A DNA stretch of 64,000 nucleotides, taken from the IMG/VR virus record IMGVR_UViG_3300033416_000002, positions 5,012 through 69,011 of that record; one strand, written 5' to 3'. The DNA is from a virus (taxonomy: Duplodnaviria; Caudoviricetes). The translations under genes were made by a program, and so were the position numbers. Positions 1-64,000 of the stretch are shown here, piece after piece (position 1 is the first letter of the stretch; every line of letters begins with the position of its first letter). A model generated the notes under the pieces. It was not told where the DNA came from. It ran no database searches and worked only from the letters and a program-made list of their open reading frames with translations.

Positions 1-2
1 GA

Positions 3-2231
3 CCTGCCGGATTCTCGGTGTGGGACATGGTGGCCCTGCCGCTGGGTATGACCGATCCGCAGCGCACGGCGCTCGAGAAGGATCAGCTCCTCGGACAGCT
101 CAAGGGTTTCTCCGACGCCCTGGGGTCCGTGATCAACGCCACCAACGGCATCATGAGCATGCTGGTGAACTACGCTGACACCGGCCACAAGCTCTTCAAT
201 CTGAGCCAGACCGCCAAGAACATCCTGATGCAGGGTATCCGCGATGTGGTGGACCTCTTCGCTTCCATGGCCGATGAGTACGATCAGGGCACGCTCGAGA
301 GCCGCAAGCTGATCGGTCGAGTGGCGGAGTTCGCCTCCAACGTGAACACCATCGTGGCGCCCATCAAGACCATCATCGAAGTGCTCACGGCGGTGGACGA
401 GTTCCTCTGGGAAACACTGACCATCGAGTCGGCGGGGAGCAAGGCCATCGGTGGGGCCCTGGGTGCCGGAGCCAAGGATCCAGCGCGGCGGCGCAACCCT
501 GATGCGGTCACCGCTTCTGGCAAGTGGCGCTTCCGTCGCATGTACGACATCACCAGGGAGAGCATCAAGCGAGTCCTGGCCACGGCTAAGATGTTCCTCG
601 ATGAGGTCTCCCAGCTCATGAAGGATATGCGCACCGAGTTCGAGAACTGGGACCCCGAGGGAGAGTTCGAGAAGTTCCAGGCCGACGTGGCTGGCTTCAT
701 CGAGATGGCCGCCAGCGCGGCGGGCATGGTGAAGTCGGTGTCGGAGGCGATTCAGTCCCTGATCGACAGCTCCCTCACCGTCTCGATCCTGGGCTCCAAC
801 AGTGGCATGGGCAAGCAGCTGGCCAGCGACTGGTGGATCGGTGTCCGCGAACGCTGGATGAACGAGCAGGCAAAGCAACTCAAGGAGAGCTTCAAGCGGC
901 AGCTTCGCATCATCGTGGACGCCATCAAGGAGGCCTTCAAGGAGTTCGATGCCGAGGGCGGCATGCCCGACCCGATGATGCTCCAGCGCATCGCCGACAT
1001 GACCCAGGCGATCACCTCGGTGGCCAACTCGATCACGCGCCTCATGGAGATGCCCACGATCGACATGGCCAAGGTGACGGCCCTGGTCAAGGCCAGCCAG
1101 GAACTGGCCAAGGTGGAGCTGCCTCCCTGGGCGTTTGGCACGGGGGTTGGGGTCAACACCAAGATCATCGAAGACCTTGTGGCCATGCTCCAGATCATCA
1201 TGGACCTGGACGTGGACCCCTTCGTGCGCAACGTCGAGGTCATCATCGACGCCCTGAACCGACTCTTCAGCGCACTCAACGGAGGAACGGGCGGGGACTA
1301 CGAGATCAAGATAGGCGGCTCTACCGGCGAGTTCGAGGCGGCTCTTGCCCCGGTGCTCCAGGAAGCCATTGTCGCCGCGGCGCGGCAAACCGCCGATGTG
1401 TTCGCTGGCCAAGTGGCCATTCTCATTGGTGGGGAAGGCGGACCACCCACCCCGAAGAAGCCGGGTGATTCTGGGACCCTGGGCCCCGGGTCGGGTACCC
1501 CCATCCTTGGCGCCGGAAGTGGGCGACAGATTGGCTCCCCTGTCGTGGATGTCGAGCGCCTGGTCACCACTCTTGTGGGTAGTTTCAGAGATGTGATCCG
1601 CAGTGACTTTGAGCAGGCGATCATCAAGGCCTCCACGGTGGTCGGCGCTGGATCCGGACACCATATCGGCGCCCCCAAGGCACCAGGCGACGAGGGGATT
1701 CAGGGCCCGGGGAGTGGGCACCATATCGGTGCTCCAGTTGTGGATGTCGAGCGATTGGTCACCACTCTTGTGGGTAGTTTCAGAGACGTGATCCGCAGTG
1801 ACTTTGAGCAGGCGATCATCAAGGCCTCCACGGTGGTCGGCGCTGGATCCGGAAGGCAGATTGGCGCCCCCAAGGCACCAGGCGAGGATGCAACCCAGGG
1901 CCCCGGGAGCGGGCACCCTATCGGTGCTCCGGTAGGCGAGTACCTGGAGAAGGTGCTGAGCGCCTCGGTAGCTGAGATCGCTCTCGATCTTCCCGGGGCG
2001 ATCACTCAGGCCATCTCTACCACCCCTGGCCTGGAGGGCTTGATGCCGGTGACGATCACCGTCGAGGCGGATGTGGACGTGGCGGTAGAAGTACAGCCGC
2101 CCGATCTGACGGCCAACATCCTGTTCCCCAACTCGGCTCTCGAGATCATCGCCGCCCTGGTAAAGCAGGACCCGACACCGGCACAGATCTCCACCTCCAG
2201 CATAGTTGGATCAAGGACCAAGAGGCCATGA
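3..2231 (+). CDS. Tape measure protein, C-terminal part (5'-truncated by window)
   Basis: Frame is open from position 3. Long helical Ala/Leu/Ile-rich protein directly upstream of distal-tail-like genes; the N-terminal part of a tape measure is at 62035-64000. Confidence 0.8.
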   Translation, partial: PAGFSVWDMVALPLGMTDPQRTALEKDQLLGQLKGFSDALGSVINATNGIMSMLVNYADTGHKLFNLSQTAKNILMQGIRDVVDLFASMADEYDQGTLESRKLIGRVAEFASNVNTIVAPIKTIIEVLTAVDEFLWETLTIESAGSKAIGGALGAGAKDPARRRNPDAVTASGKWRFRRMYDITRESIKRVLATAKMFLDEVSQLMKDMRTEFENWDPEGEFEKFQADVAGFIEMAASAAGMVKSVSEAIQSLIDSSLTVSILGSNSGMGKQLASDWWIGVRERWMNEQAKQLKESFKRQLRIIVDAIKEAFKEFDAEGGMPDPMMLQRIADMTQAITSVANSITRLMEMPTIDMAKVTALVKASQELAKVELPPWAFGTGVGVNTKIIEDLVAMLQIIMDLDVDPFVRNVEVIIDALNRLFSALNGGTGGDYEIKIGGSTGEFEAALAPVLQEAIVAAARQTADVFAGQVAILIGGEGGPPTPKKPGDSGTLGPGSGTPILGAGSGRQIGSPVVDVERLVTTLVGSFRDVIRSDFEQAIIKASTVVGAGSGHHIGAPKAPGDEGIQGPGSGHHIGAPVVDVERLVTTLVGSFRDVIRSDFEQAIIKASTVVGAGSGRQIGAPKAPGEDATQGPGSGHPIGAPVGEYLEKVLSASVAEIALDLPGAITQAISTTPGLEGLMPVTITVEADVDVAVEVQPPDLTANILFPNSALEIIAALVKQDPTPAQISTSSIVGSRTKRP
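1490..1935 (+). repeat. 195-nt (65-aa) near-exact tandem duplication plus several G(P/A)GSGxxIG(A/S)P motifs in tape measure C-term
   Basis: GTGGATGTCGAGCG...GGATCCGGA at 1545-1658 and 1740-1853 (period 195). Confidence 0.9.
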
Positions 2232-3121
2232 GCGAACTCGAGCTGACATTCAACGGCACAGCCATAGACGCTTCCACCTCCGACTACACCAGGAAGTTGT
2301 ACGGTGCCCCTATCTTTGGCGGGCGGGCAGCTGCTGGCGCGGACGTGGAGTACCCGGGATTCGGGGTGGCCCTCACCGGAGCCATTCAGCCACAGATCAT
2401 GCAGTGGAGCTTCATGGTGGAGCTGACATCCCTGGATGCCAGCGGCACCACTGGCTTGCGCCGACAGTTCGACCTGGCGGAGGATCTGGCGAAGCTCCTG
2501 GACCCCGAGCTTGGCGAGGTCAGTGCGCTATTCACCAGGAAGAACGCCTCCGGCACTGACGTAGAGCGATACCTGCGCACCAAGGTGCTCACCGCTCCGA
2601 TCTGGAACTACGGCCCCAAGGGGGGCATGGATGGGGTACGTGTGGCGGCCTACTCACGCTACACCATCCCCTGCGAGTCGAGGTATCCCTACTTCATCGC
2701 CAATGCCGCCTCGTTTGACGACGAGATCGACCTCGTTACCACCTGGGAGGTCTACAACCCCGGGCATCGCTGGACTGGATTCCGCCTTGAGGTAAACACG
2801 GGCACTACCTATGACGGCGACACGGTGACCATCACGGACGACGCCGACGCCACCAATACCATCGACATCTACTTCCCCAACGGGCTGGATGGATCCGTTG
2901 GTGCGGTGCTTGAGTGGTGGTATCCAGCTGCCACTCTGGGCAACCCCCTCGGCGTCCGATCGTTCGATGGCACCGCCCGAGGGGTGGCCGTGCCAACGCC
3001 GGGGGCCTGGCTGAACCTTGCCGCCGACACAACGACTGATCTGAACTTCTCGGTATCGGGTGGCTCATCTGGGGACACCAAGCTCCAGTTCACCGTGGTT
3101 CCGATCTACTACTCGCTATGA
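2228..3121 (+). CDS. Distal tail (Dit)-like protein
   Basis: 297 aa, immediately after tape measure (ATGA overlap); ESRYPYF and VYNPG motifs resemble the Dit P/NxG pattern. Confidence 0.65.
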   Translation: MSELELTFNGTAIDASTSDYTRKLYGAPIFGGRAAAGADVEYPGFGVALTGAIQPQIMQWSFMVELTSLDASGTTGLRRQFDLAEDLAKLLDPELGEVSALFTRKNASGTDVERYLRTKVLTAPIWNYGPKGGMDGVRVAAYSRYTIPCESRYPYFIANAASFDDEIDLVTTWEVYNPGHRWTGFRLEVNTGTTYDGDTVTITDDADATNTIDIYFPNGLDGSVGAVLEWWYPAATLGNPLGVRSFDGTARGVAVPTPGAWLNLAADTTTDLNFSVSGGSSGDTKLQFTVVPIYYSL

Positions 3122-4359
3122 TCCGCCCGATCGACGCCTTCCGCGCCACCTACTGGCTGGCTCTCAAGCACAAGAGCCGGGCGTATGGCTATGAGCTGTG
3201 GCAGTACGATGACTTCTCCTGCGATCATGGCAAGTACGGAGAGGGCAGCGCGTCGGTGACCCTTGACCCCCGGAGTAACGACATCCCATGGACTGACGTT
3301 CTCTCGGACCTGTACGGCTGGTCGCTGGACATGGGGATCCTCAACTCCACCAAGACTCTATGGAAGGGCCCGGTACTCCAGCTCAAGTTCGCACACGGAT
3401 TGGGAACGCGCATCACCCTGGAGTGCGAGACCTTTATGCACCACCTGGCCAGAAGGCGGATTGGCGTCTCGACCAACAACGCCAAGCTCTCAGACGCAGT
3501 TACCCAGGTCTACGCCGGGGACATGCTTGAGACCATCTGGGGTCTCGCGCTCGAGAATCCGAGCACCGTCAGCGGGTACCCGTGGACCGAGCGCGATGTT
3601 ATGACGCCATGGACGGCTGTCCTCGGGACCGCCGACAACGGCAATCAGTTCTACATGGAAAACGAGTCGGGCTCCAACCTCTGGGACTTCACGGTGGACA
3701 TGTGCGAGCGCGGGGACCTGTATACCAAGCTCACCGAGTCTCCGGCTGGCACATTCCAATACGACTTCGCCTCACCCTATGCTGGCACGGATCGTTCTGC
3801 CTACATCGTGTTCACCAATCGCAATGGTCTCCTGCGGGCCGTCCAGCGCACCATCGACTTCTCGGCCCTCTGCAACACGTTCCAGTTTCGCGGCTCCGGC
3901 AAGGAGGACGGTCAGGTTATCTACTGGTACGGCAACACCCCCTCCAAGACCACCTATGGCATCTTCGAGGATGGTGATACCGAGGCCGGTGCTGATGATA
4001 CCAACACTGGGGGCGACCTGGCCGAGTATCTCGCCAAGGGGGACCCGATCCAGACCTGGGAGATCGACGTGGTGGCCGATGACGAGTACCGCTTCGGCAT
4101 CGACTTCGCCCACCGCGACCTGATCAGCTTCCACCACACCGACATGGAGATCTTCGGTGGACTGAGTGGAGGCGGGGGTGGTGGGGTGGTGACGGGTAGG
4201 GTCATCGGGTGGAAGTGTGGCTTCGAGGCGGGGCGAGCCATCTGGACGTTTGTACTCGGGGAACCTCCCAGGAACTACTTGGGAGAGCTGTGGCAGAGAG
4301 TTGGCATGGCGGGCGGGCGCATGGCGGCAGGCGTCAGGCGAACCAAGGGAGGCTGGTGA
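3118..4359 (+). CDS. Baseplate hub / minor tail protein (siphovirus Gp37/Tal-like)
   Basis: 413 aa after Dit; GTDRS..IVF, YGIFE and YRFGIDF..RDLI motifs resemble this family. Confidence 0.65.
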   Translation: MIRPIDAFRATYWLALKHKSRAYGYELWQYDDFSCDHGKYGEGSASVTLDPRSNDIPWTDVLSDLYGWSLDMGILNSTKTLWKGPVLQLKFAHGLGTRITLECETFMHHLARRRIGVSTNNAKLSDAVTQVYAGDMLETIWGLALENPSTVSGYPWTERDVMTPWTAVLGTADNGNQFYMENESGSNLWDFTVDMCERGDLYTKLTESPAGTFQYDFASPYAGTDRSAYIVFTNRNGLLRAVQRTIDFSALCNTFQFRGSGKEDGQVIYWYGNTPSKTTYGIFEDGDTEAGADDTNTGGDLAEYLAKGDPIQTWEIDVVADDEYRFGIDFAHRDLISFHHTDMEIFGGLSGGGGGGVVTGRVIGWKCGFEAGRAIWTFVLGEPPRNYLGELWQRVGMAGGRMAAGVRRTKGGW

Positions 4360-4775
4360 TGTCACGAGTTCTCGATAAGATCATCGAGCCAGGGCCCACT
4401 ACCATGGCCGAGGCCCTTCTGGTCTTGATTGGACTCCTGCGGGGGGTGGGGATCCTGTTGTTCGATGGGGTCACTCCTAACACCCCGGCATTCCGCTTGG
4501 CACTCGAGATCCTCCCGGCCACCCTCTGGGCATGGGTGCTCATCCTGCTTTCGGCAACCTTGATGGTTGCCCATCGCAAGTGCTGTAGGCTCTACAGATA
4601 CAGCCTTGTGTCAATCTTCGTGTACTGGCTCTTGTGGCTCGGACTCTCCCTTGCGTCGGCGAGGTCGATCACGGTCCTCCCGCTCCTGGTCCCGTGGGTG
4701 GCATGTTGCATGGCAGCAGCCTGGATTTACCTCGTTCACTCGTGGGGGGGCGATTGTGGATCCCGAGACCGCTAA
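4359..4775 (+). CDS. Multi-pass membrane protein (holin-like)
   Basis: Start chosen at MSRVLDK (TGATG overlap); about 4 hydrophobic segments; follows the tail genes. Confidence 0.55.
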   Translation: MSRVLDKIIEPGPTTMAEALLVLIGLLRGVGILLFDGVTPNTPAFRLALEILPATLWAWVLILLSATLMVAHRKCCRLYRYSLVSIFVYWLLWLGLSLASARSITVLPLLVPWVACCMAAAWIYLVHSWGGDCGSRDR

Positions 4776-5070
4776 TACCGTCATCATCGCCCTGGTTACC
4801 GCACTCACAGGCAACATCGGCTTGCAGCTCCTCAAGATGCTCGGGGAGCGGCACAAGGAACAGCGCGAATCCAGCAAGCAGGTTGTGGATAACGAGCTTG
4901 CCCTCAGCGGAGGGTGGGAGAAGCTCTACACACAGGCCCTCGAGCGCATCGAGAGGCTCGAGACCACCATTGCCACCCTACAACAAACCGAGTCGGAGTT
5001 GCGCGCCGAAAATGTGGCTCTCAAGTTGCGCATAGCAGCCCTGGAGGCCCTACAGCGAGGCGAGAAATGA
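4756..5070 (+). CDS. Single-TM + coiled-coil membrane protein (lysis-associated type)
   Basis: GTG start MDPETANTVIIALVTAL; C-terminal heptad coiled coil. Confidence 0.6.
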   Translation: MDPETANTVIIALVTALTGNIGLQLLKMLGERHKEQRESSKQVVDNELALSGGWEKLYTQALERIERLETTIATLQQTESELRAENVALKLRIAALEALQRGEK

Positions 5071-6338
5071 CGACGCTGACATACGAGAACTACCTCGAGA
5101 TCCAGGAGTTCAAAAGGGACTACGGTCGGAGCTTCAGGTGGGACGAGGTGGCGTCCAGGTACGGATTCAACAGCGGGGAGGGGATTCGATCCGCCTTCCG
5201 CCGCATCCGTGAGCAGATGACAACCGAGGCCCCGCAAGGAACGCTTATCGAGGTAGCAGACCAGGGGCCAACGATCACCTCGCCGGTACGGGGACGAATC
5301 ACGAGTCTCGAGGAGCTGCTGGCGGAGGCCAAGGTTGACCTCGCCGTCTGGCGGGTGACGAAGTACATCATCAACAAGTGGGAGGTGGGTACGGCGCTGC
5401 CGGATGGCACGGTGTGCGTCGAGCCACTCTTCCAGGTCAAGGCATGGCTGGCTCCTCTGGCTCCCATGGCCAGGTACATCGAGGCGGCGGAGAGCCTCAA
5501 AGCGGACATGCAAGGCTGGACTCCGCCTACATACTCGGCCATTCCGCACCCCAACGCATCTCCTGGATGTCTTCTGGAGATCTGCATTTCGGACTTGCAT
5601 CTGGGCATGCTGTCCTGGGAACCGGAAGTCGGGGCCGACTACGACACTACGATCGCCGAGGAGTTGTTCCGCAACGCCATCCTGGATATTCTGGGGATGG
5701 TCAGCGGATTTTCAATCGAGGAGATAGTTCTGGTGCTCGGTGGAGACATCCTCCACGTTGACCAGACGATCGCGGGCGCGGGCGGGGCCACCAACCGCGG
5801 AACTCCCCAGGATGTGGATGGCCGCTGGCAGAAGGCGTTTCGCACGGCTCGCATGATGCTGGTGTCCTCGGTGGAGCTACTTCGTGTCGTGGCTCCCGTC
5901 AAGGTTGTGGTGGTGCCCGGAAACCACGATCTCGAGAGACTGTTCCACCTCGGCGACGTGCTTGCCGCATGGTTCAGGGAAGCCGAGGACGTGATGGTGC
6001 TGAACTCACCCGAGCCCAGGAAGTATGTGCGGTGGGGGCGGGTCCTTCTGGGATACTGCCACGAGAAGCTCAAGGACATGGGCATCCTCATGGCCAACGA
6101 GGTGCCCGAGATGTGGGCACAAACCGACCACCGGGAGTGGCATACGGCGCACGGTCATCGGGCCGCCCTTGAAGAATCTGGTGGGGTACGGATCCGGACC
6201 ATCCCGGCCCTTGTCGCTGAGAACGCATGGTCGGCAGGCAGGGGCTATACTCACATCCGGTGCGCCGAGGCGTACCTGTGGCACAGGGACCAGGCCTTCA
6301 TGGGGATGTTCAGCGTTCCGGCAAGGAGGAACCAATGA
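5067..6338 (+). CDS. Calcineurin-like metallophosphoesterase
   Basis: Motifs ISDLHLG, GGDILH, PGNHD, HGH. Confidence 0.85.
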   Translation: MTTLTYENYLEIQEFKRDYGRSFRWDEVASRYGFNSGEGIRSAFRRIREQMTTEAPQGTLIEVADQGPTITSPVRGRITSLEELLAEAKVDLAVWRVTKYIINKWEVGTALPDGTVCVEPLFQVKAWLAPLAPMARYIEAAESLKADMQGWTPPTYSAIPHPNASPGCLLEICISDLHLGMLSWEPEVGADYDTTIAEELFRNAILDILGMVSGFSIEEIVLVLGGDILHVDQTIAGAGGATNRGTPQDVDGRWQKAFRTARMMLVSSVELLRVVAPVKVVVVPGNHDLERLFHLGDVLAAWFREAEDVMVLNSPEPRKYVRWGRVLLGYCHEKLKDMGILMANEVPEMWAQTDHREWHTAHGHRAALEESGGVRIRTIPALVAENAWSAGRGYTHIRCAEAYLWHRDQAFMGMFSVPARRNQ

Positions 6339-7582
6339 CCAGGATGGGACTCCACCTCCACTCGACTGCCACCGCACAGGCCGTCATGAACTACGTGCGG
6401 CAGGTTCAGCCACCAATCATGAAGGCGATTGACCCCGATGACGCGCTGATCGCCGATTGTCGAGCCCTCTCGCCCAAGACTCGCTGGATCGGGCGGGTAG
6501 TTGCCGACCAGAACCTCAACGACTATGGGGCGTTCCAGGGTAGGGTCCTCTCCGCGGCTCGGGCTCACCCAGAGGTCTGGGGCTGGGAGGGCATGAACGA
6601 GGTGGCCGTGCGAGCCAAGGACCTGCGAGCTTTCACTCAGGCCGAGGTCGGATTGGCGAAGCGCCTCAACGAGATGGGCCGTGCGGCGTGCATCGGCGGC
6701 TTCAGCACCGGCTTCGTCGAAGGTGACGACTTCAGCTACATGCGCACCGGCTGGGAGTACCTCCAGGCCCATCCAGACATCGCGGTGCTCCACTTCCACG
6801 AGTACAGCGCCCCCTACGTGCAGTATGCCTGGCAGACACCAGACGGCAAGAACCAGTACCCCCCAGGGGGCTCCTGGACGGGCATGTCACTGGATCGCGC
6901 CCAGTTCATGACCCCGGGGATCGAGGGGTGGCTCACCCTGCGCTACCGCAAGTTGCGGAAGCGTCTGGTAGACGCGGGCTTCGATCGCGTTCGGTTCGTC
7001 ATCACGGAGTCGGGTATCGACGGGGGCGTGACTCAGCGACCAGGACCCGGTGGTGGGGGCTGGGCCGACTTCCAGCAGCCCGAATGGACCGGGGGCGCTG
7101 CCGGGAACTACGCCAAGCAGCTCTACTGGTACTGGTGGCAGATCAGCCAGGATCCCTATGTGATAGGTGGCGTGGACTTCGGGAACGGAACGCTCGATCC
7201 TCACTGGCTCACCTGGGACCTCACGAGACAGCCATCCATGCTCGAGCAGGTGATCGGGGTCATGCGCACCCTGCCCGGGGAGGTCGTGGCCCCTCCGCCA
7301 GTGACCACCATCGACATCGCCAAGGTCCGCGCCACGGCTACGAGCGAGCAGTGGGCCCGGGGGATTCACCTCAATGCCTCCGCGGCCCTGCTCAGGTCCA
7401 TGCTTCAGGATGGCATGTCGCCTCTCACAAACGAGTATGCCTACAGCGATGCGTCCGGGGACTACACCGCCCAGCTGGCAGGCGAGCCGGTGCCCTTGGT
7501 GGCCGGGGAGATCCACCTGATTCCCTCCCGAGTCTACCTCTGGCATCAGTCCAGCGGCAAAGTGATCAAGGTTGGGATGTAA
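6335..7582 (+). CDS. Clan GH-A (GH5-like) glycoside hydrolase, putative endolysin/depolymerase
   Basis: GWEGMNE (acid/base), HFHEY, VITESG (nucleophile) motifs; Pro-rich linker then a C-terminal domain. Confidence 0.65.
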   Translation: MTRMGLHLHSTATAQAVMNYVRQVQPPIMKAIDPDDALIADCRALSPKTRWIGRVVADQNLNDYGAFQGRVLSAARAHPEVWGWEGMNEVAVRAKDLRAFTQAEVGLAKRLNEMGRAACIGGFSTGFVEGDDFSYMRTGWEYLQAHPDIAVLHFHEYSAPYVQYAWQTPDGKNQYPPGGSWTGMSLDRAQFMTPGIEGWLTLRYRKLRKRLVDAGFDRVRFVITESGIDGGVTQRPGPGGGGWADFQQPEWTGGAAGNYAKQLYWYWWQISQDPYVIGGVDFGNGTLDPHWLTWDLTRQPSMLEQVIGVMRTLPGEVVAPPPVTTIDIAKVRATATSEQWARGIHLNASAALLRSMLQDGMSPLTNEYAYSDASGDYTAQLAGEPVPLVAGEIHLIPSRVYLWHQSSGKVIKVGM

Positions 7583-7590
7583 GTCGGGGG

Positions 7591-7618
7591 TTGAAATACC
7601 GCCCAGGGGTGGTATAAT
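7591..7618 (+). promoter_or_regulatory. Sigma70-type promoter with extended -10
   Basis: TTGAAA-16nt-TATAAT with TG at the extended -10 position, upstream of 7654. Confidence 0.7.
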
Positions 7619-7653
7619 ACTGAGTAAGTGGTTCTGACAGAACGGAGCGCACC

Positions 7654-8082
7654 ATGGTGTACGTGATGGTCATTCTGACCGCCCTGCTGGCCCTCGTCCT
7701 CCAGACGGAGGGGGAGTCCTGGCCAGCCCTGCTTCTGACCGCATTGGCCACCCTCTTCGCTATTCCGGCCATCAACTCCTTCGTCACCGGCCTTCTGCGG
7801 CGCTTCACTGACGCCACCGGCCTCAATCCTCGCATCCTGGTCTACATCGTCACTGGCGCCGCCGCCCTGATCTACATGATCAAGATTCCGCCCGACCTGC
7901 CGATGTTCGACTCGGCCAATCCCTATGAGTTCGTGACCGCGTGGATCCTCATCGTCATCTCCTGGGCCGAGCTGGCCAAGAAATACTACGACCTGGTACT
8001 CCTCAAGATCCCACTGATCAATCCTCGCGCCAACGGCGGCGGTACGCACTGGCGCACCGCACGCACAATGCGCTATCCATAG
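7654..8082 (+). CDS. Membrane protein, holin-like
   Basis: About 4 hydrophobic segments, basic C-terminus, GGAG RBS. Confidence 0.6.
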   Translation: MVYVMVILTALLALVLQTEGESWPALLLTALATLFAIPAINSFVTGLLRRFTDATGLNPRILVYIVTGAAALIYMIKIPPDLPMFDSANPYEFVTAWILIVISWAELAKKYYDLVLLKIPLINPRANGGGTHWRTARTMRYP

Positions 8083-8109
8083 CGAACTCCTCCGCCCGTC
8101 ATTCCACCC

Positions 8110-8145
8110 CCACAAGGCCCCCAACTGGGGGCCTTGTGGCATTTA
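8110..8145 (+). terminator. Intrinsic terminator-like hairpin ending the late operon
   Basis: CCACAAGGCCCCC-AACT-GGGGGCCTTGTGG, 13-bp perfect stem followed by CATTT. Confidence 0.7.
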
Positions 8146-8248
8146 CGTGATATAACTCGTAGTACACGATATACGCGATATACATGTCCGCGCTCTATTT
8201 CCCCCTGCTTTTCCCTCCCTCCCTCCCTCCCTCCGTTTCTTGATTCTC

Positions 8249-8318
8249 CTGCCCGTTATCCTGCCCGTTATCCTCCCGCTATCCTGCCCGTTATCCTCCC
8301 GCTATCCTGCCCGTTATC
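8249..8318. repeat. Six tandem 11-12 bp repeats (CTGCCCGTTATC / CTCCCGCTATC), iteron-like
   Basis: Units at 8249, 8261, 8273, 8284, 8296, 8307; preceded by a (CCCT)n run near 8213-8233. Confidence 0.85.
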
Positions 8319-8327
8319 ATCCTGGCT

Positions 8328-8355
8328 TTGCATTCTACCTTTGCCATGCTATCAT
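8328..8355 (+). promoter_or_regulatory. Sigma70-type promoter with extended -10
   Basis: TTGCAT-16nt-TATCAT with TG at 8347-8348. Confidence 0.55.
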
Positions 8356-8426
8356 ACCCTTTAGCAGTCTTCTCTAGACTGCCGACAACATTACCCGATT
8401 CTATCACAACAAAGGACGGTGGCACA

Positions 8427-8888
8427 ATGGTGAAGACGTGGCAGTATGAAGTAGAATTGGCCGACGGAAGTTATCTACAATTCTCCGATAATGTGGGCGA
8501 GAATATCGGAGCAAGGGAAGCCTACAATGCCGCTATCGAGCATAAGTCTGATACAATTTGGATAATATTCTGCGACGGTAATGCGGAGGAATGCGACCTG
8601 GCAGAGTTTTACCGATTCTGCCTTGCAACCTACGTAACCCTATCATGGGGCACGGTCCGGATTGACGACACTACCTCAGCGGACCATAGCAGAATCGCGC
8701 ACGACATACCCGCGAACGATACAATCCCCGCGCGCGCGCCCGCGAACGATACAATCCCCGCGCGCGCGCGCCCGGATAGAATCGTTCGCGTGCGTGAGGT
8801 AGCGCTACACGTTCGGCCGATTCTCCGGCGCTTTGACCCTTACGCTATTACGGTAGTGTCAGATACGTTTATGCTAGGTTGCGCATAA
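8427..8888 (+). CDS. Hypothetical protein (lower GC; contains a 10-aa repeat)
   Basis: AAGGA upstream of ATG, promoter upstream; C-terminal half overlaps a repeat/hairpin, so it may be partly spurious. Confidence 0.4.
   Translation: MVKTWQYEVELADGSYLQFSDNVGENIGAREAYNAAIEHKSDTIWIIFCDGNAEECDLAEFYRFCLATYVTLSWGTVRIDDTTSADHSRIAHDIPANDTIPARAPANDTIPARARPDRIVRVREVALHVRPILRRFDPYAITVVSDTFMLGCA
8709..8790. repeat. 30-bp direct repeat x2 with (CG)n tract and an inverted copy
   Basis: CCCGCGAACGATACAATCCCCGCGCGCGCG twice; ATCGTTCGCG at 8781-8790 is the reverse complement of CGCGAACGAT. Confidence 0.8.
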
Positions 8889-8925
8889 ATAGAATCAGCA
8901 TATCACACAATGTCATATCGAACGT

Positions 8926-8953
8926 TTGTTCTATTGACAGCGTGTGGTATGCT
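8926..8953 (+). promoter_or_regulatory. Candidate early promoter
   Basis: TTGTTC-16nt-TATGCT with TG extension; predicted +1 near 8960 coincides with the first hairpin of a structured leader. Confidence 0.45.
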
Positions 8954-8959
8954 TGTCTC

Positions 8960-9190
8960 AGGCTGCAAAGCCTACCGATTGACGGTAGCGTGTTACAACA
9001 ACACGCTACCGTCAATCGTTGTAACGCTAGGACGTGATAGCGTGAGGATGCCGCTACCACGGATAACGTTAGCGTGAGGATACCACTAACGTTATGTGAC
9101 CGTTGGCCTAGTGGTCGAGCGAATCACTAGGACGGTAGCGTAAATATGACTTCGGGATGAACCCGACGGGGCAGCCCTCGCCCGAAATCT
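8960..9190 (+). ncRNA. Candidate structured RNA / early leader
   Basis: AGGCT-GCAA-AGCCT; 19-bp perfect stem 8976-8994/9000-9018; 10-bp stem 9063-9072/9086-9095; stem 9107-9115/9123-9131 with a G-U pair; stem 9148-9156/9181-9189. Confidence 0.45.
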
Positions 9191-9209
9191 GAGGGCCGCG
9201 GAGGATACC

Positions 9210-9665
9210 ATGTCGCGCAATGACCGCCGCAAGGCGTCGCGCGCGAAGTGGGCCGCGATGGACCGTGAGCAGAGTATGTCCTGCTCGCCCGAAATGGGCG
9301 CATACCTGGCGCACCTATTGCACCAGGGGCCGCGCACTTCGGACGAGAAGCGGATGATGCTCACGGCCCGGCCGGAGGTCGTGCGCTTGCGCGTGCCCGA
9401 CACGTACACTGGGGATATGTACGAGGTCGTGTCGGACCATGGCGCCACGATGAAGGAGCGCGTCCGCAAGTCTATCGTGGACGCGCGCCCGGCCCGGACC
9501 CGGCGTGTGCCGGAGTATGTCGCGCGCGGTAGCCGCGTGCGCGTGCTTCAGCCTGCGCTGCGCCCGACGCCCGCCCACCTGCGCCCGGTGCCCGAACCGA
9601 AGCATGATAGGCGCTGGCGCGTCAACTGGGTTGACGCTACCGGCGAGGTGTTCGCAATCGAATAG
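9210..9665 (+). CDS. Hypothetical early protein
   Basis: GGAGG RBS; first ORF of the early array. Confidence 0.65.
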   Translation: MSRNDRRKASRAKWAAMDREQSMSCSPEMGAYLAHLLHQGPRTSDEKRMMLTARPEVVRLRVPDTYTGDMYEVVSDHGATMKERVRKSIVDARPARTRRVPEYVARGSRVRVLQPALRPTPAHLRPVPEPKHDRRWRVNWVDATGEVFAIE

Positions 9666-9671
9666 AGCGCC

Positions 9672-9756
9672 CAAGGGCGGCCCGTGTCGGGCCGTCCCTT
9701 GACGCGCGCCCAGACCACCTGATGCCGTGCGCATCGGGTGGCCTGGGCGCGCGTTT
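9672..9756 (+). other. Two back-to-back long hairpins (processing site or terminator)
   Basis: 9672-9684/9688-9701, and a 24-bp stem 9702-9725/9731-9754 with one G-U pair and one mismatch. Confidence 0.6.
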
Positions 9757-9779
9757 GCGTGCAGGAGAACGGAGGTAGT

Positions 9780-10043
9780 ATGGCACATCAGGCGTACAGG
9801 GTGTGCCCGTGTCGCGACGGAGAGCAGAAGTTGTACCGCTTCTCCAATGGCTATGGCGCGTCAGTGGTGCGTCATAGCTTCTCATACGGGCACGAAGAGG
9901 GGTTGCGGGAGCTGGCAGTGATTCGGTTCGACAAGGCGGGTGAGTGGGACATCGTGTACGACACGCCAATCACGAGCGACGTGATTGGGAGCCTCACGCC
10001 CTCCGAGGTGGAGACGGTCCTAGACGCCATCGCGGCGCTGTAG
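9780..10043 (+). CDS. Conserved phage hypothetical protein
   Basis: GGAGG RBS; YRFSNGYGASVV..SYG..YDTPITSDVIG pattern, which I recognise as a recurrent phage family. Confidence 0.75.
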   Translation: MAHQAYRVCPCRDGEQKLYRFSNGYGASVVRHSFSYGHEEGLRELAVIRFDKAGEWDIVYDTPITSDVIGSLTPSEVETVLDAIAAL

Positions 10044-10051
10044 GGGGGTCT

Positions 10052-10300
10052 ATGGACTGGGACGCAGGCGATCCAGGGGATCTGATCGCCGAAGCCCGGC
10101 TCAAGACGGGCCGGGTCCAGGTGCGTCGCGTCAGGGTGGGGACTCGTCGATACGAGTTCTTGCTCCGGCGCGAGACTCGCAAGGGGTGGAGATGGCTCTC
10201 CACTCCCGATACGTCGCGGGCTGGTGCGGTATACCAGCTCTGCGAAATGCAGGTCCGTGAAGGATACAAGGAGGGACTGCGATGGAGTTGGTCCGCGTAA
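10052..10300 (+). CDS. Hypothetical protein
   Basis: G-rich RBS, tight packing. Confidence 0.55.
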   Translation: MDWDAGDPGDLIAEARLKTGRVQVRRVRVGTRRYEFLLRRETRKGWRWLSTPDTSRAGAVYQLCEMQVREGYKEGLRWSWSA

Positions 10301-10440
10301 AGAGCGGGCCGTTCCGCAAGCGTCTCGCGCTCGCGGAGCGCCGCAATAGCTCGTGGGTCATGACCTTCGGGGGGTCGGGTGTGCGGGTCGTCGTCCCGGC
10401 CAGGCGGGTCAAGGTCATGAGGGTGCAAAAGGCGGCCTGA
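10282..10440 (+). CDS. Small basic hypothetical protein (52 aa, not in ORF track)
   Basis: GGAGG RBS, MELVRVKSG...QKAA, TGATG coupling to the next ORF. Confidence 0.55.
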   Translation: MELVRVKSGPFRKRLALAERRNSSWVMTFGGSGVRVVVPARRVKVMRVQKAA

Positions 10441-11021
10441 TGGTCACAACGGCGGACCTGATCCGCCGAATGGGTGGGACCGTGCCGAACACGGACAATG
10501 ACACAGGGATAGCGTTTGGCGCGGTCATGCAACACGACCTCGCGGACTGGGTGCTCGACGAGATCGAGACTCACGGTGAGTACGTGGGGATGTGCCAAGA
10601 GGGCGTGTGTGAGGACTGGGGCGATGCCTGCGAGACCTGTTCCGGGCCGGAGGGCGAGGACTTCCTCTACACCTACGACCAGCTCGTAGACGGGCCAGAC
10701 GGCAAGCCGGGGCAACTCAAGATCGAGACGTTCTATCTGGGTGGAGCAATCCATCTGTCGGTGCAGGCGTCGCCCTGGGTGGCGCAGGTTCCGGAATGTT
10801 CGCCGTGCGTACCGTGCGCGGGGGATCTGGAGCCACCGTGTGAGCGGCCCAAGATGGAAAGCCGCAATGCGGCGCGCGCCCTGTTCGATGCGGTTCGGAG
10901 TGAGTTGGCGCGTGCGTGTCCGCTGATCTCGCCCTCGTCGTGGAGGCAGATTGGCACACGGCCTGCGCCAATCATGGTGCTGGCCTACGATCTCCCGCCA
11001 GACTGGTGGCGGGAGGACTGA
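10440..11021 (+). CDS. Hypothetical Cys-rich acidic protein
   Basis: Coupled start; CxxC pairs (CETC, CSPCVPC). Confidence 0.7.
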   Translation: MVTTADLIRRMGGTVPNTDNDTGIAFGAVMQHDLADWVLDEIETHGEYVGMCQEGVCEDWGDACETCSGPEGEDFLYTYDQLVDGPDGKPGQLKIETFYLGGAIHLSVQASPWVAQVPECSPCVPCAGDLEPPCERPKMESRNAARALFDAVRSELARACPLISPSSWRQIGTRPAPIMVLAYDLPPDWWRED

Positions 11022-11035
11022 AAAGGAGCGCAAGT

Positions 11036-11230
11036 GTGAACGTGCATGTGCAGGCGTTGGAATCGGTAGGAGTGGACCGCTGCGTATATGAGCCAGAGGG
11101 GCGCGTCCTCCGCATCCACTATGCGGATGGCCGGATCGTGCAGGTGCAGAACGCGCGGGTGGCGCATCCTGGTGCGCCACAGCACACGCTGAGGTATGCG
11201 GCGCGTCGCGCGGGAGTGCCGAGCTGCTAG
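11036..11230 (+). CDS. Small protein, KTSC-like
   Basis: AAGGAG RBS; SVG..YEPEGRVLRIHYADG resembles the KTSC pattern. Confidence 0.4.
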   Translation: MNVHVQALESVGVDRCVYEPEGRVLRIHYADGRIVQVQNARVAHPGAPQHTLRYAARRAGVPSC

Positions 11231-11315
11231 CAGGTCACGGGCTGGGCTGGTGCCGGAGGCCGGGGTTCGATTCCCTGGGTGCCCGCATGGTAGCACAAGT
11301 GTTCTAGGGGGTGCT

Positions 11316-11579
11316 ATGGCAAAGAGCAAGCGGCGACAGCTCCGCGAGGGGTACGCTTGGCCGGGCGGGTATCCGCTGTTTGGCCTTGCGGTTCAGAAGG
11401 ACGGCCACGACAAGGCAGAGTACGTCATGTGCCCGAAGTGTGCCGGAAAGCGGGACTGGCTCGACCACCGCATCATCGCGGTGGACGCAAACTGGGAAGA
11501 TCCGCTGCTATTCTGCGACTTTTGCAACGAGCGGATCGAGTCTGCCTATGCGGAGGATGGGGATGGGCCGCACTCGTAG
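11316..11579 (+). CDS. Conserved phage Zn-finger hypothetical protein
   Basis: AWPGGYP, CPKC, NWED..CDFC..IESAY motifs. Confidence 0.7.
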   Translation: MAKSKRRQLREGYAWPGGYPLFGLAVQKDGHDKAEYVMCPKCAGKRDWLDHRIIAVDANWEDPLLFCDFCNERIESAYAEDGDGPHS

Positions 11580-11589
11580 ACCACTGAGA

Positions 11590-11796
11590 ATGTACCTGGC
11601 ATATCGTCCGCGAGCGGACGGCTCCCGGCCCATCGGCACAGAGGGGCAAACGATCTTTCACGCCTCTGGAGATCGGTGGGCGGTGGTGGTCGCAAAACGA
11701 CGGTTGGCAACCGACCGGATCGTGGTGGTTCGGCTCGGGGAGAACATCTTTTCCGAGAAGGACGAACGGGTAATCTACCCAAGGGAGAGAACATGA
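11590..11796 (+). CDS. Hypothetical protein
   Basis: Fills the gap and overlaps the next start; exact start uncertain (11563 possible). Confidence 0.5.
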   Translation: MYLAYRPRADGSRPIGTEGQTIFHASGDRWAVVVAKRRLATDRIVVVRLGENIFSEKDERVIYPRERT

Positions 11797-12323
11797 CCAA
11801 GGCGCAGGTGCAGGTGCAGGAGCAGGTAAAGGTGTGCATCCGCGACGGGTGCGACAACCCGGCAAGCCCGAAGTCCACGAAGGGCTACTGCGAGGACTGC
11901 ATGAAGCAGGCGCGGCGGGCGTGGCTCACGATGGTCCGCGAGAAGGGCGCGGAGCGTGACGCCCAGCGCCAGGAGTGGGCGAAGGCGTGGGAGGCGGGGA
12001 TGGTGGCGGGCGCCACCGCCGCCGCCGCGTGTGTGCCGGAGCCGATCCAGGTGGTCAATGCCTTCACGAAGGCGGTGGAGGCCATCAGCTACAGCAAGGG
12101 ATTCGCGTGGTTGCGGGTGTATCCCGGCAACTGCGCGTTCGCCCGGTGGCTGGTGAGCGAGCATCAGGCGGACCCCGCCCATCGCGGTGGGGTGCAGGTG
12201 ATGATCCGGGGCTACGACCAGAGCATCGAGCGCAAGACCGCGCACGCGAACGCGATGGCGCAGGTGCTTCGCACCGCGAACGTGGGCCGGGCGGAGATCT
12301 ACGTCAACAGCCAGGAGGACTGA
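11793..12323 (+). CDS. Conserved phage hypothetical protein with N-terminal Cys motif
   Basis: C..GC...YCEDC; GFAW..GN..FARW..GG..QS.ERK.A.A..L pattern. Confidence 0.7.
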   Translation: MTKAQVQVQEQVKVCIRDGCDNPASPKSTKGYCEDCMKQARRAWLTMVREKGAERDAQRQEWAKAWEAGMVAGATAAAACVPEPIQVVNAFTKAVEAISYSKGFAWLRVYPGNCAFARWLVSEHQADPAHRGGVQVMIRGYDQSIERKTAHANAMAQVLRTANVGRAEIYVNSQED

Positions 12324-12778
12324 TGCACCATCGGCGGTACGTCAACGTCTATTCGATCGACCGCCTTTTCGGGGGGCCGGAGGAAGGGGGCTGGTGGTAC
12401 GACACGGGCACCCCGGTGCTTACCGTGATGGTGGAGCATCCGGAGAAGTGTCGCTGGGGACTGGTGGTTCGCTTCTGCCAGGGACAGGGCTGGGCCGCGG
12501 TTGGACAGGGGTGGTACTGGTGGTGGGAGGATGCGGGACACATCGCGCAGTCGTACCAGCGCGGGCCGTTCACCACGCGCAACGCGGCACGAGCGGCGGC
12601 TCGGGTGTCGTGGCTGGATGAGATGGAAGGGGACATCGAGGCCATCGTCTCAGCACTGACCACGATCTACCCCGACACGGGCAAGCGGAACTCGGTCCTC
12701 GGCGGCGAGGATTACGTGGTGTGGATCGAGGACGGGCCGGGCGTGTTCTGGCCGAACGAAAGGCCACGCTACGAGTGA
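12323..12778 (+). CDS. Conserved phage hypothetical protein
   Basis: GGPEEGGWWY motif; TGATG coupling. Confidence 0.7.
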   Translation: MHHRRYVNVYSIDRLFGGPEEGGWWYDTGTPVLTVMVEHPEKCRWGLVVRFCQGQGWAAVGQGWYWWWEDAGHIAQSYQRGPFTTRNAARAAARVSWLDEMEGDIEAIVSALTTIYPDTGKRNSVLGGEDYVVWIEDGPGVFWPNERPRYE

Positions 12779-13119
12779 GATACCGGGATCGGCGCAGGTT
12801 CAGGCGGCTACATCACGAGTGCTCCAAGCTGAATAGCGAGTTGCTCGCGGCGCGGCTGCACATCGTGGGGCTCAACTCTCAGTTGGAGACCGCATTCCAG
12901 ACGGAGCAGGCGCTAACCACGCGCCTCCGGATTGCGGTGCTGATCCGGGGCAGAGACATGACCGCAGAGGAGTTCGAGGCGTTGACGGGGGAACCTCCGG
13001 AGCGCGATGACCTGGGGCGCGTCAACTGCAAGACGGCCGGGGAGTTGTGGCACCAGGGTTGTGGCCTGTGCCCGATGTGTGGGCTACCGAAGTTCATGTG
13101 TGACCACGAGAAGGAGTGA
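12775..13119 (+). CDS. Hypothetical protein (coiled coil + Cys/His C-term)
   Basis: GTGA overlap; DDL.RVNC..G...H..CG.C motif. Confidence 0.6.
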   Translation: MRYRDRRRFRRLHHECSKLNSELLAARLHIVGLNSQLETAFQTEQALTTRLRIAVLIRGRDMTAEEFEALTGEPPERDDLGRVNCKTAGELWHQGCGLCPMCGLPKFMCDHEKE

Positions 13120-13130
13120 GGGAGGGGCGA

Positions 13131-13514
13131 ATGAGGGAGATCACAAGGAAGGTCGCAGGAGCGTTCGTGCGCAGGGAGCGGCGCTGGCTCGGCAACACGA
13201 TCACAGACGGGACGGTGCTCTACTTGCACTCAAACGCGATCGTGTGGCGCGAGTATTGCCCAGAGGCGGGCCAGGAGCAACTGCACTTCACGCTGGCCGG
13301 GTGGGCCACGCCGACAACGCGCGAACGGCTGAACGGGGTGATGGAGTGTCTCGGGTGGTCCTGGCGCTTCTACCAGGAGCACAATCGCCAGTGGATCGGG
13401 CGATACGACCGGCCCGAAACGCACTTCGAGATCTCCTCGGATACGGTCATCGTGTTCGACGAGGTGAGCAACATCGTGGAGGTGAAGGGGCGATGCCTAA
13501 TAGCTGGGCGGTAA
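13131..13514 (+). CDS. Conserved phage hypothetical protein
   Basis: LH.N.I..GW.T.TT.ERLN motif; GGAGG RBS. Confidence 0.7.
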   Translation: MREITRKVAGAFVRRERRWLGNTITDGTVLYLHSNAIVWREYCPEAGQEQLHFTLAGWATPTTRERLNGVMECLGWSWRFYQEHNRQWIGRYDRPETHFEISSDTVIVFDEVSNIVEVKGRCLIAGR

Positions 13515-13867
13515 CCGTCTGGCACGGCGAGTCCAAGACGCTCTACTACCTGACCAGTCACCGGGAGGGCGACCCGGATGATGTCTGGACGGTGGTCAAG
13601 ACGTACCGCTCGTGGGAGCGGGTAATCGAGGCGCGTGATCGCCTCAACGCGGGCCTGACGACCTGCGACGTGCTGGTCTACCTGGACAGCAGTCTCTCCA
13701 TCGTGAAGCCCCAGACCGATGGGGCGCGCGACTGGATCAGCGAGCATATCAGCGAGGATGCGCAGTGGTTCGCCGGGGGAGTCGTGGTCGAGCCGCGGTA
13801 TCTGGAGGACGTGGTGGTCGGGATGCGGGAGGACGGGCTCGTCGTTCACCCGGAGATTGAGCAGTGA
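13493..13867 (+). CDS. Hypothetical protein
   Basis: GAAGGGG RBS; tight packing. Confidence 0.6.
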   Translation: MPNSWAVTVWHGESKTLYYLTSHREGDPDDVWTVVKTYRSWERVIEARDRLNAGLTTCDVLVYLDSSLSIVKPQTDGARDWISEHISEDAQWFAGGVVVEPRYLEDVVVGMREDGLVVHPEIEQ

Positions 13868-14094
13868 CAGTGAAACCCGAGTTCGAGGTGGCGATGCGAG
13901 CGCGCACACTGGCAGAGGACTGGCACGATGGCCAGTGGTCGGCGATGTACGCCCTCGCGTCCTCTGGCACCGTGGTCACCGGGTTGGCAAGAGAGTTTCG
14001 GCGGTGCGCCACTATGACTGACGATCGTGTGGAGATGATGGAGTTGCTGGAAGCCGCGGAGTGGGCCGAACAACGAGAACCGGAGGGGGAATGA
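13864..14094 (+). CDS. Conserved phage hypothetical protein
   Basis: WHDGQWSAMYALASSG motif; GTGA overlap. Confidence 0.65.
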   Translation: MTVKPEFEVAMRARTLAEDWHDGQWSAMYALASSGTVVTGLAREFRRCATMTDDRVEMMELLEAAEWAEQREPEGE

Positions 14095-14621
14095 CTAGCA
14101 CGGATGAGGTACGGCGTGATCTGATCCTATGGGTCGGGGTGAGGCCCATACACTCGCGTGACACGAGAGCGTTCGCCTACCGGATACGGCTCAACGCCGA
14201 GCGCGTGAATGTGCTGATCGGGATGGCGCGGGCCGTAAGGAACGCCTGCCAGGTGGATGAGGGTCTGGCCTCCGATGGTGGCTTGACGCTTCCACCTCTG
14301 GTGCCAACGCCGTGGCGCGTCGTTTGGAACAGCAGGGTGACAGAGGAGTGTGGCTGGCTGATTGACGACTCCATCGTCGTCCGTGACGATGACACCAGAA
14401 CGGACATCGAGAACCACTACCATGCGTTCGTTCCGGGGGACGAGCCGCCGTACTTCTATCAGCACATGGTCGCCCCGATCTACGAGAAGGTGATCGCCGA
14501 TCGGGACGGCGACATCTGCTGGGAGGTGTACGAGGCAGGAGAACCGCTGCCGCTTCAAACGTCGTTCGTGCCGCTGAACGCACTCCGGGGCTTTGCGGCC
14601 TGGATCGGAAAGGATGAGTGA
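14091..14621 (+). CDS. Hypothetical protein
   Basis: GGAGG RBS, ATGA overlap. Confidence 0.65.
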   Translation: MTSTDEVRRDLILWVGVRPIHSRDTRAFAYRIRLNAERVNVLIGMARAVRNACQVDEGLASDGGLTLPPLVPTPWRVVWNSRVTEECGWLIDDSIVVRDDDTRTDIENHYHAFVPGDEPPYFYQHMVAPIYEKVIADRDGDICWEVYEAGEPLPLQTSFVPLNALRGFAAWIGKDE

Positions 14622-15088
14622 TGTACGCCTATCAGGCGGATCTGTGGTGCGGTGACTGTGCCGACAAGATCAAGGCGGACCTGCGCGCCGAGGGGCGCGA
14701 GGACACCGGGGACACGGACGACTGGCCCCAGTGGGGGAGCGACGAGGAGCCCTCAGACACCCCGTGGCACTGTGCGGGGTGCGGGGTGTTTCTGGAGAAT
14801 CCGCTCACGGAGGACGGCGAGCGGTACGTCGGCGAGCACCTCGCGGAAGCGTTGTGCCAGCGGCACGAGGGGATGGACGTTGGCCCTTGTATCGCGGACT
14901 GGTGGGACACCTACGCTGGGAACGAGATGGTGGCGCGAGCGATCGCCGTGGAGTTGTGGGAGCGGGCGAAGTGGTGGCAGCACCCGGCCGATCGAGACCG
15001 CAACCTGTCGATAGCCGCCGCGGTGCTGCTGAGGCGGCTCGCGTGCAAGGGGATCGAGTGGCTCTCCTGGGACGAGGAGTGGGCGTGA
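14618..15088 (+). CDS. Acidic Zn-finger hypothetical protein
   Basis: YQADLWCGDC, HCAGC..LENPLT.DG..Y motifs. Confidence 0.7.
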   Translation: MMYAYQADLWCGDCADKIKADLRAEGREDTGDTDDWPQWGSDEEPSDTPWHCAGCGVFLENPLTEDGERYVGEHLAEALCQRHEGMDVGPCIADWWDTYAGNEMVARAIAVELWERAKWWQHPADRDRNLSIAAAVLLRRLACKGIEWLSWDEEWA

Positions 15089-15705
15089 TGCTCAACGATC
15101 CGTTTGAGCCAATGTTGCTACCGCCGAACCAGTTTGGCATCCGCACGGCGGACAATAGGCCACGTATCGAGTGGCAACTGCTGATGGACGGTGACGACCA
15201 CGTAGAGGCGGCGGGGCCATTCTGGAGCGAGGAGTTCTTCTACTACCTCGTGCTTCAGATCCAGACGTTCAAGAGCGACGAGCAGCCCGAGCATTGGCAG
15301 CGCGAGGGCATCGACATCATGACTCACTACGCCACGCTGCACGTCGTCTCGTTCTCGCAACTGAAGCGCAAGAACCTCCTGCGGGTGCTGGACTCGAACC
15401 AGGGCTGGAAGCCGGGGTGTGGTGAGCCCGCCGTGGGTAAGCACTGGCTGGCCTACGACTGTGCGCTCTACGGGTGCGCGGCCTGCGTCTGGCAGGACTC
15501 GATCGAGATTCCCGAGTGCGACGACTGGGAGCCCGTCTGGGAGCGCCTTGAGGAATGGGCCAAGGCCGAAGCCTTGAGCGTTCGCGTGATCTTCGGCATC
15601 TACATGGACCAGCGCATGAACATGGTCGGAGCGACCGGGTGGGACTTCGTTCAGGGCGAGATGCTCCCCACATCCATGCGGCGCGTTGACACCGAGTTGG
15701 CTTAG
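15088..15705 (+). CDS. Hypothetical protein
   Basis: TGATG coupling, coding-like composition. Confidence 0.65.
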   Translation: MLNDPFEPMLLPPNQFGIRTADNRPRIEWQLLMDGDDHVEAAGPFWSEEFFYYLVLQIQTFKSDEQPEHWQREGIDIMTHYATLHVVSFSQLKRKNLLRVLDSNQGWKPGCGEPAVGKHWLAYDCALYGCAACVWQDSIEIPECDDWEPVWERLEEWAKAEALSVRVIFGIYMDQRMNMVGATGWDFVQGEMLPTSMRRVDTELA

Positions 15706-15714
15706 TAGTATACT
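15686..15714 (+). promoter_or_regulatory. Consensus sigma70 promoter
   Basis: TTGACA-17nt-TATACT. Confidence 0.8.
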
Positions 15715-15725
15715 AGGAGCGCACT

Positions 15726-15959
15726 ATGGCATGGTACATTGGCATCCCGGTGAACAAGCCCAAGGGGCGCGAGGTGGTGCAGGCGTCTCAGACCCGGGGG
15801 CTCAAGGACCGCTACGAGGTACTCATCGGCCCGGTGGAGAAGCGGGTAGCCCATTGGGGGGCGGCCAATCCGACTCTGTGGGTCACGGCTCACGACGCCG
15901 AGGTGGGATGTGGACTTCGGACGACAAAGGGGATCACATGCTCACACTTGCGGCGGTAG
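15726..15959 (+). CDS. Hypothetical protein
   Basis: AGGAG RBS right after the promoter. Confidence 0.55.
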   Translation: MAWYIGIPVNKPKGREVVQASQTRGLKDRYEVLIGPVEKRVAHWGAANPTLWVTAHDAEVGCGLRTTKGITCSHLRR

Positions 15960-16318
15960 TCACCTGTACTCCGGAGCAGCACGCGACCCTCCTTGCGCTG
16001 GCGCGCTGGGCGGCGTCGGCGGGATTCGGAGAGGACACACACGAGAAGTTCACGGACGCCCTGGAAGCGGTCGAGAACGTGGAGTTGGTCCCCGTCGAGT
16101 TCGACGCGGGGCCGTATGACGTTCACATCGACCTCGATCGCAAGCACGGCTACTACGAACACCGCGACTTCGGCGACGAGGACAGCGGCGCCTTCACGAT
16201 CAAGCGGGCGCTCACAGACTACGATGAGGTGGGGGCGCTCCCACAAGACGTGGTGGACGCTATCCGGACTCACGGCTACGTGGTCGAGTGGGGCATGACT
16301 GAGGAAGAACCAGACTGA
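15938..16318 (+). CDS. Acidic hypothetical protein
   Basis: AAAGGGG RBS. Confidence 0.6.
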   Translation: MLTLAAVVTCTPEQHATLLALARWAASAGFGEDTHEKFTDALEAVENVELVPVEFDAGPYDVHIDLDRKHGYYEHRDFGDEDSGAFTIKRALTDYDEVGALPQDVVDAIRTHGYVVEWGMTEEEPD

Positions 16319-16324
16319 AAGGGG

Positions 16325-16573
16325 ATGACGATGGCAACCTATCGGGTAGGCATCTGGAGGTGTCCAACGAGTACCTCGCGGCCGGAGTGGGTGAGGATCG
16401 AAGCGGCCACACCACATCAAGCCGCCTTGACCGCGGCCAGGCATGTGAACGACCTGGGCGATCTTCGGTCCTACGCCAGCGGTATGGGTGAGTTCAGTAC
16501 GAGCAGTCATGTGTACCGGGTCAGCGTGATGCCCGACGATAAGCTCGGCACCGTGGTGGGGACGGGTCGATGA
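16325..16573 (+). CDS. Hypothetical protein
   Basis: RBS and packing. Confidence 0.55.
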   Translation: MTMATYRVGIWRCPTSTSRPEWVRIEAATPHQAALTAARHVNDLGDLRSYASGMGEFSTSSHVYRVSVMPDDKLGTVVGTGR

Positions 16574-16764
16574 GCGGCGAGAAGAGGTGGAACCACGCCG
16601 TGTGCATCGCGTTCCAGGTGATCTCGGACCACGAGGACGTGCCGACGCCGGAGGAGGTGCTGCCAGCGATGCTCCGGCGATACCAGAGCTGGCTGCTGCC
16701 GGAGAACCGGCAGGACTGCATCGAGAGCATCGAGTCGTTCGACGTGTTCGAGGAGGGGACGTGA
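16570..16764 (+). CDS. Small acidic hypothetical protein
   Basis: ATGA overlap. Confidence 0.6.
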   Translation: MSGEKRWNHAVCIAFQVISDHEDVPTPEEVLPAMLRRYQSWLLPENRQDCIESIESFDVFEEGT

Positions 16765-17099
16765 GCAGACAGCCGTGCGGGCCGAATGGAGAGGCGTTGC
16801 TGGCGCACCTCGGGCGGGCTCTGGATCGCGGGGACGCCGAGGAGCTGCACCGAGTCGCAAGGAGACTCGTGTCGCTCCTTTCGGAGATCGAGGATAGCCT
16901 GATTTCCGAGGAGTTCGTGGACGGCGAGCTTGACGAGCTTGTCATCTGCGGTGAGATAGGGAAGGGTGGAGCGCACTGCGCGGGGTGTCCGCACGCAGTA
17001 CCACACGAGTGGATGTCGCCCCCTGACGACGAGTGCAATCTGCCCTGCTGCTTCAGCAACGGCAACGCAGTGTGTGTGCCGGTAGAGGGGGATGGCTAA
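16761..17099 (+). CDS. Hypothetical protein with Cys-rich C-term
   Basis: GGAGG RBS; C.GC.HA..H...C...CC...C pattern. Confidence 0.6.
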   Translation: MSRQPCGPNGEALLAHLGRALDRGDAEELHRVARRLVSLLSEIEDSLISEEFVDGELDELVICGEIGKGGAHCAGCPHAVPHEWMSPPDDECNLPCCFSNGNAVCVPVEGDG

Positions 17100-17470
17100 T
17101 GTCGAAGCGCACCCTGAAGCTGACGTACTACTGGTCGGATGCCGAGGGGGACTGGGAGGAGGAGATCGAGGTCCCCGCCCACTGGGTGATCTGCGGCATC
17201 TGTCGGGGTGAGGGGCACCATGCCCGCCACATTGACGGGAACGGACTCACCCAAGCGGACATGGACGAGCTGGGCGACGAGTTCATGGAGGACTACATGG
17301 CGGGCCGCTTCGATCAGGTCTGCTCGGAGTGCGGGGGGACCGGCAAGGTGCTGGAGCCCGACGTGGACCGCTGTACCACCGAGCAGCTTCGGGCGGTCGA
17401 TCAGGACGCGGAAAGGCGGTACGCGGAGTACCAGGAAACGCACATGCGCGCGTACACGGGGGAGTGGTGA
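17099..17470 (+). CDS. DnaJ-type CxxCxGxG zinc-finger protein
   Basis: CGICRGEG and CSECGGTG repeats. Confidence 0.7.
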   Translation: MSKRTLKLTYYWSDAEGDWEEEIEVPAHWVICGICRGEGHHARHIDGNGLTQADMDELGDEFMEDYMAGRFDQVCSECGGTGKVLEPDVDRCTTEQLRAVDQDAERRYAEYQETHMRAYTGEW

Positions 17471-17471
17471 C

Positions 17472-17639
17472 ATGATCTGGGCAACGGTAATCGTGATTCT
17501 GTCCGACTTTGATCCGCGCGGAGCCGAGCTGGAGGATCTGGCCCGAGATGCGGTCTCGGGTGAGTCGTACTGCATCTCGATGGAGAGCAGAGAAGCAACG
17601 TCGGCAGAGATAGGCCAGACGGGAGAGTTCTTCGAGTGA
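17472..17639 (+). CDS. Small hypothetical protein
   Basis: Packing and overlap with the next ORF. Confidence 0.5.
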   Translation: MIWATVIVILSDFDPRGAELEDLARDAVSGESYCISMESREATSAEIGQTGEFFE

Positions 17640-17839
17640 CATCGGACACTCGGTTCTTCGCACTCCTCGACAACGAGCATGTGGTACTCATCGCGGGGGC
17701 GCATTCGTGGGACGATGCGTTCGTGCATGAGCCAGAGGGTACGATCTGGGTGTTCACGGAGAACGGGCTCCGCGATCTAGTCTGGCAGATTGCGGTAGCA
17801 CTTGATGAGTCCGTGCCAGACTGGTCAGATGGAGGGTGA
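17636..17839 (+). CDS. Small hypothetical protein
   Basis: GTGA overlap. Confidence 0.5.
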   Translation: MTSDTRFFALLDNEHVVLIAGAHSWDDAFVHEPEGTIWVFTENGLRDLVWQIAVALDESVPDWSDGG

Positions 17840-17842
17840 CGA

Positions 17843-18112
17843 GTGAACTACACGGGCAACGAGGGGCCACGAGAGGACAGAACGCTCGGTGGCGCGAGGG
17901 ATGCCGCGATTGACCTCATGCGGCAGCGAAAGCAGTGCGGGGCGCTGGAGTCCGAAGCGGACTTCATTGCCGGGTTGGTGGCCGTCACGGACTACGTTTT
18001 CGGTGACGGCGAAACGTCCACCATTACCCCGAGGTGGTTCGTAGATGTTCTGCGAGGGGATTCGGTTCTCGATCCCCTCCCACGGCAGAAAGCGGAGGTG
18101 GAAGATGTGTGA
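17843..18112 (+). CDS. Hypothetical protein
   Basis: GGAGG RBS. Confidence 0.55.
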   Translation: MNYTGNEGPREDRTLGGARDAAIDLMRQRKQCGALESEADFIAGLVAVTDYVFGDGETSTITPRWFVDVLRGDSVLDPLPRQKAEVEDV

Positions 18113-18395
18113 CGCACGGTACAACGGCTGGGCCAACTATGAGACCTGGGTGGTCAATCTCTGGCCCAGCAACGAGGAGGGCGCGTACCGCGACTGGGAG
18201 CGCGCGGCGGCTGAGGGGCCGGAATCCGCCCGGGCCTTCATCGAGGAGTACATCGGTCTCGAAGAAATGGGTGCGTGTCTGGTCACCGATCTCCTGAACT
18301 CCGCCCTGGACGAAGTGGACTGGGACGAGATCACCGCGGCCTACACCTCCGACGAGGAGGACGAGGAGGACGAGGAGGACGAGGAGGAGGAATGA
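18105..18395 (+). CDS. Conserved phage acidic protein with poly-(DEE) tail
   Basis: YNGWANYETW.VNLW motif; (GACGAGGAG)x4 at 18351-18391. Confidence 0.75.
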   Translation: MCDARYNGWANYETWVVNLWPSNEEGAYRDWERAAAEGPESARAFIEEYIGLEEMGACLVTDLLNSALDEVDWDEITAAYTSDEEDEEDEEDEEEE

Positions 18396-18733
18396 TCGCG
18401 CGCGCGGTTTCGGACTCTCGGGCACTTGACATGATCGCCCAGCGCATGGATGGCCAAGAGTGGGACGCGGAGATGATGTCAGACGTGGCCGCGTGGGTGG
18501 TGCGGACGGGCCGTGCGGTGCGCGAGCCACACGAGAAGAACGCCCCTGACGCGGCAATCGAGTACGGCTCCTGCAAGGAATGCGGGATGCCACTGTTGAG
18601 TGGCATGTTCTGTCGTCCGTGTCTCGGCTTGCTGGCGGAGGCGCCAGCGACCCTGCTGGATCTCCAAACGCGATACCATGAGTTGTTGCGCCGCATAGAG
18701 GCGCTGGAAAGGGCAGTGGGACAAAAAGAATGA
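18392..18733 (+). CDS. Hypothetical protein
   Basis: IA..MDG.EW.A..M..VA..V..TGR motif, then CKEC...CRPC. Confidence 0.65.
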   Translation: MIARAVSDSRALDMIAQRMDGQEWDAEMMSDVAAWVVRTGRAVREPHEKNAPDAAIEYGSCKECGMPLLSGMFCRPCLGLLAEAPATLLDLQTRYHELLRRIEALERAVGQKE

Positions 18734-19077
18734 TCGGGGGAGTAGTGTGCGTATCGTATCACGGAGTCATGGCCGATGGGGTGACCCAGGGGCGGTTGGT
18801 TACCATCCTGATCCCCGGCGAGCACCAGCACTACCTCGGCCAACAGGTGGAGGTCGTCCCGCAAGACGCGGTGCATGAGCCATCGCTGGTCGAGGCCGTG
18901 TTCAAGCACATCGCGGACATGACGCGGAAGGATCTCGACATCTCGATTGCCGCGGTGGCACAGAGGATGGGTCTGCCGCCACACGAAACGGAGCGAGTAT
19001 TCGACCTCCTCGCCAGCAACGGCCTGATCTCGCTGGACAGTCCGAACCCCGGCGACATCCCAGAGGAGGAGATGTGA
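18730..19077 (+). CDS. Hypothetical protein, C-terminal HTH-like
   Basis: SIAAVAQRMGLPPHETERVFDLLASNGLI resembles a winged HTH. Confidence 0.5.
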   Translation: MIGGVVCVSYHGVMADGVTQGRLVTILIPGEHQHYLGQQVEVVPQDAVHEPSLVEAVFKHIADMTRKDLDISIAAVAQRMGLPPHETERVFDLLASNGLISLDSPNPGDIPEEEM

Positions 19078-19397
19078 GCCGGATGGCGCGGCGGTCGGCG
19101 CGCTGGATGGGCCATCAGCCAGGGATGGTCTACGCGGTCACGATGACCTTCAATTCTCCAGTGACAGAGCGCGACGCACGCGCGTGGTTGCGGACCTATC
19201 TGGGCGTCAAGCGACTCAAGCCGGGCTCATCGGTCTGGAATGACGAGATCGACGACCCGGCGCCGGATGGCCTGGACCTGCCATTCAACGAGGATGAGGC
19301 GTATGAGCGGGCCATGGACAACCGAGCGTTCGAGCGAATGGACTTCCGTGATTGGGTCCAACACAATCGAGACATGGGAAAGGCGGAGGTGGGGTGA
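19074..19397 (+). CDS. Hypothetical protein
   Basis: Overlap packing; start uncertain. Confidence 0.55.
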   Translation: MSRMARRSARWMGHQPGMVYAVTMTFNSPVTERDARAWLRTYLGVKRLKPGSSVWNDEIDDPAPDGLDLPFNEDEAYERAMDNRAFERMDFRDWVQHNRDMGKAEVG

Positions 19398-19645
19398 GAC
19401 GACTGGTGTCGTGCCCGAATTGTGGTGGATACCTCGTTCGTGTCGAGGTGTGCCGCGAGGTGGCGGACCTGGAATACGATCCCGAGACGGGGCAGTATTA
19501 CAGCGACAAGCCCGAGATCACGAGTATCGAGGTTTCCGTCGAGTGTAGTAACGAGTGCGGTTTCGAGATCCTGCCCGGACTGGAGAACGATGCGGACCCC
19601 GGACTACCCGGCTTCTTGATCCCCGAGATCGAGATGTGGCAGTGA
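19394..19645 (+). CDS. Zn-ribbon hypothetical protein
   Basis: CPNCGG and CSNECG. Confidence 0.65.
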   Translation: MRRLVSCPNCGGYLVRVEVCREVADLEYDPETGQYYSDKPEITSIEVSVECSNECGFEILPGLENDADPGLPGFLIPEIEMWQ

Positions 19646-19959
19646 GCAACGCATCGAAGATCGTGCAGATGCTTGGCAGGTGTGGCTTCTACGAGGTCGA
19701 AGAGTCACCCGACACCGGCATGGTCCTCGCCCACGAGGACAACCCCAGCGTGCAGGTGCAGCTCTACACGTCCAAGTGGGGCAAGGCGTGCTGGGCGTAC
19801 TACGAACCGCGTACCGGCAAGCGGCGCGGCAAGTCGCATGGCCACACGTCCGTTCGAGAAGCCGTGAGGTTGGCGTGGCTTGCCGAATACGGAACCACGC
19901 CTAGCTTCGCGGACTACGACGAGATCAAGGCGAGAGTGAAGGAGTGCCGACGTGGATGA
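19642..19959 (+). CDS. Hypothetical protein
   Basis: GTGA overlap. Confidence 0.6.
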   Translation: MSNASKIVQMLGRCGFYEVEESPDTGMVLAHEDNPSVQVQLYTSKWGKACWAYYEPRTGKRRGKSHGHTSVREAVRLAWLAEYGTTPSFADYDEIKARVKECRRG

Positions 19960-20299
19960 CACAAAGACCTGGGTGGTGTTCCGGGTCTACGAGAGGAAGG
20001 GCTACTTCCCCGATGTGGTCGCCCTGTTCCCGCTGCTCGTGGAGAAGGATGTGCGCGGGCATTGGTACTGCACCTCCTACGAACATGTGGGCCAGCATGG
20101 AACCGCCGACTACAACTACGTGATCTCGATTTCGCGCCCGGCTCTACCGGAGGAGCAAGGTGCCCTTCACTACGAGCTGGCCGGGCTCGGGTATCACCTC
20201 GATGTTCACCAACGCGCGCCCTCGTGGCGTAAGATCGACGAGGCCAGAATGTTTCACATGAAACAATTGGAGGGGAGCGGCGATGTCGCATCCGACTGA
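19952..20299 (+). CDS. Conserved phage hypothetical protein
   Basis: VVFR..VALFP..SY.H.GQHG.A motif. Confidence 0.7.
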   Translation: MDDTKTWVVFRVYERKGYFPDVVALFPLLVEKDVRGHWYCTSYEHVGQHGTADYNYVISISRPALPEEQGALHYELAGLGYHLDVHQRAPSWRKIDEARMFHMKQLEGSGDVASD

Positions 20300-20570
20300 C
20301 ACGCATGCGTGGCGCTCTCTCCTCGTCCAGCTGCTATCGCCACTGGTGGGCGGAACGATCATCGACTACGAGTATCCCTCCGTACACGGATTCCTCTGGC
20401 CGACACTGCTGGTTGCGTGTCGTGACGGAAAGGTGCTCGCAGTCATCTTCAACTCGGACGCGGAGGGGAATCACTCGGGTTATCCCGACGTGGTTGCGCT
20501 TCCCCGCGAGCTTGCCAGCGCCGCTCTTCAGGGGCGGGGAGAGGAATCTCACGATGAAGATCGAAGTTGA
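20283..20570 (+). CDS. Hypothetical protein
   Basis: RBS; SDAEGN..G motif. Confidence 0.6.
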   Translation: MSHPTDTHAWRSLLVQLLSPLVGGTIIDYEYPSVHGFLWPTLLVACRDGKVLAVIFNSDAEGNHSGYPDVVALPRELASAALQGRGEESHDEDRS

Positions 20571-21189
20571 TCTTGACAACCTGTCCTGCGATTCGGCCTG
20601 GGTTGTCCCGGTCCCCTACCAGTGGACGGACCTGGGCACGGCCTGGGATCTGGTGGTGCCCGATCCCGATGGCCTGAGCGATGAGGAGCTGTTGGACTTG
20701 GCCTCCTATCTCCCCGTGGCTCCCGAGGAGGGTCTTCTCAGTCCGATGGACTGGACCGACGAGTATCACGCGAAGTTGACAGACTTGCTCTGGGGGGCGC
20801 TGAACACAGAGGACCACTTCTTCCCGATGATGTGCTACTACTACCCCCTGCCGGGGCTCCGCTACACTGTCCACGAGGCGCAGATGAGGGTGCTGAATAC
20901 TGCTTGCGTTGTGGCGACCGTGGGGGGCGAGCCGGTGCTGGCACTGGGCGGTGGTGGCATGGACCTCACCTGGGACATCATCGAGGCCTACGTGCTACTG
21001 GGCCTCATGCCACCGCTGCACTTCTGCAATCCCCCCTACACGCTCGATCAGATGCACCCCACCAAGCGAGCCCTGTTGCTCAATGCGTGCCGCGCGTCGC
21101 TCTACTTCGCGCAGAGGATCTGCGAGCAGGACCTGCGCGCCGTGGATCAACTCTGGAGGGAGTATGAACTCGACGACCAGCCAGTATGA
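20554..21189 (+). CDS. Hypothetical protein
   Basis: GAGG RBS; PMM.Y.YP and LAL.GGGMDL.W.I..AY motifs. Confidence 0.7.
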   Translation: MKIEVDLDNLSCDSAWVVPVPYQWTDLGTAWDLVVPDPDGLSDEELLDLASYLPVAPEEGLLSPMDWTDEYHAKLTDLLWGALNTEDHFFPMMCYYYPLPGLRYTVHEAQMRVLNTACVVATVGGEPVLALGGGGMDLTWDIIEAYVLLGLMPPLHFCNPPYTLDQMHPTKRALLLNACRASLYFAQRICEQDLRAVDQLWREYELDDQPV

Positions 21190-21424
21190 CCAGTTGGGCG
21201 TGGTGCTCGGCACCGTGGTGGCGGTAGCCGAGGAGCGGAACGGAGTGGTGTCGATCTACATCGACCACTCCGAGATCGAGATCACCGTTACGGGTGCGGT
21301 TGACCCCCATGCGCGTGAGGGGGTTGCCTGTCCGCGGAACCGCCACCATCCGCTTCTGCGCCAGCTCGAGGACGCGCTCGCCTACTGGTTGGCTCCGGAG
21401 GACTCTCATGACGAAGAGGATTGA
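21164..21424 (+). CDS. Hypothetical protein
   Basis: GGAGGGAG RBS. Confidence 0.55.
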   Translation: MNSTTSQYDQLGVVLGTVVAVAEERNGVVSIYIDHSEIEITVTGAVDPHAREGVACPRNRHHPLLRQLEDALAYWLAPEDSHDEED

Positions 21425-21779
21425 CAACCCGACCGTCGAGGAGTTGCAGGAGCGGATCAACGCGGCCCTCGCCTGGATAGCAATCCACGAGCGTAGCTAC
21501 GGGGGATCCCTCCAGGTGGCCATCGGCATCCTGCGTGGCAATCCCTATCTCGTCAGACACGAAGAGTGCTACCTCACGGTCGAGGAACTCGACGCTCTGG
21601 ATGAGGGGGACAGAGAGGCCGTGGAGCTGTGCGCATCCCAACTCGCGGATCGCGTTGAGAGGCAATGTGCCCTTGAGGGGTGGGGCACGAGTGGGTGGTT
21701 TATGGTGGGCGAGATGCTTCTCGCCACGCTGCTTCAGCGTCTGGAGTTCGAGAATGGAGAAGAAGATGAACGACCATGA
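21408..21779 (+). CDS. Hypothetical protein
   Basis: GGAGG RBS. Confidence 0.6.
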   Translation: MTKRIDNPTVEELQERINAALAWIAIHERSYGGSLQVAIGILRGNPYLVRHEECYLTVEELDALDEGDREAVELCASQLADRVERQCALEGWGTSGWFMVGEMLLATLLQRLEFENGEEDERP

Positions 21780-22128
21780 CCCAACCGCGATGGTGTCCGA
21801 GTTGCTCGGACAACTGCACGATGTCCGGTGCGAGCTGGCGGAACTGAAGGACACGGAAAGGGCGATCCGAGACCGGATCGCCCGTGAGTTGCCGAGGGTC
21901 CCGGGGTGGCAGGACGGCGAGCCCCTGAGGTTCCTTCTCGGTATCATCACTCGTGTGCCTTCGTACAGGAAGGTGTCTTACAAGGCCCGCGAGCTTGACG
22001 GGCTGCTGGCCGCCAACCCGGCCCTCGCCGCCCTGCTCCACGGTATGCGGGTCGAGACGTGGGTGGAGGAATCGTTCCGCGTCAAGTTCGCGGGGCCAGG
22101 GGCGGATGAAGGTGAAGACCCAGAATAG
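21766..22128 (+). CDS. Coiled-coil hypothetical protein
   Basis: GGAG RBS; N-terminal heptads. Confidence 0.6.
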   Translation: MNDHDPTAMVSELLGQLHDVRCELAELKDTERAIRDRIARELPRVPGWQDGEPLRFLLGIITRVPSYRKVSYKARELDGLLAANPALAALLHGMRVETWVEESFRVKFAGPGADEGEDPE

Positions 22129-22369
22129 ATACGGCACCGTCAATCGGGCGGTTACCCTCGCGTGGCGGGGTCACACGATCCAGATTCCCGTGGGTCTCAG
22201 GGTGGTAGGTATTCACGATCCCGCCAGCGAGCTGGGCATCTGGTGGATCGTGGCAGAGCCCGCCGCGCTCTTCGGGCTTGGCTCGCAGGAGTTCGCCGAG
22301 GCGGTGCGCTACGGCATCACGATCCCCTACGGGATCATCACGATGGACCCGGACCAACCCGACTCTTGA
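22106..22369 (+). CDS. Hypothetical protein
   Basis: Packing; last ORF before the 22366 promoter. Confidence 0.55.
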   Translation: MKVKTQNRYGTVNRAVTLAWRGHTIQIPVGLRVVGIHDPASELGIWWIVAEPAALFGLGSQEFAEAVRYGITIPYGIITMDPDQPDS

Positions 22370-22394
22370 CAAGATCGTAGTGACCTGATATACT
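22366..22394 (+). promoter_or_regulatory. Consensus sigma70 promoter with extended -10
   Basis: TTGACA-17nt-TATACT with TG at 22386-22387; drives the DNA-metabolism operon. Confidence 0.85.
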
Positions 22395-22424
22395 GGTAAC
22401 CCTATCCGGCGATAGGAGGAAGAC

Positions 22425-23450
22425 ATGGCTGCTTACGGGGGAGTGCAGTTGGCGATGCCTCTGGTCGAGGAAGGGGGCAGCGCGAAGATCGCGGCGTTCG
22501 ACATCGAGACCACTTCTCTCCCGGCGGACTTCAACTCCTCGCCGCTGGGGTCTCTGCCCACCATGACCTGCGGAGCCGTGATCTGGTCGGACGGCTACAC
22601 GGAAGAGATCCGGGTATGGCGGGCCGACTGTCTGGACTCCGCCGAGAGTATGGTGGAGATCCTCGATGCGCTGCTCCACGAGGGCTACCGGGTCTTCAGC
22701 TTCAACGGTGCGGGTTTCGACTGCCGTGTGCTGGCGGGTCAGGTTCTCTCTCGCGCGGGACGGGCGGCCCTGCGTCATGTGACGCTCCAGCACCATGATC
22801 TGATGGCCATGGTGGTCCAGGCCACGGGCGGGCGGGTATCGCTCAACGCCTGTCTCAGGGGTATGGGGTTGGAGCAGAAGCTCCACCGGGTGACTCTTTC
22901 CAACGGGGAGGTATTGACCTCCATGAGTGGACGCATGGCGCCCGAGCTGTGGGCGCGGGGGGAGTACGAGGCCGTCATTGAGTATCTCACCCAGGACGTG
23001 GTGACGACGCTCTCGCTGGCGCGGATGGTAGAGCACACCGAGAGTATCGCCTGGGCCTACGGTCGGAAGCGCAATGGCACTCCGGTGGCCGTCCTGCCAG
23101 TGGGGGAGCTTCTCGGACCCACGGCCCGCCCTGAGACACGCGAGCTGGTAGCGTGGATGAAAGCAATGGAGGCCGCCCCGCCATTCGACGGGGTGACGTT
23201 TGACGAGGGGCGGGATGCTCGTCGCATGGGCACACAGCTCCAGGCGGTCTACGACTGCATGCGCGACGGGGACTGGTGGACGCTGCGCCGTTTGCAAGAC
23301 GAGCTTGCAATCAGGGGGATCGAGTCCACCGAGACGGCTGTCTCCGCCCGGATCCGCGATCTGAGAAAGGGAATCTATGGCGCGCACACCGTAGAGGGCG
23401 AACATGTGATCAATGGCCTGTGGCGGTACCGACTGGTGGGGGGTAAGTGA
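22425..23450 (+). CDS. RNase H-like / DEDD 3'-5' exonuclease fused to a C-terminal winged HTH
   Basis: AFDIETT, FNGAGFD, EYLTQD motifs; WWTL..L..SARIRDLRK HTH at the C-terminus. Confidence 0.75.
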   Translation: MAAYGGVQLAMPLVEEGGSAKIAAFDIETTSLPADFNSSPLGSLPTMTCGAVIWSDGYTEEIRVWRADCLDSAESMVEILDALLHEGYRVFSFNGAGFDCRVLAGQVLSRAGRAALRHVTLQHHDLMAMVVQATGGRVSLNACLRGMGLEQKLHRVTLSNGEVLTSMSGRMAPELWARGEYEAVIEYLTQDVVTTLSLARMVEHTESIAWAYGRKRNGTPVAVLPVGELLGPTARPETRELVAWMKAMEAAPPFDGVTFDEGRDARRMGTQLQAVYDCMRDGDWWTLRRLQDELAIRGIESTETAVSARIRDLRKGIYGAHTVEGEHVINGLWRYRLVGGK

Positions 23451-23451
23451 C

Positions 23452-23652
23452 ATGACACCGGAACAGATGATGGCCTGGATTGATGGAGCGAGCTACGAGC
23501 AGCTGCTGAGGAAGTGGCGCCACGAGCCCGCTGGCAATCCGTTCTTCGTGGGCGACGTGGGACTCCACTTCTCCCAGGTCATGGAGCAGAAGAAACTGCT
23601 CCTCGGCGAGGCCGAGCGCGTCGCCGTCAGCAAGCGAGTGGGGTGGGACTGA
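23452..23652 (+). CDS. Hypothetical protein
   Basis: WIDGASYEQLLRKWR..P.G..F..G motif. Confidence 0.6.
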   Translation: MTPEQMMAWIDGASYEQLLRKWRHEPAGNPFFVGDVGLHFSQVMEQKKLLLGEAERVAVSKRVGWD

Positions 23653-24521
23653 TGCACATCGAGATCAGCAGGGAACCGCCGCGTGGGTGCGGCTTTCGTG
23701 TGCCGGATGAATCCGAGGTCTTCCGGCTCTACCTCTGTGGGGGCATGTTCGATCGCGCCTGTGGACGCCTGCCCTACCCACTCACGGCCTGCCAGGCATG
23801 CGGGGGTGGGATCCGGCTGAGGCGAGGCTACCAAAAGATCTCACCCCGCCTCCTGTTCGGTAACGGGACGGAGTTGCGACAGCAGATCGAGGCGGCGGTG
23901 ATCCGCGCCCTTCGGGCCATCAACCTGCCCTCCTCGCAGTACAACTGGATCGCCGACCAGGTGGCGGGAGAGTTCGGTGGCCGCGACGTGATGGCGTGCG
24001 CGTGCCCCGAGGAGTGCGCGGGATGTCCAATGGATCCGGTTGATCTGCCCGAGGTGGCGATGCTGCTCAACGTGGGTGTGGCCACCTACCCGACCCGCGA
24101 ACGTTTCCTCCGCGAGGGGCGAGAGCGCGGGGTGAGCAGGCGCATCCACAGCATCCCGTCGTGGTTCATCCCTGGTGAGACGCTGGTGTATGTGTCCCAT
24201 CCCTACGGGCTCATGCCCTGGGAGCGAGGCTACAAGGCGGCGGAGGTCGAGGAGGTCGAGGAAGAGCAGGTGGGCTTCCTGACCATTGAGAAGGATGTTC
24301 TTGTCAAGGATAGTCAAGGCATCCCGGCGATCATTGCCGTCTATCGCCCTCACATCGAGGTGACACTGCGCACCGACGACTCGGACATGATCCCAAGCCG
24401 CGAACTCGACTACCTCGAGGGCCTGGAGTCGCGGTTCGGCAGCGCCGTGAAGTTCCTGAAGGTGGAGCCGATCGAGGACGAGCAGGGGACCCTGGACGAC
24501 TTCCTGAACGACGACGAATGA
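23652..24521 (+). CDS. Cys-rich hypothetical protein
   Basis: RGCG.R..YL.G, CQAC, CPEECAGC; TGATG coupling. Confidence 0.7.
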   Translation: MHIEISREPPRGCGFRVPDESEVFRLYLCGGMFDRACGRLPYPLTACQACGGGIRLRRGYQKISPRLLFGNGTELRQQIEAAVIRALRAINLPSSQYNWIADQVAGEFGGRDVMACACPEECAGCPMDPVDLPEVAMLLNVGVATYPTRERFLREGRERGVSRRIHSIPSWFIPGETLVYVSHPYGLMPWERGYKAAEVEEVEEEQVGFLTIEKDVLVKDSQGIPAIIAVYRPHIEVTLRTDDSDMIPSRELDYLEGLESRFGSAVKFLKVEPIEDEQGTLDDFLNDDE

Positions 24522-25018
24522 CCATGGAGGAACGCATGTCCGATGACGCACTCACCTGCAAGGAGGCGGCTCAGCTCCTACGTCGCAGGGATACTGGTGA
24601 GCCCATACGCCCCGTCACCATCCGCACCTACATCCATCGCGGGCTTCTGTCCGAGCACCCCAAGACCGTGCGGGACCCAGGCACCGGGATGGTACTGCGC
24701 TACTACGTGAGTAGGGCGGAGGTCGAGCAGCTTCGCGCGAACATGCACGGGGGTCCGGGCATCGGGCGGCCCCAGGGTCGCCAGTCCAGTACTGATGTGC
24801 GTTTGATGAATCGAGATGCCAGAGACGGGCTGGCCCTGGACTGCTTCAAGCGGGTGGGCCCTACCGGCCTCACCTCCGGTGAGCTGGCTACCGTACTTGA
24901 CATCTCGGCCGGATCCGCGTACACCACCATTCTTCGCTTGCGCGAGCTGGACTTGGTGGTGCCACACAGCAGCAGGACCTACGTGTACGTGCTCAAGGAG
25001 ACAGACAATGACCAGTGA
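24518..25018 (+). CDS. Double-HTH DNA-binding protein (MerR/excisionase-like N-term, winged HTH C-term)
   Basis: LTCKEAAQLL...TIRTYIHRGLL; GLTSGELATVLDISAGSAYTTILRLRELDLV. Confidence 0.7.
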   Translation: MTMEERMSDDALTCKEAAQLLRRRDTGEPIRPVTIRTYIHRGLLSEHPKTVRDPGTGMVLRYYVSRAEVEQLRANMHGGPGIGRPQGRQSSTDVRLMNRDARDGLALDCFKRVGPTGLTSGELATVLDISAGSAYTTILRLRELDLVVPHSSRTYVYVLKETDNDQ

Positions 25019-25760
25019 TCCACCCTCCGCCTCATCCGTGCTGGAGTTCGCCCCCGCGTTGCGGGGTGCCGACAAACTGCGGGCGGCGGTATTCGGCCCT
25101 TCCGGGTCGGGCAAGACCCGCTTCGCCATCGAGCTGGCTCGCAATCTCATCGGTCCCGATGGCAAGCTCGGCGTCATCGACACCGAGATGGGGCGAGCGT
25201 GCGAGTACGCAGACTGGGTTGCCTTCCAGACCTTGCGCCTCGGCGCCTTCTCGGTGAACGACTACATCGCCGCGGTGGGCGCCGCGGTGCGTGCCCAGAT
25301 GGACGCCCTCGTCATCGACTCACTCTCCCACGTCTGGGAGGGCGAGGGCGGACTCCTGGATACGATGGACCGGCTACCCCAGAAGGACAAGGCCTATGGC
25401 AAGGCGTGGGGCCCAGCGAATACGGCGCTCCGTCGCCTCATCACGGTGCTCTCGAAGGCATCCGCCGCCACGGCAGCCCACCCAATGCACGTCATCTGCA
25501 CCTTGCGGGCCAAGACCGACTGGGAGCCCGACGAGAAGGGCAACCGCCAGCCCGTGGGCGTCTCGCCCGTGATGAAGGCCGGAGTGGAGTACGAGTTCAG
25601 CCTCGTGGGGGTTTTGGAGGCCAACCACGTTCTGCGTATCATCAAGGCCCCCCCGGGGAGCGGACTCGATCGCTACGTCGGCGACTCGCTGAATCCACAA
25701 GTGTCCCAGCTTCTCCTGACATGGCTTGGAGGGGGTCGGAATGACCAAGGGCAGCTATGA
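25008..25760 (+). CDS. AAA ATPase (AAA_24 / Sak4-like recombination ATPase)
   Basis: GPSGSGKT Walker A; IDTE; VIDSLSHVWEGEGG; EYEF. Confidence 0.85.
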   Translation: MTSDPPSASSVLEFAPALRGADKLRAAVFGPSGSGKTRFAIELARNLIGPDGKLGVIDTEMGRACEYADWVAFQTLRLGAFSVNDYIAAVGAAVRAQMDALVIDSLSHVWEGEGGLLDTMDRLPQKDKAYGKAWGPANTALRRLITVLSKASAATAAHPMHVICTLRAKTDWEPDEKGNRQPVGVSPVMKAGVEYEFSLVGVLEANHVLRIIKAPPGSGLDRYVGDSLNPQVSQLLLTWLGGGRNDQGQL

Positions 25761-26127
25761 ACGACGGACCCGCCAGCTTCAGCCCAAGAAGCGATCCGCA
25801 CGTCGCCGTGAGTACCATGAACACGGACTAGGCCTGGCGCTCGTGGCCTTCCACGAGATAGCCACCCAGCTCGGGCTCGACCACCGAGCCCTCCTCGTAC
25901 TACTGACTCGTACCCTCTACGGCGACACCGTAGCCAATTCCCTCGAGCGCCGCCTGGCTCGCCTTGCCGACTTGACCGAAGCGGCCAAGGCCGTCATGGC
26001 ACGCTTCGGTTACGTGGAACACGACGGGCGCCTGATTCATGTCGGAGGTGCCAGTGACAACCCTGATCGTCAGGAGCAAGCTCCAGGAGGACTTCCTGGT
26101 CGTCCCCAGGAAGCTGGCCCAGAATGA
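25741..26127 (+). CDS. Hypothetical protein
   Basis: GGAGG RBS. Confidence 0.55.
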   Translation: MTKGSYERRTRQLQPKKRSARRREYHEHGLGLALVAFHEIATQLGLDHRALLVLLTRTLYGDTVANSLERRLARLADLTEAAKAVMARFGYVEHDGRLIHVGGASDNPDRQEQAPGGLPGRPQEAGPE

Positions 26128-26791
26128 GGAACTCAGCTTCGATGCCCGCGGACTCCTGCTCTACCTCCTCTCCAAGCCCCGGGACTGGCGCGTCCAGATC
26201 GCCGACCTGCGCGCCGCTGGCCAGATAGGCCGGGACAAGGCCTACGGCCTCCTCACAGAACTCATCCAGGCTGGCCATGTCGTCCGCCATGAGGTGAGGG
26301 ATGCACAGGGTCGCGCAGGTGGCATAGAGTATTATGTGTACGACTTTCCCCTGCCGGTGGTCGTGAGCGAGAAGATTGAGCCGCTTCCGGATTTTCCGGA
26401 TCCGGCAAAACCGGATCCGGCAAACACGGACGCATACAAAGTAGAGAACCTTACAAAGAAGAGAACCCCCAGGGGGACGGAACTGCCTACCGACCATCCC
26501 CGGGAGAGGGACCTCGGCTTCGAGATCGTGGCCCGCATCATGGGGGCACCGGACACCAAGAGGATGAGTGGCTCTCTGCGGGGGGCGATCAACCGGCATC
26601 TGAAGCAATGGCGGGCAGATGGTGCGGACGATCAGGTCTTTGAGCGGTTGGATGAGCTGTATCGCCAGTCGTTCGAGGGCCAGAAGGGGCGAGCGCCCAG
26701 CTGGCCCAGGATCGAGCAGCTGATCTCGACCGCAATGGCGAGCACTGCCGAGGCCACCGACTGTAGCTATCTGGTCGGGGCTGCCAGGTGA
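26039..26791 (+). CDS. HTH replication initiator-like protein
   Basis: N..LSFDARGLLLYLLSKP.DW...DL...GRDK...L.ELI.AG motif; P(D/A)P.(K/N)P linker; upstream of helicase. Confidence 0.8.
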   Translation: MSEVPVTTLIVRSKLQEDFLVVPRKLAQNEELSFDARGLLLYLLSKPRDWRVQIADLRAAGQIGRDKAYGLLTELIQAGHVVRHEVRDAQGRAGGIEYYVYDFPLPVVVSEKIEPLPDFPDPAKPDPANTDAYKVENLTKKRTPRGTELPTDHPRERDLGFEIVARIMGAPDTKRMSGSLRGAINRHLKQWRADGADDQVFERLDELYRQSFEGQKGRAPSWPRIEQLISTAMASTAEATDCSYLVGAAR

Positions 26792-27741
26792 GCGACATTC
26801 GGGCATTCGCCAAGAGCCCAGGCGAGGTAGCCGCCCTCCATCGCGGCTTTCTCGAGGAGATCTCGAGTGGCCGTCTGACACCGATGTCGTTCGGCATTCC
26901 AGAGATCGACAAGGTGGTGTGCCGCGTCTATCCCGGGCGGATGCTGGCGGTGATCGCGCGGCCCTCGATGATGAAGACGACGTTCCTGGTCCACCTTGCC
27001 AGGACCGAGTGCCACCGCCTCATGGCGAATAAGATCGAGGACAAGTACGTCCTCTTTGTCTCACTCGAGGAGACCGAGGGCCAGATCCTCTGCTGGGTTG
27101 CGGGAGAGTTGCCGTCGCCTGACGGGGTGACGATGGAAGAGGCCACGGCAGCTCTGGCACGCGCGGCCACGTACCCATGCTGGGTCTCGGGTCGGGAGCC
27201 CGTACCCACACTGGATGACCTCACGATCGAGAAGCTACCCAATCTCTCGGCAGAGCAGATCCTGCATGAGATCCGGCTGGTGGCACAGCGAGGGCGAGGG
27301 AAGCCCTCGCTGATCCTGCTGGACTACCTCCAGATCATGGACATCCAGGGCAATTTCGAGCAGCGGAACCTGCAAGTGGCAGCGGCGTTGCGACTTCTGC
27401 GCAAGATCGCCCAGCACGCGGGGTGCCCGATCGTGGTGGCGGTACAGGCGAAGGAGGAGGTGGACCTCCTGGGAGTGCCCATCCCGAAGATGGGGCACTC
27501 CTACTACTCCTCCGAGGTGGCGCATGTTGCTGACGTGATGATGTCGCTCTACCGCCCCTGGCGCAACGACGCCTGTCAGCGGCAGGGCTACGCCGATCTC
27601 CCAGCGGGACGCTATCCGCTCAGCCCGAATCTCCTATGGGTGCAGCTGCTCAAGCAGAGACACGGAGAGGGCATGGCTGGTTGGCCCATTTGGGCGGATC
27701 CGGAGTCAAGACTGATCAGGGGGATCTATGAACGCGACTGA
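26788..27741 (+). CDS. DnaB-like replicative helicase (RecA-fold domain only)
   Basis: ARPSMMKT Walker A, SLEE, LDYLQ Walker B, KQRHG arginine finger. Confidence 0.85.
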   Translation: MSDIRAFAKSPGEVAALHRGFLEEISSGRLTPMSFGIPEIDKVVCRVYPGRMLAVIARPSMMKTTFLVHLARTECHRLMANKIEDKYVLFVSLEETEGQILCWVAGELPSPDGVTMEEATAALARAATYPCWVSGREPVPTLDDLTIEKLPNLSAEQILHEIRLVAQRGRGKPSLILLDYLQIMDIQGNFEQRNLQVAAALRLLRKIAQHAGCPIVVAVQAKEEVDLLGVPIPKMGHSYYSSEVAHVADVMMSLYRPWRNDACQRQGYADLPAGRYPLSPNLLWVQLLKQRHGEGMAGWPIWADPESRLIRGIYERD

Positions 27742-28774
27742 TCGTGCGGCCCTCTACCTCCAGACGGTGATCGACGGCGAGATCGCGCTGCTGACCGAGG
27801 CCAAGAAGGGGACAAGGAACTCCACGCTGAACAAGGTGGCCTACCGGCTTGGCCAGCTGGTTGCGGCGGGACTCATGACGGACAGCGCGGCCAGGTCCGG
27901 ACTCTATGCCGGAGCGGTTGCCATGGGGCTCGTCGAAGAGGATGGCGAGAAGAGTGTGCTGGCCACTATTCGTAGCGGCCTGAATGATGGGGCAAAGCGT
28001 CCATTCCTGTGGCCGGGCGATCTCGCCAACGACCCCCCACCCATTCAGGCCGCGGACGACTGGGTGAAGAGACTGGGATTCGGGGCGGAGGCCGTCTTCA
28101 GGGACCTCAGTCCAGTCATCGAGGACACCCCGACCGCCGCTGCGTACCGTGAGGAACTGGAGACCACGGGCTATGTGGAGAAGTGCATCGCCGACATGTA
28201 CCTCTCTCCCGGAGATGCCCTCGAGTTCGAGAACCTCTGCGCACGCGGGATAAGCGGTGGCATCATGTCCAGGTTCCGGCTCGGCCGCGGAGCGGTCTAC
28301 GACAGGCGCGCGATCACCATCCCCTGGATGCGACGGGACCGACTCTGGACGATCCAGTACCGGCACATGGACGGCAAGCTGCCGAAGTACCACTGGTTCC
28401 CCGGGCTTCCTACCGGACGGATCTTCAACGGGGACATCCTGCTCCTGCCGCCGAGTTCCAGGTCGCCCCGACTTGTCGTGGTGGAGGGAGCTCTCAACTG
28501 CATCCGGCTTGTCACCGAGGGCTACTTCTGCATCGGCCTTCCCGCCCTGCGCGGCTGGAAGAGCGCCTTCGCCCCGTACCTTCAGGGGTACAACGAGGTG
28601 ATCTTCGCCCTGGACTATCGCGCCGAAACGATTGTGCCGAAGATCGCCAAGGACCTGCCCTTCGCCAAGTTCTGGCTGGGCCCCACGGATCCCGACGAGT
28701 TCCTTCAGGCGCAGGGCTCGAATGCCTTCCTTCTCTCACTCAAGGATGCTATGCCCTACGATGCGAGCAGCTAG
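27728..28774 (+). CDS. DNA primase (PriCT-like N-term + TOPRIM)
   Basis: G.RNSTLNKVAYRLG; IPW; VVEGALN; FALD; DPDE. Confidence 0.75.
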   Translation: MNATDRAALYLQTVIDGEIALLTEAKKGTRNSTLNKVAYRLGQLVAAGLMTDSAARSGLYAGAVAMGLVEEDGEKSVLATIRSGLNDGAKRPFLWPGDLANDPPPIQAADDWVKRLGFGAEAVFRDLSPVIEDTPTAAAYREELETTGYVEKCIADMYLSPGDALEFENLCARGISGGIMSRFRLGRGAVYDRRAITIPWMRRDRLWTIQYRHMDGKLPKYHWFPGLPTGRIFNGDILLLPPSSRSPRLVVVEGALNCIRLVTEGYFCIGLPALRGWKSAFAPYLQGYNEVIFALDYRAETIVPKIAKDLPFAKFWLGPTDPDEFLQAQGSNAFLLSLKDAMPYDASS

Positions 28775-29249
28775 CCTGGACTGTGGTTGCAGCGCAACAA
28801 CGCGCTGCCCGCTTGCCCAGCAGTACTGGCAGGCTTACCTTGCCATCGCTCGCGGCAGGATTGGTGAGCACGACATGCTTCAGGTCCTACTCCTTGACGA
28901 GAGCAGAAGGGCGGCCCTGCTCAACGCGGCCCTTGAGTACGTCTCTCATCGGGGGCGCCTGGCTGTCCCCATGCTCGCCGCAATTCGCCTCAGTGTCAAC
29001 CACCTTGTCTTGGAGGCCCCACTCAAGGATCGACGACTTAGGTCGTTACCAAGCGACAGGTGGGCTATACAATGCCTGGTTGTGAGTAGAGTTCGTCATG
29101 GTATTTCGTTCCGGGAAGCCACAAGCTCGCTACCAATGGACAGGCGAACGGTGTACGACTGGATGAAACGGGATGTGGAGTTTGCCAGTGCGGTGCAGAG
29201 GGCAAGAGAAGAAGCTGCTTGCAATAGGAAAGCAACCGTGGTACAATAG
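28761..29249 (+). CDS. Hypothetical protein with C-terminal HTH
   Basis: GISFREATSSLPMDRRTVYDWMKRDVEFA resembles an HTH. Confidence 0.55.
   Translation: MRAASLDCGCSATTRCPLAQQYWQAYLAIARGRIGEHDMLQVLLLDESRRAALLNAALEYVSHRGRLAVPMLAAIRLSVNHLVLEAPLKDRRLRSLPSDRWAIQCLVVSRVRHGISFREATSSLPMDRRTVYDWMKRDVEFASAVQRAREEAACNRKATVVQ
29219..29247 (+). promoter_or_regulatory. Sigma70-type promoter with extended -10
   Basis: TTGCAA-17nt-TACAAT with TG at 29239-29240. Confidence 0.7.
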
Positions 29250-29281
29250 GTGGCGCAGGCTTCACAACTACGGGTGTCTAC

Positions 29282-29488
29282 ATGGGGATGGGCACAAGTG
29301 CTGGCGAAGGAGGCGGTAGTGTAAGCAAGGCGCGACTGCGGTCCATCAGAGATCGCTACGACCGTGCCCGACTGGCTGTGGAGCTAGGCGATGCGGGCTC
29401 GTGGGTGGTAGCGTACTGGCAGGACGTGGGGGATCTCTTGGCGTGGAGGCACCCTGACGAAAGAGAGGAAGCTGTTGTTCAAGACTGA
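29282..29488 (+). CDS. Hypothetical protein
   Basis: First ORF after the promoter. Confidence 0.45.
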   Translation: MGMGTSAGEGGGSVSKARLRSIRDRYDRARLAVELGDAGSWVVAYWQDVGDLLAWRHPDEREEAVVQD

Positions 29489-29846
29489 GATGGGCTACCC
29501 GGACACGGATCCTGGACCGCTGATCATCTGGGAGGATGTCGAGGGGGGTGCGCACTACATCGCGCTGCCGCCATGTACGCAGGCAGAGTGGGACCTCACC
29601 GATGTGGACGAAGACGGCAACACGATGTTCTCGTTCTACGCTCCGGGTATGGCGGGACGCAAGACGACGATCGTCACCCGAGACGCGGCGAGCGACCTCG
29701 AAGCAGCAATCCTGGTGGCGCTGGGCTATCAGCTCTTCGAGACGGACGACGAGGAGGACGAGTCGGATGGAGGAGTTGGAGGCGAGGCGGAACAAGGTGG
29801 AGAACCTCCCCTGCGGCTGCGTCCTGATGAGGGGGCGGGTTGTTGA
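29475..29846 (+). CDS. Acidic hypothetical protein
   Basis: GAGG RBS, TTG start. Confidence 0.55.
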   Translation: MFKTEMGYPDTDPGPLIIWEDVEGGAHYIALPPCTQAEWDLTDVDEDGNTMFSFYAPGMAGRKTTIVTRDAASDLEAAILVALGYQLFETDDEEDESDGGVGGEAEQGGEPPLRLRPDEGAGC

Positions 29847-29994
29847 GCCATGTCGGGATGCTGCTGTGTCCCTAGCTGTCACGCGGGGCCTTACACTTGG
29901 CGAGACTGCGCGGGCAAATCAGGCAGCCGAGGATCTTCGCAGTCACATAGCCCAGGGGCGGAGGGAATGGCGAAAAGCGCACAAACAAGCGTAG
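29767..29994 (+). CDS. Hypothetical protein
   Basis: GAGGA upstream; PCGC motif. Confidence 0.5.
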   Translation: MEELEARRNKVENLPCGCVLMRGRVVEPCRDAAVSLAVTRGLTLGETARANQAAEDLRSHIAQGRREWRKAHKQA

Positions 29995-30167
29995 CGTTCG
30001 AGGCGGTGTTCAAGCCAAGCCAGGTCGGTGTGGCTCTGGATGGGGATGGAGACGGGGGAGCCATCAACCTGATGTTCGATGCGAAGCAGGTGCCCAAGGT
30101 GATCGAGGCATGGGTTCGATTTGCCGGTGGGCCTTTCAAGGTAACGTTCACGGAGGTGGACAAGTGA
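29967..30167 (+). CDS. Hypothetical protein
   Basis: GGAGG RBS. Confidence 0.55.
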   Translation: MAKSAQTSVAFEAVFKPSQVGVALDGDGDGGAINLMFDAKQVPKVIEAWVRFAGGPFKVTFTEVDK

Positions 30168-30301
30168 CGCGAGATCCGACGACCTGCGAGGTTCTGGCGG
30201 CCATGGTGGTAACCACGGTCATCCTGTACGTGCTGCACCGCTTCTTTCCACCGGAGCCGCCGACGATCCAAGTGGTGCCCGACGATGAGCCAGCGATCTA
30301 G
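30164..30301 (+). CDS. Small single-TM protein
   Basis: GTGA overlap; hydrophobic VLAAMVVTTVILYVL. Confidence 0.5.
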   Translation: MTRDPTTCEVLAAMVVTTVILYVLHRFFPPEPPTIQVVPDDEPAI

Positions 30302-30839
30302 CCTCATCGTGTGTCTTGCGGCGATCAGCGTGCTGCTGATGCCGTGGATCCTGAACGGCCCGGGCTTGGCGCGATCGGTGCAGGAGCCCACCGAGGTGGC
30401 CACGGAGGTGGCGACCGAGACACTGACAGCAACGGCGACGATCACGCTGACCAAGACACCGATCCCCACCGTGGAGGAACCGACTGGTACGCCCACGCCG
30501 GTTTGCGAACTCGAGCTGGCGTACACCCAGGCGACCGCCACCCTACAGGCATATCTACTCGAGCACTGCCAGGCAGAGCGATGGATGTGCTGGCAGAACT
30601 TTGAGCACTGCGTCCGTGCGAGGACGACGAGCGATCCCGCGCTGGAGACGGCGGAGGCACAGCTGACAGCTGCGGCGCACGCCCTGGGTACGGCGATTGC
30701 GGATCAGTGGTACTGGTACGAGATCTCATGGCAGTGCATCCACGAGCGAGCAACGGTCACAGCGAAGGAGACTGGCGAGCCATGTCTGATGCGGCTAAGG
30801 GGAAGGGTCATCTTTCCTCTACTACTCTCGAGATTCTGA
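30285..30839 (+). CDS. Exported Thr/Pro-rich protein
   Basis: Signal-like N-term, TATATITLTKTPIPT linker, C-term RVIFPLLLSRF. Confidence 0.6.
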   Translation: MSQRSSLIVCLAAISVLLMPWILNGPGLARSVQEPTEVATEVATETLTATATITLTKTPIPTVEEPTGTPTPVCELELAYTQATATLQAYLLEHCQAERWMCWQNFEHCVRARTTSDPALETAEAQLTAAAHALGTAIADQWYWYEISWQCIHERATVTAKETGEPCLMRLRGRVIFPLLLSRF

Positions 30840-31246
30840 GAGCCATGCGGGACGTGATCGGCATCTGGACAGACTCCGCGCCGCGGATTGCGGTGGGGTT
30901 GCAGGAGCTGGCCGATGTGGTCACGAGTATCCGCGGGTCGCGCGATCGCGTCGCGCCCCCGGCACCAGATGGGACGCTGGTCAGGTGCTCGCAGGCAGAG
31001 CAGCACAAGATCTGCCACGGCTGCCCGCACATGGGGCCCCATCTCCCACTGCCCTACACTCCAGGGAGTCACTCGAGGCTGGCGCAGGACTGCCGAGCGT
31101 TGGGGCCCTGTGTGCTGGAGTGGAATCGCGGGCGGCGAGTGATGCCTGGTGATGTCACGCGGGTGCGGTGTGTGGTCTGCACCCCGCCGATGGAGGGGGA
31201 AGAGGTCGAGACCTTTGTCCCCAGCCATGCCGAGGCGGCGAAGTAG
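30782..31246 (+). CDS. Cys/His-rich hypothetical protein
   Basis: C..CPH..H, C...C motifs. Confidence 0.5.
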   Translation: MSDAAKGKGHLSSTTLEILRAMRDVIGIWTDSAPRIAVGLQELADVVTSIRGSRDRVAPPAPDGTLVRCSQAEQHKICHGCPHMGPHLPLPYTPGSHSRLAQDCRALGPCVLEWNRGRRVMPGDVTRVRCVVCTPPMEGEEVETFVPSHAEAAK

Positions 31247-31751
31247 CCTGGAGTTGGCCTTCGAGACCATCTGGAAACAGATGGGTGGCTTGCCGTACCG
31301 TGCGGACTACGTGTTCGACTCAGAACGCAAATGGGAGCTGGACGTTGCGTGGCCTCCGATCAGGTTCGCCATCGAGCTTCAGGGCGGAGGGTGGGTACGG
31401 GGGAAGCACCACCGACCTGTCGGGTATAACGAGGACTGTCGCAAGGCGCTTGCGGCAACGCTGGCGGGGTGGCGCATCGTATGGCTGACCAAGGAGCTGG
31501 TGGTAGACGAGGCGCCGATACATATCCCGCCGCTCGTAGCCCTGGTGAAGGCGGAGTTCCGCAAGTTCGCCGAGGGCTTCATAGCAGTGGAGACCATGGG
31601 TGTAGACAAGGTTCTGTGGGTCCATCCCGAACTACCTGACGGGGTGCTGGGACCTGACATAGTGATAGACCATCCGGAGTGGGATCCAGACTGGAGGGCG
31701 GAGTATGAAAGCAGTTGTGGTGGGCGGGGCCGCGATCCCGGGATCCGATAG
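31227..31751 (+). CDS. PD-(D/E)xK endonuclease (DUF559/Vsr-like)
   Basis: SSLE..F, RKWELDVAWP...AIELQGG....H....Y..DC.K......GW motif. Confidence 0.8.
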   Translation: MPRRRSSLELAFETIWKQMGGLPYRADYVFDSERKWELDVAWPPIRFAIELQGGGWVRGKHHRPVGYNEDCRKALAATLAGWRIVWLTKELVVDEAPIHIPPLVALVKAEFRKFAEGFIAVETMGVDKVLWVHPELPDGVLGPDIVIDHPEWDPDWRAEYESSCGGRGRDPGIR

Positions 31752-31920
31752 CGAGGATCCGGTCGTGGAGTTGGTGGACGCGGCTCGGGGAGTAGTCGAA
31801 CACATTCACATCACCGTTGCGCATCTCGGTCACTGTAGGCAGTGCAATGCCGTGGCGAGACTCGCCCGGGCCCTCGAGCCGTGGGCGGACGGAGAGGAGG
31901 CAGGGGTCGATGCAGTTTGA
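31705..31920 (+). CDS. Hypothetical protein
   Basis: GGAG RBS; HCRQC. Confidence 0.5.
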   Translation: MKAVVVGGAAIPGSDSEDPVVELVDAARGVVEHIHITVAHLGHCRQCNAVARLARALEPWADGEEAGVDAV

Positions 31921-32326
31921 GCCATTTCTAGGGGCAAGGCGTGGGCGTGGAATCAAGAACGGCCCGGCGTTGACGGTAGGGCGCGCGGACATCAGTGTGT
32001 CGCAGGAGGTCCTCGACCTCTTGGGCAATCCGGAGAACGTGGTGTTCTCCTACAACGCCGACAACGACCTGGCCCGCATGGTGGGTGCCGAGGGGGATGC
32101 GCCCGGGGCCATCAAGGTGCGCGTGGTGCAGAACCGCAACAACATGTCGCGGCGGATCCGCTGCATCTCGTTCCTCGTCGCCGCGGGCATTGAGCACTGG
32201 ATCGCCGGGGTGTTCACGGTTGCCACGCTGGAAGGTGTCGAGGGCGTGGTGTTCGGCCCGAAGATCAACAAGATCGTGGATGGGCCGAGCAGGGGTGTGA
32301 CCCAGAGTATGATCGAGAACGCCTGA
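31910..32326 (+). CDS. Hypothetical protein
   Basis: GGAGG RBS; beta-rich. Confidence 0.6.
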   Translation: MQFEPFLGARRGRGIKNGPALTVGRADISVSQEVLDLLGNPENVVFSYNADNDLARMVGAEGDAPGAIKVRVVQNRNNMSRRIRCISFLVAAGIEHWIAGVFTVATLEGVEGVVFGPKINKIVDGPSRGVTQSMIENA

Positions 32327-32769
32327 TGGCACGAGATTGGACAATCGACGACTGGCAAGCCGAGGCCGACAGGCACCTCACGGCGCTGATTGACTCGCAG
32401 GTCAAGCTCGCCGAGGCGCTTGGAAGATTGCTGTTGGTGGAGTTCAAACTCCACACTCTGCTCGCCAAGCTGGCGCGGGCGCGGGAGGCACTCGAGGGCT
32501 TTGCCATCAACGACATCGACCCCCGACTGTCCTACGTCGAAGTCCAGATCGACCGCGAGGATTTGGCCTTGCTGAACGCCGCCCTTGCGTCCGAGAACAG
32601 ACAACGTTGCCCGGAATGCGCCGGGACGGGTTGGTTCTCACCTACGGCGGTTCGCGCCGATGGGTGGCTCTGCATTGTCTGTGGCGGGACCGGGGTTCTC
32701 GCGCCCGATGAGCAGCCAGAGACTATCCGAGGTAGTACCGAGAGAGGAGACTCAGATGAAGCGGTATGA
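32326..32769 (+). CDS. Coiled-coil + DnaJ-type Zn finger protein
   Basis: CPECAGTG and CIVCGGTG. Confidence 0.65.
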   Translation: MARDWTIDDWQAEADRHLTALIDSQVKLAEALGRLLLVEFKLHTLLAKLARAREALEGFAINDIDPRLSYVEVQIDREDLALLNAALASENRQRCPECAGTGWFSPTAVRADGWLCIVCGGTGVLAPDEQPETIRGSTERGDSDEAV

Positions 32770-33550
32770 CTGGAGTTCGACGATCATGGTGGTAGGCGCG
32801 TGTTTGGCGGTCGTGTTGTTCATCGAGCGGCCCCACATCACGTTGCGTGGTCCGGAGGCGGCCGAGGCACAGCAGGTCGATGCGATGCCAACGGCGTCGC
32901 CCCTCTGGAAGTCCGTCGATCCCTCCCAGCCGAATGCCATCCCGGCCGGGATGCAGTCCGAGGAGGAACTGGCGAAGCTGCCCGAGATGGCAGGCCTTAC
33001 GCCGGAACAGGTCGGCAAGGCGGTGCAACCGGCAGTCGGCTCGGTTCCGACGACGCCGCAGGGCGTTCTGGCCGAGCCGAAGGGTGTCTGGGTAGCGACC
33101 GGATTCTGTCAGGGTCGCAACATTGACGCCGCGCTGATGCAGATGGCCTTCGATCCCAATGTCGCCGGAGGTGGCGGCCCCGACCAACCGAAGATGCCGG
33201 TGACCATCCCGGGCATCGACGCGGTGGCGAGTGCGAACATGATTGGGCAGGGGACGTTCAAGCTCGCCGGATACACCGTGAGCGTGCTGCCTGACGGACA
33301 GGGCAGTGGCGACATCCGGGTGCTTGGGCCGGAAGGATCCGATACCCTACGCCGCGACATGCTCTGCTGCGCCATCGAACAGACCGGCATTTGCAAGGAG
33401 AGGGCCGGGGTGTGGCAGCAGGTCGCGGGCGAGTGGCGCTACGTCGATACGAGTTTCGACGGCTGGTTTCAGGACGTGGCGGTCGAAGACGCCGCGCCGC
33501 TCCGCGAGAACCAGCCCGACACCCGATCCGTTGGGGGTCAGGGCAACTAG
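32756..33550 (+). CDS. Membrane-anchored / exported protein
   Basis: GAGGAG RBS; N-terminal TM, P/Q-rich linker. Confidence 0.65.
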   Translation: MKRYDWSSTIMVVGACLAVVLFIERPHITLRGPEAAEAQQVDAMPTASPLWKSVDPSQPNAIPAGMQSEEELAKLPEMAGLTPEQVGKAVQPAVGSVPTTPQGVLAEPKGVWVATGFCQGRNIDAALMQMAFDPNVAGGGGPDQPKMPVTIPGIDAVASANMIGQGTFKLAGYTVSVLPDGQGSGDIRVLGPEGSDTLRRDMLCCAIEQTGICKERAGVWQQVAGEWRYVDTSFDGWFQDVAVEDAAPLRENQPDTRSVGGQGN

Positions 33551-33552
33551 GG

Positions 33553-33690
33553 ATTAGCCTCGTCGGCTAACGGCGTGTGACTGCGGGGGGAACCCGATCC
33601 GGCCGCATGCGGCCGGAGCCGTGGCCAAAGGCCAAGACGGTGACTGGAGCGGTGCGATCACCGGATCGGGCTCTCGCGGCTAAGGAAGGA
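33553..33690 (+). ncRNA. Candidate multi-stem structured RNA
   Basis: Nested stems 33583-33602/33661-33677, 20-bp palindrome 33598-33617, 33618-33641, 33554-33559 pairing with 33565-33570 or 33678-33683. Confidence 0.5.
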
Positions 33691-33698
33691 AGTGAGGA

Positions 33699-34067
33699 GT
33701 GGCGGTAACACGAGCGCAGGTACAAGCGTGGGACGATCTTGCCTTCAAGGCGCCCCCTGGACCGTGGGCGCAGGCCCGGGTGGACGGCCAGGACGCCAAG
33801 GGTCTACTGATACTCAGGACAGCACCAGGTGCGCCCATCGCCGGTGTTGAGACGACCTACCCGGTCATTGGTGCGGCATTAGATGCGTCTGCGGCGCCAC
33901 TTCTCGCCGCGAGCCGTGAGGCCGTGCCGGAGATGGCAAGTATGTTGAGGGAGGTGATGACCCTGTTGGGCCAGCTGGGCGAAGGGAACGTTCTTCCACG
34001 TGGCTGGAACTGGCATCGGGGAGTCTTGCTTGCCAAGTGGAATGAGGCGAAGAGTGAGAATGGGTAG
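33699..34067 (+). CDS. Hypothetical protein
   Basis: AGGAAG RBS; PPGPW and A..LAASR.AVP.M motifs. Confidence 0.6.
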   Translation: MAVTRAQVQAWDDLAFKAPPGPWAQARVDGQDAKGLLILRTAPGAPIAGVETTYPVIGAALDASAAPLLAASREAVPEMASMLREVMTLLGQLGEGNVLPRGWNWHRGVLLAKWNEAKSENG

Positions 34068-34362
34068 GGGGTTGGGCAGAACAAGGGCAGAACCTCTGGT
34101 TGTCGCGGGCTCGTGCAGGGGGACTGGCGACTGGCGATCATCCACATCCGAGATCGTGACGCTCCCACCCCCGCCTCCAAGAGCGAGGTGGGCGCGCGTG
34201 GCCTCTATTCTCGAGCCGATCACGGTTCTCGATGTACTCTGCTATGCTGGCGGGTATGCTCTGATCCTGAACGCGGTCCAGCTGGGCGACGGGTATCCAT
34301 TTCACGCTCTGCTACAGGCCATCTTCGGCCTCGCTGTGCTCCTGCGCACGAGACCTCGATGA
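34060..34362 (+). CDS. Membrane protein (2 TM at C-term)
   Basis: Hydrophobic C-terminal half. Confidence 0.5.
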   Translation: MGRGLGRTRAEPLVVAGSCRGTGDWRSSTSEIVTLPPPPPRARWARVASILEPITVLDVLCYAGGYALILNAVQLGDGYPFHALLQAIFGLAVLLRTRPR

Positions 34363-34676
34363 GGCGGGAGTACTGGATTCACACCGACCGGCACGACTGG
34401 GACCTCCTGACGTATCTCCAAACAGGAAAGAAGGTAGTGATGGGCAAGGGAGCACATGGGGCCTGGAAGGCGGGCGGCTGGCGTCTCTGGCTTCAGTGGT
34501 TGCTTCGGATAACGACCGAGGCCGAGCTGGAGCATGATGTGGCGAAGGAGATGCGCTGCGGCTGGGAGTGCTGTCGCTACACTGGGCGGCGGCGCTACCT
34601 CCTGTTCGGGGTCCTGCCGACCCCATGGCGGGGGAAGCGCAAGAAGTATGAAGATACCGATCGGCTACAGGCCTGA
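34359..34676 (+). CDS. Hypothetical protein
   Basis: ATGA overlap. Confidence 0.5.
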   Translation: MRREYWIHTDRHDWDLLTYLQTGKKVVMGKGAHGAWKAGGWRLWLQWLLRITTEAELEHDVAKEMRCGWECCRYTGRRRYLLFGVLPTPWRGKRKKYEDTDRLQA

Positions 34677-34956
34677 CGTAATCGCTCGGCGGGTCGCCCT
34701 GCTCAGGGCCTATGCCAAGGGCGGGAAGAGGGGGCGAGCAACCAGGGACGCCAGTCGGGAAGTGAGACAGAAGGAGCTGACGCGCTGCCGCTTTGCCATT
34801 TACCATGACTCCTACATCTTGCGGACACTGGGCCTGATCACCGCCACGGCCCAAAAGGGGATCCCACGAACTGGGAAGCGCAGTCTGGAGATCTTCTTCC
34901 GAGTTACTGAGGCGGGCCAAAACGTACTCGACATGTACGAAGGAGACTGGGAATGA
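34648..34956 (+). CDS. Basic protein, winged-HTH-like
   Basis: ILRTLGLI...FRVTEAG wing pattern. Confidence 0.5.
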   Translation: MKIPIGYRPDVIARRVALLRAYAKGGKRGRATRDASREVRQKELTRCRFAIYHDSYILRTLGLITATAQKGIPRTGKRSLEIFFRVTEAGQNVLDMYEGDWE

Positions 34957-35102
34957 TCGGGATGCCGGAGTTGGTAGTGATCGGACTACTCGTCATGATG
35001 CTCTTCGGGGCCGGGCGACTGCCGCAGGTCATGAAGCAGCTCGGGGAGGGGATCAGGGACTTCCGTCACGGAGTGACCGATCCCAATACCGACGATGACT
35101 GA
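34953..35102 (+). CDS. tatA: Twin-arginine translocase TatA/TatE family subunit (49 aa, not in ORF track)
   Basis: My translation: MIGMPELVVIGLLVMMLFGAGRLPQVMKQLGEGIRDFRHGVTDPNTDDD. It shows G.PEL, a TM helix, the FG..RLP hinge and an amphipathic LG.GIR.F helix; AAGGAG RBS. Confidence 0.88.
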   Translation: MIGMPELVVIGLLVMMLFGAGRLPQVMKQLGEGIRDFRHGVTDPNTDDD

Positions 35103-35427
35103 CCTGACGCGGCGGCGCTTTCTACTTGGGGCGGCCCAGGTAACCGGACTGGCGATGCTGGCGCCAGCGTTGGACGTGGCGGGGGGAGTTCTGCGCCCCG
35201 AGACCGAAGTGGTGGTTCCGAAGCTGGAGATGGTGGGGGAGCAGGTCATGGTGATGCCGCGAGACCCACTGAAGAGCCTCAATCTGGGCGATTGGATGGT
35301 GACCAGCGTCTCGCTCACCGCGGATCGGGACATCGAGTACATGATGGACCCTGGGTATGGGTCAGCATACGTGACCCCCAGGCCCGTTCGACTTCAGCTC
35401 GAGGCCATCTACGTAGGCAGGAGGTGA
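35095..35427 (+). CDS. Twin-arginine signal peptide-containing protein
   Basis: MTDLTRRRFLLGAAQVTGLAMLAPA matches (S/T)RRxFL + h-region; overlaps the tatA stop. Confidence 0.75.
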   Translation: MTDLTRRRFLLGAAQVTGLAMLAPALDVAGGVLRPETEVVVPKLEMVGEQVMVMPRDPLKSLNLGDWMVTSVSLTADRDIEYMMDPGYGSAYVTPRPVRLQLEAIYVGRR

Positions 35428-35430
35428 TGC

Positions 35431-36069
35431 ATGGCCAAGGACGCCAAGTATCTCAAGGGGATTGACGTTTCGCGTTGGCAGGGCCCGATGCACTGGCGCC
35501 AGGCGCGGCAGGCGGGCAACGAGTATGCCTGGATCAAGGCCACCGAGGGCACCCTCTGGATAGACCCAAGGTACCTTGACAACGCTGAAGGAGCGGACAT
35601 GGCGGGTCTCCTGTGGGGCCCATACCACTACTTCCGCAATGCTTACAGCTGGTTGGAGCAGGCAGAGCACTTCGTGGCCAGGGTGCTGGAGGGGCCGACA
35701 CCATCTCTGCCGCCAGCCCTGGACTTCGAGGACACCAAGACGCCTGCCAATGGCGCACTGATCCGTGCGTTTGTAGAGTCTGTGGAGACACGACTGCAAC
35801 TAGGTCGTCCGCTCATCTACACGGGTGCATGGTGGTGGAACGACGTGCGCCTCGGCCACTGTCAGACCTGGGCGGCTCGCTACCCGCTCTGGATTGCACA
35901 CTATAACGTGCAAAAGCCGACAATCCCAAAGCCATGGACTACCTGGGCCATCTGGCAGTGGGCCAGCATGGGGGATGGACCTGGACACGGAGCGTCCTCG
36001 GCATACATCGACCGCAACCGATTCCGCGGAACGCGGGCCGAGATGGAAGGATGGACGGGCCAAGAATGA
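35431..36069 (+). CDS. GH25 muramidase (endolysin), catalytic domain only
   Basis: GIDVSRWQG, KATEG, GPYHY, LDFE, IYTG, LWIAHY, WQW motifs. Confidence 0.92.
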   Translation: MAKDAKYLKGIDVSRWQGPMHWRQARQAGNEYAWIKATEGTLWIDPRYLDNAEGADMAGLLWGPYHYFRNAYSWLEQAEHFVARVLEGPTPSLPPALDFEDTKTPANGALIRAFVESVETRLQLGRPLIYTGAWWWNDVRLGHCQTWAARYPLWIAHYNVQKPTIPKPWTTWAIWQWASMGDGPGHGASSAYIDRNRFRGTRAEMEGWTGQE

Positions 36070-36332
36070 GAATGACCGACAAGAGATTCGTGATCATAGG
36101 CATTTGCCTGGGACTGGCCGCCGTGGTCGGGGTGTTCCTGGCTATCGGGGGCTTTCAACTGAACAGCAACTATCAGGTGGCCTGCGCGGTCCAGAAGTCA
36201 GATGGCACAACCACGTTCGAGCGCGGCTGTCACGTAGATGAGTACACCGGGAATCTGCTCTGTCTCGGGGCGACCTATTCGCCTACGGGTTGGGACTCCT
36301 TCCGGTGCGAGCGGCTGGAGGTGCCGAGGTGA
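36066..36332 (+). CDS. Single-TM protein with Cys-rich extracellular part
   Basis: IIGICLGLAAVVGVFLAIGG; four Cys in the C-terminal part. Confidence 0.6.
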   Translation: MRMTDKRFVIIGICLGLAAVVGVFLAIGGFQLNSNYQVACAVQKSDGTTTFERGCHVDEYTGNLLCLGATYSPTGWDSFRCERLEVPR

Positions 36333-36457
36333 TGGATGTGGTGATGATCGTGATTCGCACCGCCGCATTCTGGCCAACGTTAGTCCTCGAGGTGTTCTTG
36401 GTGGGGCTGTGTTCGCTCTGCTGGGGCATCGTCTTCATCAAGCACTCGTGGAAGTAG
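36332..36457 (+). CDS. Small hydrophobic protein (41 aa, not in ORF track)
   Basis: MDVVMIVIRTAAFWPTLVLEVFLVGLCSLCWGIVFIKHSWK; TGATG coupling. Confidence 0.5.
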   Translation: MDVVMIVIRTAAFWPTLVLEVFLVGLCSLCWGIVFIKHSWK

Positions 36458-36482
36458 CGGCTGGAGGCGCCGAGGTAACAAG

Positions 36483-36701
36483 ATGGCTCTGGTAGATCGG
36501 TGGAGTGATTTCTTGCACGGGCTTCTTGAGCAAGATCGCCTGCTCTGGACAGACAGCCCGAACTGGCCTGAAGGCTACACGCCCTCCAGGATCCGATACA
36601 TGTGGACGGGGCCCCTCGGTGTGCAGGTTTCCGAGCTGACGTTCGAGGCGTGGGTGAATCAGCAGCTCGGCTCCCCCTCCTCGGATAAGGAGATCGGTTG
36701 A
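36483..36701 (+). CDS. Hypothetical protein
   Basis: GAGG RBS. Confidence 0.5.
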   Translation: MALVDRWSDFLHGLLEQDRLLWTDSPNWPEGYTPSRIRYMWTGPLGVQVSELTFEAWVNQQLGSPSSDKEIG

Positions 36702-36920
36702 ATGGCAACCAGGTGGAGGCGTCGAGCAGATGGTTGGTACCGTTCTCCGCTGGGTGGTATCATCCAGCTCGAGTCGGGGATCTGGTTCTACGTGCCCATC
36801 AGGGGTAAGTGCGACAGGCCTTTCACGTCTCTGAGAGACGCAAAGCAGTTCGCCGAAGATCACAGGGGGGTCTTGGATGTCACGGAAAACACTGGCCTGG
36901 ACACTGGAAGCGGACGGTAG
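36702..36920 (+). CDS. Hypothetical protein
   Basis: W....G...PF.SL..AK motif. Confidence 0.55.
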   Translation: MATRWRRRADGWYRSPLGGIIQLESGIWFYVPIRGKCDRPFTSLRDAKQFAEDHRGVLDVTENTGLDTGSGR

Positions 36921-37236
36921 GTGGGCATGCGAGAAGAATGGGAAAGAGGTGGGGGTAGCCTACCTGGTGGGGGAGCCACGGAGTCATGCCCTGTGGGCCT
37001 TCATGCCCGACACTTACGTCGAGACGGCTGAGATCTACCTCTATCGTGACTTTGGAGAGATGCATGCCGATCTCATTCGGCTTCTTGCCGGAGACCAGAA
37101 GGTGCTGAGCAATTACGTCACCAAGCTCACTGATCCCACAACGCTTCAGGAGGTTGTTTCGGCCTGGGCGAAGGCGCTCGCATGGGCTGGAACGGATCTA
37201 GAGGGAGAGAACGAGGATGACAGCGAGAAGAGTTAG
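36877..37236 (+). CDS. Hypothetical protein
   Basis: Packing. Confidence 0.5.
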   Translation: MSRKTLAWTLEADGRWACEKNGKEVGVAYLVGEPRSHALWAFMPDTYVETAEIYLYRDFGEMHADLIRLLAGDQKVLSNYVTKLTDPTTLQEVVSAWAKALAWAGTDLEGENEDDSEKS

Positions 37237-37522
37237 TGTGGTGCGGGTGGAGATCTTTCCGGAGGTAGCCGCTTATCCGATCGCCTACGAACCGGCCTCG
37301 GCAGTCTGGCCAAGCCGAGACGACTACAGGCCCGAGACGGGATGGGCAGAGGCGACGCTTCTGCGCCTTGAGGTCGAGTTGGATGGTCAGCGGTTCACGA
37401 CCTACAAGCGGCTCGTGGTTGACGATCTCCTCTCTCCCCTGGACATCTTCCTGCGGGAGGCGGCAATGGAGGTTCGGCGCCTTGCGGCTCAGGCGGGGGG
37501 AGGAGAGGAACATGAGGGCTGA
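37217..37522 (+). CDS. Hypothetical protein
   Basis: Packing. Confidence 0.55.
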   Translation: MTARRVSVVRVEIFPEVAAYPIAYEPASAVWPSRDDYRPETGWAEATLLRLEVELDGQRFTTYKRLVVDDLLSPLDIFLREAAMEVRRLAAQAGGGEEHEG

Positions 37523-37832
37523 TCTCGCGTTGGCATTTCAGTGTACCAGGGATCCCGAGTTGGCCAAGCTGATGAAGGCTGCCACAACCTCGGAGCTTGA
37601 GCTGTTTGGCACAGGGGTGGCGTGTGCCATGAGACTGCCCAAGCATCAATACCGCGAGGGCGCCGCCTTCATACTCGAGGCCCTCCCGGTATGGTTCCCT
37701 GCCATCAAGAAGGCCGAGTCGCGCAGGCTCTTCCTGGACTACGGTCTGTTCCTGGCCCGGCAGTGCGAGGGGCAAATAGCTCGCGGCATTATCCCGGGTG
37801 GTGCATCCGCCATGCCTGACGTAGAATCATAG
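37512..37832 (+). CDS. Hypothetical protein
   Basis: GGAG RBS. Confidence 0.55.
   Translation: MRADLALAFQCTRDPELAKLMKAATTSELELFGTGVACAMRLPKHQYREGAAFILEALPVWFPAIKKAESRRLFLDYGLFLARQCEGQIARGIIPGGASAMPDVES
37798..37827 (+). promoter_or_regulatory. Candidate late promoter
   Basis: GTGGTG-18nt-TAGAAT; same motif and spacing as at 41104, 50482, 60657. Confidence 0.55.
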
Positions 37833-37843
37833 GAGAGGACGAA

Positions 37844-38137
37844 ATGGCACTAACACCGGACGAGACGGCAGAACTCGAGGGGATACTGAGGGAGATGGGT
37901 CTGATTCCCGATGGGGCTGAGGCTGTTGAGCCCCCAGTGTCTCTACCGGGAGCAGGAACGGGGCCTACTGTGGAGCAGTCGGTCGCCTGGGGACAGGCAC
38001 TCGACGCATTCCAGCTGGCTTGCGATCAGGGGAGGGACACGTTGATCGCCCAGGGCTGTCCGGAGCATGTGGCAGCACTGCTCTCGCGCAACATCACGCT
38101 GTTGATCATGTCGCAAATGCTTGACGGTGAAAGTTGA
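37844..38137 (+). CDS. Hypothetical protein
   Basis: GAGG RBS. Confidence 0.6.
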   Translation: MALTPDETAELEGILREMGLIPDGAEAVEPPVSLPGAGTGPTVEQSVAWGQALDAFQLACDQGRDTLIAQGCPEHVAALLSRNITLLIMSQMLDGES

Positions 38138-38154
38138 CCCATAAGGGGCTGTAA

Positions 38155-38748
38155 ATGGCTGCACAGAAGATAAAGCGCCCTTTGGACTGGGATGTATCAT
38201 GGGCTCCACTCGCTAAATACGGTTGGGAGACACAGCGAGCATGGTGGGGGTTGGTTGAATATGCTTTGATGGGCGAGGATCGCAGTTTGCCCGATCTTTG
38301 CCTCAGGTTCCGCGATTCCCCCTCTCCCGCCCCTACCAGGGATGGCACCGTGCTGAACGCCTGGGCCAGGAAGTACTTCTGGCCAGAGCGTGTGGCGGCC
38401 TTCGATCGTGAGCTGAAGCAGCGGGACATCGAGGAGTATGTCACCGAGGATGCCGAGGCCAAGCGGCAGCGACGCCGCATTGCCAAGCAGATGCTGGACG
38501 TGTCCGAGACCCTGAACTTTCGGCTCGCAGAGGTAGTGGCCAGGAGATTGGCCCCTCGTGAGGTGGCAGGCTACACCAAGGTGGCTCTGGACGAGAGCCG
38601 CCAAGAGCACAGCGGGCACACTGAAGTAGTGAAGCACGAGGTAGAGGTAGGGGTAGATCAGGACCTCGCCACTCTCTTGAGGCAGTCGATCGAGGTGAGG
38701 ACGAAGCCCCCGCAACCTCCGAGTGAGGAGGCGCCTCCCGAGGAGTAG
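38155..38748 (+). CDS. Terminase small subunit-like protein
   Basis: E..RA....Y..MG..RSL....W..KY.W..R.AA.D pattern; shortly upstream of TerL. Confidence 0.6.
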   Translation: MAAQKIKRPLDWDVSWAPLAKYGWETQRAWWGLVEYALMGEDRSLPDLCLRFRDSPSPAPTRDGTVLNAWARKYFWPERVAAFDRELKQRDIEEYVTEDAEAKRQRRRIAKQMLDVSETLNFRLAEVVARRLAPREVAGYTKVALDESRQEHSGHTEVVKHEVEVGVDQDLATLLRQSIEVRTKPPQPPSEEAPPEE

Positions 38749-38751
38749 GAG

Positions 38752-38982
38752 ATGCCCGGTCCAGAGTGGGAATACGTGAGTGCCCTGATGGACGAGGCTC
38801 TAGACAAGGCGGAGCAGGCGGCAGCCAAGACGCCAGGCGATTGGGATGCGGTCCTAGTATTCCACCCAGGACTCTCTGGGCAGTTGTGTCTTGTGAATAC
38901 CGGCAGGCGCCCCGTTACCATACGCAGTTGGGAGAGTGACCTCGAGATGCTCAACGCTCTGCGTGACTATGTGGAAGACTAG
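38752..38982 (+). CDS. Hypothetical protein
   Basis: GGAG RBS. Confidence 0.5.
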   Translation: MPGPEWEYVSALMDEALDKAEQAAAKTPGDWDAVLVFHPGLSGQLCLVNTGRRPVTIRSWESDLEMLNALRDYVED

Positions 38983-39223
38983 GCGGATCCGTGTCCATGC
39001 ACGCTCACTTTTTGTCTGGCTGGCCGAACTACTAGCCGACATCTCCACTACGCTAGCCCAGAAGGCCAATTGGGTGATGGACGTAGCGAATAGGATTGAG
39101 CCTGGGAAGCAGATGGTTCGGTACGTATCGCAGGGCACGATGGAGTTCTGGCTGGACTTCAATACGGATGTAGCCAAGAGGCTTGGACTTGAAGGCGTGC
39201 CCATCCACGAGGAAGATGAGTGA
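38969..39223 (+). CDS. Hypothetical protein
   Basis: Abuts the TerL start. Confidence 0.45.
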   Translation: MWKTRRIRVHARSLFVWLAELLADISTTLAQKANWVMDVANRIEPGKQMVRYVSQGTMEFWLDFNTDVAKRLGLEGVPIHEEDE

Positions 39224-40840
39224 GTGGCTACCCCCACCTCGGTTGAGCGGGCAGCCGCGGCAAGGACTGCTACAAGCAGCCTTCTGTCCTACATCATCCA
39301 CACAACCCCCTTCATTGACATAGGCGGCTTCCATCTGCTGGCGATCGACCATCTCGAGGCCCTCGAGAGGGGCGACTTCGATCGTCTGATGATCAATGTG
39401 CCCCCTCGGCACGGCAAGACCGAGCTGGTGAAGCGGTTTGGGGGCTACCATCTCGGCAAGTTCCCAGACGACATGCTCATGATCTGCTCCTATGGGGCAG
39501 AGCTGGCCTACGAGATCAGCTACGACGTGCGCGCCCAGCTCACTGACAGCTCGTATCCCTTCAACGTCAGGGTGCAGGCAGGCAGGGCGGCTGTCAAGAG
39601 ATGGGGAATCGAGGGCAGGCGGGGTGGGGTGGTTGCTGCTGGTGTAGGCGGGGCTATCACAGGGAAGGGCGCCAACATCCTGATTATCGACGACCCCGTG
39701 AAAGATCGTGAACAAGCCGATTCGCCTACCTGGCGGGACAAGACGTGGCGCTGGTACAGGGATACGGCTTACACGCGACTCATGCCAGGTGGCAAGGTCA
39801 TCGTGATTCAGACTCGCTGGCATCAGGGGGATCTCTCAGGGCTCTTGATTGATGCCATGCAGAACGTGGTCGGTGCAGATGAGTGGGTAGTTCTGAACCT
39901 ACCCGCCCTGGCCTATGGGTCTGACGAGTGGCCCGAGTACATCCCCCCAGAATCCAGGCGAGATCCTCTTGGTAGGCGTCCAGGGCAGGCACTTTGGCCT
40001 GAGTGGTACGATGAAGAGAAGCTGGCTCGCATTCATGCCACGATGTCGGCGGGAGTTGAGGGCCCTCGGGGTTGGAGATCACTGTACCAGCAGAATCCCA
40101 CGGCAATCTTCGGTGGGGTGTTCCAGCGCGAGTGGATGGGCCAGCGATTCGCTACCTATCACGAGCTGGACATCAAGCGCATCGGGATCTTTGTGGACTC
40201 GGCCTTCATAGAGGGTGTGGCTACAGCCTTCAGTGTGGCTGCCGTGTGGGCAGAGACGCCCTCGGGCTTCGCTCTACTGGACGAGTCGAGGGCCAGGGTG
40301 GGCTTTGACGAGCTTCTCCAGATGATTCGGGACTGTTACGAGACCTGGAGGGCTAGGGTGCCCGGGATCATCCCCGAGGTAGTGATCGAGAACAAGGCAT
40401 CGGGCATTTCGGCCATCCAGGTGCTCTCCAAGGGGCAGATTCCAGTTACGCCCTGGCCTGATCCCAACTCGCCCTCTGAGAGGAAGCTGGCTACGGCAAG
40501 CAAGGAAGCCAGGGCGGATCAGGCAACCGTGCCCTTTAGGGCTGGGAAGATCTGGTTGCCACGATCTGCTCCCTGGATTGCCGACTGGGTGACTGAGCAC
40601 ACGGACTTCCCAACCGCGATCTTCAAGGACAGGGTTGATACGACGGGCATGATGGTGTCACGCTTCTACTCTGTGGTCGAGGCGGCCTCGGCCGGGGACC
40701 TGGAAGAGCAGGAGTCGTACTGGGCAAACCAGGCACGGGTCAGGGGTTTCTCTACGGGCTTCAGGGGGGGCGAGGATGGATACCTGGGACATTTCAGACG
40801 AGGAGGTAGGGGTGAGCAAACAGCCGCAATTGATGATTGA
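39224..40840 (+). CDS. terL: Terminase large subunit
   Basis: PPRHGKT Walker A, IIDDP Walker B, IQTRWH, LYQQ.P, VDSA, IENKASG, DRVD nuclease motifs. Confidence 0.95.
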   Translation: MATPTSVERAAAARTATSSLLSYIIHTTPFIDIGGFHLLAIDHLEALERGDFDRLMINVPPRHGKTELVKRFGGYHLGKFPDDMLMICSYGAELAYEISYDVRAQLTDSSYPFNVRVQAGRAAVKRWGIEGRRGGVVAAGVGGAITGKGANILIIDDPVKDREQADSPTWRDKTWRWYRDTAYTRLMPGGKVIVIQTRWHQGDLSGLLIDAMQNVVGADEWVVLNLPALAYGSDEWPEYIPPESRRDPLGRRPGQALWPEWYDEEKLARIHATMSAGVEGPRGWRSLYQQNPTAIFGGVFQREWMGQRFATYHELDIKRIGIFVDSAFIEGVATAFSVAAVWAETPSGFALLDESRARVGFDELLQMIRDCYETWRARVPGIIPEVVIENKASGISAIQVLSKGQIPVTPWPDPNSPSERKLATASKEARADQATVPFRAGKIWLPRSAPWIADWVTEHTDFPTAIFKDRVDTTGMMVSRFYSVVEAASAGDLEEQESYWANQARVRGFSTGFRGGEDGYLGHFRRGGRGEQTAAIDD

Positions 40841-41096
40841 CCAAGTGGTGTTCGGGGGGAATGAGCTGATCATCTCCTTTCAGCGTCCTCACGGCCTGGT
40901 GAGGTACCAGGTCAAGCTCCTGGGCATGTTCACCAAGATCTCCGAGCCCACGGGGGTGCTGGCCATTCAGATTCTGGCCTCGAACGCGGCGGCTCGTGAG
41001 GAATTGCGACAGGTGGGCGCCGAGCAGTACAAGGACATCGGACTGCTTGACGGACTTGATGCCACGGACTGCCCTGTCCTCCAGGAGGAGCAGTAA
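40812..41096 (+). CDS. Hypothetical protein
   Basis: AGGAGG RBS before GTG. Confidence 0.55.
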   Translation: MSKQPQLMIDQVVFGGNELIISFQRPHGLVRYQVKLLGMFTKISEPTGVLAIQILASNAAAREELRQVGAEQYKDIGLLDGLDATDCPVLQEEQ

Positions 41097-41103
41097 GCGC
41101 AGT

Positions 41104-41133
41104 TTCGTGCAGTGGAGTGAGGCAGAATAGAAT
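41104..41133 (+). promoter_or_regulatory. Candidate late promoter (portal)
   Basis: TTCGTG-18nt-TAGAAT. Confidence 0.6.
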
Positions 41134-41160
41134 AGGCTGGCTATCAGCGGGAGGTGGGCC

Positions 41161-42855
41161 TTGACGAAGTACGACATCGGCAATCTCAGGGCCATGGCCC
41201 GGACTGATCCGGCATCCCTAGACAAAGACATGAAGAACGCCCTGCTGGCCGCGGCCCTAGAGGACCGCGGTATCAGTGGGGCTCGACGCATTTCTGAGAC
41301 CGGCGACCTCTCAGACCCCGAGGACCGGGCTCGAGAACGAGAGATCCAGGAGGGCATCTGGGACGGGGACGATCCCGATCGCTTCCTGGGCGACTCGGTG
41401 GGCGGACAGCCCTACATGCGCAGGATCACCTCTGCCGCACGGCGCAAGGACCTCACGCCGATGCAGCAGGAGAAGATGTTCAAGCTGGCGGTCTTCCTCT
41501 GGGATCGCAACCCACTTGCCGCCAGGGTGATCCGTCGTGCCGTCAACTACGTCCTGGGTGAAGGTATCCAGGTAGTGGCTCGGCACAAGAAGAACGAAGT
41601 TCGCAACGAGATTCAGAAGATCATCGACCAGTTCTGGTTCGACCCCCGGAACCGCCTCGATGTGCGTCTGCTGCGTTGGGCTCTGGCTTGGCGTGCCTAT
41701 GGTGAGTTGGCCTTGAGAGTGGGCGTCAATCCCGTTACCGGCCTGGTGCGTCTTGCCTACATCTCTCCCGAGATGATCACCGACGTGAAGACCGAGCCTG
41801 GGGACATCGAGCAGCTCGAGAAGCTCGTCGTCAGGAAGGTCGAGCAGGACGAAAACGGCAACGTGCGAGAGATGGTTGGGAAAACTGAAGATCTCGCCAT
41901 TGTAGCCACCTATGAGGGCATACCAATATCAAGCGACGAGAAGCTACTCGAACGAACGCCCGGCAGGCAATATGGGCAAGCGTTCTACTTCGCCGCCAAC
42001 ACCCTGCCCGACATGGTGCGAGGGCGCTCGGATCTCCTGGCGATCGCCGATGTGCTGGATGCCTACGATCAGTTCATCTGGACCAGGATGGAACGACAGG
42101 CGATGCTCCTCGCGTTCGTTTGGAGCATCGAGCTGGCGGGGGCAAGCAATGAGCAGATCGACGCCTGGATCAAGAAGCACAGGAGTACTCCCCGTCCGGG
42201 CTCACTCCAGGTCCACAACGAGAAGGTGAAGTGGAATCCTGTCTCACCCACCCTGGGAAGCAGCGAGGGCCTGCAAGAGAGCGACCTGATCATCAACTAC
42301 ATCGCCACCTCGCAGGGAATGCCCGGGATGTGGTTCGGGCGCGAGCAGGATCCCAACAAGGCTAACGGCTCGAACCTGACAGGGCCCACGCTCAAGGATC
42401 TCACTTGTCTCCAGAACGAGTTCAAGGGGCTGATCTCCCGACTGCTGATGTTCGTGCTGGACGTGGCGATTCAGCAAGGGAGGCTCCCTGATGACCTCGA
42501 TCTCCGACAGAGCTTCGACATCCAACTCCCCGACTTGTCCCAGAAGGACATGGCCCTTACGGCCACCACGCTTGCTACTCTGGCCAACGCCCTGACGGCA
42601 GCTCGCACGGGCCAGATGATTGACCTTCAGACCTCGCAGGAGGTGTTCCTGCTCGCCCTAGCACCCACGGGGATCGAGGCAGACATTGCCGAGGTCAGGA
42701 AGCGCATCCAGCAGGAGACAGAGGACGCCGCCGCCAAGCAGGAGGAGGAAACCGAGAAGTGGTACCAGCAACAGGCTGCGTACCAGCAGTCTGCACAGCC
42801 AGCACAGACAGAGGGCGAGGCAATGCCCGAAGAGGAGTACACTGGCTATGACTAG
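41161..42855 (+). CDS. Portal protein
   Basis: 564 aa after TerL; NPLA..I....V.G.GI, GRSDL, P.PGS..VHN.KV.W motifs. Confidence 0.85.
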   Translation: MTKYDIGNLRAMARTDPASLDKDMKNALLAAALEDRGISGARRISETGDLSDPEDRAREREIQEGIWDGDDPDRFLGDSVGGQPYMRRITSAARRKDLTPMQQEKMFKLAVFLWDRNPLAARVIRRAVNYVLGEGIQVVARHKKNEVRNEIQKIIDQFWFDPRNRLDVRLLRWALAWRAYGELALRVGVNPVTGLVRLAYISPEMITDVKTEPGDIEQLEKLVVRKVEQDENGNVREMVGKTEDLAIVATYEGIPISSDEKLLERTPGRQYGQAFYFAANTLPDMVRGRSDLLAIADVLDAYDQFIWTRMERQAMLLAFVWSIELAGASNEQIDAWIKKHRSTPRPGSLQVHNEKVKWNPVSPTLGSSEGLQESDLIINYIATSQGMPGMWFGREQDPNKANGSNLTGPTLKDLTCLQNEFKGLISRLLMFVLDVAIQQGRLPDDLDLRQSFDIQLPDLSQKDMALTATTLATLANALTAARTGQMIDLQTSQEVFLLALAPTGIEADIAEVRKRIQQETEDAAAKQEEETEKWYQQQAAYQQSAQPAQTEGEAMPEEEYTGYD

Positions 42856-45800
42856 TGCGAGCCAGGCGGGCTTTCTTCTCCTCGAGCACCCAGGTCATCC
42901 TGACCAATCAGTACATGCACCAATCAAGCGGGCCGCGCGCGCGGTCAAGCGGGTGCGCGTCAAGTTGAAGGATCCAGCTCGGCGGAAGGCCTACTTGAAC
43001 GCTGCCGGTCGCGGTGCTGCGGAGGGGTATCTGAAGGGTGCCGCTCACGCCGCCGCCCTGGGTGCTGGTGCTATGGCGCTCCGTGGTGGACGAATGACAA
43101 CCGCCGAAGATCTGATGGGGGGGGCGCTAACCGGAGCCTTCTTCGGTGCTCCGGCAGGGGCCTTGATCGGGGCGGGGGCCGAGATGCGCCGAGAGAACCG
43201 CAAGCGAAAGCGAGAGAGGGTCAAGGAGTCTGGTGTGAACCACCTCGATATGGCAAGGGATCTCCGCTTGGATCTTCTTGAGCATCCGGGGCACCCCGAT
43301 CAGTCTGTGCATGGCAATCGGCAGACCACGATGTCAGGGGGGCGGATTACTGGCTCAATGAGGCGCAGGGCGTTTGTGCGTGGCGCGGCAGAAGGGGCGT
43401 GGGCCGGGGCAAAGCTGGGTGCGAAAACAGCAGCCATGGGAGCTGTGACCGATGTTGCTATAAACCTCGCTCTTGCCAAGGTGACGGGAGGGTCGGTTGG
43501 CGTCAAGCAGGCCTCGCGGCTACTGAAGTCCAACGTGCCCGCCGCTAAAAAGGCGGTGACAAGGGCGGTTGTGTCAGCGACGGTTCTTCATGGTATGAGT
43601 GCGGCGGTGAGAGGGCCAGACGACATAGCGGGTGGTGACCTCCGCTCGCGGGTCAAGGATTATGCGCGTTACTCCAAGATCCAGCGCATGAAGGCCGAGC
43701 GGACGATCAGAAAACTTCCCCCCGATCAGCAACGGGCTGCATTTGAGAACTGGACGAGGGCGTCTCAACGCGAGATCCTGGGGGGATTCGATGCTACCGG
43801 CAAGCTGACATTCACCAACCGCGGTACTACGAGAGGTGTTGGGCCGAGTTATGGCTCTCTCCTGACGGGGAAGGCGCAAAGAAGCAAGGCCCTGAGTCAC
43901 GTACACCCAACCAATGCCGCGAACTATCTCTCCTCTGGAGACATGGCCGCCGCTTTCAAGGTGGGAAAGGGAATAGCCTCCGTAACTCCCGAGGGAAAGA
44001 GAGAAGAACTTAGAGTGACGGGGGGCGCCAAGGGTCTATGGCAAGGAATGGCGGCCAAAAACGCAACAGCAAGGTACGATAATGAGATTCAGCGGCGAGC
44101 CTGGGGGACCAGGGAGTATGTCACGCGCGGAACGCAGGTGACGAAGCGTTCTGGCGGCTCCGGGAAGATGATGCGAGGCCATCTTGCCGCAGTGGCAAGG
44201 GAACACAAGGGTCACGAGAAGACTGCCAAGACCAGACTTGGCAAGGCCTATCACGCCAAGAGGGCCAAGGGCGCCTTGGAGCTAAGGGCAAAGGTAAGGG
44301 AAACCGACATGAATCACCTCGATGTGGCAAGGGGCTTTCGCCTGGAACTACTCGAGCACCCAGGGCACCCGGACCAGTCAGTTCACAGCCCGGTGAAAAG
44401 GGCCGGGCGCCCTACCCGTGGATCTGGACGCACGTCTCGCGTTGGCTCCATGAAGCAAGGTGCCAGGCGGGTTGGGGGCAGGCTCAAGCCCGGAGAGCAC
44501 GCGGGCAACGTTGCTCGCATTGCCAAGGGCGCAACGGCTGGAGCGGTACAGGGAGCTGTTACCGCGGCGATCTTCGCTCCATTCACTGGGGGTCTCTCGG
44601 CGGCATCAGTTGGTCGGCAGGCCTTGGCAGGAGCACTTGTGGCCGGGGGGGGGAAGGCGGAGGACATTGGTTCCCAGTACCGCTCGGGAGGGCGCAAGCT
44701 CAGGCGCGAGGCCCGTGGTCGGGTTACCAAGAAAGCGCAGAATCGGATCCAGAAAGCCGCCGCAAGGCAAGAACGCCGAGGGTCGGCCTATTCCACCCTG
44801 GGCACGGTGACTAGAGTGGCGGGCTATGGAACGGCATTTGGCTTGGATCGCCCGCTACGAAGTGGTATTCGTGGGGCTGGGGCGCGCGTGGGTGCGGCGC
44901 GGGTCAATCGAGGCGCGGCGGGTCGAAGGCACACGGCTACCGGACCAACGATCGGCCTGGGTAAGGGTGGCTATTGGGTCAAGGAGAGTCGCGGGGACCT
45001 CCTTGAGATCGGAGTTGCTCCTTGGCAGGAGGGCAAGCACAAGCGGGTCGGTGGGAAGTTTGCCGCCAAGAACGCCGGGCCTCCGGGTGCGCCAGCCGCT
45101 CCCATTGCTCCCACCACGTTCACCAAGCCCACGGGAGTAGCAACCGTTGGCCCCATGAAGCCCACGGCCATGGCGAGCCCAGCTCCAGCACCGGCTGGCC
45201 CTCGCCCCGGAGCCCCCCCTCCCGCATCAGCGGGCAGGGGTGGCGTGCGTCCCACCAAGAAGGGTGGGCGTGACGCGGGAGGCAAGGGGCGGCCTGCTGG
45301 AATGCCTGAGTCCAAGAACAAGGGGAAGAGTCGATTTCGCGCCGGAGAAAAGACCAGGTGGAAGCCCGGGGATCCGGTGCCCACGGGGAGAGGGGGAAAG
45401 CCCATGCCTACCAAGAAGAAGCCCGTTGTGAAAAAGGTGGTAAGGGAATCCACCGACATTCTTGAGCACCCCGGGCATCCCGACCAGAGCGTCCATTCAC
45501 CTATCAAGAGGGCGGGAAGGGCGATTCGTGGCGCAGGGAAGGCGCTCGGCAACAAGCCCAAGGTGAGACGCGCGAAAGCCACCATCCGTGCCGCTGGCAA
45601 GGTGAGGAGCGCGGGTCTCAAGGCGAGCAAGGTGGGCTACAAGGCGGGAAGGACTCTTGCACGTTCACCCATCACGGCCGTGAGGACCGCGAAGAAGGGT
45701 GCCGGGCCTGCCGTTGCCTACGCCTCCGACATCAAGGGAGCCGCCAAGGCAACGAAGGGCATCAAGCAGCAAGCGGCCCGTGAGCTGAACAAGACCAAGT

Positions 45801-46411
45801 GGAGCGAGTTGGGCAAGACCGTTACTCGCAAGCAGAGTCTCAGGCAGAATCGCGCCAATGTGAAGGCCAAGAAGAGGGAACTGAGGAAAGAGGCCGGGCG
45901 CAGGGAGCGTGCGGCTTGGGGAGCGGCGCTCAAGGGTCAGGGTCCCCGGATGCAGAAGCGCCGAGTCAAGGAAAGCGCCATGGACTTGCTCGAGGCCGCA
46001 CGCGGATTCGAGAGCGGGATGTGGCTTCTCGAGCATCCAGGGCACGCGGATCAGAGCGTGCATGGCAGCCGTGGCACGCGACTCAAGGGACGCATCAAGA
46101 GTGCCATCAAGTACAAGACGCTAGCCAAGCAGTTCAACCCAGACAAGACCAATCGGGGTTTCCAGGCGGGATCCATGAAGGTGGGCGGCAAGAAGGTGAG
46201 CGCCAAGGAGTACAACGCCGCTACGGGGATGAAGGGGAGTGTTCATACGGCACAGTGGCGCCCGGGGGCGGCGTATCAGAAGGTAGTCTCGTATACCCCG
46301 AGGGGTAGGGCCGAGGCAGAGGTTCCCGACTACTCTCACCGCGTACATCGGGATACGAAGGTGGCTGTAAAGAACGAGAACCGAAGACGTTTCGCCAAGA
46401 AGAAAGCATAG
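42848..46411 (+). CDS. Large Lys/Arg/Gly/Ala-rich protein with five (L/I)LEHPGH(P/A)DQSVH motifs; putative head-cargo polyprotein
   Basis: Start MTSASQAG overlapping the portal stop; motifs at about 42881, 43277, 44351, 45461, 46028; JAB-like HVHP..SSGD at 43898-43942. Confidence 0.75.
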   Translation: MTSASQAGFLLLEHPGHPDQSVHAPIKRAARAVKRVRVKLKDPARRKAYLNAAGRGAAEGYLKGAAHAAALGAGAMALRGGRMTTAEDLMGGALTGAFFGAPAGALIGAGAEMRRENRKRKRERVKESGVNHLDMARDLRLDLLEHPGHPDQSVHGNRQTTMSGGRITGSMRRRAFVRGAAEGAWAGAKLGAKTAAMGAVTDVAINLALAKVTGGSVGVKQASRLLKSNVPAAKKAVTRAVVSATVLHGMSAAVRGPDDIAGGDLRSRVKDYARYSKIQRMKAERTIRKLPPDQQRAAFENWTRASQREILGGFDATGKLTFTNRGTTRGVGPSYGSLLTGKAQRSKALSHVHPTNAANYLSSGDMAAAFKVGKGIASVTPEGKREELRVTGGAKGLWQGMAAKNATARYDNEIQRRAWGTREYVTRGTQVTKRSGGSGKMMRGHLAAVAREHKGHEKTAKTRLGKAYHAKRAKGALELRAKVRETDMNHLDVARGFRLELLEHPGHPDQSVHSPVKRAGRPTRGSGRTSRVGSMKQGARRVGGRLKPGEHAGNVARIAKGATAGAVQGAVTAAIFAPFTGGLSAASVGRQALAGALVAGGGKAEDIGSQYRSGGRKLRREARGRVTKKAQNRIQKAAARQERRGSAYSTLGTVTRVAGYGTAFGLDRPLRSGIRGAGARVGAARVNRGAAGRRHTATGPTIGLGKGGYWVKESRGDLLEIGVAPWQEGKHKRVGGKFAAKNAGPPGAPAAPIAPTTFTKPTGVATVGPMKPTAMASPAPAPAGPRPGAPPPASAGRGGVRPTKKGGRDAGGKGRPAGMPESKNKGKSRFRAGEKTRWKPGDPVPTGRGGKPMPTKKKPVVKKVVRESTDILEHPGHPDQSVHSPIKRAGRAIRGAGKALGNKPKVRRAKATIRAAGKVRSAGLKASKVGYKAGRTLARSPITAVRTAKKGAGPAVAYASDIKGAAKATKGIKQQAARELNKTKWSELGKTVTRKQSLRQNRANVKAKKRELRKEAGRRERAAWGAALKGQGPRMQKRRVKESAMDLLEAARGFESGMWLLEHPGHADQSVHGSRGTRLKGRIKSAIKYKTLAKQFNPDKTNRGFQAGSMKVGGKKVSAKEYNAATGMKGSVHTAQWRPGAAYQKVVSYTPRGRAEAEVPDYSHRVHRDTKVAVKNENRRRFAKKKA

Positions 46412-46421
46412 GAGCAATGCC

Positions 46422-46886
46422 ATGACTGTGGATCTGCTTGAGGCCGCCAGAAACTTCGAGGATGAGCTTTATCTCCTTGAGCATCCGGGGCACCCCGATC
46501 AGAGCGTCCATTCGCCCGTCAAGCGGGCGGGGGGGGCGATCCGTAGTGGAGCCCAGAAAGCTGGTCGCGGGGCGAAGGCCGCGGCAAAGGTCGCCCTGGG
46601 CGTACACCCCAAGCAGAACGCGGCGAGAAAGGAAGCCTGGGGCAATCTGGCCAAGAGGGGGAAGAAGGCTGGTCGCGGGGCGAAGGCCGCGGCAAAGGTC
46701 GCCCTGGGCGTACACCCCAAGCAGAACGCGGAGAGAAAGGAAGCCTGGGGCAATCTGGCCAAGAGGGGGAAGAAGGCTGGCCGGGTGGCGAAGGCCGCGG
46801 GGCGCGGGGTGGCAGGTGTTATGCGCGCCATGGGTGATTCGGCAACGGCAGATGCTCGAGCACAGAAAAAGAATCGCTCCAACTAG
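46422..46886 (+). CDS. Basic protein with the same LLEHPGHPDQSVH motif and a 36-aa tandem repeat
   Basis: MTVDLLEAARNFEDELYLLEHPGHPDQSVHSPVKR; 108-nt period repeat 46557-46800. Confidence 0.75.
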   Translation: MTVDLLEAARNFEDELYLLEHPGHPDQSVHSPVKRAGGAIRSGAQKAGRGAKAAAKVALGVHPKQNAARKEAWGNLAKRGKKAGRGAKAAAKVALGVHPKQNAERKEAWGNLAKRGKKAGRVAKAAGRGVAGVMRAMGDSATADARAQKKNRSN

Positions 46887-46898
46887 GAGTAGCAGACC

Positions 46899-47732
46899 GT
46901 GCCCTACAAACTGAAGGGCAACTGTGTCATTCGAGCCGACACAGGAGAGACGGTGAAGTGCCACAAGACCAGGAAGAAGGCCCTGGCCCATCTGGCCGCC
47001 ATGGAGATCCACATACACGAGGCGGTCGGGTGGGTTGAAGGCAAGCACCCAAGAGACGATGTTGGGAGATTTGCCTTTCTCCATGGGGGTCGAACTGTAG
47101 ACTCAACCCGCCTCTCGCGTTCGTCTATCAAGGACGGGAGGTTGCTAGGGCTCGAGCATCAGTTTGCCACTCCCGCGGCGGCCAGGAAAGAGGCCATCGC
47201 TGATCTCCAGCAGGTGGCCAACCGCTCCCATGGAGAGTGTGCCTACTTTCTCAGTGGCAATCGGATCACAGCCCATTCCAAGACCTCCACCCCGGGGAAG
47301 ATCCACCTGGGTACAAGGGATGAACTGATGGGTAAGGACGTGATTCACTCACACCCGCATGGAGTTGCAGGACTCTCACCCGCAGACATGTGGGCGTTCT
47401 CAACGGGGGGTATGAGATCCTTCTCGTCCGTAACAGCGGACGGAACTGTAACCGGAGTGCGTCTCAAGAAGGGCAAGGATCACCCCGAGCTGGGCGTTGC
47501 GGCCACAATCGGTGGGAGAATGGCGGAAGACGTAATGATCCGCGCGCAGTATGAAGTGCAAATGCGAGGTCTGGGCACGCATCACAAAAAGGGAGGGATG
47601 GACATCCCAACCCCTGAGGCTAGCAAGGAAATCTGGAAGTCGTTCACAAAGTACATGAGCAACTCTGCCGTCCGAAATCCGGATGGGTCCTTGGTCAAGG
47701 TCGGTGACTACTACGAGTTCTTTGGTGGATGA
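46899..47732 (+). CDS. Head-associated protein with JAB/MPN-like (JAMM) motif
   Basis: N-term MPYK...CH.T...ALA.LAA; WVEGKHPRDDVGRF; E..HSHPHGVAGLSPAD equals HxHx7SxxD. Confidence 0.65.
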   Translation: MPYKLKGNCVIRADTGETVKCHKTRKKALAHLAAMEIHIHEAVGWVEGKHPRDDVGRFAFLHGGRTVDSTRLSRSSIKDGRLLGLEHQFATPAAARKEAIADLQQVANRSHGECAYFLSGNRITAHSKTSTPGKIHLGTRDELMGKDVIHSHPHGVAGLSPADMWAFSTGGMRSFSSVTADGTVTGVRLKKGKDHPELGVAATIGGRMAEDVMIRAQYEVQMRGLGTHHKKGGMDIPTPEASKEIWKSFTKYMSNSAVRNPDGSLVKVGDYYEFFGG

Positions 47733-47733
47733 C

Positions 47734-49260
47734 ATGAAACCACACCGGCAGCCACCCATTCGCCAAGAAGTTTGGGATGTGGATGGGGGGGTCCCCCCAG
47801 CCGAGATCGAGATTGACGAGAGGGCCTTCGTGGGTACCTACGCGCCCCGCAAGAAAAAGAAGACAGTGCATGAGGTGGCATCTCCCATGCGACTGCCTAC
47901 TGGGCGTGTGCTGCGCAGAACACTTGTTCTACTCGAGGCTGGTGGGTACAACCCCTACAGGGATCGGCTGGGGCGATTCGCCTCTGGTCCTGGTGGGGGT
48001 TTTGGGGCAGGCTTTGCGGCGAGTAGAGGCAAGCCCTCTCGATTTGGTCCCATGGCCAAGGCTGCCCTCAAGGCGGCGCAGGCGGCCAAGGTGGGCAAGT
48101 CGTGGAAGCAGATGACCAGCCCCAAGTACCCCACTGGCAAGAGCGCCACCACCCTGAAAATCGCAGGGGGAGGGGTCTATCGCACTACTCGAGGACAAGG
48201 AGCCGTTCTGCCAGGCAGTCGCCTGACACCCAACCAGGCCAGGGCCATTCGCACGATCATGGGCAAGCCCAAGGTGCAGTCCGCAACTCGAGCTGGACGA
48301 GCGGTGCATCGTGGGGCAGTGATTGGCGGGATGAAGACCGGCAAGGTGGGCCTGAAGGTGGCCAGCAAGGCAGTCGCCGGAGCATCCGAGGCCCTTGGTG
48401 GCGGATCCTCGGTGACCTCGAACATTGGCCGCATGACCGGCAGGACTGCGGGCAAGGTCCTGAGGACGCGCAGTGGGAAGATCGCCGTGGCAGCAGCGGC
48501 GGGCGCCGGGGCTGTCTACGTGGCGGGTCGAGTAGGAACCAAGTCTGCCCGTGAGCAGCTCGATCACTCCCAGAAGATCATGTACGATCGCAACTCGAGG
48601 ATCGCGTGGCGCAAGAACCAGGAGATCCTGGGGCGCAACGGCAACAAGATCAAGCCTGGCGATGAGGTCAAGGTTGGGCCAGGCAGAAAGACCTACACCT
48701 ACCTGGGCGGTGAGCAGCGCCGTCAGGGCCGACTCTGGACGACCAATGGCAAGATGCTCGTGGCGGACAAGGATGGCAACGTCAAGTCCGTCAGATACGC
48801 CACCATCATGTCTGGGGGCAAGCGGTCCAACATGGACTCCAAGTTCGCCATGCAGATGGCCGAGGATCACAGCAAGGCCACCTGGGGAGACAAGCTGGCC
48901 AAGCGTCACGCGGTTTCCGGGGTCAAGGCGGCGATCAAGTACCACATCATGACCAAGCGGTCCTCGCGCCAACGAATCAGGAAGGAGCTGCGCAATGACA
49001 TCCGGAACCTCGGGCGGTCCTCTCTGAGGGGGGCTGCTGCGGCCAAGATTCTGGGACGCCTTGAGTCTCAGTTCTTCTCCAAGCAGATGAAGCGCCAGCG
49101 GGACTGGGCTCCTCGCCCTACGGCCAGAGAGAGGAATGCCCGCCAACGGGTCGCTGAGGGCAGGCCTCGTCCCAGGAAGGGGCGGCGCCCCGGGGACGAA
49201 GAGCTGCTTCAGGGCGGCTTCAAGAATCCGCGGCACCACTACGGGCCACGCGCATCCTGA
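47734..49260 (+). CDS. Large basic head-region protein
   Basis: LLEAGGYNPYRDRLGRFASG motif followed by a K/R/G/A-rich body. Confidence 0.7.
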   Translation: MKPHRQPPIRQEVWDVDGGVPPAEIEIDERAFVGTYAPRKKKKTVHEVASPMRLPTGRVLRRTLVLLEAGGYNPYRDRLGRFASGPGGGFGAGFAASRGKPSRFGPMAKAALKAAQAAKVGKSWKQMTSPKYPTGKSATTLKIAGGGVYRTTRGQGAVLPGSRLTPNQARAIRTIMGKPKVQSATRAGRAVHRGAVIGGMKTGKVGLKVASKAVAGASEALGGGSSVTSNIGRMTGRTAGKVLRTRSGKIAVAAAAGAGAVYVAGRVGTKSAREQLDHSQKIMYDRNSRIAWRKNQEILGRNGNKIKPGDEVKVGPGRKTYTYLGGEQRRQGRLWTTNGKMLVADKDGNVKSVRYATIMSGGKRSNMDSKFAMQMAEDHSKATWGDKLAKRHAVSGVKAAIKYHIMTKRSSRQRIRKELRNDIRNLGRSSLRGAAAAKILGRLESQFFSKQMKRQRDWAPRPTARERNARQRVAEGRPRPRKGRRPGDEELLQGGFKNPRHHYGPRAS

Positions 49261-50300
49261 TGCCCACACGACGACGGGCTCGGCGTGCCACTCGCCTTAG
49301 GCGTACCTCGCAAGAGGTCGCCTTCGAGGCAGAGATGAACGCTGCCCGCAAGGAGATCTTCACCACGGTCAATCAGACCAAGGCCCAGGTGATGGTCACG
49401 CTCAAGGACACCCGTAGTCTAATCGACCACGAGATTGCGCGGATTGGTGGGCCTGTGGGCCGTCTGGGCCCAGGCGAGCTGGCCGCCGCCCAGACAGCAG
49501 TGGACGTGGCCATTGTGGACATGGAGCGCAGACTCCAGTTCGCCATGCGGACTCACTTGCAGCGCATGTTCGGACTCGGGAGCGCCGCGGTGGATCGGGG
49601 GGTACAGAGGGCTCACCTCACGGCCGTGCTGCCAGCTATCGACACGGCTCAGGTCGAGATGGCCGTGGCCAACAGCCATCGGCTCGTGTCTGGTCTCTCT
49701 CAGCTCTCGCGCGGGCGCCTACACGATGTGATGGTGCGCGCCACCCTGGCCAGGCAGACTCCGTACCAGGCCATGCAGCAGATCGGGGACCTCTTGCGCG
49801 AGGGCGGGCGCGGGACTCCTCCAGGCAGACTTGCTGCCGAGGCAGAGCGCATTTACAGGACAGAAGGCCTGCGCACTGCCAATCTGGCCAACTACGCCCG
49901 GATGGAGCAACTCGCTACCAGGGTGCCTGGCTCCCACAAAAAGTGGATTCATGGAGGCGGGGGCAGGGATCCCAGGGAGCACCATGCCAGGATGAACGGG
50001 ATGGTCATCCCGATGGACCAGGACTTCATCCTGGTGGACAAGAAGGGGCGCAGATGGAAGGCATTCGGGCCACATGACCCAGGCCTGCCTCCTGGCGAGG
50101 TGATCAATTGCACTTGTACTCTGGGCATGGTTTTGCCCGGCTTTAGAACCTACGACTTGACACATGGCACCAAGCAACTCAGAGGGCTGCGCCGGAGCGC
50201 CATCCAGGCTGAGTGGCAGGCTACATCAATGGACCCAAGGCTCTCGCCTGTTATCAGCGCCCTGGACAGGGTGATTGGGGGAGGCGTTGAAATCCCGTAA
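49260..50300 (+). CDS. Head morphogenesis protein (MuF / SPP1 gp7-like)
   Basis: RI.RTE, KKW, R..H..MNG, P..P.EVINCTC motifs. Confidence 0.85.
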   Translation: MPTRRRARRATRLRRTSQEVAFEAEMNAARKEIFTTVNQTKAQVMVTLKDTRSLIDHEIARIGGPVGRLGPGELAAAQTAVDVAIVDMERRLQFAMRTHLQRMFGLGSAAVDRGVQRAHLTAVLPAIDTAQVEMAVANSHRLVSGLSQLSRGRLHDVMVRATLARQTPYQAMQQIGDLLREGGRGTPPGRLAAEAERIYRTEGLRTANLANYARMEQLATRVPGSHKKWIHGGGGRDPREHHARMNGMVIPMDQDFILVDKKGRRWKAFGPHDPGLPPGEVINCTCTLGMVLPGFRTYDLTHGTKQLRGLRRSAIQAEWQATSMDPRLSPVISALDRVIGGGVEIP

Positions 50301-50481
50301 CGACAGTGGGGGCTTCGAGGTCTTGATTGAGTCGCACGTCGGGATGGCCCAGCTGGTGAGGTGCCCTGACTGCAACGAGGCTCTCGCCGAAGTAGTGGAT
50401 GAGTACAGGGGGAGAGGGGTTAGGATACGCTGTAGACGGTGCAAGAAGAAAACCCTGCTGGTGGCTGCTGAGGACTGGTAG
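50287..50481 (+). CDS. Com-like Zn-ribbon protein
   Basis: RCPDCNEALA...IRCRRCKKK; start uncertain. Confidence 0.65.
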   Translation: MKSRNDSGGFEVLIESHVGMAQLVRCPDCNEALAEVVDEYRGRGVRIRCRRCKKKTLLVAAEDW

Positions 50482-50511
50482 TTGGTGAAGTTCGCTAGGC
50501 ATGGGTAGAAT
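50482..50511 (+). promoter_or_regulatory. Candidate late promoter (capsid)
   Basis: TTGGTG-18nt-TAGAAT. Confidence 0.6.
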
Positions 50512-50528
50512 CGAGCTGGGAGTGGGCC

Positions 50529-52850
50529 ATGGCCAATGACAAGCATCTGATCCTTGAGACCGGGGGAGTGCTACTCGGCCCCTCTGGGAAGAACGGCTCC
50601 AAGTGGCGAGTGACCCTGATCGAGGAGGGCATCTCCAAGAACAGGCGCTACTACGGTGGAGACATGCTCGAGCGGGATGCCAGGATGTTTGATGGCTTGC
50701 GGGCATTCGTGGATCATCCCACTCCTGAAGAGCGGCAGTCCCGCCCCGAGGGCTCGGTGCAGCGGCTGGCAGGTTGGTACGACAACGTGGGAATCGTCAA
50801 CCAGGGCGGGAAGCGGCGGGTTGACGCGGATCTCAATGTGATCAACCCGGAGCTTCGTCAGACCATGCTGAACGCATGGGAGATGGGCCGCCCGGATCTC
50901 ATCGGCTTCTCGATCAACGCCTCGGCCACCAATCTTCGCCCTGCAACGATTGGGGGGCAGGTGGTGGAGACCGTTGATGGCTTTCAGACCGTCAGATCGG
51001 TGGACGTAGTGACGATCCCTGGTGCAGGCGGGGTTATCCGAGCAGTTCTCGAATCAACTGGAGGCACTACCATGGCCGATCCCTTGACGGCAGAGCAGAT
51101 CAAGGAACTGGTCGAGTCGGCGGCGGCTAAGGCGGCCGAGGAGGCAGCTTCGCGGACGGCTGAAGCGTTCCGCGCGGCCCTGCTCGAAGCCGTTGAGGAG
51201 GCCGAGGAAGGCGAGACCGGGGATTCCGACACCGACCCCGACATCCCCGAGGAGGAAGAGGGGGACGAGGAGGTCGAGGACGAGGACGAAGACGAAGACG
51301 AGGAAGGTGAGGGCGAGGAGGACGAGGGGTCGCTCGACGACGCCGTGGAGGAAGCCCTCCGGCCGGTGATGAAGCGCATGCAGCGGCTCGAGAGGGAGCT
51401 GTACGAGTCGGCGGGCATGCGCTACATCGAAACCTCACTCGCCGCGAGCACCCTCCCCGATCCCTTCAAGGAGCACGCGCGCACGCGCATGGTCGAGCTG
51501 CTCGAGGCTGGGGCGTTGACGGCCGACAGCGGCAAGAAGATCGTTGAGAGCACGGCAGAGTTCGCCGGGAAGGTGGCCCCCGTGAATCCGACTGGCACGC
51601 CGGGTACGGTTGTGACCATGGGCAAGGACGAGTGGGATCGCTACCAGGCAGGGCTCGCCGTCATGCTGGGGGCGCCCTCGACCGCCGAGAACCGCGGTTT
51701 CGGCTCGATCATGGAGGCGTACTACAACTATCCCGGGCAGGACCGCCGCTGGGGCGGCTTCTCGGCCCTGGAAGTCTTCAACGCCCTCTCCGATCCGGGC
51801 GCCAACCGCCGCATCTACGACTCCGAGCTGGACGCCAAGCGGGTGCAGGAGTCCGTGACCACGGCGACCTTCGGGCAGCTCTTCGCTGACGTGATGTACC
51901 AGCGGATGATGAAGACGTTCAGCGAGATGCCCTACCGGGACTGGACCAAGCTGGTCTCCCAGCGTGAGAACGTCACCGACTTCCGCTCGCGGCGGTGGAT
52001 CCGCTGGGGGATGTACGGCAACATCCCCGCCGTGGGACAGGGTGCGCCGTACCAGCCTCTGACCACGCCTGGCGACGAGGAAGCCTACTACTCGATCAGC
52101 AAGTACGGTGGGCTCGAAGACCTGACGATCGAGGCTGTGACGATGGACAACCTCGGCCAGCTGCGCCAGATCCCCGAGAAGCTCTCCTACGCTACCGCGC
52201 GCACGCTGTTCGAGTCGATGATGGACCTCGCCACCACGGGCGGCCTCACCACCGTCACCACCTACGACGGTGTGGCCACCTACGCCAGTGGGCACACCAA
52301 CCTGTCCACCTCGAACACCTACCTCCTGAACCCTGACGGCCTGGACTCGGTGCAGCAGGCCATGCGCGCGCAGGTGCCCTACGGGGCTCCGGCGACCGAG
52401 TACCTGGGAAGCCGCAACAAGATCAAGTACCTGATCGTTCCGCCTTCCTACGAGTATCGGGCCAAGGCGTTCCTGAATCCGAGCGACAAGTTCCAGGCCA
52501 GCCTGGTTCCGCTGGACGCCAGCCAGAGTTCCGCCGTGCTGCGCGACCTCGGCGCCTTCGGGACGATCGACCCGTTCGCCTTCGCCAACCAGGGCATCGA
52601 GGTCATCGTCTACGACAAGCTGACCTCCAACCACAACGTCTACGTCTTCGCCGATCCGAACCAGCCGGGCATCGAGACGCTGGTGGTCGGTTTCCTCAAC
52701 GGCCGGGACACCCCCGAGCTGTTTGTGCAGGATGCCGGGACCAACGCCGGGTCGGCCTTCACCGCGGACAAGATCACCTACAAGGTGAGGATGTTCTGGG
52801 GGATGTGCTGGCTCGACCACCGCTCGGCCTACTGCATGCAGATCACGTAG
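50529..52850 (+). CDS. Prohead protease (T4 gp21/S77-like) - scaffold - major capsid (HK97 fold) fusion
   Basis: G.SKN.RYY, VDHP (His), GFSIN (Ser) in the first ~175 aa; acidic helical scaffold; capsid domain after VQES with DFR, EE..Y...KYG, Mu gpT-like C-term. Confidence 0.88.
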   Translation: MANDKHLILETGGVLLGPSGKNGSKWRVTLIEEGISKNRRYYGGDMLERDARMFDGLRAFVDHPTPEERQSRPEGSVQRLAGWYDNVGIVNQGGKRRVDADLNVINPELRQTMLNAWEMGRPDLIGFSINASATNLRPATIGGQVVETVDGFQTVRSVDVVTIPGAGGVIRAVLESTGGTTMADPLTAEQIKELVESAAAKAAEEAASRTAEAFRAALLEAVEEAEEGETGDSDTDPDIPEEEEGDEEVEDEDEDEDEEGEGEEDEGSLDDAVEEALRPVMKRMQRLERELYESAGMRYIETSLAASTLPDPFKEHARTRMVELLEAGALTADSGKKIVESTAEFAGKVAPVNPTGTPGTVVTMGKDEWDRYQAGLAVMLGAPSTAENRGFGSIMEAYYNYPGQDRRWGGFSALEVFNALSDPGANRRIYDSELDAKRVQESVTTATFGQLFADVMYQRMMKTFSEMPYRDWTKLVSQRENVTDFRSRRWIRWGMYGNIPAVGQGAPYQPLTTPGDEEAYYSISKYGGLEDLTIEAVTMDNLGQLRQIPEKLSYATARTLFESMMDLATTGGLTTVTTYDGVATYASGHTNLSTSNTYLLNPDGLDSVQQAMRAQVPYGAPATEYLGSRNKIKYLIVPPSYEYRAKAFLNPSDKFQASLVPLDASQSSAVLRDLGAFGTIDPFAFANQGIEVIVYDKLTSNHNVYVFADPNQPGIETLVVGFLNGRDTPELFVQDAGTNAGSAFTADKITYKVRMFWGMCWLDHRSAYCMQIT

Positions 52851-52875
52851 TCGATCTGCGAGAGGAGAGACGACC

Positions 52876-53271
52876 ATGCGTTTCCATGACCTCATCGGGA
52901 CCATCAGCGACTGCATTCCGTGCGCCGCGCAGGGAGCCGCCGACGCCACCAGCTACATCGGCATCTGGCGGGCGCCCTACAAGTGCCGTGTCACGGCCCT
53001 GGCGTGGGTGCCCTCCACGGCGTCCACGGGCAACACCACCAACCACCGCAACTTCAACGTCGATCTCGCCGCTGGCACCGAGCAGGCGAACGTGGACTTG
53101 ACCACGGGAGTCGATCTCGTGGCGGGTACCGCGAAGGCGATCGCCATCACGACCACCGCGGGCTATATCAACCTCGAGGAGGGAGACACCCTCCTGCTCG
53201 AGAGCGAGAAGGTCGGCAGCGGTGTGGCCGTGGGTCTGGGGTCCTGGCAGATCACCTACCAGGGCAACTAG
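52876..53271 (+). CDS. Head decoration / cement-like protein, paralog 1
   Basis: Directly after the capsid; beta-rich; paralog of the next gene. Confidence 0.6.
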   Translation: MRFHDLIGTISDCIPCAAQGAADATSYIGIWRAPYKCRVTALAWVPSTASTGNTTNHRNFNVDLAAGTEQANVDLTTGVDLVAGTAKAIAITTTAGYINLEEGDTLLLESEKVGSGVAVGLGSWQITYQGN

Positions 53272-53284
53272 GGGAGGCGGCGCG

Positions 53285-53686
53285 ATGCGCTACCACGACT
53301 TCATCGACACCATCACCAAGTGCGTCATGGTCCCGGCTCAGGCGGCTGATGCCCCTACGGCCTACGTGGCGATCTGGCGCGCACCCTACAAGTGCCGGGT
53401 GACCGGCCTGGGGTACGTGCCGATCGCTGGGGTCACGGGGCAGGACACCGAGAGCCGGAATCTCAACGTCGATCTCGGCAGCACCAAGGCCGAGCAGGCC
53501 AATCTGGACCTGGAGGCGGGTACCAACCTGACCGCCAAGGACGACAACGCCATTCCCATCACGGTTGCCGCTGGCTACATCGACCTCGAGGAGGGGGACA
53601 CCCTCATTCTCGAATCCGAGTTGGTGGGGACCAGCGGGCTCGCCGTGGGGATTGGCGACTGGACGATCACCTTCAAGGGCAACTAG
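53285..53686 (+). CDS. Head decoration / cement-like protein, paralog 2
   Basis: Shares IWRAPYKCRVT, N.NVDL, EQAN.DL, AGYI.LEEGDTL.LESE and ITxxGN with paralog 1. Confidence 0.6.
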   Translation: MRYHDFIDTITKCVMVPAQAADAPTAYVAIWRAPYKCRVTGLGYVPIAGVTGQDTESRNLNVDLGSTKAEQANLDLEAGTNLTAKDDNAIPITVAAGYIDLEEGDTLILESELVGTSGLAVGIGDWTITFKGN

Positions 53687-53695
53687 GAGCGATCG

Positions 53696-54733
53696 GTGAC
53701 CACGAGTCCAGAGGCGGACATCCTAGCAGTACGGCGGCGCATCAAAGACACGCATGCCTCGCATCCGTTTCTGGACGACGACGACATCGACTCGGCCATC
53801 CAACTTGCCGTTACCGGGGACTACTCACGGCACCGCCCGAGAGAAGTGGTGGTTGATGAAAGTGGAACAGGGACTCCGTTCATCTGCCTATCGGATCTCG
53901 AGGAGTGGGAAGACAACTTCTCTCGGGTGGTGTCCGTCGAGTATCCCGCCCTGGACATAACCAGCGACACGGGTCCGCCACAGTACCTGGACCCGGTGAA
54001 CGAGTGGCGCGAGTACGACAACGCCTCGAAGCGGTACCTGCACCTTCGCACCACTACGCCAGCGGTAACAGACACCCTTCGCATCATCCTGACCAAGACC
54101 CACTCTCTGTCCAAGGGAGTGGCGGCCACCGAGTTCACGCCGGTCAGCATCACGATCGCGGATCCGGCTGTGCTTACTCGCTCGGACCACTTCTTGGAAG
54201 ATGGCGATACGGTGAGGCTCTCTACCACAGGGGCGTTGCCCACCGGACTGACCGCGGGCACCACGTACTACGTGGTCAACTCCACCAACGACACCCTACA
54301 GCTCGCTGCCACGGAAGACGGCGATCCCATCGAGACCACCGGCACACAGAGCGGCGTCCACAGCATGACCGTGCTCTCCGGCGAGGGCGAGGAGGATCGG
54401 GCCGCTGACACCATCTACACCCATGACAAGAACGCCGTCCTTGATCTCGCCGCCTCCATCGCTGCCCTCATGGCTGGTGGTCGAGCGGCTCACAGTTCCG
54501 ACCCCGGACTGCGAAACACGGGCGTCAAGACCGATCTGACCTACGATCAGTGGCTGCGAATCTCGGATGAATGGCGTGGGCGCTACATGCGCCACATGAA
54601 TCGCAACCCGGATGGCTCTGCCATGGCAGAGCGTGAAGAGTTCGTCGCCGAGATTACGGACTGGGATCCGCTGCCCGCCTCACAGACCGGCAGCTGGTTG
54701 ACGCACGAGCGCAGGCGGACGTACCAGCAATGA
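53696..54733 (+). CDS. Head-tail adaptor with an inserted tail-type beta domain
   Basis: Adaptor-like N-term (VRRRIKD....FLDDDDI); insert ITIADPAV..H.L.DGD.V...TTGALPTGL.AGTTYYV. Confidence 0.6.
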   Translation: MTTSPEADILAVRRRIKDTHASHPFLDDDDIDSAIQLAVTGDYSRHRPREVVVDESGTGTPFICLSDLEEWEDNFSRVVSVEYPALDITSDTGPPQYLDPVNEWREYDNASKRYLHLRTTTPAVTDTLRIILTKTHSLSKGVAATEFTPVSITIADPAVLTRSDHFLEDGDTVRLSTTGALPTGLTAGTTYYVVNSTNDTLQLAATEDGDPIETTGTQSGVHSMTVLSGEGEEDRAADTIYTHDKNAVLDLAASIAALMAGGRAAHSSDPGLRNTGVKTDLTYDQWLRISDEWRGRYMRHMNRNPDGSAMAEREEFVAEITDWDPLPASQTGSWLTHERRRTYQQ

Positions 54734-55200
54734 TCGTCACCGAGACCCTTGATGTGCGCCCACTTCAGCTTCTGACTGGTAGGTTCACCGGCCCCGAGCT
54801 GGCACGGCGCGTGACCCTGGCCCTCGAGGACACCTCTGCCAAGATCGCCCTCGACGCCAAAGAGGACGTGAAAAAGGACACCGGGGCCCTCGCGGCCTCG
54901 ATTGCTTGGGATACCTGGGGGAACTCCCAGGGCGTCATCTGGGGGAAGGTCTACTCCCCCCTCGTCTATGCGGCCAAGGTGGAGTTTGGGACTCCACCAG
55001 GCGGGGAGCCCCCGGCAGAAGGCGAACTGCTGCGCTGGATGTCGCGCAAGGGGATACCCGAGTCAGCCGAGTGGGCCATCAGAATGAAGATCGCCACCAA
55101 GGGTATCACTCCCGCCCCCTTCCTGCGGCCCGCCATGGTCGCCAACCGAGAGTACTTCTACGAGAGAGTCCGCTACTACCTGTTCACAAAGGTGGTCTAA
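54730..55200 (+). CDS. HK97 gp10-like neck protein
   Basis: KDTG.LAASI, YA.KVEFGT, P.PFLRPA motifs. Confidence 0.85.
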   Translation: MIVTETLDVRPLQLLTGRFTGPELARRVTLALEDTSAKIALDAKEDVKKDTGALAASIAWDTWGNSQGVIWGKVYSPLVYAAKVEFGTPPGGEPPAEGELLRWMSRKGIPESAEWAIRMKIATKGITPAPFLRPAMVANREYFYERVRYYLFTKVV

Positions 55201-55201
55201 C

Positions 55202-55726
55202 ATGTCGGCAGTGGATCCGTGGTTGGAGATTGCGGGAACTATTCAGGATGAACTTGAGAAGATCGAGGACATTGGCGTAGTGGTTGCTGGTCACATTTAT
55301 GTGCAAGAATGGGCTGATTTTCTAGAAACGTATACCAGCACTATTGATGGCGCGAGTGTAATTCGGGGTTGGCAGATAGTTGAGCCGCAGGTTGGTGATG
55401 GTTATCAGACTGAGCTTCAGACCTTGGGTAGCACCATGCAGCTTGAGGACACGCTCTCATTCTTCATCCGTGGCTTTACCGAGATGGGTGATGACAAGGA
55501 CGCCTCGCAGGCGGACTTCAGGAACCTGGCCTGGGAGGCGAAGCGGAAACTTGATGCGCTGGTTCGGTTCACGCTGTCGGACACCGGGCTTTCGGTTCCG
55601 CGGAGTTACCCAGCGGCTGGGCTCAGGGTAGTACCGATGGTATTCCACAACGTGGAATGCTGGGGCTGTGACATGACCAAGCGGGTGCGGATCCAGCGCA
55701 CCGAAACAGCAACGGGGAGTGTGTGA
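55202..55726 (+). CDS. Tail terminator-like protein
   Basis: Position after gp10-like gene; size 174 aa. Confidence 0.5.
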   Translation: MSAVDPWLEIAGTIQDELEKIEDIGVVVAGHIYVQEWADFLETYTSTIDGASVIRGWQIVEPQVGDGYQTELQTLGSTMQLEDTLSFFIRGFTEMGDDKDASQADFRNLAWEAKRKLDALVRFTLSDTGLSVPRSYPAAGLRVVPMVFHNVECWGCDMTKRVRIQRTETATGSV

Positions 55727-55992
55727 TGTATACGATCAGCTATCTCGATGCGACTGGGAACGTTGGCGGGGCCAATGGCGGCACGTTGCACGGTGTGATC
55801 CTGACCGGGGGCAGCGACGCGGCCACGCTGGTGATCAAGCAGGGGGGCAGTGGTGGTGCGACCATAGCGACCATCAAGGCCGCGGCCAACACCACCGTGG
55901 TGTGTCCGAACATTCACGGGGTCTATCGGGGCCAGCTGCACGCCACGTTCACTGGCACGAGCCCGGTGGCCACCTTCACAACCGGGATCTAG
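55726..55992 (+). CDS. Small virion structural protein
   Basis: Beta-rich, G/T-rich. Confidence 0.55.
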   Translation: MYTISYLDATGNVGGANGGTLHGVILTGGSDAATLVIKQGGSGGATIATIKAAANTTVVCPNIHGVYRGQLHATFTGTSPVATFTTGI

Positions 55993-56001
55993 GGGGACGC
56001 C

Positions 56002-56625
56002 ATGAACCTGTCGCTCAAGGAACTGCTCGATCGACTCGACCACTGGCTCAATGAGCATGGTGGGTATGAGGCAAACCACGAGTTCAGGGTCCTGGTTGAG
56101 GCGATGCGCCGGGGCGAGATCGCGCTGGGCTCGCAGGTTCGGGCCACCAAGTACCTCTTCGAGGCGCGTGATCCACGGGGCAACCTGAAGTGGGCCGAAG
56201 AGTGCTGGAACCTTGTTGTGACCGTGGGTCTCAACGACGCCCTCGACAAGCACTTCAAGGGCTCCAGCTACACCGCGGCATGGTATGTGGGCATCACCAC
56301 GGGCTCCGACACCTTTGCCGCCGCCGACACGATGTCTAGCCACGCGGGCTGGACGGAGTGTACCGCCTACGATGAGGCGACTCGCCCTGCGTTGACCCTG
56401 GGAGCGGTCTCGGGTGGTTCTGTGGACAACTCTGCCTCGAAGGCCCGCTTCACGATCTCGACCAACAGCACGGTGATCGGCGGCGCCTTTGTGACCACCA
56501 ACAACACCAAGGGGGGCTCTACCGGGACCCTGTACGGTGGCGCCGCGTTCGCGGCTGGCGACAAGACCCTGGACGACAACGACACCCTGGACGTGACAGT
56601 TACTCTGACAGCCACCGCGAGCTAG
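56002..56625 (+). CDS. Tail-associated structural protein
   Basis: NLVV..GL...L, WYVG, DTM.SHAGW.E...Y....RP pattern typical of minor tail proteins. Confidence 0.7.
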   Translation: MNLSLKELLDRLDHWLNEHGGYEANHEFRVLVEAMRRGEIALGSQVRATKYLFEARDPRGNLKWAEECWNLVVTVGLNDALDKHFKGSSYTAAWYVGITTGSDTFAAADTMSSHAGWTECTAYDEATRPALTLGAVSGGSVDNSASKARFTISTNSTVIGGAFVTTNNTKGGSTGTLYGGAAFAAGDKTLDDNDTLDVTVTLTATAS

Positions 56626-56639
56626 GGGAGAGTCGGCCC

Positions 56640-58961
56640 GTGGGCTCGCGCCGGATGTTCTCCCCCTCCAGCCTGGGGTTCATAACGGGGCAAAGCACTA
56701 CCTATGCGACGGCGCGATCGACATCGACGGCCTGCTCCACCACGGCGTGTAACTTCGGGCAGCGGAAGCTAGGATCGACCTACTACTGCTACCGTGCCTT
56801 CGCCATATTCGACACGTCCAGCCTCCCGGATGGTATCACCCTCACGGGGGCGAAACTGTGGTTCAGCGTATCCACGGACGGATCGACAACGGACTTCGAC
56901 ATCGAAGTACTCGCCTGCACCTGGACCTCCGCGCTCTGCTCCAACACAGAGGCGAACTACGATGCGGCTCTTGCGGGGACAACCATCCTCGGGTCACTGA
57001 GTACGTCCGGGCTGGGGACCGGCTGGAAATCCGTTACCCTGGGTGCGAACCTCGACCAGATCAGTCTGAGCGGCAACACATACATCGTGGTCCGAAGCAA
57101 AAACGACTACGACTCCACCGCTCCCACGGGTGACGAGTACATTGCGCTTACCTCGGGCACCCCAAACGTCACGCTAGAAGTAGAGTGGGATCAAGCCTCC
57201 CCGACCCACATTTCGATCCCCGCCCTGTCAGGGAATGACATCGGGTTTGCGGCGGGGCAGAACGTGACTTACGCAACCGCTCGATCAACCTGCACGAGCT
57301 ACGGCGATAACAATCAAGACCTCGGGCAGAGGGTTTCGACAGGTACGTATACGGTCGCAAGAGACATGGTGCGATTCGACCTCGCGGGCATCCCGGACGA
57401 TGCCGTCTATACGAGCCTCACCATGTATATCTATGTCAACAGCGACAGTACGACAACGAACTTCGACCTCCAGGTAGTGGCGGTTGCATGGACGCCTCCA
57501 AACTCTTCCAACTACGAGGCGAACTACGATGCGATCCTCGCCTCAACCACCGTACTCGGGACGCTGGCGGCAGCGAACTGGGGAGTCGGGTGGCAGAGTA
57601 TCAGCCTCGACATCACCGGCCTGACAAAGACGGGCTACCTCTACCTCGGGATGAGAAGCAAACGTGACTACGATGGGACCACGCCAACCGGGTATGAGTA
57701 CATCGGCCTGACCGGGGGGAGTTCCACGGGGCCGTATGCCGGGGGGAAGACGCCCTACGTCGTTGCGACCTACGCTATGGCCTACAGCGATAGCGTTACA
57801 GTGGCTCGCTATCACGCCACGACCCCGCTTGGTATCTGGGTTGTTGCCCAGACCGTAACCCTGGCGCGAACACTAGTGAGTGCTACCCAGAGTTTTGCCG
57901 CCACCCTGGCTCTCTCCGTGCTGGCTCGCCTACATGCCACAACGGCGGGGACCGTAGCAGGCTCATTTGCAGGCCACACGCTTGCTGCCCTTCGAGGGCT
58001 TGTTGCAACCGCCCCTCAGAATCTTACCGAAGCCATCACGCTGGCCCGTGCGGCTGCGCACGGGGCGGCGGGAGTCGCGGGGGCACTCACCACTCGTGCT
58101 CTGAGCACAATTCGGCAAGCCGTTGCGGCGGGAGTCGCCGCCACTGAGACCTCGCAGACTCTACCCCGGGGGATGGGAGTTGCCACTCTTCATCTGATAG
58201 GTTTGCAAATTGGTGCCATGCTGGCGAGGCTGCATGCTGTCTCGGTTCTTGGAATGACGGTGGGGGGCTCGGCTGTTACAGCCGGACGAGTCCTGAGTAC
58301 CACTGTGACCGGACTTGCGTCAAGGATCCTCGGGATAACCCTGGCCCGACTTGGCACAGTGGAGGAATCGGGGGTCGTGGGTGCCCTTGCCGGAGTCTCG
58401 CCCGCGCGCAAGCTCTACGTCACTGGTGCGGCATTGGCGGTGAGCGCGGGAAGCGCCACGCTCTCCAGTCTCCGCTCCGTGACCACCAGCGGGATCGGGC
58501 TACTCGTTAGAGCCATAACCCTAACCAGAGCCATGGCCGGTGTCGTTGTGCCATCGGTGGGAATCCTCCAAGCAGCTATCATAACTCGACTGCATGGCGT
58601 TTCTGCGTTGCGTCAAGCGGCGCAAACCGGCAGCCTTGGACTTGGCCGCCTTCTGCGCGCGGCAGCCCGGGGTTTCTGGGGCCTTCGCATCACCAAGGAC
58701 CAGTTCGACTTCACGATCTCGAGTCCAATCGAGTTTGCCTTTGAGGTGCCAGCCAGTGGTACGCTCGAGTTCGAGGTGGGCATGGAGACATTCACATTCG
58801 TGGTGCCCTCCACTCCGGAGCTTACCTACACCATCCCGGCTCCGGAGCTTACCTACACCATCCCGGCCCCGGAGCTTACCTACGAGATCGCTTCGGTACC
58901 GGAAACCGAGTTTACAATCCCCACCATACCCGTGCTAGAGTATGAAATACCGGAGGCCTAG
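56640..58961 (+). CDS. Tail fibre / receptor-binding protein with two duplicated DNRLRE-like domains
   Basis: TYATARST...YRAFAIFD..LP and TYATARST...ARDMVRFD..IP repeated; A/T/L/G-rich repeats; C-term PELTYTIPA repeats. Confidence 0.6.
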   Translation: MGSRRMFSPSSLGFITGQSTTYATARSTSTACSTTACNFGQRKLGSTYYCYRAFAIFDTSSLPDGITLTGAKLWFSVSTDGSTTDFDIEVLACTWTSALCSNTEANYDAALAGTTILGSLSTSGLGTGWKSVTLGANLDQISLSGNTYIVVRSKNDYDSTAPTGDEYIALTSGTPNVTLEVEWDQASPTHISIPALSGNDIGFAAGQNVTYATARSTCTSYGDNNQDLGQRVSTGTYTVARDMVRFDLAGIPDDAVYTSLTMYIYVNSDSTTTNFDLQVVAVAWTPPNSSNYEANYDAILASTTVLGTLAAANWGVGWQSISLDITGLTKTGYLYLGMRSKRDYDGTTPTGYEYIGLTGGSSTGPYAGGKTPYVVATYAMAYSDSVTVARYHATTPLGIWVVAQTVTLARTLVSATQSFAATLALSVLARLHATTAGTVAGSFAGHTLAALRGLVATAPQNLTEAITLARAAAHGAAGVAGALTTRALSTIRQAVAAGVAATETSQTLPRGMGVATLHLIGLQIGAMLARLHAVSVLGMTVGGSAVTAGRVLSTTVTGLASRILGITLARLGTVEESGVVGALAGVSPARKLYVTGAALAVSAGSATLSSLRSVTTSGIGLLVRAITLTRAMAGVVVPSVGILQAAIITRLHGVSALRQAAQTGSLGLGRLLRAAARGFWGLRITKDQFDFTISSPIEFAFEVPASGTLEFEVGMETFTFVVPSTPELTYTIPAPELTYTIPAPELTYEIASVPETEFTIPTIPVLEYEIPEA
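58815..58883 (+). repeat. 27-nt tandem repeat (PELTYTIPA x2.5)
   Basis: CCGGAGCTTACCTACACCATCCCGGC at 58815 and 58842; partial copy at 58869. Confidence 0.9.
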
Positions 58962-59351
58962 ATGGCACACGACATCACGATGTATCGCGGAGATACCTTC
59001 GAGTTCGATGTGGTGTTGGCCAAGGAACTGGGAGGCTACTACGACCTCGAGGACGCCACGGTCTACTGCACCGTCAAGACGGCCGTCGATGGCGACCAGG
59101 CCTGGCAGAAGAGCGGGACCGAGGGGGGCGTCACTGACGGCATCACTTTCAACACGCCCGCCACTGATGGCGTGGTGCATATCGTCTTTGAGGCGGATGA
59201 CAGCCAGACCGAAACGGTACGGGACTACAAGTGGGACGTGGAGTTTCAGCTGTCCTCCGGCGAGGTCATCACCGTTCCGCGCACCGAGGCCGGGGTCCCC
59301 GAGCTGGGGGACCTCCATCTCATCGGGGAAGTCACGAGGCCCGCGCCATGA
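58962..59351 (+). CDS. BppU N-terminal-like baseplate protein
   Basis: I.MYRGDT, YDL..ATV...VK, G.V.I, Y.WDVE motifs. Confidence 0.65.
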   Translation: MAHDITMYRGDTFEFDVVLAKELGGYYDLEDATVYCTVKTAVDGDQAWQKSGTEGGVTDGITFNTPATDGVVHIVFEADDSQTETVRDYKWDVEFQLSSGEVITVPRTEAGVPELGDLHLIGEVTRPAP

Positions 59352-59632
59352 AACGCTGTCGAGTATCGGGCACGATCAAGGCTGTCTCTGGGACAGCGAC
59401 GAAGCGACGACTGATCTTCAGACCGGAGCACGCCGGGGTTATGCCTGGCGAGGGCTACGTGGCTCAGGATGATGTCATCCTCACCACCGAGGCGGACGGA
59501 ACCTTTGTGGTAGCCCTGGTTCCCTCCGCGGTTGTGGGAACCTACAAGGTCATCATCGGTGAGGCGTCTCACAAGATCAAGGTGCCGACCGCACAACAGG
59601 CAAAGCTCGAGGATCTACTACAGGAGGCTTAG
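59348..59632 (+). CDS. Small structural protein (Ig-like)
   Basis: T.ADG.F.V.L.P motif. Confidence 0.55.
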   Translation: MKRCRVSGTIKAVSGTATKRRLIFRPEHAGVMPGEGYVAQDDVILTTEADGTFVVALVPSAVVGTYKVIIGEASHKIKVPTAQQAKLEDLLQEA

Positions 59633-59893
59633 ATGGGGCAACGAAAGTGGATCGTGGACCGGGAGTTCGAGGTTGATGGGGTGCAGTTCGTTCTCGGTGA
59701 GGAGTTCCCCACCAGCCGCCTCAAGAAGGAGATCCGCGAGTACCTCGTGGATCGGAAGTGCATCCACGCCGAGGGCGGCGAGGAGCCCGAGGAGCCAGTC
59801 CCTGACGAATTGCCCGAGGCCGAGCCCAAGCCCGAGCCAGCGGCTAAGAAGCTGTGGGCCTTCGGCTCCCAGGAGGTAACGTCCAATGGGTAA
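59633..59893 (+). CDS. Hypothetical protein with acidic Pro-rich tail
   Basis: Packing. Confidence 0.55.
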   Translation: MGQRKWIVDREFEVDGVQFVLGEEFPTSRLKKEIREYLVDRKCIHAEGGEEPEEPVPDELPEAEPKPEPAAKKLWAFGSQEVTSNG

Positions 59894-60656
59894 GATCTCG
59901 TCTGCCGATTGCGGTACTCTGTACGCCGGGGGCTACAACCTCCTCGGATTCTCCACCACGCTGACGTGGACTGTCGAACTCGGCACCGAGGAGGCCCACG
60001 TCCTGGGCGACGAGTGGGTCTACCACGACTCTACCAAGGTCAAGACCTGCACGGTGCAGCAGAACGGCTTCTTCACCGACGATGAGGCCGGATCCAACGC
60101 CGCGTTCACCGACATCATGAACGGCGAAGCCCGAGTTGGTGGCTTCTTCGGGATGGGTGGCGGGGGTGCGCTCGGCACCATCGTGAAGTGCTTCGAGGGT
60201 CTGATGCTGGCCAGCTTCGAGATCCAGGCCGAGCGCGGGGGGTTGGCCAAGGCCAACGGGTCCTTCGCCTCGGCTGGCTTCTGCAAGGATGGCTACCTCC
60301 TGTGCCAGGACGCCGACATCGGGACGGGTGGAGACGAGGCCGTGGTTCACTCGCTCGGCGCCGCCACGACCTCCGGAGGAATCGGCTTCCTTCAGGTCGT
60401 GAACTACGATCCGGATGGCGCCACCGGCCTGGTGGTAGTCATCAAGGAGAGCACTCACCCGGCTCATGCCGTCTGGACCACCATCGTGACGTTCACCACG
60501 GTGACCGCCGATTTCACGTCGGAGGTCAAGGAGGTCACCTCGGTGGCCGTGGGTACCTGTTTCAAGGTGAACTGCACCTGGAGCGGCTCCCCGGGTGGGG
60601 ATCAGACCGCGGAGGTTGCAGTGGCCTTCATTCGCACACCGGATCCCGCGCCGTAG
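59886..60656 (+). CDS. Tail tube-like protein with C-terminal extra domain
   Basis: Begins MGKISSAD and shares EEAH..GD.WV.H and AERG.L.K with the next gene. Confidence 0.6.
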   Translation: MGKISSADCGTLYAGGYNLLGFSTTLTWTVELGTEEAHVLGDEWVYHDSTKVKTCTVQQNGFFTDDEAGSNAAFTDIMNGEARVGGFFGMGGGGALGTIVKCFEGLMLASFEIQAERGGLAKANGSFASAGFCKDGYLLCQDADIGTGGDEAVVHSLGAATTSGGIGFLQVVNYDPDGATGLVVVIKESTHPAHAVWTTIVTFTTVTADFTSEVKEVTSVAVGTCFKVNCTWSGSPGGDQTAEVAVAFIRTPDPAP

Positions 60657-60686
60657 TTCGTGCGGTTCGCCAGCGGATCATAGAAT
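60657..60686 (+). promoter_or_regulatory. Candidate late promoter (major tail)
   Basis: TTCGTG-18nt-TAGAAT. Confidence 0.6.
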
Positions 60687-60739
60687 CTGCCTAAGCGCAT
60701 ACGTCGGCGGAAACCCCGCTAGGCTTAGGAGAGAATCTC

Positions 60740-61159
60740 ATGGCAAAGATCAGCTCGGTTGACATCCAGATCCTGATCAGTACCACTCAGGGCGGGGCGG
60801 CCACCACCGACATCTCTGGTGAGGTGTTGTCGTGGAACGGGCTCCCCGTCGAGGCCCTGACCGAAGAGGCTCACGGCTACGGTGATGACTGGGTGTTCCA
60901 CGCCGCGGTAGGCATGCGGCAGATGGGGGACATCACCCTTCAGGTGTTCACCGACACCACGGCCTCGACGGCCTACGACATCCTGAACGACGCCCAGGTG
61001 GCTGGCGAGCACCGGAAGATCAAGATCGTGCTCGGCAGCGGCGGCCCGTACAAGGAGGCCGACGTGTGGATCGCCTCCAACAACACCGCGGCAGAGCGCG
61101 GCGCGCTCGTGAAGTCGGAGTTCACCCTGCGCCTCGCGTCCGAGGTCACCGAAGGCTAG
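60740..61159 (+). CDS. Major tail (tube) protein
   Basis: 139 aa, own promoter and AGGAG RBS, upstream of chaperones. Confidence 0.7.
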   Translation: MAKISSVDIQILISTTQGGAATTDISGEVLSWNGLPVEALTEEAHGYGDDWVFHAAVGMRQMGDITLQVFTDTTASTAYDILNDAQVAGEHRKIKIVLGSGGPYKEADVWIASNNTAAERGALVKSEFTLRLASEVTEG

Positions 61160-61175
61160 TTGCCCCACGAGGGTA

Positions 61176-61212
61176 GGGGTGCCGGTGGGAGCCTCTGCGC
61201 CACCGGCACCCC
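61176..61212 (+). terminator. GC-rich 13-bp hairpin after the major tail gene (no U tract)
   Basis: GGGGTGCCGGTGG-11nt-CCACCGGCACCCC. Confidence 0.5.
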
Positions 61213-61245
61213 AGGCCGCGTGCAGAGGAACAAGGAGCACACACA

Positions 61246-61728
61246 GTGGATCCGGAAGATGGGACTGGTGATGGCACTCTGGCGTTCAAGACCCCCAAGG
61301 TGAGGGTGCGCTCGAAGCCACCCGCGCGGCGGGTGCCATGCGACGGCTTCACCCTCGTCGTGGATGGGGAGAAGTACTACCCCCATGTTGGCGAGTGGGT
61401 CGAGTTCGTGCCGGTCATTCAGCTGGACACCCTGCTGACCGCGATGACCCTTCAGGGCCTTCAGCAGCTCGACCTCGGCTCGGTAACCGCCGAGGAGGCC
61501 GCTGAGGTCGAGGCCGCCTTCGACAAGGTGACCAAGGATCTGGCCCGGGCGATCCTGCGGTGGAGCTGGACGAACAACGACTCGGAGACCTACCCAGAGC
61601 ACCCCACCAAGGAAGTCCTGCGCACCCTCTCGCTGGACGAGATCATGTGGCTCGTCGGAGCGTCGTTCACCGGGAAGGCGCCGGAGGAAGAGGTCGAAGA
61701 GCCCCGGGGGGAAGGCTCTATCGACTAG
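61246..61728 (+). CDS. Tail assembly chaperone (G-like)
   Basis: Between tail tube and tape measure; I..W.W and L..L..EI.W motifs. Confidence 0.75.
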   Translation: MDPEDGTGDGTLAFKTPKVRVRSKPPARRVPCDGFTLVVDGEKYYPHVGEWVEFVPVIQLDTLLTAMTLQGLQQLDLGSVTAEEAAEVEAAFDKVTKDLARAILRWSWTNNDSETYPEHPTKEVLRTLSLDEIMWLVGASFTGKAPEEEVEEPRGEGSID

Positions 61729-62054
61729 ACCAGTTCCTTGAGGGGGAGGGAGGAGCGCCCCCACGGAACTGGCTGGTCAGCCTTCTGCTCGAGGAGTTCG
61801 GTGTGGTGGCGGTGAAGCCGCTCCGTGATGCCGGAGTGGACTTGGACATGATGACCCTTCTCGACATCCTTGACCTTCGCGGCTACCGGGATGCCAAGCG
61901 GGCCATCAATGATCCAAACATCAAGATCGAGTCGGTGCCCGTTCATTGGCAGAAGACCGTCATGGGCGTGAAACGCAAGCAGCTCCTCCGGGCGCGCGAG
62001 CGAGCGGCCTCCAGAAAGAGGAGACAGCAGCGCAATGAACGAGGAGCAGGGTGA
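61707..62054 (+). CDS. Tail assembly chaperone T extension via -1 frameshift
   Basis: GGGGGAA at 61707-61713 in frame G-GGG-GAA; the -1 frame is open to 62054. Confidence 0.65.
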   Translation, partial: GGRLYRLDQFLEGEGGAPPRNWLVSLLLEEFGVVAVKPLRDAGVDLDMMTLLDILDLRGYRDAKRAINDPNIKIESVPVHWQKTVMGVKRKQLLRARERAASRKRRQQRNERGAG

Positions 62055-64000
62055 ACTCGCGGTCATCCTGAAGTTCGTTGACCAGGGAGTCACCCAGGGT
62101 CTTCAGCAGGTCCAGGTCCAGTTCGGCAAGCTGGGCGTGGGCTCGGCTCAGTTTGCCGCCAAGACGCAGGAACTCCAGGGCAAGCTCAACCAGCTCTCGA
62201 CTGCATCCCGCGTCTACGGCGATGTGACCTCCAAGCTGGGTAGCGTCGTCGGAGTGTTCAACAAGTCTACCGGCGAGTCGATGAAGGTCGTCGGTGGCTA
62301 CAGCAAGAACCTCGGCGAGGGCGCCAAGGCTGCCGCGAACATGGCAGGAGGGATCGGCACTCTCTCCAATGCCATGGGGAGCTATGCGCGCGAGACCGCG
62401 GTGGCCAACACCGCTACGGCCGAGGGCCTTCGCCGGGTCCAGCTGTTCTCAGAGGGTACCACCCAACTCAATACGGGCCTGACTCAGGGGGCCAGCCTGG
62501 CCGGTAAGTTTGCCGATGCCCAGTCTCGCTCGGGTCAGGCTCTTTCTTCGTTCTCCGGCTCGGTTGGGCCTGCCATCGGGGGAGTTGCCCAGCTCACCGG
62601 GGGCGTGGCTCAACTCGGCCAGGGTTTCATCCTCTTCAATCAGTACGCCAAGATGGCGGGTGATGAGGCCGTCTCTGGTGCCGCGAAGTACTCCACGCTC
62701 GGTGGGGCCATGCAGCAGTCGGGCCAGGGAGGTGCCCACCTCGCCAGCGGACTCTCGATCGTCGGCAAGATGGCAGGTATCGGGTCCAAGGGGGTGGCCA
62801 CCCTCGGCGGCACCTTCATGAAGTTGCTTGGTCCCATCGGAGCCATCCTCTCTGTCTTCGGGGCCCTCGGCGGGGCCATCAAGACCGTTGCTGACGCCAT
62901 GATGAAGGGCGAAAACGTCACCCTCGCCCTTGGCAAGGCCGCAATCCAACTCGGGGTCGCCATCGGGATCGCCGTGGGGATCATGTCGGGCGGACTCTCC
63001 GCTGTGATCGCCATAGTCGTTGCGGCCCTCATAGGCCTGCTGAAGATCCTGAAGAGCGTTATCGACAAGTTCACTGAGTTTGGAAAGCGCCTGACGACTG
63101 ACTTCGTGGGATTGAGCAAGGACGCGGTGGGGTCCGTCACCGACATGGGCAAGAAGATCATCGGGGTGGTGGACTCGGTGATCAAGCGGATCCCCGGACC
63201 CGTCTCGCAGGCCCGCAACACGATGGTGATGGCGGCCCAGGGGGCCTCTGCGAGCCTGAAGTTGATGGGCAACGTGGCGAACACGGTGACGGGTGGCATG
63301 ATCGGCCTGGCTGTGGCGATGAAGAGCCAGGACTCGATCATGAAGTCGTACAACCTCTCCATGGGCCAGCTCGGACTCAATGGAGAGCAGATGGTGAAAA
63401 CCATCTCGAAAGAGGCCATGGGTCTGGTGTCCATGACGGACATCATGGAGAAGACCAACACCGCTACGGCCCTGATAGGGACGAACGCACTGAAGTCGGC
63501 TGGTACGGTAGACGAGACCATGGCCCGGCTGGTGAAGATCTCCATGTCTGCCGCTCGGGCCACCGGGCAAGATGTGGAGTACATGTTCTCGTCGCTGATC
63601 ACGGGTATCGGTCGCGCCTCGCCGATGATTCTCGACAACCTCGGCCTCTCGCTCAAGCTGGGCACCGCCTATGATGAGGCAGCCAAGAAGCTGGGCAAGT
63701 CCGCTACGGCCATGACGGACGAGGAGAAGAAGGTTGCCCTGCTGAGCGCGGTCATCGAGCAGGGCGAGAAGAAGGTCAAGCAGTACGGCATCTCGAGCGG
63801 GGGTCTCTCCACTCAGATCCAGCGGCTGGGCGTGACCTTCCAGGACATCGGCTTCAAGCTCTCGCAGACCTTCATGGAGCCCGCGAAGCAGCTCTTCGCC
63901 ACGCTGAACCTCCTCGCGGATCAGGTCAGAAAGATCGTTCCTTTATTCGAGTTCATCGGCAAGATCTTTCAGATGATCCCGGCCCCCATCATCGAGGCGT
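62035..64000 (+). CDS. Tape measure protein, N-terminal part (3'-truncated)
   Basis: ATG at 62035 (MNEEQGELAVILKFVDQG), open to the window end; contains GIGRASPMILDNLG. Confidence 0.88.
   Translation, partial: MNEEQGELAVILKFVDQGVTQGLQQVQVQFGKLGVGSAQFAAKTQELQGKLNQLSTASRVYGDVTSKLGSVVGVFNKSTGESMKVVGGYSKNLGEGAKAAANMAGGIGTLSNAMGSYARETAVANTATAEGLRRVQLFSEGTTQLNTGLTQGASLAGKFADAQSRSGQALSSFSGSVGPAIGGVAQLTGGVAQLGQGFILFNQYAKMAGDEAVSGAAKYSTLGGAMQQSGQGGAHLASGLSIVGKMAGIGSKGVATLGGTFMKLLGPIGAILSVFGALGGAIKTVADAMMKGENVTLALGKAAIQLGVAIGIAVGIMSGGLSAVIAIVVAALIGLLKILKSVIDKFTEFGKRLTTDFVGLSKDAVGSVTDMGKKIIGVVDSVIKRIPGPVSQARNTMVMAAQGASASLKLMGNVANTVTGGMIGLAVAMKSQDSIMKSYNLSMGQLGLNGEQMVKTISKEAMGLVSMTDIMEKTNTATALIGTNALKSAGTVDETMARLVKISMSAARATGQDVEYMFSSLITGIGRASPMILDNLGLSLKLGTAYDEAAKKLGKSATAMTDEEKKVALLSAVIEQGEKKVKQYGISSGGLSTQIQRLGVTFQDIGFKLSQTFMEPAKQLFATLNLLADQVRKIVPLFEFIGKIFQMIPAPIIEA

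Follow-up and report, generated by a model that had tools for sequence, protein, structure and literature searches.

A bacteriophage TatA/E-type protein coupled to a twin-arginine-signal gene ahead of a GH25 endolysin

TatA is required in large excess over TatBC, and in Bacillus subtilis a TatA paralogue is encoded beside its substrate (phoD-tatAd-tatCd). Export of a folded protein on the Tat signal of its partner, or hitch-hiking, is known for the small and large subunits of hydrogenase and for DmsAB. Holin-independent export of endolysins is also known and includes SAR endolysins (P1 Lyz), a Sec signal (fOg44 Lys44) and Ms6 LysA with its chaperone Gp1. The features critical to TatA function are a polar residue, a helix of ~12 residues ending in Phe, a Gly hinge, and an amphipathic helix with a Phe, followed by acidic residues (PMC9527704). 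The small holin TpeE is unrelated to TatA in sequence and does not have its conserved residues (PMC9527704). The T4 antiholin RI is a small protein whose signal peptide is cleavable; outside the membrane, it acts on a holin that has one helix and a large outer domain (PMC8385771). No publication on a phage TatA was found.

Here, we describe a phage cassette in which a 49-aa gene is hypothesized to encode a working TatA/E-type subunit, carried with the phage's own Tat passenger and supplementing host TatC. We assign this reading a probability of about 0.58. Other explanations, several of which involve the neighboring endolysin, are weighed where the relevant evidence is presented.

The cassette and its TatA protein

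The phage is an uncultured virus represented by a 69,011-bp IMG/VR record (IMGVR_UViG_3300033416_000002), the ends of which are direct terminal repeats. The window analyzed here is a 64,000-nt stretch comprising positions 5,012 to 69,011 of that record, and all coordinates refer to it. Six genes on the plus strand form the cassette, and start/stop overlaps extend across its entire length. The first (34648..34956) encodes 102 aa from MKIPIGY..., and its stop overlaps the tatA ATG (ATGA). Third-position GC is best in its own frame, and no Pfam or PHROG family matched the protein. Its Atlas model (pLDDT 0.73) has TM scores of 0.69-0.78 to PadR/MarR-type winged-helix regulators, and the product is probably a winged-helix DNA-binding protein, although this predicted model provides a lead only.

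A preliminary description of this DNA, made from the sequence alone, had reported a 49-aa TatA at 34953-35102, the stop of which overlaps a gene with a Tat motif, followed after 3 nt by a GH25 muramidase without signal peptide or cell-binding domain and then by two coupled transmembrane proteins, with no tatB or tatC in the window. All of these observations were reproduced, as detailed below. Its remark that the TatA had been missed is correct for the open reading frame track then in use, but a 49-aa call is present in the public protein collection (P0002).

The 49 residues encoded by tatA (34953..35102) correspond to what truncation studies term the minimal unit. The gene is preceded by an AAGGAG Shine-Dalgarno sequence, and its product matched PF02416 (E 8.4e-13; 47.8 bits versus a cut-off of 21) and TIGR01411 tatAE (54.7 bits versus a cut-off of 53.9), whereas TIGR01410 tatB gave 22 bits versus 56.5. 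With its identity supported by three profile libraries (Pfam, PHROGs and NCBIfam), the product is, as judged by these profiles, a genuine TatA/E-type subunit and not of the TatB type. No holin family in the same three libraries matched it. As read from the sequence and alignments A2 and A5, the protein has a polar E6, a 12-residue helix (L7-F18), a hinge at F18-G19, an amphipathic helix with LGEGIRDF (L30-G31-x-G-I-R-x-F37) and an acidic tail (D43, D47-D49), and it keeps all of the function-critical features named in PMC9527704.

A profile search of the whole 69,011-bp record, beyond the window itself, found no TatC (PF00902) and no second TatA/B; the TatC search controls were positive in 11 of 14 genomes. 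Without its own TatC, the phage must rely on that of its host. As to the identity of the host, the window has no tRNA, and GH25 relatives are scattered over many phyla. The species genomes contain no prophage relatives of TerL, the identity of which to cultured phages does not exceed 35%. TatA identity peaks at ~50-54% alike in the sampled phyla of Fimbriiglobus, Chloroflexia and Gemmatimonadetes MAGs, in samples that took in the unpublished genomes G205, G312, G374 and G414, on which no conclusion here depends. With identities this low to every cellular TatA found, the capture of tatA was not recent.

The twin-arginine cargo and its recurrence beside TatA

The gene that follows (35095..35427; 110 aa), identified by sequence and motif scan and referred to here as the RR gene, has its ATG 8 nt inside the end of tatA (ATGACTGA). 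The protein has the N-terminus MTDLTRRRFLLG, and the gene starts as MTDLTRRRFLLGAAQVTGLAMLAPA. Its signal covers approximately residues 1-24 and consists of T-R-R-R-F-L-L, an 18-residue uncharged h-region (KD15 1.79) and A-P-A at positions 22-24, as judged by our own consensus rule (S/T-R-R-x-F-L-K, uncharged h-region, small-x-small) and not by a trained predictor. None of the other 2,544 start-ORF candidates scanned in the window has a credible Tat-type N-terminus, and a scan for RRxFL with an uncharged h-region returned it along with only three spurious matches. The protein did not match PF10518 or TIGR01409; models this short fail to detect many true signals, and HMMER filters drop weak hits. 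In the public gene call, the start is at M21 (90 aa), which leaves out the RR motif, and no Shine-Dalgarno sequence lies ahead of the RR ATG. Nevertheless, the 110-aa form is favored over the M21 start because no stop interrupts the first 20 codons, both other frames contain stops, and the motif is near-unique in the window.

We infer that the mature RR domain comprises ~86 aa, is beta-rich and is folded on export. No homologues were found in viral contigs or cultured phages, and a word-index search returned only the protein itself. An exhaustive search showed just a weak likeness to YDG/MBG adhesin repeats, made up repeat by repeat; phmmer found YDG-repeat proteins at E 1.4e-10 library-wide, but each repeat contributed only 5-9 bits. 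No Pfam family, including PF18657, PF17883 and PF18676, matched at E up to 1. An AF2 prediction from a 6-row alignment was unusable (pLDDT 41), and the ESM Atlas model was no better, with uninformative neighbors.

In three further IMG/VR viral contigs (L092, L094 and L123), which represent two further lineages, tatA is likewise followed by an unrelated gene with a twin-arginine signal. L092 (60.9 kb; CheckV 100%) has a TatA-like gene (23.7 bits) and, overlapping it, a gene for 172 aa with the start ...RPSRRGIIGALGALFAAPAIVRA. In L094 (62 kb; CheckV 100%), the TatA (65 bits; TIGR01411) has an 8-nt overlap with a 41%-identical cargo, and the RR pair does not vary among five family members. In L123, the TatA scores 62 bits and MDRRKFLTNLGIGSAAVTTAALV is found two genes downstream. 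The cargos are unrelated among the three lineages. No TatC (PF00902) was found in any of these three records, of which L092 and L094 are rated complete, and none has a lysin beside the TatA-cargo pair. Their surroundings are of an early/replication type, with a PD-(D/E)XK nuclease, AAA_24 and ParB. Because these contigs have no lysin nearby, the conserved unit is TatA plus cargo rather than TatA plus lysin.

Searches of limited sensitivity yielded only four cases of TatA plus cargo in all. Conversely, similar Tat-like signals occur on proteins of at least 26 further viral contigs in which the surrounding 4 kb contain no TatA, so that phage Tat cargo does not in general need a phage TatA. Two other candidates were rejected. 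MT837480, the sole tblastn TatA match in cultured-phage records, is a tatA-tatC locus with radical-SAM genes that looks cellular, and the same is true of provirus L121; neither counts as a phage case with TatA only. As a separate observation, phrog_29532, annotated as 'unknown function', appears TatA-like.

Among the proposals of the preliminary description was export of the RR protein by a phage addition to the Tat system, and the TatA and RR-signal genes of the three further contigs, as predicted from their sequences, lend it support. The same description had named a missing TatA profile match and missing synteny in relatives as grounds for abandoning its proposals; the match was obtained, and synteny was found with an RR cargo but not with a lysin, and both outcomes speak for a real TatA module.

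These data also bear on whether tatA and the RR gene are simply a passenger pair with no role in this infection cycle, either as a recently captured host tatA fragment followed by an ORF that starts at M21, or as a moron, expressed e.g. in lysogeny or superinfection exclusion, that happened to insert in the lysis region. The public M21 call and the missing Shine-Dalgarno sequence would suit such a pair, as would the lack of close relatives for either protein and the lack of TatA in the nearest relatives by TerL or GH25. However, GC content and third-position bias of the pair agree with those of the neighboring genes, overlaps run throughout the cassette, and the distance of the TatA from its cellular counterparts is not that of a fresh fragment. 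L094 has the identical TatA-cargo geometry with the same 8-nt overlap, and it is very improbable that a Tat-consensus N-terminus would occur by chance behind tatA in four separate contigs. We therefore regard a passenger pair as decidedly unlikely.

The endolysin, the membrane proteins and lysis

The GH25 muramidase gene (35431..36069; 212 aa) matched PF01183 (E 7e-39; 134 bits) and the phrog_291 endolysin family (E 3e-39). Its GH25 domain begins at residue 11, hydrophobic segments are absent (maximum KD15 0.66), and there is no additional domain. In alignment A1, the catalytic residues D12, D98, E100 and D194 do not vary. By its residues, the enzyme is catalytically intact, and it is predicted to be a signal-less, cytoplasmic protein consisting of the catalytic domain only. 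The gene has its own AGGAGG Shine-Dalgarno sequence and starts 3 nt after the RR stop in the same reading frame (TGA TGC ATG). TatA was found beside GH25 in none of 8 related viral records and at a distance of 5 kb or less from none of 80 cellular GH25 genes, and the closest relatives by TerL or GH25 are without TatA.

This arrangement raises the question of whether the folded GH25 enzyme could bind the mature RR domain in the cytoplasm and be exported on the signal of the RR protein, independently of a holin, or, as a variant, be made as a Tat-tagged fusion by occasional read-through of the single TGA between the two genes. The lysin has no signal of its own and lies in frame 3 nt after the RR gene. 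Moreover, some cellular GH25 enzymes carry a Tat-like signal fused directly to them (e.g. L056, MPSTRRQFLGAAAASAAGLA), with 10 of 86 relatives scoring as Tat-like by a loose rule, so the GH25 fold is Tat-compatible. On the other hand, the strong Shine-Dalgarno sequence of the lysin gene indicates that the enzyme is made independently and probably in excess. A shared frame has a one-in-three probability by chance, and TGA is the ordinary stop of the cassette; TGA recoding was ruled out because TGA terminates four of its genes. The other phages with TatA plus cargo have no lysin partner, the lysin is followed by two membrane proteins, an order usual in holin cassettes, and an active muramidase exported without regulation would be lethal to the cell before assembly ends. 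A complex prediction for GH25 with RR residues 25-110 scored 0.00 with an uncertain partner fold, and so weighs neither way. Overall, we consider co-export of the lysin to be very improbable.

Downstream of the lysin gene are two membrane protein genes with overlapping starts and stops, each identified by hydropathy and third-position GC and each encoding one strongly hydrophobic segment. The first, tm87 (36066..36332), encodes a small membrane protein that is anchored by an N-terminal segment, MRMTDKRFVIIGICLGLAAVVGVFLAIGG, and has an outer domain of ~55 aa with five Cys (maximum KD15 2.86; third-position GC best in its own frame). The second, tm41 (36332..36457), encodes a single-helix membrane peptide of 41 aa (maximum KD15 2.46; third-position GC 0.82 in its own frame), has a GGAGGTG Shine-Dalgarno sequence, and overlaps the tm87 stop by 1 nt. 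Neither product matched a family in Pfam, PHROGs or NCBIfam, and tm87 has no phage homologue. The absence of a holin-family match does not exclude holin function, because holins are very diverse. The tm87 protein is a candidate holin or lysis accessory, and tm41 a candidate holin or antiholin. Multi-helix proteins at 4359-4775 and 7654-8082 are further candidates, so that the phage has at least four membrane proteins besides TatA that could serve as holins.

The TatA itself might have taken on the task of a holin or of a helper to one, in which case the short helix and amphipathic helix of bulk TatA made late in infection would thin and in the end break the membrane and give the signal-less GH25 enzyme access to the wall, with the RR protein as the trigger nucleating assembly at host TatC. 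In its favor, tatA lies two genes ahead of the endolysin in one coupled operon, a frequent place for a holin, and the phage protein is pared down to just the minimal unit. The small holins TpeE and BhlA have been argued to share the TatA architecture and probably its membrane-weakening principle (PMC9527704). A coupled substrate also fits this explanation, because substrate binding triggers TatA clustering (PMC9527704). Against it, L092, L094 and L123 retain TatA and cargo in early/replication-type settings with no lysin. In addition, all residues for TatC-dependent, reversible function are retained, none of which a plain membrane breaker would need, no holin family matches the TatA, and the four candidates named above are available. 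A TatA holin is thus unlikely in our estimation. Co-export of the lysin and a TatA holin giving holin-independent lysis, both also suggested in the preliminary description, have positional support in one phage alone, and both are less likely than export of the cargo.

A broader hypothesis is that the Tat pathway is wired into phage lysis, such that the TatA and the RR protein together deliver, time or gate the GH25 enzyme. Possible routes are a substrate-triggered TatA holin, a hitch-hiking or read-through lysin, and a Tat-exported antiholin acting on tm87. Taken as a whole, this hypothesis is fairly unlikely, and if true it would constitute an undescribed lysis route. Most likely, the lysin is released in the ordinary way, through a holin.

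Proposed function and comparison with known systems

We hypothesize instead that the TatA works with host TatC to export the RR protein. Late in infection, the coupled genes would yield TatA and the 110-aa twin-arginine precursor together. The precursor's signal would dock at the host TatC (or TatBC) receptor, assuming that the host has a Tat system, and phage TatA would join or enlarge the TatA pool assembling at the receptor and thin the membrane. The folded, beta-rich domain of ~86 aa would then be delivered outside the cytoplasmic membrane. There, the cargo may act in the envelope at or near lysis, e.g. by regulating or assisting the membrane proteins or the breakdown of the wall; such timing is probable because the module lies in a late operon directly before GH25 and two membrane proteins.

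TatA is a part of the Tat system with a still-debated mode of action, and here a virus has kept only TatA and tied it to one passenger. The locus is therefore a natural experiment on the lone contribution of TatA, on TatA supply as a limit to export, and on whether a foreign TatA re-tunes host TatC. The Tat pathway would join the host systems that phages supplement with parts of their own. The position within a lysis cassette also makes it testable whether small holins and TatA are two versions of one membrane-weakening principle. If the link to lysis fails, the gene would still stand for a class of phage auxiliary genes that has no annotation and, apparently, no publication.

Among known systems, the T4 antiholin RI offers an analogy only, in that the RR cargo might stand to tm87 as RI does to its holin; however, RI is exported by Sec, its gene does not adjoin that of the lysin, and no sequence or structural similarity was found. 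P1 Lyz, Lys44 and Ms6 LysA are comparable in using a host export path or a small helper encoded just upstream of the lysin, a likeness that for the phage TatA module is one of position. In those systems, which use Sec, the lysin itself is the object of the signal or helper, whereas here a Tat-type signal is on a separate protein and the link to the lysin is one of adjacency. The holins TpeE and BhlA (TCDB 1.E.27) share with the phage TatA a short N-terminal helix and an amphipathic helix, a phage-type operon with a wall hydrolase, and a proposed thinning of the membrane. Unlike TpeE, the phage protein is truly homologous to TatA and retains the conserved residues. It matches no holin family, and any holin role is putative.

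In gene organization there is a likeness to Escherichia coli TatE and B. subtilis TatAc and phoD-tatAd-tatCd, in which the gene of a TatA/E-type subunit, with its FG hinge, short helix and amphipathic helix, lies outside the main tat operon. As with phoD-tatAd, the phage tatA adjoins the gene of a putative exported protein. Unlike these, the phage gene has no TatC of its own, encodes just 49 residues, is coupled upstream of a cargo without a known family, and is viral. What is new here, as read from the predicted proteins, is that TatA with an unrelated Tat-signal cargo recurs in three further viral contigs.

The tatA gene and its coupled cargo gene

The 69,011-bp IMG/VR virus record that contains the window (as bases 5012-69011) is bounded by direct terminal repeats, and nearly all genes of the window phage lie on the + strand. 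Genes for a large terminase (TerL; 39224-40840), a portal (41161-42855) and a capsid-protease fusion (50529-52850) mark it as a tailed dsDNA phage. Compared with the TerL proteins of cultured phages, its TerL reaches no more than 35% identity. The phage's TatA is equally distant (~50-54% identity) from TatAs sampled in three phyla; four of the genomes in these samples are unpublished, and no claim is based on those four.

The preliminary description proposed a 49-residue TatA at 34953-35102. This ORF scores 47.8 bits on PF02416 against a cut-off of 21, and 54.7 bits on the TIGR01411 tatAE model (cut-off 53.9) versus 22 bits on the TatB model, confirming the gene as real. The TatA hallmarks listed in a review of TatA and holins (PMC9527704) were used for comparison, and the complete set was found: polar residue E6 ahead of a hydrophobic helix that spans exactly 12 residues (L7-F18) and ends in Phe, a hinge at F18-G19, an amphipathic helix (L30-G-E-G-I-R-D-F37) and an acidic tail (D43, D47-D49). 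Glu is the usual residue at the polar position in two-component TatAC systems and in plants (PMC9527704). Its sequence places the protein clearly within the known family. Its end point is reportedly that of the minimal functional TatA unit in the truncations of Lee et al. 2002. Neither TatC nor a second TatA/B was found in the entire 69,011-bp record, which extends the absence of tatB and tatC described earlier beyond the window. Coupled upstream of tatA is a gene (34648-34956) whose product has the look of a PadR/MarR-type winged-helix protein (Atlas structure, TM 0.69-0.78).

The tatA stop was said to overlap a gene with a Tat motif, and it does so by 8 nt (ATGACTGA). This 110-codon gene (35095-35427), termed RR here, has an N-terminus (MTDLTRRRFLLGAAQVTGLAMLAPA) with a T-R-R-x-F-L motif, followed by an uncharged h-region and then an A-P-A site. 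The public gene call starts at M21. The longer form is favored because both alternative frames are closed across the first 20 codons, and because a loose Tat rule, applied to the window's 2,544 start-ORF candidates, selected the RR ORF and only three others, which were spurious. The cargo is an orphan, as homologue searches that included viral contigs and cultured phages gave no relative. Its mature part is predicted to adopt a beta-rich, low-confidence fold and has weak, repeat-by-repeat similarity to YDG/MBG adhesin repeats. The gene lies between those for TatA and the lysin in a coupled late operon, a setting that suggests a role for the cargo in the envelope around lysis. For example, by analogy with T4 RI acting on holin T (PMC8385771), the cargo might act on the Cys-rich outer domain of tm87, a small membrane protein encoded downstream.

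The lysin and the lysis-linked readings

The GH25 gene (35431-36069) starts 3 bases past the RR stop and is preceded by an AGGAGG Shine-Dalgarno sequence. Its product is a 212-residue muramidase (PF01183, E 7e-39; match to the phrog_291 endolysin family) in which D12, D98, E100 and D194 are conserved. The domain begins at residue 11, and both a hydrophobic segment and a second domain are absent. Two small membrane proteins, tm87 (36066-36332) and tm41 (36332-36457), follow with overlapping starts; both the signal-less lysin and this coupled pair had been described correctly. Each reading frame of the cassette is backed by third-position GC, and the gene run is free of terminator-like sites. 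The N-terminus of tm87 (MRMTDKRFVIIG...; 36066-36150) resembles that of the RR protein (MTDLTRRRFLLG...) in having a Lys-Arg pair followed by a very hydrophobic anchor; this could mean that tm87 is a membrane-anchored second Tat client, or the likeness could be due to chance.

Readings that tie TatA to lysis are, taken together, unlikely. The idea that TatA itself serves as the holin is attractive, given that TpeE/BhlA-type small holins have been argued to work like TatA (PMC9527704). However, the window protein retains the residues that serve TatC-dependent function, the remaining TatA-carrying phages lack a TatA-lysin pairing, and four alternative holin candidates are encoded by the phage, namely tm87, tm41 and the products of 4359-4775 and 7654-8082. 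The last two are multi-helix membrane proteins near the window's other hydrolase (6227-7582), which 7654-8082 directly follows, and are candidates located 27 kb from the GH25 cassette.

Alternatively, GH25 might be carried across the membrane by the Tat signal of the RR protein. The two genes adjoin and share a frame (35095-36069), with just TGA and a Cys codon between them (TGA TGC ATG); moreover, cells have GH25 enzymes with Tat signals, and 10 of 86 relatives are Tat-like under a loose rule. Against such hitch-hiking, chance would put the two genes in one frame one time in three, and GH25 possesses a strong ribosome-binding site of its own. Read-through of the TGA would yield a Tat-tagged lysin of ~324 aa. 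A cellular example, in a Fimbriiglobus sp. MAG (L056:4899-5603), has a directly fused Tat-type signal, MPSTRRQFLGAAAASAAGLAATVRP, worded much like that of the RR protein.

The phage GH25 most similar to that of the window (46% identity) forms the middle domain of an 838-aa protein (L004, IMGVR_UViG_3300048592_001391; 4023-6539). Upstream of this protein is a metallophosphoesterase like the one at 4914-6338 of the window, with a gene for a 130-aa membrane protein between them. Going by position rather than by alignment, the counterpart of the N-terminal part of the 838-aa protein is the separate hydrolase of the window; if this correspondence holds, the two window hydrolases would be one split lysin set.

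TatA and Tat cargo in other viruses

None of 80 cellular GH25 genes had a TatA within 5 kb, and no TatA was found in the nearest, albeit distant, relatives of the window phage. IMG/VR was searched for viral TatAs by two routes, one based on an alignment of TatAs and the other on a DNA pattern for the TatA motif, and yielded few; the searches were pattern-based, and some cases will have escaped them. L092 (60.9 kb, CheckV 100%) carries a TatA-like gene scoring 23.7 bits, and a 172-residue gene that starts ...RPSRRGIIGALGALFAAPAIVRA overlaps it. The TatA of L094 (62 kb, 100%) scores 65 bits on TIGR01411 and is overlapped by a 41%-identical cargo gene, again by 8 nt as in the window; both arginines and the AAPAIVRA site are invariant in five aligned members of this cargo family. 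TatC was found in neither contig. L123, a 27-kb fragment, begins with a TatA (62 bits), and two genes downstream encodes a 218-residue protein starting MDRRKFLTNLGIGSAAVTTAALV. The three cargo types, that of the window included, come from three lineages and are mutually unrelated. In L092, L094 and L123, the TatA pairs neighbor PD-(D/E)XK nuclease, AAA_24 and ParB-type genes rather than lysis genes. The proposed synteny of tatA, an RR protein and a lysin thus stands for the first two genes, which recur as a pair, but not for the lysin. What is conserved, in phages that lack TatC, is the combination of TatA and a Tat-signal gene; only in the window has this combination so far been seen inside a lysis cassette.

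Two other apparent phage cases were rejected. The GenBank scaffold MT837480.1 ('UNVERIFIED Bacteriophage sp.'; 2222-6270) and an IMG/VR provirus (L121, 4005-8286; GC ~35%) have tatA-tatC beside radical-SAM/SPASM-type genes, and the former additionally encodes a Cys-rich RR-signal peptide. Both look like low-GC cellular loci, not phage genes.

Approximately 26 further IMG/VR contigs (L095-L120) encode RRxFL...AAPAIVRA-type signals like the L092 cargo family, with TatA absent within 4 kb. Most phage Tat cargo therefore travels without a phage TatA, and Tat passengers seem to be encoded by phages far more often than TatA is. The TatAs of the window (E 0.003), L123 (1e-5) and L094 (2e-5) match phrog_29532, listed in PHROGs as of 'unknown function', which is probably an unannotated TatA-like family; such genes accordingly exist in reference phages.

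A phage-encoded TatA and known Tat systems

Neither a phage-encoded TatA nor a lysis cassette linked to Tat turned up in full-text literature searches, and where phages appear in a 2026 review on the evolution of Tat, it is in other contexts only. The reading that fits the combined findings, to which we assign a probability of roughly 0.6, is a 'bring your own TatA' export module. The phage would co-produce TatA and its passenger, the passenger signal would engage the TatC of the host, and the additional or differently tuned TatA would secure export late in infection. Bacterial precedents are stand-alone TatA paralogues and the phoD-tatAd-tatCd operon. The latter is likewise substrate-linked, whereas the window arrangement is virus-borne, TatC-less and cargo-coupled, and is a new version of the substrate-linked TatA theme.

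Follow-up and report, generated by a model that had tools for sequence, protein, structure and literature searches.

A recurrent HPGHxDQxVH peptide in phage head-cargo proteins suggests a widespread junction for head-maturation proteases

Between the portal and MuF genes of a 69-kb phage lies a 6.4-kb block of four open reading frames in which one short peptide returns at the start of one module after another. What is this peptide for? Phages select and load proteins that are co-injected with their DNA, and detailed knowledge of how they do so is confined to a few model phages. A junction peptide shared between cargo proteins would offer a sequence handle for finding head-delivered effectors in metagenomes, for predicting the mature ends of such effectors and for testing substrate choice by prohead proteases. 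Here we analyze the block within the window, that is, the whole stretch of 64,000 nucleotides under study, and follow its repeated peptide into other phages.

Results

A peptide repeated in the cargo block

The gene order is TerL, portal, four ORFs, MuF and a gene for a protease-scaffold-capsid fusion (Table 1). Pfam and PHROG matches bear out this context as given in a preliminary description of the locus, with portal and MuF on either side of the block and the capsid fusion downstream. For the four cargo ORFs we obtained no Pfam, PHROG or NCBIfam match, and no enzymatic domain was recognizable in this phage's own cargo modules by Pfam (including E ≤ 5) or NCBIfam. The 1187-aa polyprotein has a strongly positive net charge. 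The earlier characterization of all four ORFs as very rich in Lys, Arg, Gly and Ala was overstated because the 277-aa ORF, with a net charge of +10, is no more than mildly basic. Inside the 154-aa cargo gene (46422..46886) we noted a 36-aa tandem duplication.

Table 1 Features of the cargo block and its flanking head genes
Feature	Position	Strand	Remarks
Portal gene	41161..42855	+	phrog_10963 portal, E 8e-31; 3′ end overlaps polyprotein start by 8 nt
1187-aa cargo polyprotein (putative)	42848..46411	+	five HPGH-type modules and one with a WxEGKHKR..GKF start
Junction 1	42878..42916	+	13-aa N-terminal leader ending LLE, then HPGHPDQSVH
Junction 2, LLE-HPGHPDQSVH	43274..43312	+	VKE/S 18 aa upstream
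Junction 3, LLE-HPGHPDQSVH	44348..44386	+	VRE/T 18 aa upstream
Alternative junction	44999..45061	+	VKE/S..LLE/I, then WQEGKHKRVGGKF replacing HPGH
Junction 4, ILE-HPGHPDQSVH	45458..45496	+	VRE/S 6 aa upstream
Junction 5, LLE-HPGHADQSVH	46025..46063	+	VKE/S and LLE/A upstream
154-aa single-module cargo gene	46422..46886	+	opens with the junction 5 spacer, then junction 6 (46473-46511)
277-aa ORF	46899..47732	+	IHE/A..WVEGKHPRDDVGRF start; HxHx7Sx2D (JAB-like) string at 47346
525-aa very basic ORF	47683..49260	+	LLE/AGGYNPYRDRLGRFA at aa 83-100
MuF-like head morphogenesis gene	49260..50300	+	PF04233, E 7e-8; phrog_2468, E 1e-22
Prohead protease domain (predicted), fusion aa 1-175	50529..51053	+	ends VLE/S; phrog_15531; AF2 pLDDT 76
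Acidic scaffold-like segment	51054..51851	+	repeated h-x-E/(S,A) sites; ends VQE/S
Major capsid protein domain (Mu gpT-like)	51852..52850	+	PF25209, E 2e-31, aa 442-768

The peptide (L/I)LE-HPGH(P/A)DQSVH occurs six times, five times in the 1187-aa ORF (first His at aa 14, 146, 504, 874 and 1063) and once in the 154-aa ORF (aa 21). A DNA pattern scan for E-HPGHxDQxVH on the + strand matched at 42884, 43280, 44354, 45464, 46031 and 46479, compared with no match in 100 dinucleotide-preserving shuffles. Over the 13 codons, mean nucleotide identity between copies is 0.77, third-position identity is only 0.45, and 54% of the codons for identical residues differ synonymously. Given the low third-position identity and the empty shuffles, the repeat is conserved as protein, and both the six copies and the synonymous divergence described before are confirmed. 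The HPGHxDQxVH core is followed by a Gly/basic tail, and its second His can shift by one position (HPGxHDQ).

Sequence upstream of the core is conserved in part. The pattern V(K/R)E(S/T)..(D/N)xL(E/D)xAR.F, previously said to precede the motif as a rule, is complete before copies 2, 3 and 5 and only partial before copies 4 and 6. Hydrophobic-x-Glu (h-x-E) sites are mildly enriched across the whole polyprotein, with 15 observed against 9.6 expected (P 0.04). The N-terminal leaders of the 1187-aa and 154-aa ORFs, of 13 and 20 aa, respectively, both end in LLE, and the same spacer and motif are found at the start of the stand-alone gene at 46422 and internally in the polyprotein. By BLASTP the modules share nothing but the junction peptides, as had been described, save for one weak match of module 2 to the 277-aa ORF (E 0.005).

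The protease domain of the capsid fusion

The AF2 model of the protease domain aligned with T4 gp21 (5jbl_A) at Z 10.1 and an rmsd of 3.1 Å over 123 aa. The next structural matches were herpesvirus proteases, at Z 7.9 (VZV protease) and 6.2, and unrelated folds reached at most 5.3. Judged by this model, the domain is of the gp21/assemblin fold and most like T4 gp21, which supports at the level of fold the prior claim of a T4 gp21-type protease. Taken by itself (aa 1-175), the domain had no Pfam match even at E ≤ 5, to S77 (PF03420) or any other family, and PDB sequence searches with the protease gave no match. In an alignment of four fusion homologues, S128 and S157 are invariant. No invariant catalytic His was found there; by this alignment, H63 is present in three of the four, with a His close to that position in the remaining one.

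The sites VLE/S at 51045 and VQE/S at 51843 are present where they had been placed. The hydrophobic-x-Glu site at the capsid border also proved conserved, with E441 before the capsid core invariant in the four homologous fusions and a hydrophobic residue two positions before it. Our search for relatives with the capsid fusion returned only one, which is distant.

Distribution of the motif in other phages

Searching 1.84 billion proteins with a profile of the junction gave 43 cluster representatives, the majority with two to seven copies. In these head-associated multi-enzyme proteins, the motif stands either near the N-terminus (aa 12-21) or at borders of Pfam domains, and the flanking domains include PI3/4-kinase-like, ADPrib_exo_Tox, DRAT, HicA, HNH, HD, NUDIX, Zeta_toxin and DUF7178; one motif-bearing architecture is a portal fusion. 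P0005, a homologue of the polyprotein that aligns to 32% of the query at 36% identity, has six pattern-matching junctions, as does P0006, for which HMMER reports seven matched stretches. Kinase and ADP-ribosyltransferase domains are carried by P0006 and two further relatives (P0007 and P0009). A given module may be fused or stand as a gene of its own.

At the DNA level, the pattern matched 42 stretches in 35 IMG/VR records, with the right context in nearly all. MuF is encoded in 21 of these 35 records, usually less than 10 kb away and often adjacent. We rejected MuF as the motif's common partner, as the S78 lineage is without MuF by Pfam. Among 50,697 GenBank phage records, tblastn with the polyprotein, two motif-rich relatives and the 21-aa junction peptide gave no match; for P0021, only the cargo domain (aa 86-228) matched, in F116-like and other phages, where it stands without the motif. 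A pattern scan of 185,579 prokaryote genomes gave >120 matches, nearly all of them wrong-frame chance matches in high-GC DNA, with only about five that look real (L059, L060, L086, L111 and L162). The motif is not private to this phage and is spread widely over head modules of uncultured phages, and the idea of modular head-cargo ORFs with the motif at module starts is supported both here and in unrelated phages. No description of the motif was found in searches of the literature for it and related concepts, nor a family model describing it in Pfam, PHROGs or NCBIfam.

The residue preceding the core varies with protease type

In other lineages the residue preceding the core is Lys or Arg, and the conserved unit is therefore HPGHxDQxVH and not LLE-HPGH, as first described. 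Glu precedes the core in two records with the gp21-fold fusion protease (this phage and G009, the only E-type ones), Arg occurs with Pfam S78 in 3/3 records, and Lys with S78_2/XkdF in 14/14. By sequence, this residue goes with the type of protease, a match that represents few independent lineages, with two related E-type phages and one S78 clade. The motif had been tied to Glu-specific S77 enzymes; since the preceding residue follows the protease family, with Lys beside S78_2 and Arg beside S78, it is instead tied to prohead proteases in general.

The same preference extends upstream. A second h-x-E lies within 30 aa upstream in 42 of 51 Glu-type junctions and an h-x-K in four, compared with an upstream h-x-K in 44 of 73 Lys-type junctions and an h-x-E in 18. 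In three lineages (one S78 family and two S78_2 architectures) the ORF that encodes the protease domain continues straight into the motif; within the S78 family this applies to 13 of 120 homologues. In an AF2 run on a motif-bearing S78 protease, which was uninformative, the motif was disordered and not docked in the active site.

Discussion

From these patterns we consider it somewhat better than an even chance (roughly 0.55) that the junctions are prohead-protease processing sites, which would release about nine very basic products (predicted pI 9.4-12) and small acidic spacers (predicted pI 4-5). The proteins of the 6.4-kb block would be loaded into the prohead and there cut into separate products. 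Each module begins with a junction in two parts: first a short, lineage-specific acidic spacer that ends in hydrophobic-x-Glu, often with a further site, V-(K/R)-E/(S,T), 6-20 residues before it, and second the near-universal HPGHxDQxVH core with its Gly/basic tail. Cleavage after the junction Glu residues would fall to the gp21-fold protease that is fused to scaffold and capsid protein, and would belong to the same step of maturation as release of the capsid domain at VQE/S. The predicted yield is about nine basic products of 12-47 kDa together with small acidic peptides, six products starting with HPGH and three with the variants WxEGKH.R..G(K/R)F or YNPYRD..GRF. Seen across phages, the motif would appear to be a widespread, undescribed junction at which the head-maturation protease cuts cargo. 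The analysis establishes the motif, its placement at modules, its spread over phage head modules, the protease fold and the agreement of the preceding residue with the protease family, whereas cleavage and its exact bond, product packaging and whatever the core does are inferred. Against this reading stand the small number of independent lineages behind the residue-protease match, the merely mild h-x-E enrichment over the whole polyprotein, the disordered and undocked motif of the AF2 run, the lack of an invariant His in the fusion-protease alignment and the absence of the motif from the cultured phages searched in GenBank, as does the length of the conserved core.

Ten nearly invariant residues past the presumed cut are, to our knowledge, far more than prohead proteases read, hence the core must do something beyond cleavage. 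Our guess, weakly held, is that it acts as a docking element or is retained as an N-terminal cap. A bolder version, which we regard as possible yet doubtful, is that HPGHxDQxVH constitutes a portable addressing-and-processing code. Cargo behind it (basic DNA-associated proteins, kinases, ADP-ribosyltransferases and toxins) would be loaded and cut by the phage's assemblin-fold protease, with the preceding residue tuned to Glu, Lys or Arg, and the core would be kept as an N-terminal, His-rich cap that has a function in itself, e.g., docking with the help of a metal or shielding of the newly formed N-terminus. Because the motif spans three protease families and many kinds of cargo, it has the breadth that a handle on head-delivered effectors calls for. 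In laboratory strains it might also prove practical as a tag that carries foreign proteins into phage capsids; the T4 targeting sequence is already used in this way.

Alternatively, the motif could be an uncut functional peptide, a metal-, DNA-, portal- or scaffold-binding bead along an intact polyprotein that anchors or threads cargo in the head. Three His residues, Asp/Gln and a basic tail fit binding, the one-position slide of the second His is ligand-like, and the disorder of the motif in the AF2 model agrees with such a peptide. Invariance also resides in HPGHxDQxVH and not in the residues before it, and stand-alone genes carry the motif near the N-terminus, where cutting separates nothing. 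Still, under this reading the correlation of the protease family with both the preceding residue and its paired upstream site goes unexplained, as does the frequent placement of the motif right after a protease domain. We consider an uncut peptide rather unlikely; it is compatible with cleavage and hence in part a complement to processing instead of a rival.

We think it improbable that the motif serves chiefly as an evolutionary seam, like the conserved peptide before the variable domains of polymorphic toxins, keeping cargo cassettes exchangeable and having no biochemical role of its own. The inter-motif modules are indeed unrelated and differ between phages, and the same module can be a separate gene or a fusion, as a seam would have it. 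However, the third-position identity of 0.45 speaks against DNA-level homology as the selected feature, ten residues do not vary even though the phages differ in capsid and protease, and the protease link would be left without explanation.

That processing depends not on the prohead protease but on a peptidase embedded in the cargo (the candidates being the JAB-like HxHx7-8Sx2D modules at 43898 and 47346), or that the motif cleaves itself, is very improbable: JAB-like strings do occur in module 2, the 277-aa ORF and the homologue P0005, and such a route has been proposed for polyvalent proteins (PMC5512222), but no JAB-family Pfam match appeared even at E 5, the nearest Atlas models are phage minor capsid proteins at TM ∼0.5, which for the 277-aa ORF serve as leads only, most motif-bearing proteins elsewhere are without a peptidase among their detected Pfam domains, and the Glu/Lys/Arg pattern would go unexplained.

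If the junctions are processing sites, the closest parallel is T4, whose gp21 cuts after Glu in I/LxE (PMC12991175). The T4 internal proteins (IPI-III and Alt) are likewise small basic head cargo with short N-terminal leaders, the capsid targeting sequences that gp21 cuts, ending in hydrophobic-x-Glu. There, too, a gp21-fold protease serves as the one enzyme for capsid and cargo maturation (PMC12991175), an arrangement that is predicted here from sequence and fold. In contrast, T4 uses separate genes with one leader each and this phage a polyprotein with repeated internal junctions; the protease here is fused to scaffold and capsid and is without a match to any Pfam family, S77 included; and here an invariant ten-residue core follows the presumed cut site. 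We know of nothing in T4 that resembles this core. In the giant phages phiKZ and SPN3US, many head-internal ejection or inner-body proteins are reportedly cut after Glu by a gp21-like prohead protease. These are encoded by separate genes with propeptides, and we are aware of no invariant peptide shared after their cut sites.

The block also resembles the polyvalent proteins of phages and conjugative elements (Iyer, Burroughs and Aravind 2017; PMC5512222), multi-enzyme proteins encoded beside portal and MuF that are believed to travel into the host along with the DNA and to be processed into units, with embedded zincin-like peptidases as the proposed processing agent. Their genomic context is found here, and their multi-domain character in the relatives P0006, P0007 and P0009, whereas the modules of this phage are mostly basic, of low complexity and without recognizable enzymes. 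No mention of a linker or conserved motif was found in the text of PMC5512222. Lastly, the NCBIfam family scaf_prot_MCP2 (NF045541, prohead protease/MCP fusion; phage mEp460 type) covers the capsid gene and not the cargo junction; it shares the protease/scaffold/capsid architecture of the downstream gene, and the fusion scores 114.7 bits against it, below the curated cut-off of 525.

Selection on a junction peptide shared by unrelated modules

Six plus-strand copies of E-HPGHxDQxVH were found in the window and none in 100 shuffles, in agreement with the preliminary description. Across the 13 junction codons, identity is ~97% for protein and 77% for DNA, dropping to 45% at third positions. It is thus the peptide that is under selection, which upholds the earlier view of a motif conserved as protein with divergent codons; the intervening modules are, as also proposed, mutually unrelated except for the junction peptides. 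The IMG/VR virus record behind the window is 69,011 bp long and has direct terminal repeats; the window takes in its bases 5012-69011. None of the four ORFs between portal and MuF gave a Pfam, PHROG or NCBIfam match.

Features of the gene block carrying the junction peptides
Feature	Position	Strand	Remark
Large terminase	39224-40840	+	
Portal	41161-42855	+	PHROG
1187-aa ORF	42848-46411	+	five junction copies
154-aa ORF	46422-46886	+	one junction copy
277-aa ORF	46899-47732	+	
525-aa ORF	47683-49260	+	
MuF	49260-50300	+	Pfam/PHROG
773-aa fusion protein	50529-52850	+	

A gp21-fold protease domain fused to the capsid protein

As a whole, the 773-aa protein is similar to the NCBIfam model 'prohead protease/major capsid protein fusion', with a score below the cut-off, and a Phage_capsid_4 domain makes up its C-terminal part (aa 442-768). 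The protease domain was recognised by no sequence model searched. When the N-terminal 180 aa were modelled with AF2 (pLDDT 76), the best match was T4 gp21 (Z 10.1, rmsd 3.1 Å, 123 aa), followed by herpesvirus proteases (Z 7.9 and 6.2), and Foldseek returned the same families, weakly; the gp21-type protease invoked earlier is thereby supported as to fold. T4 gp21 cleaves after Glu in I/LxE and strips capsid-targeting leaders (PMC12991175). The hydrophobic-x-E site previously placed at the capsid-domain border was likewise borne out: in four homologous fusions the Glu three residues ahead of the capsid core is invariant and preceded two positions earlier by a hydrophobic residue (VQE/S, LRE/S, LSE/A). 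E340, a second scaffold Glu, is also invariant in the four. The fusion protein itself begins MANDKHLILE/TGG (50529-50561), an h-x-E/T site that looks like the leaders (MRLIE/TT) found on Glu-type cargo from other phages.

The core motif is widespread and its preceding residue varies

The junction motif is found beyond this phage as well. A six-junction profile searched against 1.84 billion cluster representatives retrieved 43 proteins at E<=1e-3, most with 2-7 motif copies. A degenerate DNA pattern matched 42 stretches in 35 IMG/VR records, with proper frame and context in nearly all; in prokaryote genomes the same pattern matched mostly in the wrong frame, by chance. Of the 35 records, many of them fragmentary, 21 contain MuF, usually on the same strand less than 10 kb away and sometimes immediately upstream. 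Among representatives the motif lies at residues 12-21, at residue 61 (one family) or between domains, and the cargo domains include DRAT, HNH, HD, NUDIX, PARP-like and Zeta_toxin; one representative starts with a portal domain. The 1187-aa polyprotein has only two sizeable homologues, P0005 (1566 aa) and P0006 (1925 aa), both with six pattern-matching junctions (HMMER counts seven stretches in P0006). One P0005 module is a HicA domain, and P0006 has PI3/4-kinase-like modules, an ADP-ribosyltransferase and DUF7178.

HPGHxDQxVH is invariant, followed by G/N/S and then a Gly/basic stretch, with a hydrophobic residue three places ahead of the core. Directly ahead of the core stands Glu (50 instances among the representatives), Lys (39) or Arg (4). 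Thus, where LLE-HPGH had been taken as one conserved unit, the HPGHxDQxVH portion stands and LLE is a lineage feature outside the universal motif.

The preceding residue matches the prohead protease type

The residue ahead of the core matches the type of protease encoded, with few independent lineages behind the match. Glu-type junctions were seen in only one further record, G009 (69.5 kb), and it carries the same fusion protein. Arg-type junctions occur with a Pfam S78 (HK97-type) protease in 3/3 records. Where a Peptidase_S78_2 (XkdF-type) protease is encoded (14 records), the junctions are always Lys-type and the protease adjoins the motif genes. The tie proposed earlier to Glu-specific proteases thus widens to prohead proteases in general. 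Usually the same residue recurs in a second site a few positions upstream: for Glu-type junctions it is h-x-E plus a small residue in 42/51 vs h-x-K in 4, and for Lys-type junctions h-x-K in 44/73 vs h-x-E in 18. The motif also occurs behind the protease domain in a single ORF, both in an S78 family (LAEFR-HPGHGDQSVH at aa 240-253, 13/120 homologues) and, with S78_2 proteases, in two architectures: G014 has it in a 530-aa ORF, G031/G015 in a frame of 1146 aa. Two of the S78_2 phages have a capsid protein that lacks a propeptide, so that cargo would be a natural substrate; this suggests that the enzyme there serves cargo, not capsid. The link between junction and prohead proteases is our main new result.

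Even without a capsid propeptide, phages have an XkdF-type protease directly behind motif-bearing cargo genes at L171 (record G035, 9575-10441) and L172 (record G008, 8629-9906). Among HK97-type S78 proteases (P0078-P0171), many with lengths of 500-640 aa have additional C-terminal domains (Hva1_TUDOR PF11160, acid phosphatase PF03767, PF19141) but no HPGH motif; fusions of protease and cargo may thus rely on junctions of another kind.

Junctions as putative processing sites

The most economical reading is that the junctions are putative prohead-protease processing sites. If they are processed, the 1187-aa ORF would be a cassette polyprotein. Assuming that all junction sites are cut, the computed products have pI 9.4-12 (10.8-12 without the 277-aa ORF) and the spacers are 6-18 aa with pI 4-5. 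Protease recognition as known does not explain the ten invariant residues past the presumed cut. The motif is also found near the N-terminus of stand-alone genes. A separate copy thus seems to be required by every module, suggestive of a function either during loading or within the mature protein. In an AF2 model of an S78 protease that carries it, the motif forms a disordered stretch that has a helix on one side and a helical C-terminal domain on the other; this fits a linear motif, whatever its partner.

Head cargo cut by a prohead protease is a general idea known from T4 and giant phages. The common junction peptide, its use in a polyprotein and its occurrence with three protease families appear to be new. 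Pfam, PHROGs and NCBIfam have no model covering the motif, neither the polyvalent-protein paper nor the MuF-toxin paper describes a junction motif, and full-text literature searches found no description of it.

Module content and a second class of module start

Three modules have other peptides where HPGH would stand: after LLE or IHE, it is replaced by WQEGKHKRVGGKF at 45038, WVEGKHPRDDVGRF at 47046 and YNPYRDRLGRFA at ~47947. These starts, WxEGKH(P/K)R..G(R/K)F or YNPYRDRLGRFA, are a second class of module-start peptide, and none was seen among the other motif-bearing proteins collected. JAB/MPN-like HxHx7-8Sx2D strings occur in polyprotein module 2 (43898), the 277-aa ORF (47346) and P0005, with no HMM support in Pfam searched to E 5. 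The nearest Atlas models of the 277-aa protein are phage minor capsid proteins, a lead only.

One cargo module (phrog_2859) recurs in large virion proteins of Pseudomonas F116-like and Salmonella, Vibrio and Klebsiella phages. Its matches in GenBank phages (F116, H66, LKA5, others) exclude the motif; one such record is annotated 'PLxRFG domain-containing protein' and another internal virion protein. Several modules contain Gly/Ala-rich hydrophobic stretches; those at 43112-43168, 43427-43609, 44519-44575 and 48472-48528, stretches of ~19 aa within otherwise very basic modules, might be helices by which ejection proteins insert into membranes. Lastly, a 36-aa segment (GRGAKAAAKVALGVHPKQNA...) is tandemly duplicated at 46563-46778 (aa 48-119 of the 154-aa ORF).
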